From positions 23,199,498 through 23,231,773 of the forward strand of contig NC_069002.1 of the NCBI RefSeq assembly GCF_001194135.2: 32,276 bases of DNA. Direction: 5' to 3'. Origin of the DNA: Octopus bimaculoides (taxonomy: Eukaryota). A model generated the notes under the pieces. The model made no database searches. It worked only from the letters and a program-made list of their open reading frames with translations, and was not told the DNA's origin. A program made the position numbers and the translations under genes. Positions 1 through 32,276 of this stretch are shown in pieces (positions within the stretch are counted from its first letter, which is position 1; each line of letters begins with the position of its first letter).

Positions 1-213
1 GGGGGACAAACACAGACACAAACATATACACACACATACATATATATACATATATACGACAGGCTTCTTTCAGTTTCCGTCTACCAAATCCACTGACAAG
101 GCTTTGGTCGGCCCAAGGCTATAGTAGGAGACACTTGCCCAAGGTGCCACGCAGTGGGAATGAACCTGGAACCATGTGGTTGGTAAGCAAGCTACTTACC
201 ACACAGCCACTCC
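1..213 (-). mobile_element. tRNA-derived SINE, family A (5' part, window-truncated)
   Basis: Minus strand reads gtggctgtgtggtaag (A-box-like) ... ggttccaggttcattccc (B-box-like) ... ccttgggcaagtgtc...ctactatagc...ggaaactgaaagaagcc. Same sequence recurs at 1069, 7297, 8592, 12275, 18350, 19975, 30800. Confidence 0.9.
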
Positions 214-489
214 TGTATATGTATATGTATTTCGTTTTTGAATTTGGTTTGCTAGATTCTTTATGTAGGTTCGTGTGTTGGAGCACATACTGTTGTGTCT
301 GGGGGGAGTCATTCTCTTTTAGTGCCTTACAATTTGACACATTAACTGGTAAAATTTCCACTTATTTCTTTTTCATTTTTCTAAAATTTTCGTTGTCTTC
401 CAACCTTTTCAATGTATATGCATGTATATTCATGTGTGTACATGTGTGTGTGTGGTGTGTGTGTGTGCATGCATGTGAACACCTGCTAA

Positions 490-720
490 TCCACTGAGGG
501 CAGCATGTGTTAGAGTTTTCAGTAAGGTACCTTGTGACATCCGTTTTGGTTCCTTAGTTTCTGACAACAAGAACTGCAGTGACACTGGTGCCAAGCTGAA
601 TTGGTCCAAGATCATGATGTCCTTTCCTTGGATAAACATTAGAGATGTACGGATGGGGAAGCTTGCATGAATGGCTAACTGCTGGTCTTCCTCAAAAAAA
701 TCTTTCCCAGGTCTGCACAT
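490..720 (+). mobile_element. Degenerate SINE, family B
   Basis: gacactggtgccaagctg...cctttccttggataaac...ctgctggtcttc aligns with the body of the better copies at 9071-9401 and 28658-28993. Confidence 0.7.
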
Positions 721-895
721 ATACAGGTTCAAATGCATGGCCAGCCTTGACCAATGGAAGGCCTTACACTGGAAACCTGCTCCTTATTACGTAATTTATT
801 GCACTTTCTCCAAAATGTATGTAGGGCTTGAGAAAGATGAGGTGACCACAATCCTTTGTGTCTATAATGCTAATTTAGATGAACAACAATGCCGG

Positions 896-934
<39 letters not shown>

Positions 935-1068
935 TGAGCACTAAATTTATCAGTTGGTATGGGAGAGATGACTGGTATGGGAATGGGCAGTGAGCTATTG
1001 GTAAATATTGCTGATGGCTGTTGCTAGAGTTTAGCCATGAAAGAGAAGAAATTGAAAAAAAAATAAAT

Positions 1069-1458
1069 GCAGGAGTAGCTTGCTTCCCAACCACATGGTT
1101 CTGGGTTCAGTCCCACTGTATGGCACCTTGAACATGTCTTCTACTATAGCCTCGGGCTGACCAAAGCCTTGTGAATGGATTTGGTAGATGGAAACTGAAA
1201 GAAGCCTGTCGAATATATATATACATGTATGTATGTGTATGTTTGTGTCTTTGTGTTTGTCCCCTCAACATCGCTTAACAACCAATGCTGGTGTGTTTAC
1301 GTCCCTGTAACTTAGCTGTTCAGCAAAAAAGTCCAATAGAATAGGTACTAGGCTTACAAAGAATAAGTCTTGGGGTCGATTTGTTCGATTAAAGATGGTG
1401 CCCCAGCATGGCCACAGTCAAATGACTGAAACGCATAAAAGAGTGAAAGAGTAAAAGA
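1069..1458 (+). mobile_element. SINE family A, near full length
   Basis: Head with small deletion, internal (TA/TG)n, then ...gtaacttagc...aagaataagtcttggggtcgat...ccccagcatggccacagtcaaatgactgaaac and an (aaagag)-like tail. Confidence 0.9.
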
Positions 1459-2424
1459 GTTGAGATTTTATGATGCTGGGTCTCACAGAAAACCTGACAA
1501 AAAAAACCAAAATATGCAGCACTGGGCTGTTTCTCGAGATCTGTTTCTTGGGAAAATAAATATTACAACGTAGATGGCAAGAAAGAAGTTTAATGACTTT
1601 TAAAATGCCAAGTTTCTAGGGAAATGACAAAAGACCATTCGTGAATACAAGTAATGTTTAATTGTTCAAATGAGATGAGAAAGTTAACAATGTAATAAAT
1701 GTTTAAGTTATCAGAGTGAAATTCAAAATTAGACATTATTTTCTAAACAGCCCATATTAGCATTAATAACTTAAAATATAACATTTCCATTGCCTTGCAT
1801 AGATATTGGTTGTAATTTTTGTGCAACAGAACTGGTTGTTATTTATTTATTTTTTTCCCCACTTGTATATTTTTTGTATCTCTTTGTTTCATTCTTTTCT
1901 GTTTTACATTAATTTTTCCCTTCTCTCCTCCCTGTCCACTGCCACCACTGCTACCGCCTCTGTTTGTTTGCTTTGCAAGTCTACAAAAAGAAATCTTGGT
2001 CTTTGCTAAAAATACTGAAGTTGATACTTTCAAAAATATTAGGANNNNNNNNNNGGATGTAATTGAACATGATTAATCAATAAATTTATGAAGAACTCCT
2101 GTTATCAGTTGAATGAGGAAAACAGAATTTGGTAGGAATTTGTGAACTAGAAACAAGATTATTCTAGTCTATACAAAACAATTCTTGTTTCCTCAGCTCC
2201 AGAAAAGTCCTTTAACAGATTCTATACATCTGCCTTGTTGCAGAATATCTTTTTTTACTTCTCTCTTGTGTTTTTTGGTTCTTTAAAGATTGTGTAAATG
2301 TTTGATAACTTTGGTTGCCAATGGGTTACAGATATGAGAAATGTGGTCGATGAGAAGAAGAATATTGGTAACTCGCTAAGTTTCTGTAACTTTGTTTATG
2401 CAGTAGGGTCACTTTTGATTAACT

Positions 2425-2690
2425 CATATTGGTCATCATCATCATTTAGTGTCCGTTTTCCATGCTGGCATGGGTTAGACAGTTTGAGTGGAACTGGTAA
2501 GCCGGGGAGCTGAACGAGGTTCCAGTCTGATTTTGGCCTGGTTTCTATGGCTGGATGCCCTTCCTAACACCAACCACTCCAAGGATGTAGTGGGTGCCCT
2601 TTACATGTCACCAGTACAGATGCCTTCTACCTCTCACTCATACAGGTGCCTTCTACTTGTCAATAGCACTGGCCAGTTTTATTTATTTGA
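2425..2690 (-). mobile_element. SINE family C (ends in (gat)n on the element strand)
   Basis: tcatcatcatttagtgtccgttttccatgctggcatgggtt...ggctggatgcccttcctaacaccaacc. Related segments at 4110-4310, 23755-23810, 24455-24770, 26375-26422. Confidence 0.8.
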
Positions 2691-3239
2691 AGGGAAATGA
2701 GCAGATGGGTAAGATATTTTACTACCAGCTCATAGGTTGTGAGTTCAAATCAGATGTTGGTATTTGTGTTTTACTGGGCATAATAGTTTAATTTCAGTTT
2801 ATTCCATGTCCACCAAGCCGTATGGACTAAAGGTAGTGCAATGTCTCACCCAGGAGTAGATTTATCAATCAGGAGCTGAACAGCTGTGCATTAGCCATTT
2901 AAACCATTTTGCAAGTTTGGGACTTTAGAGATATTTACACAAGAGGCTTGCTGCTTATTATACAATATTTTCTGTGGGTTCCTTCTGAATAATTCTAGCT
3001 CTTAATCTCTATTATAAATCCTGGATTATACCAGTTTCTGTTCACAGATACTGATGTTACTTAAATTTTGGGGAGTTACTTGAAAGCCTCACCTTAGTAA
3101 TGCTTTGTCCAAATCAGTGTTAATTCTCATAAAATATTGATCTTCATTTTTTTTGTTTTTCTGTTTTGTATTGCTACTCAGTCATGAAATTCACCATAAA
3201 GTGCACTTCAAAAATGAAGATTATTAACGTTTTATTATT

Positions 3240-3400
3240 TTTTTTTACCAATTTTTCCTTGTATTCCTGTGGAATCCACTTGTTAAACTTGTTCAGAATT
3301 GTTTTAGATGTCTTGGAATATTCAAAATGCTAACACTCAACTCTTGCAATAGTTTGGTGACATTTTCATCTATTAATATCTCCAGATGATCAATTTGCTT
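3240..3400 (-). pseudogene. Mariner transposase fragment (HTH linker to WVPHEL region)
   Basis: Manual translation: DHLEILIDENVTKLLQELSVSILNIPRHLKQF*, then frameshift to LNKFNKWIPQEYKEK. Resembles mariner ...RHLKQLGKVKKLDKWVPHEL. Confidence 0.6.
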
Positions 3401-3854
3401 AAGACAAATATTAAAAAAAAAAGATGAAAATAAAAAACCAAAAAATAGAAAAGAGAAATTCACTCACATTCTCTTCGTCTTTGGATCTCCCTTATTCATT
3501 AATAAACTTTTGCAGTCTCTGTTTGACTATTCATATAACTGTTTTATGCATTGTTTTATACATATATATGTACATACAAATGTGTGTGTGTGTAATATAT
3601 TGCTGTCAACATTAATGTCCATATTTCACATACTTTTTCATTATAGTCCACTCACTGGTTCACTACATTTCTGGCAGGCAGTGAGAGTGACATGGGAGTA
3701 GCTGTAACATGATACTGAACAAATAGCTCAGGGGGCTTTAAGTATAAAGCAATAGTTTTTTTTCAGTTTTCTCATTGATGTTCTCACCCTTTTCTGATGC
3801 ACAAAAAATATACCTAGACACACATACAAATGTATGTGTGCATGTATGTGTGTG

Positions 3855-4100
3855 TAGCCTAGTGTTGTTGGACTCACATTCATAAAGCCATAGTTTCAAT
3901 TCCCAGACCAGGTAACACATTATGTTCTTGAGCAAAACATTTCATTTCACATGGTTGCAGTTTACTCAGCTGTAAAGGTGAACCGTAACAGCAGGAGTGG
4001 GGAGTGGATGTTAACTCAGCAGTGGGCTGGTGTTCCATTTCAGATGCCTACACACCATAGAAATCCTAGGCTAATATATTTTTAACCTCAAAAAAATAGA
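3855..4100 (+). mobile_element. Degenerate tRNA-headed SINE (family B/D-type head)
   Basis: gtagcctagtg...tttcaattcccagacc...gttcttgagcaaaacatttcatttcac...tttactcagctgtaaa, same head as 9071 and 9758. Confidence 0.65.
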
Positions 4101-4109
4101 CCCAGGGTG

Positions 4110-4310
4110 TACCATCATCTTCAGTATAATGTCTGGTTTCTCCATACTTGCATGGAGCAGACAGAATTTATTGAGGCAGACTTTTTTCTACAGCTGGATG
4201 CCCTTCCTGTCGCCAACCTTCACCTATTTCCAGACATGATAATACTTTTTCATGGCCTGACAGATTTCCTAGCTAGACTGGAAATAAATGACATTGCTTG
4301 TATGAAGGGG
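4110..4310 (-). mobile_element. SINE family C-related fragment
   Basis: catcatcttc...ctccatacttgcatgg...ctacagctggatgcccttcctgtcgccaacc shares its core with 2425-2690. Confidence 0.7.
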
Positions 4311-4386
4311 TCCCCCTCTTGCATTATAGCAAAATAAGGAGACACCATAAATATACATACATAAATGCATACTTAAACACACACAC

Positions 4387-4435
<49 letters not shown>

Positions 4436-5389
4436 NNNNNNNNNNNNNNNNNNNNNNNNNNNNNNNNNNNNNNNNNNNNNNNNNNNNNNNNNNNNNNNNN
4501 NNNNNNNNNNNNNNNNNNNNNNNNNNNNNNNNNNNNNNNNNNNNNNNNNNNNNNNNNNNNNNNNNNNNNNNNNNNNNNNNNNNNNNNNNNNNNNNNNNNN
4601 NNNNNNNNNNNNNNNNNNNNNNNNNNNNNNNNNNNNNNNNNNNNNNNNNNNNNNNNNNNNNNNNNNNNNNNNNNNNNNNNNNNNNNNNNNNNNNNNNNNN
4701 NNNNNNNNNNNNNNNNNNNNNNNNNNNNNNNNNNNNNNNNNNNNNNNNNNNNNNNNNNNNNNNNNNNNNNNNNNNNNNNNNNNNNNNNNNNNNNNNNNNN
4801 NNNNNNNNNNNNNNNNNNNNNNNNNNNNNNNNNNNNNNNNNNNNNNNNNNNNNNNNNNNNNNNNNNNNNNNNNNNNNNNNNNNNNNNNNNNNNNNNNNNN
4901 NNNNNNNNNNNNNNNNNNNNNNNNNNNNNNNNNNNNNNNNNNNNNNNNNNNNNNNNNNNNNNNNNNNNNNNNNNNNNNNNNNNNNNNNNNNNNNNNNNNN
5001 NNNNNNNNNNNNNNNNNNNNNNNNNNNNNNNNNNNNNNNNNNNNNNNNNNNNNNNNNNNNNNNNNNNNNNNNNNNNNNNNNNNNNNNNNNNNNNNNNNNN
5101 NNNNNNNNNNNNNNNNNNNNNNNNNNNNNNNNNNNNNNNNNNNNNNNNNNNNNNNNNNNNNNNNNNNNNNNNNNNNNNNNNNNNNNNNNNNNNNNNNNNN
5201 NNNNNNNNNNNNNNNNNNNNNNNNNNNNNNNNNNNNNNNNNNNNNNNNNNNNNNNNNNNNNNNNNNNNNNNNNNNNNNNNNNNNNNNNNNNNNNNNNNNN
5301 NNNNNNNNNNNNNNNNNNNNNNNNNNNNNNNNNNNNNNNNNNNNNNNNNNNNNNNNNNNNNNNNNNNNNNNNNNNNNNNNNNNNNNNNN

Positions 5390-5441
<52 letters not shown>

Positions 5442-5589
5442 GGTTATGAGAAGTAATGGTGTCAATAAGACCCAAAGATGTCAGGTAATGCTGAGTAAGT
5501 GCTATCGATAGACTATAGTTAAATTCCAGGTTCACTCTCTATTTCGTATCTTATCTAAATTAACTATTGCTTAACCATTTTCTCACACT

Positions 5590-5637
5590 GTCTCCGAGGA
5601 AGGGATATAATAAATATCCTGGAAACAGCTGTAAGAC
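5590..5637 (+). ncRNA. Minimal type-I hammerhead ribozyme-like motif (U4C core variant)
   Basis: gtct CCGAGGA a gggatat-aataa-atatcct g GAAA c agct g TA agac. Stem I gtct/agac, 7-bp stem II, palindromic loop III (agct), GUA triplet. Confidence 0.7.
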
Positions 5638-5709
5638 CTATTTATAAATGTTCTAAAATTTTCACAGCCTTGGTTTTTTATCTCATTCTGAAGAAAAATT
5701 ATATATATA

Positions 5710-6987
5710 TTGGGTTCAAATAAAAGTCTTTACTGTTCATCATCACCATCATTTAACTGTTATTTAAGTAAGATTTGAAAACAATATTTAGATATTCATA
5801 CATACTTTTATTCATCTATATATATCCAGCTTCATTCCACTACCTTTTGCCATCTTTGAGGCAGCTTCATGATCCCATCTTCTCAGAACTTGGTATCCTT
5901 TTAGGTCATGAACTGGTCTAAGTGAATTTTAATATCTTCTGAAGATTTGAAGTCTTTTTTCCATTAAGAGAATTTTGTAGGAGTGGAAATAATTGGCAAT
6001 CCAAAAGTTCAATGTCAGGTGAGCCAAGGTGTACCGATTTCTGCCAGCTCTGCTAGGTCTTCTAAGAAACATGAGATCTAGCATTGTTCTGAAGGGAAAT
6101 AACACCCTTTCAATTGACCAGTTCTGGACAATTTACATTGGTTGCTTCCTTTAATCGCTCTAATTAGCTACAATAATTGTCTGAATTCAACATCTGAGTT
6201 ATGAAAGGAGCTCTTAATGCACAATGCCCTTCAAGTCCCACTAGATCTAGAGCATCACATTCTTTGGAGAATGACTGGGTTTTGGAGAGATTAAAAGTGG
6301 TTCCTTTCATTTTCTAAAGGACTTCTCATTTTTGCTCCACATTGTTGCAAACAATCTATTTTCCCTCACCTGTAATCGTTCTTTTCAAAAATGAGTTGCT
6401 TTTGTTGTATTTGAGCAGAGAATTACATATGGAAATCTAGTCCATGAAATATTTTTTGTTAAATTAGGAAACACCCAAACATCATAACAATTCATGTATT
6501 TCAAGTGTTTTAGATGCCTTCTAACACTCATTTGAGATATGTTGAATGTCTCTGTGATGTCTGGTGCTGTGTTATTTGGATTACTTTTGATTATCATTCC
6601 AGTTTGGTTATCATAAATGACTGTAGGCCTGCTGGAATGTTCATGGTCTTGCAGACCAAAATCTTCACTCCAAAACCTAGCAAACAGCCTATGAACAATC
6701 CTCTCAGCTATACCACTGTATCCATTAACTCTATATAACTTTTTTGCTCTTTATACAACGTTTGTTCCTTTCCAGAAGTAAAACAGTATCAAATGATGCA
6801 CATGTATCGCATTTTCCTCCATTTTCACTTTCAGTGAGAAAAACAGTAGAAATAAACTATCCACATATCCACATTTCTGATCATACAGAAAGACATGTTG
6901 AAATGTCACCTTATACTTCTGCCACCTGAGAAATGAAATCTCATTTAAATGCTACCAATTGAAAAATGGTACAGACTGTTGCTCCAC

Positions 6988-6992
<5 letters not shown>
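5710..6992 (-). mobile_element. Full-length defective mariner (mellifera-like), 1283 bp
   Basis: Ends ttgggtt... and ...ctccaa, both flanked by TA runs (TIRs degenerate). ATG at 6822 reads MEENAIHVHHLILFYFWKG...AERIVHRLFARF...EHSSRP. Track ORF 6385-6597 gives RRHLKHLKYMNCYDVWVF. Later KGVISLQNNARSHV and SPDIELLDCQLFPLLQNSLNGKK (decayed YSPDxAPSDYHLF). Multiple stops and frameshifts. Confidence 0.92.
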
Positions 6993-7027
<35 letters not shown>

Positions 7028-7037
7028 NNNNNNNNNN

Positions 7038-7076
<39 letters not shown>

Positions 7077-7296
7077 GTATACTTAATTAGATCAATATAA
7101 AACTTTAATTTAATTTCTCAAATTGAATTAATTGGGCATGAAAACAAATATAGGGACTAAGAGTTTGTTTGGAATTGAATATGTTCTTATAGACTGATGT
7201 CTATAGCTCAATTACTCCATTTTGTTTTTTCTCACACACACACACACACACACACTTTTACATACATACATATATACATGCATATACACACACACA

Positions 7297-7453
7297 CGAG
7301 GGGCTTTTTTCAGTTTCCATCTTCCAAATCCACCCGCAGTGCTTTGATTAACCCAACACTATAGTAGAAGGCATTTGCCAAAGCTGCCACATTGTGGAAC
7401 TGAACCCAAGACTACATAGCTGGGAAGTGGACTTCTGAACACCACACAGCCAT
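7297..7453 (-). mobile_element. SINE family A, 5' part
   Basis: ttttcagtttccatcttccaaatccac...ggaactgaaccc...accacacagccatgc. Confidence 0.85.
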
Positions 7454-8319
7454 GCATACACACACGCACACACGCACACACACACATGCACACACACACA
7501 CACACACACATTCATATTCACACACACTCACACGCATACACATATTCACAGAAACACACACACATTCACACATGTGCATTTTCAAATTCACACACACATA
7601 CACGCACATACATTTATTTATTTATTTAAAGAAAAATTAAAGTTAAGAAAGCAAAAATTTGGTTTGAGCAACAAATCCAGATTTTATATTCTTTGAATCA
7701 AATTCTCATTAAGAGAAAGAAAGAAAGAAAGAAAGAAATGAAGATGAGCAAAAGAGCTCTGAAGGTTTTGAAAGTGAAAGTAGGAGGGAAAAAGTGAGTG
7801 GGGGCGAGATAGAGAGAAGGAAATAAGATTGCGAAAGATTTTAGATTGAATGTATGAGGAAAAGGAGAGAGAGAGAGAGGGATAGAGATAGAGGGGTGAG
7901 AGAGAGAGAATTTGTTTGAGTGTGAGGGAGAGGAGGGAGGAAGATGGAAGCTAATACTGCATTGTTTTTGGTTCAATGGAAACTTTTGAGAATGCCCCCT
8001 CCCCCCATCCCTGCTCTTCTGAGAAATAACAATGATCTGTAATTAAATATAGATTGTCATTAGAGATGGTTCTTCAGTGGTGGTCTTTTAGTTAACATAT
8101 TACTACCATATGGTGCCAGTATAATTCTACACATCACTCTTCTGAGATAAAAATAAAATTGTATATGCATGTGTGTGTGTGTGCACGTGTGTGTGTGTGT
8201 TTGTCAATGTGTGTGTGTGTGTGTGTGTTAATAGATTTATGTGATAGTTTTTTGTTCTGTTTTTAGGGAATCAAAGAAATCCATTTGGGAGAATAGGAGA
8301 AACACTAAGTAGAATATTA

Positions 8320-8437
8320 AAATCATCATCATCATCATCATCATCTCCATCTCCACCTCCACCACCATCACCACCACCACTACCACCATCATCATCATCA
8401 TCATCATCATCATTATCATCATCATTGTCTTCATCAA
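8320..8437. repeat. Compound trinucleotide microsatellite (CAT)n/(CAC)n
   Basis: Direct read; it produces the poly-Met/Val ORF in the track. Confidence 0.95.
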
Positions 8438-8591
8438 TTTCTTACATCCACTCGTAAAGGCTGGTATAGAGTGGGCAGCAGTTTTTGTGAGACAGGGCTT
8501 TATGGCTAACCGTTCCTCGTGCCCAGCCTTTTAGCTGTCCCTTCTTTATACATGCAGCGACATATATATTGTGAATATGTGTGTATATATC

Positions 8592-8980
8592 TTTTATCTT
8601 CTACTTGTTTTGGTCATTTGACTGTGGCCATGTTGGGGCATCTCTTTGAAGAATTTTACTTGCATGAATCAGCCCCTGTACTTATATTTTTTGAGCCTGG
8701 TACTTATTCTATCAGTCTCTCTTTGCTGAACTGCTAAGTCATGGGGGCATAAACCCACCAACACCAGTTGTCAAGTGGTGATGGGACAGACAGATAGACA
8801 CACACACACACACACACACACAACAGGCTTCTTTCAGTTTCTCTTTGCCAAATCCACTTACAAGGCTCTGTTTTGGCCCAAGGCTATAATAGAAAACTTT
8901 AGCCCAAGGTATCGGGCAGTGGGACTGAACCTGGAACCATGTAGTTGGGTAGCAAACTTCTTATGACATAGCCATGCCTG
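8592..8980 (-). mobile_element. SINE family A, near full length
   Basis: ggtcatttgactgtggccatgttgggg...tacttattctatc...caccagttgtcaag...ggcttctttcagtttc...gggactgaacctggaaccatg. Confidence 0.88.
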
Positions 8981-9070
8981 TACCTATGTTGAGCTTCTTG
9001 CAATTTCTGCCTACCAAATTCTCTTACAGGGCATGTGTGTGTGTATTTGTGTGTGTATGTGTATTATATA

Positions 9071-9401
9071 TGAAGGCACATGGCTCAGTGGTTAGAGCTT
9101 CAGGCTCACAAACATGAAATAGTGAATTCAATTCCTGGACCAAGCTGTGTTTTTTTGTTCTTGAGCAAGACACTTTATTTCACTTTGCTCCACTTCACTC
9201 ATCTGTAGAAGTGAGTTGTGATGTCATTGGTGCCAAGCTGTATTGGCCCCTTTGCTCTTCCCTTGGATAACATTGGTGGTGTAGAGAGGGGAGGCTGGTA
9301 TACATGGGCAACTACTGGTCTTCCATAAAAACAAACCTGTGCCTTGGAGGGGAACTTTCTATGTGCAATCCCAGGGTCATTCATGACTGAAGGGAGTCTT
9401 T
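9071..9401 (+). mobile_element. tRNA-derived SINE family B, full length
   Basis: tgaaggcacatggctcagtggttagag (A box) ... gaattcaattcc (B box) ... gtcattggtgccaagctg ... gtgcaatccc...cattcatgactgaaggg. Matches 28658-28993 in the opposite orientation. Confidence 0.9.
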
Positions 9402-9757
9402 GTGTGTGTGCTGTTATAATGCTTGTTTTGCCAGACCCTCATCGCTTAGGCAGAAATAGATTTGCAATTGGAATATTACAGCCAGGTGTTCTTCCTGTCA
9501 CCAACACTCCCTTACCCTTTCTCGTGCCCATGCCATTGGTCACACCTCAGCCTTTATGCTCTGTGTCTCAAATCCAATCCACCACATTCTCTTTGCCTTC
9601 ACCTCCCACCCCACCCCACCACCTTCTGCCACCTCTTGTGTCTTCCTCCTCCCACCAATTCCTAACCTGGCTTAATTGTTAGAGTTGCTCTTATTTGTGT
9701 AATAGAAGTGGTGTACGTGCGTAATAAGTATGGTGCTCTGGGTATGACTTCAAACTG

Positions 9758-9975
9758 TGGAGGCACATGGCTTAGTGGTTCCAATTCTTAGAACTGGACA
9801 CTGCATTGTGTTCTTGAGAAAAATCCTTCATTTCATGTTGCTCCAGTCCACTCAGCTGGCAAAAATGAGTGACCCTGCGATGGACTAGTGTCCCACCCAG
9901 GTGGATAATTTATACACCCTGGAAACTGGAAAACCGGCCCTTATAAGTCAGTATGACTCAAGAAAGTAACTTTAC
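9758..9975 (+). mobile_element. Internally deleted tRNA-headed SINE
   Basis: gtggaggcacatggcttagtggtt...gttcttgagaaaa...ctccagtccactcagctggcaaaaatgagt...cctgcgatggactagtgtccc...gaaaccggccctta. Confidence 0.7.
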
Positions 9976-10639
9976 CTTTACCAATTCTGACTTTAGACTG
10001 CATCTTGGAGTGGGGCCCTGATTTGGGAGTTTCAGCATTTTGTATAGTGGGGAACCCCCATCTTAGCTGCTGTTGTTCTTTGGTCTACTCTGACCCAGTG
10101 TAGTGATACCTGTCAGGGTCCCATCTATGGGTTAATTAGCATATTGCTGTTTTCCAATATGTGAAGACTGAATCCGGCACATTGTATGGAAGAAACCTTT
10201 ATAGCTCAACAGAGGGGAAGGTAGCTGCAGTAACACACATTGAGGAGTGAAGAGGATGTGATGAGGAAATAAAACATTTGGGTCATCCATTGCATCTGTC
10301 TCCATCTTCAGTTGTCTTGACCTGGTCTTGCCACTGGACTGAAGATGGTCATGGGTGAAAGAATGCAGTTGACAGGGCTCAACTCTTCTTCACTTTAAGC
10401 AAAACCACTGCACAAGTCATCAGTCATCGTTAAGGATGATTGGATAGTTTGTCACTACTCCAGTATATGTGTAATAATGGTGGTATGTATAGTAGTAGGA
10501 TAACAGGATAATGCCTGTGGTTAAATGCTGTTGGTAGGGGAGGTTAGGGGAGACAATAAAAGGAAATAAAAGACAGTGAAGTAAAAGAAGGCCTAAGGAG
10601 GTTTATTTTACTGGGACAGGTTTTACGAATGGAAAAGCA

Positions 10640-10835
10640 GACAGGTAAGTAGATAGATAGGTAAGCAGACAGGTAAGTAGATAGGTAAGTAGACAGGTAA
10701 GTAGATAGGTAGATAGATGTAAGGATGGCTGGCTGACTTGCTAGATAGATGGATAGAAAGATAGACAGACAGACATACAGACAGACATACAGATAGATAG
10801 ATAGATATATAGATAGATATATAGACAGACAGATA
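10640..10835. repeat. Compound tetranucleotide microsatellite (AGAT/AGAC/AGGT)
   Basis: Direct read. Confidence 0.95.
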
Positions 10836-10892
10836 GGAATGGAAATGGAAAGGTATGTGTTTGGAGTGGTTTATATGTAATAGAAGTGGTAT

Positions 10893-11085
10893 ATATTCAA
10901 GCCACATCTGGCCCAAATATTCTGTTTTTATGTCCAAACCGGTCAGATTTGGCATCTAACACTCTACAATGTTACAATGTAACCAATCCCATCATTGAGA
11001 TCTCAAAGCTATGAGATAATGCCAGATTAATTCAAACCAAAGTGAATAAGTAAGCATTACATTAATTTGAATGCTAAAGGGTTAA
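10893..11085. mobile_element. TTAA-flanked MITE, one end truncated
   Basis: Ends aatgctaaaggg-TTAA at 11082-11085. Body (ggcccaaatatt...atctcaaagcta...gattaattcaaa) aligns with 19796-20533. Confidence 0.7.
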
Positions 11086-11792
11086 TAGCAGAGGAATATA
11101 GATGTAATAAATATAGTAATACACATGTTATTCTATTGTTATGTGTTGTCTTTCTTTCTAAAATCTGGTTGGAGTTGATGCTTATTTTTAGATTAGATTG
11201 TTTATTGAAGAATGTTCAAACGTCTTGTAATTATTGTGTGTGTGTGTGTGTGTGTGCTCTTTACATTTGCCATACCAGTCATAATCAATCACGGTATTGT
11301 CTCTACTTCTATATTTCGGCAGAACACGGATAGACATTTATATCTATTTGTGTTACTACTGAGCAGTAAGTGAAGACGCATGATTTATGAAACTCGTTCA
11401 CATTAAAACATCGCTGTAACCCTTCCTAATGAAAAACTTATTGACAACAACTCCACTGGCTTAATATTTGGGCACTCCGACCCCCTTCAGAATGCTGTTA
11501 TATTTCATACCAGGTACTTATGGGTTTCTTTTCTGGGACAACCTATCTTCATAAACTTCCTTCTTGTATGACATGGATATAAATGATAAAGTATTGATTA
11601 AGTTGCATATAAAGTTATTAATATCACCATATTAACGATCTACTGATGTTATTCATTATTAAGACCCCTTTGCAGTCATAAGATCTGAAGAAGTTGTTAA
11701 TTTAACATTCCCCAGTTAAATTCATTTATGTGTTGATGCAAGCTGATGACATATAAACATGTTGGCCAACAGCAACATATACAACCCCATAA

Positions 11793-11847
<55 letters not shown>

Positions 11848-12274
11848 GTATATTTATCTATGTAACATGCTTAGCATATATGTCATTGAAGTAGATAGAT
11901 AGATAGATATATTGTTAGGTACATATATAGATGTGTAGAAAGATAGATACATAGGTAGGGATTTAGGTAGGCAAATAGCTATAAAAGAATGGTATTTCCT
12001 TCCATTGCGGTCATTTATTCCTTGGGTATTGAATTTCTTATTAAATCGTTGTTCCAAAGGGCATGGTCAAGCATGGCCCAGCTACTGAATATTCTGCATA
12101 GAACTTCATTAAAATTTTGGTAAATGGTCACAATTAACTAAGGTCATTCATATATATTTGTGGTTAATGTCAAAATTCGGTGAGAAAAGAGAATTAAAGC
12201 CATCAACATCAATGTCCAAATCTCAGAAATTCACAGAAATTCTTATATAAAGTGATATAATATTAAATAACCAG

Positions 12275-12425
12275 GCATAGCTGTGTGGTAAGGAGCTGGC
12301 TTCCTAAACACATGGTTCCAGGTTCAGTCCTATCGTGTGGTACCTTAGGCAGGTATCTTCTACTATAGCTTCAGGCTGACCAAATCCTTGTGAAATGGAA
12401 ACTGAAGGAGCCACATAGGCATACC
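12275..12425 (+). mobile_element. SINE family A, 5' part
   Basis: ggcatagctgtgtggtaagg...catggttccaggttcagtcc...tcttctactatagc...ggaaactgaagg. Confidence 0.85.
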
Positions 12426-12552
12426 TATGCATATAAGTGTAAATATGAGTATGTGTGTATGCATGCATATCTGTTTCTGTGCATATATACGTGTGTGTGT
12501 ATATATACATACATACACACATAAATATGCATATTTGTTTCTGTGCATATAC

Positions 12553-12593
<41 letters not shown>

Positions 12594-12595
12594 TT

Positions 12596-12843
12596 CAAAA
12601 AAACACAAAAAACAATAACAAAAAAACAACAAAGTGAGGACGTGATACGGATAGTGTTATTGGACGCTCGGGAAAGGAAGGTGAGAGAGTATGACGTTTC
12701 GGGCGGAACCCTTCGTCGGAAAGACAGAAAGTTCGGAGAATGGAAAAATGGAGGAAGAGGAAAATGGCACCGATGCCCACGAGGTTACATTGTGAAAGGA
12801 CCGGAAGAGGAGGTGGTGGGGGAAAAGTTCTTTCTAAGACAGG
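12596..12843 (-). mobile_element. CpG-rich 3' end of a probable Penelope-like element, with hammerhead-like core at 12693-12719
   Basis: Minus strand ttt CCGACGA a ggg-ttccg-ccc GAAA c GTC ata, the CTGANGAAG...CGAAACGTC pattern typical of Penelope pseudo-LTRs. Locally high CpG count. The rest is lost in the gap 12844-13245. Confidence 0.6.
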
Positions 12844-13245
12844 NNNNNNNNNNNNNNNNNNNNNNNNNNNNNNNNNNNNNNNNNNNNNNNNNNNNNNNNN
12901 NNNNNNNNNNNNNNNNNNNNNNNNNNNNNNNNNNNNNNNNNNNNNNNNNNNNNNNNNNNNNNNNNNNNNNNNNNNNNNNNNNNNNNNNNNNNNNNNNNNN
13001 NNNNNNNNNNNNNNNNNNNNNNNNNNNNNNNNNNNNNNNNNNNNNNNNNNNNNNNNNNNNNNNNNNNNNNNNNNNNNNNNNNNNNNNNNNNNNNNNNNNN
13101 NNNNNNNNNNNNNNNNNNNNNNNNNNNNNNNNNNNNNNNNNNNNNNNNNNNNNNNNNNNNNNNNNNNNNNNNNNNNNNNNNNNNNNNNNNNNNNNNNNNN
13201 NNNNNNNNNNNNNNNNNNNNNNNNNNNNNNNNNNNNNNNNNNNNN

Positions 13246-13660
13246 GTGTACGTGTATGTGTGTGTTTGTGTATGTGAGAGGTGTGTGTGCATGTGTGTAT
13301 GTGTATGTGTGTGTTTATGTGTGTGTGCGTGCATATGTGTGTGAGAGCGTAAGGATGTGTACCAGGTATGTGTGTTATTTTGTGTGTGGGCGGTATATAT
13401 GTAAGGTGTGTGAGAGGTGGGTGTGTTAGGTGTATGGGAGGTATGTGAGGTATGTGTGAATGGGGGTATATATGGGTTATGTGTGCAAGGGTGTGTATGC
13501 TTGGGTGTGTGTGTGTGTGTATGCGCAAGTGTGCGTGTGTATGTGCGTTTGTATAAGTGTATGGGCGAGTCTGAGCGTGTAAGTGCATGCATGTGTTGTG
13601 TGTGTGTGGTGTGTTGGGGGGTAGGTGTGCTTACATGTGTGTGTATGGGTGCGTGATATA
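13246..13660. repeat. Degenerate (GT)n-rich low-complexity tract
   Basis: Direct read; source of the VC/HT-rich ORFs. Confidence 0.9.
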
Positions 13661-13840
13661 TATATATATATATATTTATATATGCATATCTCTTTCTGTG
13701 CATATATGTGTGTATATGTGTGTGATATATAAATATATATATATAGCATTAGTTTGTCTATGTATCTATATATCTAACTATATTAACCTACCTGCCTTTT
13801 CCTATCTCTTTCTCTCACCCTCTATGTATGTATGTATATT

Positions 13841-13879
<39 letters not shown>

Positions 13880-14159
13880 TCTGGAAAGCTTTCTATGCTT
13901 TTTTCATTATTATTTAATGTAAAACATCAAAAAACGTAACTCCAACCATGACATCCCATAAAGGCACACACAGAATGATGGCAAACAAAATTGCATTTTG
14001 TTTTGTCTCATCTCTGGGTTACCTTTTGCATCACTGAAACTTTTCATCTTGGTCACATGACAAAACATATCGCTATTGGAAACGGCCTCTCCTGGTCTTT
14101 CTGTCCGTCTGCCTGTCTGTTCTTTTTGTGTCCAATCACAGTTTTATTAATATCTGATA

Positions 14160-14290
14160 CACACATGGCCAAGTGGTTCAGGTGTTCAGCTCAGCATGTT
14201 GCCTGGGTCAGGCAACATGCTGTGGCCTTGAGCAAGGTGCTTCATTTCACATTGACCATGTCTTTTCAGTTGTGAGCAACAACCAACAAT
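14160..14290 (+). mobile_element. tRNA-like SINE head fragment
   Basis: cacatggccaagtggttcagg...gtggccttgagcaaggtgcttcatttcac. Confidence 0.65.
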
Positions 14291-14299
14291 GGATGTAGC

Positions 14300-14406
14300 T
14301 CTTCCTTCCCTCTCTCTCCCTCTCTCTTCCACTCCCTCTCTCTTCCACTCCCTCTCTCTCCCTCTCCCTCTCTCTTCCACTCCCTCTCTCTCCCTCTCTC
14401 TCCATC
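14300..14406. repeat. CT-rich minisatellite (ctctcttccactccctct-like unit) running into a gap
   Basis: tctcttccactccctctct is repeated three times before the N-run. Confidence 0.85.
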
Positions 14407-15509
14407 NNNNNNNNNNNNNNNNNNNNNNNNNNNNNNNNNNNNNNNNNNNNNNNNNNNNNNNNNNNNNNNNNNNNNNNNNNNNNNNNNNNNNNNNNNNNNN
14501 NNNNNNNNNNNNNNNNNNNNNNNNNNNNNNNNNNNNNNNNNNNNNNNNNNNNNNNNNNNNNNNNNNNNNNNNNNNNNNNNNNNNNNNNNNNNNNNNNNNN
14601 NNNNNNNNNNNNNNNNNNNNNNNNNNNNNNNNNNNNNNNNNNNNNNNNNNNNNNNNNNNNNNNNNNNNNNNNNNNNNNNNNNNNNNNNNNNNNNNNNNNN
14701 NNNNNNNNNNNNNNNNNNNNNNNNNNNNNNNNNNNNNNNNNNNNNNNNNNNNNNNNNNNNNNNNNNNNNNNNNNNNNNNNNNNNNNNNNNNNNNNNNNNN
14801 NNNNNNNNNNNNNNNNNNNNNNNNNNNNNNNNNNNNNNNNNNNNNNNNNNNNNNNNNNNNNNNNNNNNNNNNNNNNNNNNNNNNNNNNNNNNNNNNNNNN
14901 NNNNNNNNNNNNNNNNNNNNNNNNNNNNNNNNNNNNNNNNNNNNNNNNNNNNNNNNNNNNNNNNNNNNNNNNNNNNNNNNNNNNNNNNNNNNNNNNNNNN
15001 NNNNNNNNNNNNNNNNNNNNNNNNNNNNNNNNNNNNNNNNNNNNNNNNNNNNNNNNNNNNNNNNNNNNNNNNNNNNNNNNNNNNNNNNNNNNNNNNNNNN
15101 NNNNNNNNNNNNNNNNNNNNNNNNNNNNNNNNNNNNNNNNNNNNNNNNNNNNNNNNNNNNNNNNNNNNNNNNNNACACACACACACACACACTGTAATCT
15201 TTACTTTCATTCAAAGTTAATACACAAAAATGAAAACGAAAGAAAAAAAAAACGAAAATGAAAACAAAAAAACAAAACAAATACCATTTTAAGTCTTTAA
15301 TATTGTAAATCTTAAAATGAAATGTAAATCTTTTCAGGATTTATTGATGAGAACTAATAAGTTTGAAATGCTACGGTCTATTGAGGGGAAAAATGCAGGA
15401 GATTTGAAGAAAATAAAAATTAAATCTGTAACAAGATAACAATAACTCTATCTTTGAAACTTTACTGGATACATACATATTATATGTGTATACATGTGTG
15501 TGTGTGTGT

Positions 15510-15554
<45 letters not shown>

Positions 15555-16039
15555 TGTGAATATATACATATATAAGCACACAAACACACACACAGAAGAA
15601 GAAAGAAGGTGAGTGGATGGGTTGCAGTCTCCATTAGAATGATGAAATCCTCTCAGAGATAGAAAAAAAGAATATAACGGAGATGAAAGAGGATGAAAAA
15701 TGAGACTTTGGTCTCCACAAACTGGATATTTTAAGTAGATGTGTGGGTGTGTGTACCTGTTTATATATGTGTGTGTGTGTGTATATATATATGTATAGGG
15801 TGTTAGATGTGTATAGAGTGTAAGGTATATATATATATATATATGAGATTCTATCTGTGAGATTCTCAGCTTTTTTAGCTGCTATTTCTGAACTTCGGTA
15901 TATGGTGAAGCAAATATTTTGCTGATCCCTTAATTATATTTATAAATATATGAACTTTTGAATAAGTTCTCCACCAATAATGGTGCTTTCATACCGATGG
16001 GCTTGGTAAANNNNNNNNNNNNNNNNNNNNNNNNNNNNN

Positions 16040-16110
16040 TTCGTCCTAATTTTGGGACTGCCATGTTGGCTTGGCGATAACTATTAATTTCCAGTACCGC
16101 TGCCGTAGTC
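16040..16110. repeat. Diverged relative of the inverted-repeat arm of the 16766-17042 insert
   Basis: ttcgtcc-taattttg-ggactgccatgtt..ttggc vs ttcgtcc-taaacca-ggactgccatgtt..ttggc at 16937-16971. Confidence 0.7.
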
Positions 16111-16185
16111 TCCTTTAGAGAGACTTAGAAATATTAATAACTCTATATATATATATATATATATGTATGTACACACACACATACA

Positions 16186-16480
16186 CAATAACTTGCAAAA
16201 GTTTACAACACACAGTTAAAAGATCCAAGTTTACATTTCGTGAGTTAACGCAGGTTAATGAAGTTTCCACCATTTATGAAGATTTTTGGAATAAATTCAA
16301 TACAGGAATCAGAATGACATAATGATGAACAGAAAAAGTTTTATATGGAAGAAAGTTGAAATTCCAGACGCGAAAGTTTACAACACATAAATGGTGGAAA
16401 TTCCATTAACCTGCGTTAACTCACTACTATATGTAAACTTGGATTTTTGGCTGTGTCTTGTAAAATTTTGTGGGTCACTG
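16186..16480. mobile_element. Tc1/mariner-type MITE, 295 bp, about 90-bp imperfect TIRs
   Basis: Left arm 16186-16277 pairs with right arm 16387-16480 (gtgagttaacgcaggttaatg / cattaacctgcgttaactcac). Right end is ...CACTG followed by TA, the typical Tc1 CAGTG terminus. Confidence 0.8.
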
Positions 16481-16570
16481 TATAAATGGGTATTTGTGTG
16501 TGTGTGCATGCATCTATGTGTGTGTGTGTGTGTGTGTGTGTTTATATATATGTATATATTTATTTATATA

Positions 16571-18115
16571 TGAGAGTTGGCTGAAAAGATCATAGGCCGA
16601 CCAAGATACTCTCAAGGAATCTGATCAAGCGAGGTTTATTTTTCAACATAGTACCCCCTTGTAATTCACACACTTCTTCTATTGGTGTTGCAGTGTTTGG
16701 ATCCCATTGGGGAAGGAGCTTTCATTCTGTTGGTCAAAAAAAGTCATCAACAGTAGATATGACGTAGTAAAGATTGTTTGCCAGCATAACATGGCAGTCC
16801 TGGTTTAGGACGAATGTTTTCGAACAAGGGAATCTAGCACCCCCACTCAGATTCCCTTGTTCGAAAATATAAGGACACAGATCGTGTCATATAGCCAGCT
16901 GGAGACGATGCCTCCTGGGGCTAAATTACAGCAGCATTCGTCCTAAACCAGGACTGCCATGTTATGTTGGCAAATAATCTTTACTCCAAAGTACTGTTGC
17001 TGAATATCTCTCGTTGTGAAATTTTAAAATAGTCATTTTCTAAGTAGATATGACGTCATCATCACTGTGATACTGGTTCCCAGCCAAGTGTTTCTCATGT
17101 TGGTGAACAGATGATATTCAGATGAGGTCAATTAAGGACAATGGGAAGGATGATCTACCAGTTCAAAGCCACAAACACACACAGCAGCCATTGAAATCAA
17201 TAACTTGCATGCTCAAGCATTGTCTTGATGAAACAAGACCCCCTTTGTCAGATTTTCTGGGCTTTTGGCCTTGATAGCCTTTTGTAACTGCCTCAGCAAG
17301 TTGGCATAGTTCACTCCATTGATGATGTGGCCTTTTTGAAGATAGTCAATAAACACAATGCATTTTGCATCCAAAAGAACTGAGGCCACCATCTTCCCTG
17401 CAGATAAAACAACTTTGCCTTCTTTGGAGGGGTGTTTCCTCTGCATGGATTGTCTCTTTGTCTCTGGCTGAATCTAATACTCAATGAGGGTAAGGAAACA
17501 TGCAAGAAAACCAGCTGGATCTGCCTGAAACAATATCAGATTCTCCCATGATGTGATCAGCTTTTGATCAGGTGTCGGATGATGTGGCACCCACCAAGCA
17601 GAAACCTTTTGTCATGCCAAGTTCATTGTGCCAAATATTCTCAACTCTCTCATAGGATATGCTAATGGTATTGGCTATTTGATTTGTAGTCAATCATGTG
17701 TTATCTATTACCATGTGGTGAACACCATTAATGTTTTCCTCTGCGGTGGCAGTTGCAGGACGTCCAGACAGTGAGTCATCTTCAAGACTCTCCTTTCCTC
17801 TCCTAAATTCAGCTGTCCACTTTTGCCCTGTTGATAAAGCTGGAGTGGTCATCCCCAAACGTAGCAACCATGTCAGCATGAATGTTGTTGGGGGCTAAAC
17901 CCTTTTTCCTGTGGGTACAAATTTTGTCAGTTTGTAAGACAAATCGATAGTAGTTCCTTTTGAAGTCTCTTTTGAACGGTGAGATGTCAGTTTAACTGGA
18001 AAGAAACAATGCAGTTATTAATAAGAAGAGTTGAAATTAATGCATGCAAGATTTCACAGCTCTAGCACCACTCCTTCATAGTCAGCCTATGAACTTTTCA
18101 GCCCCACCACCATCA
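16571..18115 (-). mobile_element. Full-length defective mariner (irritans-like), about 1.25 kb plus nested insert
   Basis: TIRs ggctgaaaagatcataggccgac / gtcagcctatgaacttttcagcc, TA on both sides. Track ORFs give WTAEFRRGKESLEDDSLSGRPATAT and SAGKMVASVLLDAKCIVFIDYLQKGHIINGVNYANLLRQL...KGVLFHQDNA. Confidence 0.93.
16766..17042. mobile_element. 277-bp unclassified hairpin element inserted in the mariner, 14-bp TSD
   Basis: Perfect direct repeat agtagatatgacgt at 16752-16765 and 17043-17056. 51-bp inverted repeats (16766-16816 / 16935-16985, 49/51). Perfect 19-bp inner hairpin 16817-16867. 57-nt one-sided tail 16986-17042. Confidence 0.88.
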
Positions 18116-18131
18116 TATGTATATAGTTAGG

Positions 18132-18220
18132 TGCAGGCATGACTGTGTGGTTAAGGAGTTTGTTTCCCAACCTTATGGTTTCAGGTTCAATTCTGTTGTG
18201 CAATGCATTGGGCAAGGCTT
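18132..18220 (+). mobile_element. SINE family A head fragment
   Basis: gcaggcatgactgtgtggttaaggagtttgtttcccaacc...ggttcaattc. Confidence 0.7.
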
Positions 18221-18349
18221 GTGTATGTATGTATGTATGTATGTGTGTGTGTGTGTGTGTATGTGTGTGGATGTATATATATGTGTGTATATATGTATAA
18301 ACATGTGTGTGTGTATAATGTGTTTTTATATATTTATTTGTGTTTCATC

Positions 18350-18760
18350 TTTTACTTCTTTCAGTCATTAGACTGTGGCCATACTGGAGAACCACCCTGA
18401 AGGGTCTATTGAAACAAAGTGACCCCAGGACATGTGTTTTTTTAATCTAGTACCTATTCTATTGGTCTGTTTTAGCCAAATCACTAAGTTACAGGGATAT
18501 AAACAAACCAACAACATTTGTCAAGCAGTGGTTGGAGACACACGCACACACACACATCCATGAATAATTCTCCCATTGTTCCAATGTGCATTCATACATA
18601 AATAATTTATATATGATGGGCTTCTTTTCAGTTTCTGTCTACTAAATCCATTCACCAGGCTTTAACTGACCCAGGGCCATAGCAGAAGATATTTGAAGAA
18701 GGTGCCATATAGTGGGATTGAAGCTGGAACCATTCAGTTATGAAGAAAACTTCTTATCAT
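18350..18760 (-). mobile_element. SINE family A, near full length, diverged
   Basis: ttcagtcattagactgtggccatactgg...ctagtacctattctattgg...gggcttcttttcagtttctgtctac...gggattgaagctggaacc. Confidence 0.85.
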
Positions 18761-18777
18761 ACAATGTCTATCTCTGT

Positions 18778-18907
18778 TCTATATTTAGGAGATGAGGAAT
18801 TATATACATTATTTACATTATTTACATTTGATGGGCATATGGCGTAGTGGTTAAGAGTGTGGGCTACTAACCCCAAGATTCCGAATTCGATTCCACACAG
18901 TGACCTG

Positions 18908-18963
<56 letters not shown>

Positions 18964-19120
18964 CAACAACAACATTGACAAATACTTTAGGAATGAGAAC
19001 CCAGGTTTGAAGTTTCCCCAAGACACTTGATGAAGGCTGGAGGGTATATCAACCGAAACGTGTTAACAACAAACAAGATGAGGACAAATATCCATCAAAT
19101 GTTAATAATGTAAATAATGT
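18778..19120 (+). mobile_element. tRNA-headed SINE with hammerhead-like 3' region, inverted copy of its 3' end at the 5' side, and 15-bp TSD
   Basis: TSD aatgtctatctctgt at 18763-18777 and 19116-19130. IR 18806-18834 / 19092-19120 (28/29). A box tggcgtagtggttaag, B box gaattcgattcc. Internal (AAT)n(AAC)n. Hammerhead-like gacac TTGATGA a ggctgg..tcaacc GAAAC at 19022-19064. Confidence 0.85.
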
Positions 19121-19131
19121 CTATCTCTGTC

Positions 19132-19188
<57 letters not shown>

Positions 19189-19189
19189 A

Positions 19190-19495
19190 CCTGACACTCC
19201 ATCAGTTATGACAACGAGAGTACCAGTTGATCTGATCAACTGAACAGCCTGCTCATGAAATTCACAAGCAAATGGCTGAATATTCCACAGACATGTGTAC
19301 TCTTAATGTACTTCTCAGGGAGATTCAGGCTGACCCTTTGAAATCACAGGTACTACTCATTTTTCCCAGCTGCATGGATTGGAGCAATGTGAAACGAAGT
19401 GTCTTGCTCAAGGACACAACACATTGCTGGGAATTGAACTCATGACCATATGACCATGAGTTGAATCCCTTAACCACTAAGCCATGTGCTTTCAG
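19190..19495 (-). mobile_element. tRNA-derived SINE family D
   Basis: ctgacactcc...ccagttgatctgatcaac...gaacagcctg...gtgtcttgctcaaggacacaac...gggaattgaactc...ttaaccactaagccatgtgc. Second copy at 20650-20927. Confidence 0.88.
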
Positions 19496-19795
19496 TTAGA
19501 TATGTATATGTGATGGTAAAAAGGTCTACCTGGAGGTTCTTGTTTCAATCCTACTGCATGAAATCTTTAGCAAATGTTATTTTGTATATCCTTGGGCTGA
19601 CCCATGCATTGTGAGTGAAATTGGGTTTGTGGAAATTGTACTGAAGCTCATCAGGTGGATTATGTCTGTAATTCAAAATGTACAGCCTTGTCATACAATG
19701 TATTACTCTGATTCTGCCAGAGATTCCCAAGTCTGTGGAGTACTTGGCCACTTACATGTTAATTTTGGACTTGGCCTATTTGGTTAGTGGAACAA

Positions 19796-20533
19796 TTAAT
19801 CTTTTAAGATTTAAACCAGGCATATCCGGCCCAAATATTTTACCTGTTTTTTTTTTTTAAAAAACCAATCAGGTGTGAGAGCCCAGATTTCACACCTGCA
19901 AATGTCCATTCTAAGAAGAAAACTCATTTTTCATTGTTGGAATCTCAAAGCTACAAGATATCCTTTTCTTTTCTTTTATTCTTTTAATTAGCTGCACTCA
20001 TTTGACTGTGGCCATGCTGGAGCACTGCTTTTAATCAAAGAAATTAACTCCAGGACTTATTCTTTGTAAGCCTGGTACTTATTCTATTGGTCTGTTTTGC
20101 TGAACCACCAAGTTACAGGGATGTAAACATACCAACATCAGTTGTCAAGCAATAGTGGGGGGACAAAGACAGACATGCTTACATGTATACACACATGTAT
20201 ATACATACATACATACATACAAATATGTATATATGCCGGGCTTCTTTCAGTTTCCGTCTACCAAATCCATTCACAAGGCTTTGGTTGGCCTGAGGCTATA
20301 GTAGAAGACACTTGCCCAAGGTGCCATNNNNNNNNNNGTAGAAGACACTTGCCCAAGGTGCCATGCAGTGGGACTGAACCCGGAACCATGTGGTTGGTAA
20401 GCAAGCTTCTTACCACTCAGCCACTCCTGACACTCATGATTAATTCAAAACAAGATAGTGCATGATTAATTTGAAACAATGGTAAAAATAAGAATTAAAT
20501 TTGACAGAGGAATCTGAATGCTAAAAGATTTAA
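19796..20533. mobile_element. TTAA-flanked MITE interrupted by a SINE
   Basis: TTAA at 19796-19799 and 20530-20533 with decayed TIRs (tcttttaagatt / aatgctaaaagat). The two halves 19796-19960 and 20430-20533 align with 10893-11085. Confidence 0.7.
19975..20426 (-). mobile_element. SINE family A, full length (contains a 10-N gap)
   Basis: catttgactgtggccatgctggagc...gccgggcttctttcagtttccgtctacc...gggactgaacccggaaccatgtggttggtaagcaagc. Confidence 0.92.
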
Positions 20534-20649
20534 TCCTCATCATTTCATTTCAAATTTGCATACTTCTGCAAATCTCATCAAAATATGTGTTTGATGCAAA
20601 TCTCTTTAAAATGCAAATATCATTTCAGTATACATGACATGCTTAACTA

Positions 20650-20927
20650 ACTGACACTCCGCCGGTTATGGTGATGAAGGTTCCAGTCAATCCAATCATC
20701 AGAACAGCCTGTTTGTGCAATTAACGTGCAAGTGGCTTACATTATACGGGATATGACAAGGCTGGCCCTTCTGTAATTACAGGTACACCTCGTTTTTTTC
20801 TAGCTGAGTAGACTGGAACAATGAAAAGAAATGTGTCTCACTCAGGCACACAACACACTGCTGGGAATTGAACTCATGACCTTAAGATTAAGAGCTCAAT
20901 AACCAAACCGCTGAGCCATGCACCTTG
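20650..20927 (-). mobile_element. tRNA-derived SINE family D
   Basis: ctgacactccgccggttatgg...gaacagcctg...caaggctggccct...ctgggaattgaactcatgacc...gagccatgcacc. Confidence 0.85.
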
Positions 20928-20947
20928 CTAACCCTAACCCTAACCCT
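20928..20947. repeat. Three units of telomeric-type (TAACCC)n
   Basis: ctaaccctaaccctaaccct read directly. Confidence 0.8.
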
Positions 20948-21019
20948 ATTAATTGCACATCTTATCTTTCCATAGAAATATCACTCTTTTTTTATATTGG
21001 ATTTAAGGCTGTTATTGTA

Positions 21020-21660
21020 TTCCTTAGCTTTGGTTTGTGTGGAGGATCTTTTTGCAGAAAGCCGTTTTCTGTAAAACAAGTGCTTTGGAATTCTTCCATC
21101 TCCCACACAAATCAGTTGGCGCATGCGTCTCAGTCCGCTTTATTGCAAGAGAAATTCTATATTTACAACATTCCCTGTCTCCATGACTTAAACATTCACT
21201 CTCACAGTCACTCCAAGATATATGCAACATTTGTCAAAGATGCTTTTACTGCAGAACACTCCAGCTGATTAATGCATCCTTGAATATTTCAGCTCCATGT
21301 TTCACTGCCAGATAACAAAATAAATGAAATACATGTTCTGAAAATAGATATTTAATAGAATTTTTTGATATATCATCGAGGTCAAACCAAAGATTGTAAT
21401 TTTGCAAAAGATATCCATGATTTCTGAATTCTGTTTGCAATTTCACCATCAAGATATGTACCCCTGTTTAATATTCTGCCAAGATATTTGAAGGAAGATA
21501 TATTTTTCAAAGTTCTACCAAATAGTATTAATTTAGGATTTGCATAAAACTTTACTGGACAAGGCTGATAAACAACATTTTTATGAAGATTTATTGTGTG
21601 TTCTGACATGTTACATACCAATGAGATTCTATCCATAAAAATTTCAAGATCTTTTTCATT
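21020..21660 (-). pseudogene. RTE-clade (BovB-like) LINE fragment, RT thumb and C-terminus
   Basis: Track ORF MDRISLVCN...TINLHKNVVYQPCPVKFYANPKL...FKYLGRIL...LDGEIANRIQKSWISFAKL resembles RTE MDRFSxAC..FGLTIS.KKT.V..QPAPG..Y..P.I...KFTYLGS.LS....DDE...RI.KAS.AFGRL. Frameshifted. Confidence 0.85.
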
Positions 21661-22119
21661 GTGTATGACAGTATATGTATATGTATATATGTCTGTGTAT
21701 ATGGATATGTGTGTGTAAGCCTGTATCAGATTTTTTTTTAATTTTCTCTTTCTTTTCCTCTTAATCTTGTTCAGATTTGCTTTACTGTTTGCTTCAGTTT
21801 ATCTATATACTAGTACACCCTTACCAGCAAAAATGGAAACATTAAAAAAAATAATAAAAGATAAAACTGATATTTAATAAATACATTGACATAACATACA
21901 TATATTTTCTATTGTTAATATAAATCAGTTGTTTAAAATGTATTACTATTATTAAACTATACATATTGTAATGCACATCTGTAGTATACATTTCAAGCAT
22001 TACACATATACATTGTAGAGTTTATGTGTATCATACATTGGCGAACATAATTTAGATGTTCATTTACTTTTGCAAGGTGTGAAAGTGATACAAAGAGAAG
22101 TAACTGGGCCAAGCTCATG

Positions 22120-22915
22120 TTTTCCCTCTCGTTTCTGGCTCTCATGGGAATTATTCAAGTATTTAATTTCTAATTATTGTTGCATTTAGCTTTTAAACAA
22201 CAAACAAGTATCCTTCATTTATGAAACTGTTCTATTGTTTAAGTGATTTTTTATAATCAATTCCGTTGAGAAAATCTTCAAAAGCTTTTTTTCTGAATCA
22301 ACTTGGAAATCAAGAAGGCTTGTACTTATACAAAAGATACTTAGCTTCATGCATACAATTTTTTCACAACATTCCTCTTTTGTTAAAACCACAAATTTCT
22401 TGAAACAAAATTCTCAATTTTTTACTCAAAGGTCACACTATACTTTTCATTTGAAACTGACAAAACCATAGAGAATTTTTTATAAGCTTTCACAAATGAA
22501 TATTTCTGCCTATGAAACCAGTTTTGAATGTTAGTTCCATTGTGCCGGTATATACTTTAGACACATATCTGTTGTTTGTTTCTACTTTAGAGCTGCTATT
22601 TTATCAATTTTGCCAAACAGCTACCATCTTGTGGGCAGTTATCACAGATTCTGTAGTTGCATGATTTGTGTTGAACAGCTGTTTGTCTTTCTGTTTCGTT
22701 CGGTTTGCTGCATTATAGTTTCTGATAATTTTTCTGGAAATTTTTTCTAGTTGGACAAGTAACCTTAGCTCTGTTCTTATTTAATATCTTTCTATATTTA
22801 TATCCTAGTGGAAAACAATAATCTATCAAGTTAAGGAACTTCCTAGGTGTATTACTTTTTACTGCTGGAAATGTTGTCATGGAGTTTTGTTCCTAAAGAG
22901 GGTTGAACTCATGAC
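22120..22915 (-). pseudogene. Penelope-like element relic: RT thumb, Cys linker, GIY-YIG endonuclease
   Basis: Manual translation: FNP...RKFLNLIDYCFPLGYKYRKILNKNRAKVTC (22757-22845), KSCNYRICDNCPQDGSCLAK (about 22607-22666), KVETNNRYVSKVYTGTMELTFKT (22521-22588, YIG-like YTG). Many stops. Confidence 0.8.
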
Positions 22916-23384
22916 CCATTTTGTTAGTTCTGCCATGGAACTACACGCTAAAAAAACATCATGTAAACAATAAGCAGGACAGAAAAGAAATGTGTGCACA
23001 TGCGTACGCACACACACACATACACACGCACACACACACACACACACACATTTATTATAGAAGATAATGCAACCCTGCTTGTCTGGTTCATCTTCTTGTC
23101 TCAGTTACTAAGTTGACTCAATAAAAATATTAAAAAATAACATAAAAACAAGGAGAGAAAAGGTGTGGGTTAGAAAAGTGATTTCTGGTGTGTTAGACCA
23201 ATGCCAAATCAAGCAGAAAGTCAACAAGACTGACAGAAAATATTAAAAAGAAAAATCAAAAAAGTGACAACAAAAATAAGCAAAGATGATTCAAAGAATC
23301 ACACTTCCTAACTTGAGAAATTTAGGCTACAAATTTTGGTGAGATATGTTGTTTATTTAATCAGCAGTAGTACTTTTCTGTTGT

Positions 23385-23515
23385 TTATTTTATTGGCCCT
23401 GAAAGAATGACAGGTGAATGTGACCTTGGTGTGATTTGATCTCAGAACAGAAAGAAGACACAACAATATACCACATAGAATTCTTATATGATGCCCCACT
23501 AATTTTACCACTTTC
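23385..23515 (-). mobile_element. Highly diverged SINE family E head
   Basis: ttattggccctgaaagaatgacagg...gatttgatctcagaac aligns with 25250-25370 and 25520-25580. Confidence 0.55.
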
Positions 23516-24329
23516 AAAGAGGAGTAAATTAATTAAAAAGATCAGCCAAATAAAAGTATATGGAAGATTGAAACCATTTCTAATTTTCATTCAAATATTT
23601 GAAGAATTAATGCAAAATTACGCAAAGTGAAACAGTTGGTATTTTAAAGGTGAGGTTAGATTCCACCAAGTCAGATACTTCTGAGATCAGTTTTGCCATA
23701 TTTTACAGAAGTTCTTGGATAGCTAAGAAGCTAATGTCAAAGCAGAATATTTGTAATCATCATCATCATTGTTTAACGTCCGCTTTCCATGCTAGCATGG
23801 GTTGGACTCTGTTATGCAAAATGAGAATTGTGTAGCAAGGAATTATTGGTGAGTAACACAGGTATAGAAACAATGGGTTGGACAAGTTAAATGGTATGTC
23901 ACACATGGAAAACAGGAATATAATCAGAATGAAAGAAAATATGTAAAAGACAATAATGTGAACATGAAGATAATGGTGAAAGGTTAAAATGACAAAAGAA
24001 AGATCCGGATTAAAGGAAGATAATGAAGTATGAGTAGATGGGTTTATTACAAAAAAAGAAAAAAAAAAAGAAAAAGAAAACAACCCAAAACCTAGACAAA
24101 AAGCAAAAACACTGATTTCTGATTGAGTCTAAGTGAAATCGTTTAATATTTTACCAGACATTACAATAAAATCAAATTGTTCTTTAAATGTAATAAAATT
24201 AATTCATGGAGTAATTATCGTGTAAATTAGATTAGCTCAAGATGACAAACTGAAGTTTTGTTAAGTCCATTTGAAAGATCCAGTTTATTTTGTACCATTT
24301 AGTTGAGCAGTTCCCCTCACCCTTTACAG

Positions 24330-25002
24330 CAGTGTTTCTCAACCAGTTTTTTTCTTAAATATGGGCCTATTTGGTTACTATTTGGTTTTGGTGACCACCA
24401 AAGCCATTCGATGTTAAAAAACTAGTTTTGTAGATACTTCTTTCGAAATCCCTATATTGTCTGGCACCTGTGAATCATAGCCACGGTCGTTACCATGTAA
24501 AAGGCACCCATACGTTGTAGTTGTGGTGGTTGCTGGTGCCATGTAAATGACACCTGTGAATCGTAGCTGCAGTTGTTACTAGTGTCATTTAAATGGCATG
24601 TAAAAGTACCCATTACACTCCTGGAGTGGTTGGCATTAAGAAAGGCACCCAGCCATAGAAACCATGCTAAAACAGACTGAAACCTGGTGCAGCTCTCTGG
24701 CTTATCAGCTGCAGTTAAACTGTCTAACTCATGCCTGAATAGAGAGTGGATGTTAAATGACGACGACATTGTTGTTGTTGTTCACTTGTATAGGTTTGCA
24801 GTAGCATTCACTGAGTGACGATGTTTTAGTGGCTGAAGACATGTTGAATTCTGTAAAACATTAGAGAAAGAAATCTAGCAATAAATCCATTGAAAGCAAA
24901 AATTTTCATGGACCCTTGAAATACTCCTTTTTTGCTTGTGTGGACCCTGTAGAATCTTATATGGACCCCAGAGGTCATAAGATCCCCAGTTGCAAACCAC
25001 TG
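24330..25002. mobile_element. hAT (Charlie-like) non-autonomous element with 8-bp TSD and nested SINE
   Basis: Perfect TSD ctttacag at 24322-24329 and 25003-25010. Termini CAGTGtttctcaac / gttgcaaacCACTG. Subterminal ggaccc repeats. Confidence 0.88.
24455..24770 (+). mobile_element. SINE family C nested in the hAT element
   Basis: ggcatgtaaaagtacccattacactcctggagtggttggcattaagaaaggcacccagccatagaaacc...ggatgttaaatgacgacgac is the reverse complement of the 2425-2690 type. Confidence 0.8.
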
Positions 25003-25129
25003 CTTTACAGGAGCTCTGAGACGAGTAGGAGGGAGGGATGTATCCTCAGGTCAGAAATATGGCTTGAATGCCTGCAACAGAGTGGACACTGCTAAGAACA
25101 CCAAAGGTACTGTGTGGAGGCATTAGACC

Positions 25130-25600
25130 CCACAAGGAGGTCATGACAGGATTTGAACTCAGAATGCAAACTGCTAGGACAAATACTACTATACACCCCG
25201 TCTGATATTCTTACAGTTTGGTTAAGGAAGCACCCTGATTTGGTAAGTTTTTTATTGGCACTGAATGGATGAAAGGCAAAGCTGATTATGATGGGATTTG
25301 AACTCAGATGGTAGAAAGTTGGAACGAACACCACAAGACATTTTTATCTGATGTTCTGACAACTTTGCCAAAGTGTTGTGTTGAAGAAGAGTGAATATAA
25401 GCAAATATCAAAGAAGATGATATGTTATAATTCTTTCTACTGGAAGCACAAGGCCTCAAATTTGGGAGAAGGGATTAAGCCAATTACATCGACTCACCAG
25501 TGTTCGACTGGTGCTTATTTAACTGACCCCAAAAGGATGACAGGCAGAGTCAACCTTAGTGGAATTTGGACTCAGAACGTAGCAGCAGATGAAAAAGTTG
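25130..25600 (-). mobile_element. Cluster of three co-oriented SINE family E pieces
   Basis: gatttgaactcaga at about 25150 and 25295, and gaatttggactcaga at about 25562. Only the last keeps the downstream body (ttctttctactggaagcacaaggcctcaaattt...). Confidence 0.75.
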
Positions 25601-26374
25601 ACATATTATATCAATGACAATTTTATTGAGAAAATAGTGATTTCTGATTGAGTCTCTAAGAGGAAACATTCTCATCCTCATCGATTGTAACTTCACACCA
25701 GACATTGCAATATTCTCAAATAATTTTTTTGTTAAATGTAAAAGAATTTAAGTTGTGGGATGAAGGTTTTAGAAGTTGTACCAGTTCTAGATTAGAAACT
25801 GAGGCTTGTTGATTCCATGGAACGTCCTAACTAAATTAAGATATGTTTTCTTTGATAGGAAGAAACTATTTTATACTTAAGCTGTAGATATTAAACTGCA
25901 GGAATATTCGATGAACACAATTTAGTTACATAAAAGAGAAGAGAAAAAACTCCCTTCCCTTTTATGTCTTAAATTAGTTCTTGTAATATCTAAATGTTCT
26001 TGTAATATCTAAACGTTCTCTAAGAAACTTTAGCACACATCACTGATACATAACATTACGTAGTGTTTGTAATTCTTTAATTTTTAATTTCATAAATCAT
26101 ATTTTATTTTATTTTGCATAAGCTTGTAGTAAATTAAAAGAAAAATTTGCAAACACTTTGATGTTTAATAACCCATAATGTAACAGAGGAAGAGAATTGG
26201 TTAAGAGGTTTGGGAAATAATGGAGAGGTAAAGAAATACCAGGGTGGAAGGAAACTGTAGAAAGATGAAGGAAGATGTCGACAGTACTGCTAAAAGGTGA
26301 TGTTAGGATAATGAACTTTAGACAAGAGATGACAAAAAGACCCAATGAAAGGTGAGATTTTGTGTTCAAAAAAG

Positions 26375-26422
26375 ACCCATCTAACCCATGTCAGCATGGA
26401 AAAACAGACGTAAAAATGATGG
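26375..26422 (+). mobile_element. SINE family C 3' end
   Basis: ccatctaacccatgtcagcatggaaaaacagacgtaaaaatgatgg. Confidence 0.7.
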
Positions 26423-26479
26423 TGTTTGTATAAAGATGAGGCCATTATCAGATTGGGGTTATTGGGTTAGCAGTTGAGG

Positions 26480-26690
26480 TTTTTACTGGGATGAGGTGAA
26501 ACTGGTGTTTGCTTTTTAGGAAGACAATGCCAAGTCAACGAATACTAGACCAAAACACTATACCTGACAATGTTTGACCTGAAGAAGGCTTTCAACAAAA
26601 TAAATACCTCTCCTCTGCTTTCCAGTGGATGCTAAGAGAACTAAGTCCTCAGGATTGACTTGTGAGATTCCCACAAACCATAAGAAAATC
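26480..26690 (+). pseudogene. Non-LTR (RTE-like) reverse transcriptase fragment
   Basis: Manual translation QLRFLLG*GETGVCFLGRQCQVNEY*TKTLYLTMFDLKKAFNKI resembles QFGFMPGRSTTDAIF..RQLQEKY...K.LY.AFVDLEKAFDRV. Confidence 0.65.
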
Positions 26691-26970
26691 CCTTAGATAT
26701 CAATATCATATTGACAGGTACAGCATACATATGTATTTATTTAGTGGGTAGAATATAGTGGGTAGTTTGAGATATATCAATGTTCTGAGTCCAGTCATTG
26801 GTATCACTGGATGTAGGAAACACATGAGTTGTCCAAAGGGAGTTTTGCTACAAATAAATTTAACCACTGAACCCAGCACACACTATTTTACCTGCATTTC
26901 AATTGCCACCTTTCCAGCTTCATAACGAGTATATTCCCTGTGTGTGTGTGTCTATCTATCTATCTATCTA

Positions 26971-27009
<39 letters not shown>

Positions 27010-27450
27010 TCATTCATTCATTCGGTTTTCATTGTGCCTTATGACACTTGAGGCAACAGCAAGGTTGTTCCACCTTCTAACACTGAATTCGTCCTTGACA
27101 GCTTGTTCCATTGTTAACCTGCTGCTTTTAAGATCTTTTGTTATTGTTCTCCACCACATTTCCTTTGGTCAGCTACGTCTTCTTTTACTTTGTGGAACAC
27201 ATTGCAAAGCGATCCTTATAATTGAGTATGGTTTATAGCGACCAACTCGACCCAGCCATTTACATCTCTTTGCTTTAGTAGTTTCTCTTATTGGTTTCAT
27301 GTTAGCCTTGATGTGTAGTTGGTTATTTGAGATCATATTTGACCTGTAGACCTTCAAAATTTTTCATAAACATTTATTATATCTTCTCCATCTGGTGAGA
27401 AATATTATCTAATAAACACAGTATAGGATCCTATCATCCTGCTTTAGCTT
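27010..27450 (-). pseudogene. RTE-type LINE 3' end with (GAAT)n tail
   Basis: Track ORF ISNNQLHIKANMKPIRETTKAKRCKWLGRVGR...IIRIALQCVPQSKRRR, then RPKEMWWRTITKDL. Followed on the element strand by gaatgaatgaatga and the (AGAC)n/(AGAT)n microsatellite 26950-27010. Confidence 0.8.
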
Positions 27451-28657
27451 GTCTTGTCATGCCACGTGGGTAGAGCCTGAGGACTGCATGAAAGCACCAG
27501 ATGTGTTATAAAATGCTGTCTGAGTTGTTTTTCATTGCATTAAACTATTAGTAGCTCATAAAAATATATACTGTATGTATATATGTCCCATCATCGTCAC
27601 TAGAAGATGGTAGGTGTTCATGCTAAGAGATTCTTTTGAATTATTCAAACGTACTACATGGGAATGTTGGTACTTGTCTCCATTTTGGATGAGAATACAT
27701 GAAGTTACATGAGATTGTATGGGATTTTGAAATAAATAAATAATTAAACATGCCATGAGAGGTAACTTTTAAGGATATCTTAATTGTTATCTCTTTTGCA
27801 TTAGCCCTTGATTTTTCCTCGTACATCAGTTAATTCTTTAATCGTCTTATGCAAGAACGCTCATGCACATCCATATTTATAAATATATAAACATATAAAT
27901 ACATAAATGTGCACATACACACCCATACAAAATATACATACCTGGACACATGCACAAAGACACACACACAGACACACACACACACACACATACACACATA
28001 CATACACATATAAAACATAAATAGAACACTAAAGAGAAGTGAGGTGAGAGAATAGATGTTTATTGCATTCTTTTATAGCTGTTTCATACTCTTGTTAGTT
28101 ATGTTATAGATATTATATCAGCATTCACAAGTATATATAAAATATACATCATCATCATCATCATCCAGTATTTTAAATCTGGGTTTTGTCTCTGTTAACT
28201 GGGGTGGCCAGATCTACCTTAATGCCATAGCAACTGAAGCAGTCAGGTGCAGCCTACCTCAACCTTTGGGCTGGATGGCTGGTGCCGATTCTCCCTTGCT
28301 ATCATGAGGCTTTTTTGAAGCTGGATTGTCTATGGGGAGCATGCCCTTGCTTACCCCCAACCTCAGTTTCTAAACATGAGTGGTCCCGAGACCAAGGCCT
28401 CTACCAAGATTTTTAGGAAATGTGGTGGAAAACTAGCTCAGGATGGCATGGATGCTAATCTCTGAGACCCCTTTCCGAGCCCCCGTAACTACATACATAA
28501 AAATATATATGCGTGTATTCATCTATCTATGCAAATGTTCAGTGAAGAAAATTAACGGACTACTCTTAAGAATGATTCCTGGTAATCCATGCTCTTGGCA
28601 GAGCTTAATGCAAAATTTGTTAGATTCTTTGAACCCCTATTATTGTTGTTAAGGTAA

Positions 28658-28993
28658 AGGGTAAAGACCCCCTTCAGTCATGAATGACCATGGGATTGCA
28701 CCTAGAAAGTTCCCCTATGAGGCACAAATCTGGGCAAGGTTGTTTATGGAAGACCTGCAGTTGCCCTTGTATACCAGCCTCTCGTCTTCATACCACTGAT
28801 ATTGTCCAAGGGAAAGGCAAAGTGGCCGATACAGTTTGGCACCAATGGCATCGCAACTCATTTCTACAGCTGAGTGAGCAAGAGCAGCATGAAGTAAAAT
28901 GTCTTGCACAATACACAGCCTGGTTTGGGAATTGAACTCACTACCTCATGATTGTGAGTCTGATGCTGTAGCCACAGACCCATGCACCTTCAC
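28658..28993 (-). mobile_element. tRNA-derived SINE family B, full length
   Basis: Reverse complement of the 9071-9401 type. Confidence 0.9.
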
Positions 28994-29014
28994 ATTTATT
29001 ACTATATATATGTG

Positions 29015-29046
<32 letters not shown>

Positions 29047-30428
29047 TGTATGTATGCCCTTGTGCATAGATGTGTTTTGCATCTCTTTATCAGCGTCTAC
29101 AACAAAGCAGAGACTGTTGTAGAGTTTCTTTGTTTTTCTTATATAAATATTCTTGCCAGTTATGTTACAAATGTTTTAATTTTTCCACGTAATCATTAAA
29201 TTTATAACGACAGTGCATAATCAAGCAACAACAACAACAAAAACAACTACACCAAATACTATAACAATCACACAAGTACTATAACATCACCGCTACCACT
29301 GACAACAAGAAATACTGCTACCACGACACCACCACCACCAATACCACAAATTCATAACAACAACAGCAACAACATCTCCACACACCAATTTCAAACTTAT
29401 ATATTTATATTTATGAAATAATAAAGAATTACTGAAAATTTTCATTAAAAATGTTTCAAATAAGCAATATTTTAATAAAGAATTGCAAAGAATATTTGTG
29501 TGATGAGTTAGTACTGGTAGTAGTACATTGTGGTGGTTGAGTAGGAATCATGGGGTGTTGGTGGTTGTAGTCATTTATCAAGGAGTGTGGTGATGGTGGT
29601 GGTGGTGGGGTTATTCATTTCTCAGCTAATTTAGCCTTTAATTACTGCACGTTATAATTAAATAGCTTCGGAACAAGTTTTCCTACTTATTTTGTATTCT
29701 ATTGTATTTATCCTATCTACTTGGCATTGTGTGTGTGTGTGTGTGTGAGTGAATATTATGTAATATTTTATCATATATGCATAAAATACATACATATATA
29801 TATATNNNNNNNNNNNNNNNNNNNNNNNNNNNNNNNNNNNNNNNNNNNNNNNNNNNNNNNNNNNNNNNNNNNNNNNNNNNNNNNNNNNNNNNNNNNNNNN
29901 NNNNNNNNNNNNNNNNNNNNNNNNNNNNNNNNNNNNNNNNNNNNNNNNNNNNNNNNNNNNNNNNNNNNNNNNNNNNNNNNNNNNNNNNNNNNNNNNNNNN
30001 NNNNNNNNNNNNNNNNNNNNNNNNNNNNNNNNNNNNNNNNNNNNNNNNNNNNNNNNNNNNNNNNNNNNNNNNNNNNNNNNNNNNNNNNNNNNNNNNNNNN
30101 NNNNNNNNNNNNNNNNNNNNNNNNNNNNNNNNNNNNNNNNNNNNNNNNNNNNNNNNNNNNNNNNNNNNNNNNNNNNNNNNNNNNNNNNNNNNNNNNNNNN
30201 NNNNNNNNNNNNNNNNNNNNNNNNNNNNNNNNNNNNNNNNNNNNNNNNNNNNNNNNNNNNNNNNNNNNNNNNNNNNNNNNNNNNNNNNNNNNNNNNNNNN
30301 NNNNNNNNNNNNNNNNNNNNNNNNNNNNNNNNNNNNNNNNNNNNNNNNNNNNNNNNNNNNNNNNNNNNNNNNNNNNNNNNNNNNNNNNNNNNNNNNNNNN
30401 NNNNNNNNNNNNNNNNNNNNNNNNNNNN

Positions 30429-30471
<43 letters not shown>

Positions 30472-30482
30472 AATATATATAT

Positions 30483-30723
30483 CAATCATCAGTGTATCTT
30501 ATATCTGTAAACAAAGCACAATCTAAAGCATAGAGCAGTAATGTATTTATATGCAGTTCAATCTATGTCTGGGTCAAAGCCAAAGACAAATATAACTCTT
30601 CATAGTTGAAGAGATCTACCTGTCTTTGGGAGTCTGACGAGCCATGCAAGGGACTAAGGCCTTTATGGATGTGAAACCATTGGTCACTCTATGACCACAC
30701 ATAGATTAAACTGCATATAAATA
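30483..30723 (+). mobile_element. About 240-bp insert: inverted repeats enclosing a hammerhead
   Basis: IR 30544-30576 / 30692-30723 (2 substitutions plus 1 indel). Candidate TSD ataaatat(a/c)tatat at 30469-30482 and 30717-30730 (low complexity). Confidence 0.7.
30630..30689 (+). ncRNA. Type-I hammerhead ribozyme, canonical core
   Basis: gagt CTGACGA g-ccat-gc-aagg...cctt-t-atgg-atgt GAAA c cattg GTC actc. Stem I gagt/actc, CUGACGA, GAAA, near-palindromic stem III (accattggt), GUC triplet. The base of stem II is imperfect. Confidence 0.8.
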
Positions 30724-30799
30724 TCTATATATGTATGTATGTATAGAAGTATTTGGTGCCTACTCAAGCACGTATGCCCTGCATGTTATGTATGAATAT

Positions 30800-30958
30800 G
30801 CAAGAGTGGCTGTGTGTTAAGTAGCTTGCTTACCAAGCACATGGTTCTGGGTTCAGTCCCACTGCGTGGCACCTTGGGCAAGTGTCTTCTACTATAGCTT
30901 CAGGCTGACAAAGCCTTGTGAGTGGATTGGGTAGATGGAAACTGAAAGAAGCCTGTCA
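30800..30958 (+). mobile_element. SINE family A, 5' part
   Basis: gagtggctgtgtgttaagtagcttgcttaccaagcacatggttctgggttcagtcccactgcgtggcaccttgggcaagtgtc...ggaaactgaaagaagcctgtc. Confidence 0.92.
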
Positions 30959-30969
30959 TATATATATAT

Positions 30970-31360
30970 GGCCAGAGTGTCCTTAAAAGTGGCTGTACTC
31001 TAGTGTGGTCATAGTCCAGTGGCTGAAAGCTGCAAAAGAACAAAGGCTCATAAATAAATATTAGCATCTCTTCATTATCTGATGTTCCNNNNNNNNNNNN
31101 NNNNNNNNNNNNNNNNNNNNNNNNNNNNNNNNNNNNNNNNNNNNNNNNNNNNNNNNNNNNNNNNNNNNNNNNNNNNNNNNNNNNNNNNNNNNNNNNNNNN
31201 NNNNNNNNNNNNNNNNNNNNNNNNNNNNNNNNNNNNNNNNNNNNNNNNNNNNNNNNNNNNNNNNNNNNNNNNNNNNNNNNNNNNNNNNNNNNNNNNNNNN
31301 NNNNNNNNNNNNNNNNNNNNNNNNNNNNNNNNNNNNNNNNNNNNNNNNNNNNNNNNNNNN

Positions 31361-31417
<57 letters not shown>

Positions 31418-31536
31418 GGCCAGAGTGTCCTTAAAAGTGGCTGTACTCTAGTGTGGTCATAGTCCAGTGGCTGAAAGCTGCAAAAGAACAAAGGCTCATA
31501 AATAAATATTAGCATCTCTTCATTATCTGATGTTCC
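30970..31536. other. 119-bp identical duplication across an N-gap (probable assembly artefact)
   Basis: 30970-31088 is identical to 31418-31536. Each copy is preceded by a (TA)n run of different length. Confidence 0.85.
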
Positions 31537-32276
31537 ATTGCTTCCTTTCATTGTGCTATGGTTTCCAAGAACTTTGCATAGTTTAGTAGCTTTGTGTTGG
31601 TAACAAAGTATGTTTTTAGGTAGACCAAATATTGGTAAAAGAAATAATAAAAGACTTGTAGACATCTCCACTTATATTCTTTACAAAATTATAACAAATG
31701 GCAAACTATAAAAATCAGAATATTTATTATCTTGCAGCATATCTCAAGATTTCTTTGGTTAAACATCACTACAAGTTATTGTTGCTTGTCAGAACAATAT
31801 AATAATGGTCACCACATGTATATTCGATAAAGGTAGGAGGGGAGAAGAAGGAAAGAATATTATCTCCTCACTGCGGTGTTTGATATATCCGTCAGGGCTT
31901 TTGTAGAGTAGTGTAAACGTTTTGTATGCAGATTTAAATGTGTGTATGTGTGAGGATTTGTTTGGAAGTGTGGCACAGGCATTGAATGAGGAAGATCTAT
32001 GGTAGTTGGAGAGATGCGAGGTGGGGATGATTCATTTGATGTGGTCAGAAAAGGCCGAACACAATGGTTCTCTGAGAGTGAGTAAGTTTAAAAAGCAGAA
32101 GTTGATGTATGCAAGAGTGACTACAATAGAAACAGAGAAACAGTTGCATAAATGGACAATGTGTTCCTTCGATGAAAAATGACTGTGTTTTGACAGAGAA
32201 GTTATTTGCTGCAGAAGAAAAAGAAACAAATAGTCCTTCTCATTATATATATATATACATATATAAATATATATAT

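Follow-up and report, generated by a model that had tools for sequence, protein, structure and literature searches.

Two short inserts in the Octopus bimaculoides genome, and probably a third, share a layout that matches the published insertion scar of Penelope-like elements (PLEs). Because of this match we regard PLE-type integration, by target-primed reverse transcription, as the best explanation of the inserts, a reading that we hold with moderate confidence. The inserts, (a) at 16752-17056, (b) at 18763-19130 and (c) at 30469-30730, were compared together with one old fragment of (a), all within a stretch of 32,276 nucleotides (the window; contig NC_069002.1, positions 23,199,498 to 23,231,773). 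Each has a bracket of target-site duplications (TSDs), an inverted copy of the 3' arm, a one-sided tail, and a direct copy ending at the 3' arm, in a unit of only 230-340 bp. The TSDs are a perfect 14 nt in (a), a perfect 15 nt in (b), and a weak 13/14 in (c); the arms measure 51, 29, and about 32 nt, and the tails 57, 28, and 61 nt, respectively. The coordinates and lengths given in the original prediction were all correct on recheck, as was its description of the three inserts as sequence-unrelated: there was no significant similarity among them.

We scanned the whole window for this architecture, defined as an exact direct repeat of at least 11 nt with one flush inverted-repeat arm, the other arm being no more than 90 nt away. 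Inserts (a) and (b) were the only matches, and 100 Markov shuffles yielded none. The layout of (a) and (b) is far beyond chance; (c) was missed by the scan.

Insert (a) is a proven insertion, as its target aligns without gaps to an Octopus vulgaris mariner protein once the site is emptied. Its target is a mariner (Mos1/SETMAR-like) transposase pseudogene, recognized by conceptual translation on the minus strand at 16600-18000, whose best named match is O. vulgaris P0002 (E = 1e-122); when (a) and one TSD copy were deleted in silico, the protein alignment across the site became colinear and free of gaps. The left TSD, AGTAGATATGACGT (16752-16765), encodes the residues DVIST of the split mariner ORF and is matched perfectly by the right copy (17043-17056). 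In the proposed minus-strand sense, the direct copy has as its 3' end the arm flush with the TSD (16766-16816), whose 51 nt are 96% complementary to 16935-16985. The body (16817-16934) has an inner 22-bp hairpin (16814-16835 / 16849-16870) adjoining this 3' arm, and folding of the reconstructed 3' region gave z = -5.0. The inverted arm copy at 16935-16985 pairs with 16766-16816, and the 57-nt tail (16986-17042) runs on from it, all on the minus strand.

This tail is kept in an old, partial second copy of the family, an arm and tail on the plus strand at 16040-16143 (65% identity over 117 nt, E = 3.6e-6), whose left side is cut by a gap (16011-16039) and whose other end lies at a (TA)n run (16144-16164). 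The tails had been described as unique sequence; for (a) this proved wrong, as its tail is conserved family sequence, contiguous with the arm in the second copy. A true long-TIR element also lies nearby, at 16159-16517.

Insert (b) is a true insertion, its TSD having been checked against paralogous SINE ends: the left TSD, AATGTCTATCTCTGT (18763-18777), coincides with the final 15 nt of a copy of an abundant octopus SINE, as seen in alignment with seven other SINE copies, and is repeated perfectly on the right (19116-19130). A (TA)n run (19135-19172) starts 5 nt on. On the plus strand, a 28-nt tail (18778-18805), which, when read as a 3' extension, shows complementarity to the 16 nt that precede the 3' arm, leads into an inverted copy of the SINE's last 29 nt (18806-18834), complementary at 28 of 29 positions to 19092-19120. 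The inverted repeat thus has a 29-nt core with one mismatch, and when extended spans 40 nt at 88%. The 3' arm (19092-19120, plus strand) is made of short (T/A)AATAATGT repeats, and its last 5 nt fall within the right TSD, bearing out the predicted overlap of TSD and arm end.

Directly after the inverted arm comes a tRNA-derived SINE head (18833-18905, plus strand), which can be aligned to those of the window's other tRNA-SINEs. It contains an A box, TGGCGTAGTGG at 18840-18850, fitting TRGCNNAGTGG, and a B-box-like TTCGATTCC 34 nt downstream of the A box; neither ARAGORN, even at 70% thresholds, nor the Rfam tRNA model called a tRNA on it. An internal (AAT)n(AAC)n microsatellite lies on the plus strand at 18908-18975. 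The direct copy is complete, starting at the first base of the head. As the arm and tail lie upstream of this tRNA-like head, and so outside the pol III transcript, they were most likely made at integration. Insert (b) is demonstrably a non-autonomous, tRNA-headed SINE, the sole such demonstrable non-autonomous case of the three.

Insert (c) is probably a third insertion of the same layout, its inverted repeat of 29-32 nt being itself real. On the plus strand the sequence layout gives a 61-nt tail (30483-30543), an inverted 3' arm copy (30544-30575), and a 3' arm (30695-30726); the two arms are complementary over 29 nt at 93% (30544-30572 / 30695-30723) or over 32 nt at 88%. The candidate TSDs, at 30469-30482 and 30717-30730, the latter overlapping the arm end, agree at 13 of 14 positions; the left copy lies inside (TA)n, and the duplication is TA-rich, indistinguishable from the surrounding microsatellite, and no better than chance. 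It is possible, if doubtful, that (c) alone is something other than one insertion unit, either an inverted repeat that arose by chance in TA-rich sequence next to an assembly gap or a gap-cut fragment of a longer element. The imperfect, microsatellite-like TSD speaks for this, as do the failure of the architecture scan to recover (c) and the gap at 29806-30428, which is set in (TA)n on the left side of (c), 41 nt away. Against this, the 29-nt, 93% inverted repeat is non-periodic sequence, the layout and the spacing from hammerhead-like motif to arm parallel those of (b), and the sole match to a hammerhead descriptor in the window falls exactly at (c).

That descriptor was a home-made model of the type I hammerhead, used with or without a helix II closure rule; a hammerhead or hammerhead-like motif had been predicted ahead of the downstream arm in both (b) and (c). 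The descriptor's only match in the window, at 30629-30690 on the plus strand in (c), appeared only when helix II closure was dropped; in this form it has at least one match in 17% of shuffled windows. The motif has core elements CUGACGA (30634-30640) and GAAA (30673-30676), a 5-bp helix I (GGAGU/ACUCU), a 3-bp helix III (ACC-AUU-GGU), and a GUC site with predicted cleavage after C30685, 9 nt before the 3' arm begins. Core and helices I and III of the predicted motif were thereby recovered in (c), but helix II is defective at its base, not closed at 10.1-11.1. In (b), the stretch cUUGAUGA ... GAAAC (19023-19075, plus strand) fails both the descriptor and Rfam, and we rejected it as a hammerhead: UUGAUGA departs from CUGANGA, no helix I is possible, and it fails the relaxed core too. 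Rfam gave no hammerhead match at E<=1 on the window or at E<=10 on these two short stretches, whose folding energies were no better than those of shuffles (z = +0.9 for (b) and 0.1 for (c)), and (a) had no hammerhead. On hammerheads, (a) offers no evidence, (b) fails the tests, and (c) is no more than suggestive.

The inserts are associated with (TA)n: three of the four element ends are no more than 8 nt from a (TA) run of at least 5 units, a position shared by 2.9% of the window (p ~1e-4, or ~0.006 if all gaps are counted as (TA)n). Naiad PLEs, which are present in Octopus spp., insert preferentially at such runs (Craig 2021, PMC8557442), and O. vulgaris has active PLEs, 30 of its Penelope families being recently active (PMC13282606). 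Of the flagged gaps, 20328-20337 and 29806-30428, neither is inside an element; the former is an assembly overlap, with 27 nt repeated on both sides, within a copy of the common SINE.

The published PLE scar comprises an inverted, 5'-truncated copy by the upstream end, a 30-40 bp tail at one end only, and a variable TSD, with microhomology at 5' junctions (PMC3846280, PMC8557442). The PLE signature given in the original prediction, an inverted 5' repeat with a short tail extension, agrees with the literature, and all three inserts fit the published scar. Among EN+ PLEs (Penelope/Poseidon, Neptune, Naiad; PMC3846280, PMC8557442), the likeness extends to the inverted end copy upstream, the one-sided extension, the variable TSD, the junction microhomology, and, for Naiad, the (TA)n targets. 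The octopus inserts differ in having neither an RT/GIY-YIG ORF nor a direct pseudo-LTR (pLTR) tandem, in their 230-340 bp units and 29-51 nt arms, in two tails longer than 30-40 bp, and in one tRNA-like pol III head.

We infer both the enzyme and a two-primer mechanism from this anatomy. A nick on one target strand would prime a cDNA that starts within the element RNA's 3' region, aided by a few bases of microhomology, which would account for the overlap of the TSD with the arm end. The second target strand would prime a short cDNA at the true 3' end of the RNA, copying tail and arm, and the two products would be joined head to head at microhomology. The tail would thus represent a 28-61 nt 3' extension missing from the direct copy and reached through the inverted arm. 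Insert (b) would be a non-autonomous, tRNA-headed SINE using this PLE-type route. Inserts (a) and (c) would be either non-autonomous elements or autonomous PLEs so extremely 5'-truncated that a very short 3' end is left; in the latter case they would be PLE ends instead of passengers, and the autonomous PLE of (a) would belong to a hammerhead-less, Naiad-like clade, and that of (c) to a hammerhead-bearing one.

Several observations count against PLE-type integration. The tails of (a) and (c), at 57 and 61 nt, exceed the published 30-40 bp; the short tandem repeat that forms the 3' arm of (b) resembles the ends of SINEs driven by CR1/L2-type LINEs; and to the weak hammerhead evidence are added the lack of any RT/GIY-YIG remnant and of a pLTR. 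The window holds no PLE gene, with no long ORFs and no Pfam match in the ORFs scanned, and tblastn with a PLE consensus, a lead only, found no RT/GIY-YIG remnant in it. Copies that are non-autonomous or truncated would be expected to lack an RT/GIY-YIG ORF. A search in and beside (a), (b), and (c) found no element sequence repeated in direct orientation, which would mark the partial direct tandem of a pLTR. TSD length does not single out PLEs, since TSDs of 15-18 nt also surround inserts in the window that have no inverted repeats.

Ordinary LINE-driven SINE retroposition (RTE, CR1, or L2-type), combined with a twin-priming or template-switch accident, would make the likeness to PLEs coincidental, and we consider it rather unlikely. 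LINE fragments of the right kind (RTE, CR1 or L2-type) are present at 20900-21800 and 27013-27363, (b) has the tRNA head and short-tandem-repeat 3' end expected of such a SINE, and TSDs of 14-18 nt are typical of target-primed reverse transcription generally; the 3' end of (b) matched none of the window's LINE fragments. Twin-priming 5' inversions are established for L1, reportedly from the work of Ostertag and Kazazian in 2001, and resemble the octopus inserts in the use of primers from both target strands, in junction microhomology, and in one TSD around a partly inverted insert. Yet twin priming inverts an upstream portion of the RNA and leaves the 3' end unduplicated, whereas in the octopus inserts the 3' end is itself duplicated, inverted, and extended: in (b) the inverted piece repeats the last 29 nt plus 28 more, beside a full-length direct copy. 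The same rare accident would also have had to strike three unrelated families within 14 kb while sparing the ~20 other SINE copies in the window, from which the layout is absent, and no LINE preference for (TA)n adjacency has been described.

Cut-and-paste DNA elements of MITE type, with subterminal inverted repeats and an unknown transposase making unusually long TSDs, are a very improbable source of the inserts. They would fit the inverted repeats near both ends, the tail of (a) as fixed family sequence, and the true long-TIR element close by. However, known DNA transposases make TSDs of 2-11 bp across the eukaryotic superfamilies, a range that 14-15 bp exceeds; the ends are asymmetric, one arm being flush and the other 28-61 nt inside; a pol III tRNA-like head directly follows the arm of (b); and overlap of TSD and arm by microhomology is a feature of target-primed reverse transcription. 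Nor did the three inserts show the flush TIRs at both ends and the flush, short, fixed TSD of MITEs.

Non-autonomous PLE dependants have already been described, as the Chlamys derivatives including MRC1 in Chlamydomonas and as animal retrozymes (PMC8557442, PMC7229834). The Chlamys derivatives are likewise short and ORF-less and are thought to use a PLE enzyme (Craig 2021, PMC8557442), but their pLTRs, their head-to-tail arrays, and the 3' sequence they have in common with identified autonomous partners set them apart from the octopus inserts, which show no tandems, have no identified partner, and reside in an animal. Animal non-LTR retrozymes are small, AT-rich, and non-coding, carry a type I hammerhead, and have been suggested to rely on PLEs (Cervera and de la Pena 2020, PMC7229834; Li, Clavereau and Pollet 2026 preprint, 10.64898/2026.07.22.740005). 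Insert (c) resembles them in its hammerhead-like motif near the 3' end. Retrozymes, however, consist of 170-400 bp monomers arranged in tandem, and their hammerheads are functional. Insert (c) instead stands alone as a dispersed unit: its ends are inverted, its helix II is defective, and the window contains no tandem copy of it; (a) and (b) lack a credible hammerhead altogether. The nearest precedent for a PLE-linked SINE is the short, SINE-like SMalpha of Schistosoma, which carries a hammerhead of type I (Ferbeyre et al. 1998, as cited in PMC8490949 and PMC4209133). According to these accounts the SMalpha hammerhead is active and canonical, in contrast to the motif of (b), which fails the hammerhead tests, and in these sources an inverted-arm-plus-tail scar is not reported for SMalpha.

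The literature searched contained no description of PLE dependants in cephalopods, nor of any that are tRNA-headed SINEs. In O. vulgaris, 11.6% of the genome is SINE sequence, and 893 unclassified families are called recently active. We suggest, as an unlikely extension, that a sizeable share of the many octopus families listed as unclassified SINEs may be moved by PLEs, of the Naiad/Neptune type targeting (TA)n, instead of by LINEs. If true, an inverted 3' arm with a one-sided tail would be a general, diagnostic scar of PLE trans-mobilization and a possible means of detecting PLE passengers in any animal genome.

Three short inserts had been predicted to share one layout, in which a target-site duplication (TSD), a one-sided tail, an inverted arm, a body, the second arm and the other TSD copy follow one another, and all of the predicted coordinates and lengths proved correct on re-measurement. 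Insert (a), at 16752-17056 and read in minus sense, is bounded by a perfect 14-nt direct repeat (16752-16765 and 17043-17056) and has inverted arms of 51 nt that are 96% identical (16766-16816 and 16935-16985), with a tail of 57 nt separating the right arm from the right TSD. Insert (b), on the plus strand at 18763-19130, has a perfect TSD of 15 nt (18763-18777 and 19116-19130), a 28-nt tail, and an inverted-repeat core of 29 nt with one mismatch (18806-18834 and 19092-19120); its right TSD shares 5 nt with the 3' arm. Candidate insert (c), also on the plus strand (30469-30730), has a tail of 61 nt and 29-nt arms of 93% identity (30544-30572 and 30695-30723; about 32 nt when extended), and is enclosed by a TA-rich direct repeat that matches at 13 of 14 positions. 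As predicted, the three elements have no significant sequence in common.

We scanned the whole window for exact, non-periodic direct repeats of at least 11 nt with one inverted-repeat arm flush and the other at most 90 nt from its partner. The scan returned (a) and (b) only, with 0 matches in 100 locally composition-matched shuffles; a scan that began from inverted repeats gave the same answer, and found the layout in none of the other SINE copies in the window or in L001, a 23-kb O. vulgaris locus (OX597827.1). For (a) and (b), then, the layout is real and not a product of chance; for (c) it is plausible.

The window is AT-rich and microsatellite-laden and holds nine runs of N. Neither of the two flagged gaps (20328-20337 and 29806-30428) lies inside any of the three elements. 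The larger of them (29806-30428, 623 N) is embedded in (TA)n and stops 41 nt short of where the candidate left TSD of (c) begins, leaving (c) with a left flank that is short and microsatellite. The 10-N gap at 20328-20337 falls within a copy of an abundant SINE and is an assembly overlap rather than missing sequence, since an identical 27 nt (gtagaagacacttgcccaaggtgccat) stand on both sides of it (20301-20365). A further gap, at 31089-31360, is flanked by exact duplications of 97 nt and 37 nt (30962-31088 and 31410-31536), which are probably assembly redundancy, or possibly a recent tandem duplication.

Insert (a) lies within a frameshifted pseudogene of a Mos1/SETMAR-like mariner transposase on the minus strand (16600-18000). 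With (a) and one TSD copy removed, the mariner translation (...HLAGNQYHSDDDVISTVDDFFDQQNES...) aligns gap-free to the C-terminus of the O. vulgaris mariner protein P0002 (SDDDVMCAVDDFFNQRDES); before insertion, then, only one copy of the 14 nt existed, encoding DVIST, and by this alignment (a) is a true insertion. The window holds no similar mariner copy for an internal empty-site test, and the best named relative of its mariner is in O. vulgaris. Its closest proteins belong to O. vulgaris (64%) and to cichlid fishes (61%), a hint that this mariner is of a horizontally spread lineage. Two long ENA contigs with related mariners (L002 and L003) are not octopus, because the octopus SINE is absent from both.

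Read in the proposed minus sense, the 3' region of (a) consists of a 22-bp hairpin and, after it, the 51-nt arm; no promoter-like head is present. An old, partial second copy of (a) at 16040-16143, truncated on its left side by a gap and ending at (TA)n, is 65% identical over 117 nt and carries the tail contiguous with the arm. Because arm and contiguous tail recur in this copy, the tail of (a) is family sequence, and it reads as a continuation of the 3' end that is missing from the direct copy. The tails had been described as unique, which for (a) is contradicted by this conservation; the same arm-contiguous tail rules out filler peculiar to each insertion. No copies of (a), (b) or (c) were found in L001, and all-frame translations of the three, searched as a composite query, scored nothing in the protein collection. 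DNA pattern scans for the (a) arm and the abundant SINE found neither in the metagenome and prokaryote-genome collections, indicating that these hold no octopus DNA.

The insertion point of (b) coincides exactly with the 3' terminus of one of the abundant SINE copies. The left TSD aligns with the terminal 15 nt of seven other copies, so the right TSD, which is followed by 5 nt and then (TA)n, is the duplicate of host-SINE sequence; judged by these ends (b), too, is a true insertion. In kind, (b) is a tRNA-derived SINE: its head, which begins at 18833, has an A box fitting TRGCNNAGTGG and a B-box-like TTCGATTCC, and aligns from the same start position with other SINE-family heads in the window; neither ARAGORN nor Rfam called it as a tRNA. 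The head is followed by an (AAT)n(AAC)n microsatellite and then by a 3' domain that is unique and terminates in short (T/A)AATAATGT repeats. The inverted arm and tail lie directly upstream of the head and hence would fall outside a pol III transcript; integration, rather than inheritance, is for this reason their most likely origin. If taken as a 3' extension, the tail (18778-18805) complements the 16 nt immediately upstream of the arm, within 19064-19120 (core AGATGAGGA), so that the full 3' end is predicted to fold into a stem-loop whose loop is the 29-nt arm (z = -2.0 on folding). Among the three inserts, (b) is the only established non-autonomous passenger.

The abundant SINE itself, a tRNA-derived element of about 400 bp that is also present in L001, has at least 8 copies in the 32-kb window (for example 35-260, 1074-1440, 7233-7470, 8599-8979, 12244-12470, 18350-18777, 19982-20463 and 30797-30967), and these are plain, without inverted arms. 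This shared SINE, together with the O. vulgaris relative of the mariner, places the DNA in an octopus or a close relative. An ORF scan found no long ORFs in the window, the window ORFs had no Pfam match to a reverse transcriptase or endonuclease, and an exact look-up of them found no independent assembly of the locus on record. On the minus strand, LINE reverse transcriptases have left decayed 3' fragments at 20900-21800 and 27013-27363; the nearest relatives of these in a HMMER search of representative proteins are 40-45% identical and come from fishes, tapeworms and metagenomes, and a LINE fragment compared with a protein word index gave zero matches. A foldback or MITE-like element at 16159-16517, whose arms measure about 100 nt (core 16238-16278 and 16386-16426, 93%), is flanked by a (CA)n and a (TG)n run, with no clean TSD. 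Below-threshold Rfam matches to mir-297, mir-466 and mir-1277 (12440-12600, 15517-15597 and others) fall under the gathering score on (TG)n/(TA)n microsatellites, and were rejected as microRNA genes.

Hammerhead or hammerhead-like motifs had been predicted in both (b) and (c). Rfam hammerhead families gave no match in the window at E<=1 and none in the (b) and (c) stretches at E<=10. A home-made type I descriptor run over the window found a single site, in (c) at 30629-30690, and only with the required helix II closing pairs left out; this site has a helix I GGAGU/ACUCU, a core CUGACGA ... GAAA, a helix III ACC-AUU-GGU and a predicted GUC cleavage site, and the same relaxed descriptor has at least one match in 17% of shuffled windows. 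The stretch in (b), cUUGAUGA ... GAAAC, is off-core and cannot form helix I, and folding energies in both stretches are no better than those of shuffles. A hammerhead in (b) is thus indefensible, on Rfam, descriptor and folding energy alike; in (c) the core and helices I and III persist with helix II unclosed, which would make it at best a decayed hammerhead. That cephalopods have type I hammerheads is known from the giant squid, in which Rfam matches number 235 (PMC6962438).

The flanks add a further line of evidence. Four element ends can be read, and three of them are at most 8 nt away from a (TA) run of at least 5 units: in (b) the right end, in (c) the left end, and in the old second copy of (a) the tail end. 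Such proximity applies to only 2.9% of window positions (p about 1e-4, or about 0.006 if all gaps are counted as (TA)n). Among Penelope-like elements (PLEs), the Naiad group prefers (TA)n as a target, has no hammerheads, and is represented by several lineages in Octopus spp. (Craig et al., 2021; PMC8557442).

In published PLE insertions an inverted, 5'-truncated copy often adjoins the upstream end, a tail of 30-40 bp is usually found at one end only, TSD length is variable, and junctions can arise via microhomology (PMC3846280; Craig et al., 2021, PMC8557442; PMC8969392), in agreement with the scar described in the original prediction. All three inserts fit this description; they differ in having neither a pseudo-LTR tandem nor a PLE ORF, and two of the three tails exceed the published length. 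DNA transposons, with TSDs of 2-11 bp and symmetric flush ends, are a poor fit. Integration accidents driven by LINEs are the main rival, albeit an unlikely one. TSD length on its own is no mark of a PLE, because TSDs of 15-18 nt also flank inserts in the window without inverted repeats. L1-type twin priming inverts an upstream part of the RNA and leaves the 3' end unduplicated, whereas (b) has a full-length direct copy plus an inverted piece in which the 3' end is both repeated and carried further. Of the available explanations for the inserts, PLE-type integration is the best and probably, if by a little, the right one; (a) and (c) may represent PLE ends that 5' truncation has left very short. 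The direct repeats at 9698-9712 and 10876-10890 (15 nt) and at 24113-24130 and 25638-25655 (18 nt) enclose 1.2 kb and 1.5 kb respectively, without terminal inverted repeats, and are possible TSDs of ordinary retroposon insertions.

Non-autonomous dependants of PLEs are, as such, already known, among them Chlamys derivatives such as MRC1 in Chlamydomonas (Craig et al., 2021; PMC8557442). For animal retrozymes, a preprint whose authors state that invertebrates lay outside their survey makes the connection to PLE pLTRs in vertebrates (2026; 10.64898/2026.07.22.740005), and SMalpha is cited as a SINE-like schistosome element with a hammerhead (in PMC8490949 and PMC4209133). In a repeat annotation of O. 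vulgaris, the families called recently active include 893 of unclassified SINEs and 30 of Penelope elements, with no link drawn between the two (PMC13282606). The suggestion that the class is undescribed in cephalopods agrees with our search, in which literature of incomplete coverage gave no account of cephalopod elements, tRNA-headed or otherwise short and dispersed, that bear a PLE scar.

Were the layout a fixed family structure, or LINE-driven, it would be a matter of ordinary repeat annotation; confirmed genome-wide, it would be of moderate interest to researchers on transposable elements and cephalopod genomes, as a variant of a known phenomenon. We know of no in vitro system for PLE integration, which is poorly understood for that reason, and short passengers with complete, readable junctions (TSDs, microhomologies, arm and tail lengths) would serve as many natural "experiments" in the origin of the inverted copy and tail. 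SINEs are by definition passengers of LINEs; if true, a tRNA-headed SINE with a PLE scar would bring a third class of reverse transcriptase into that partnership, and would help explain the SINE expansion that distinguishes octopus genomes from those of other cephalopods.
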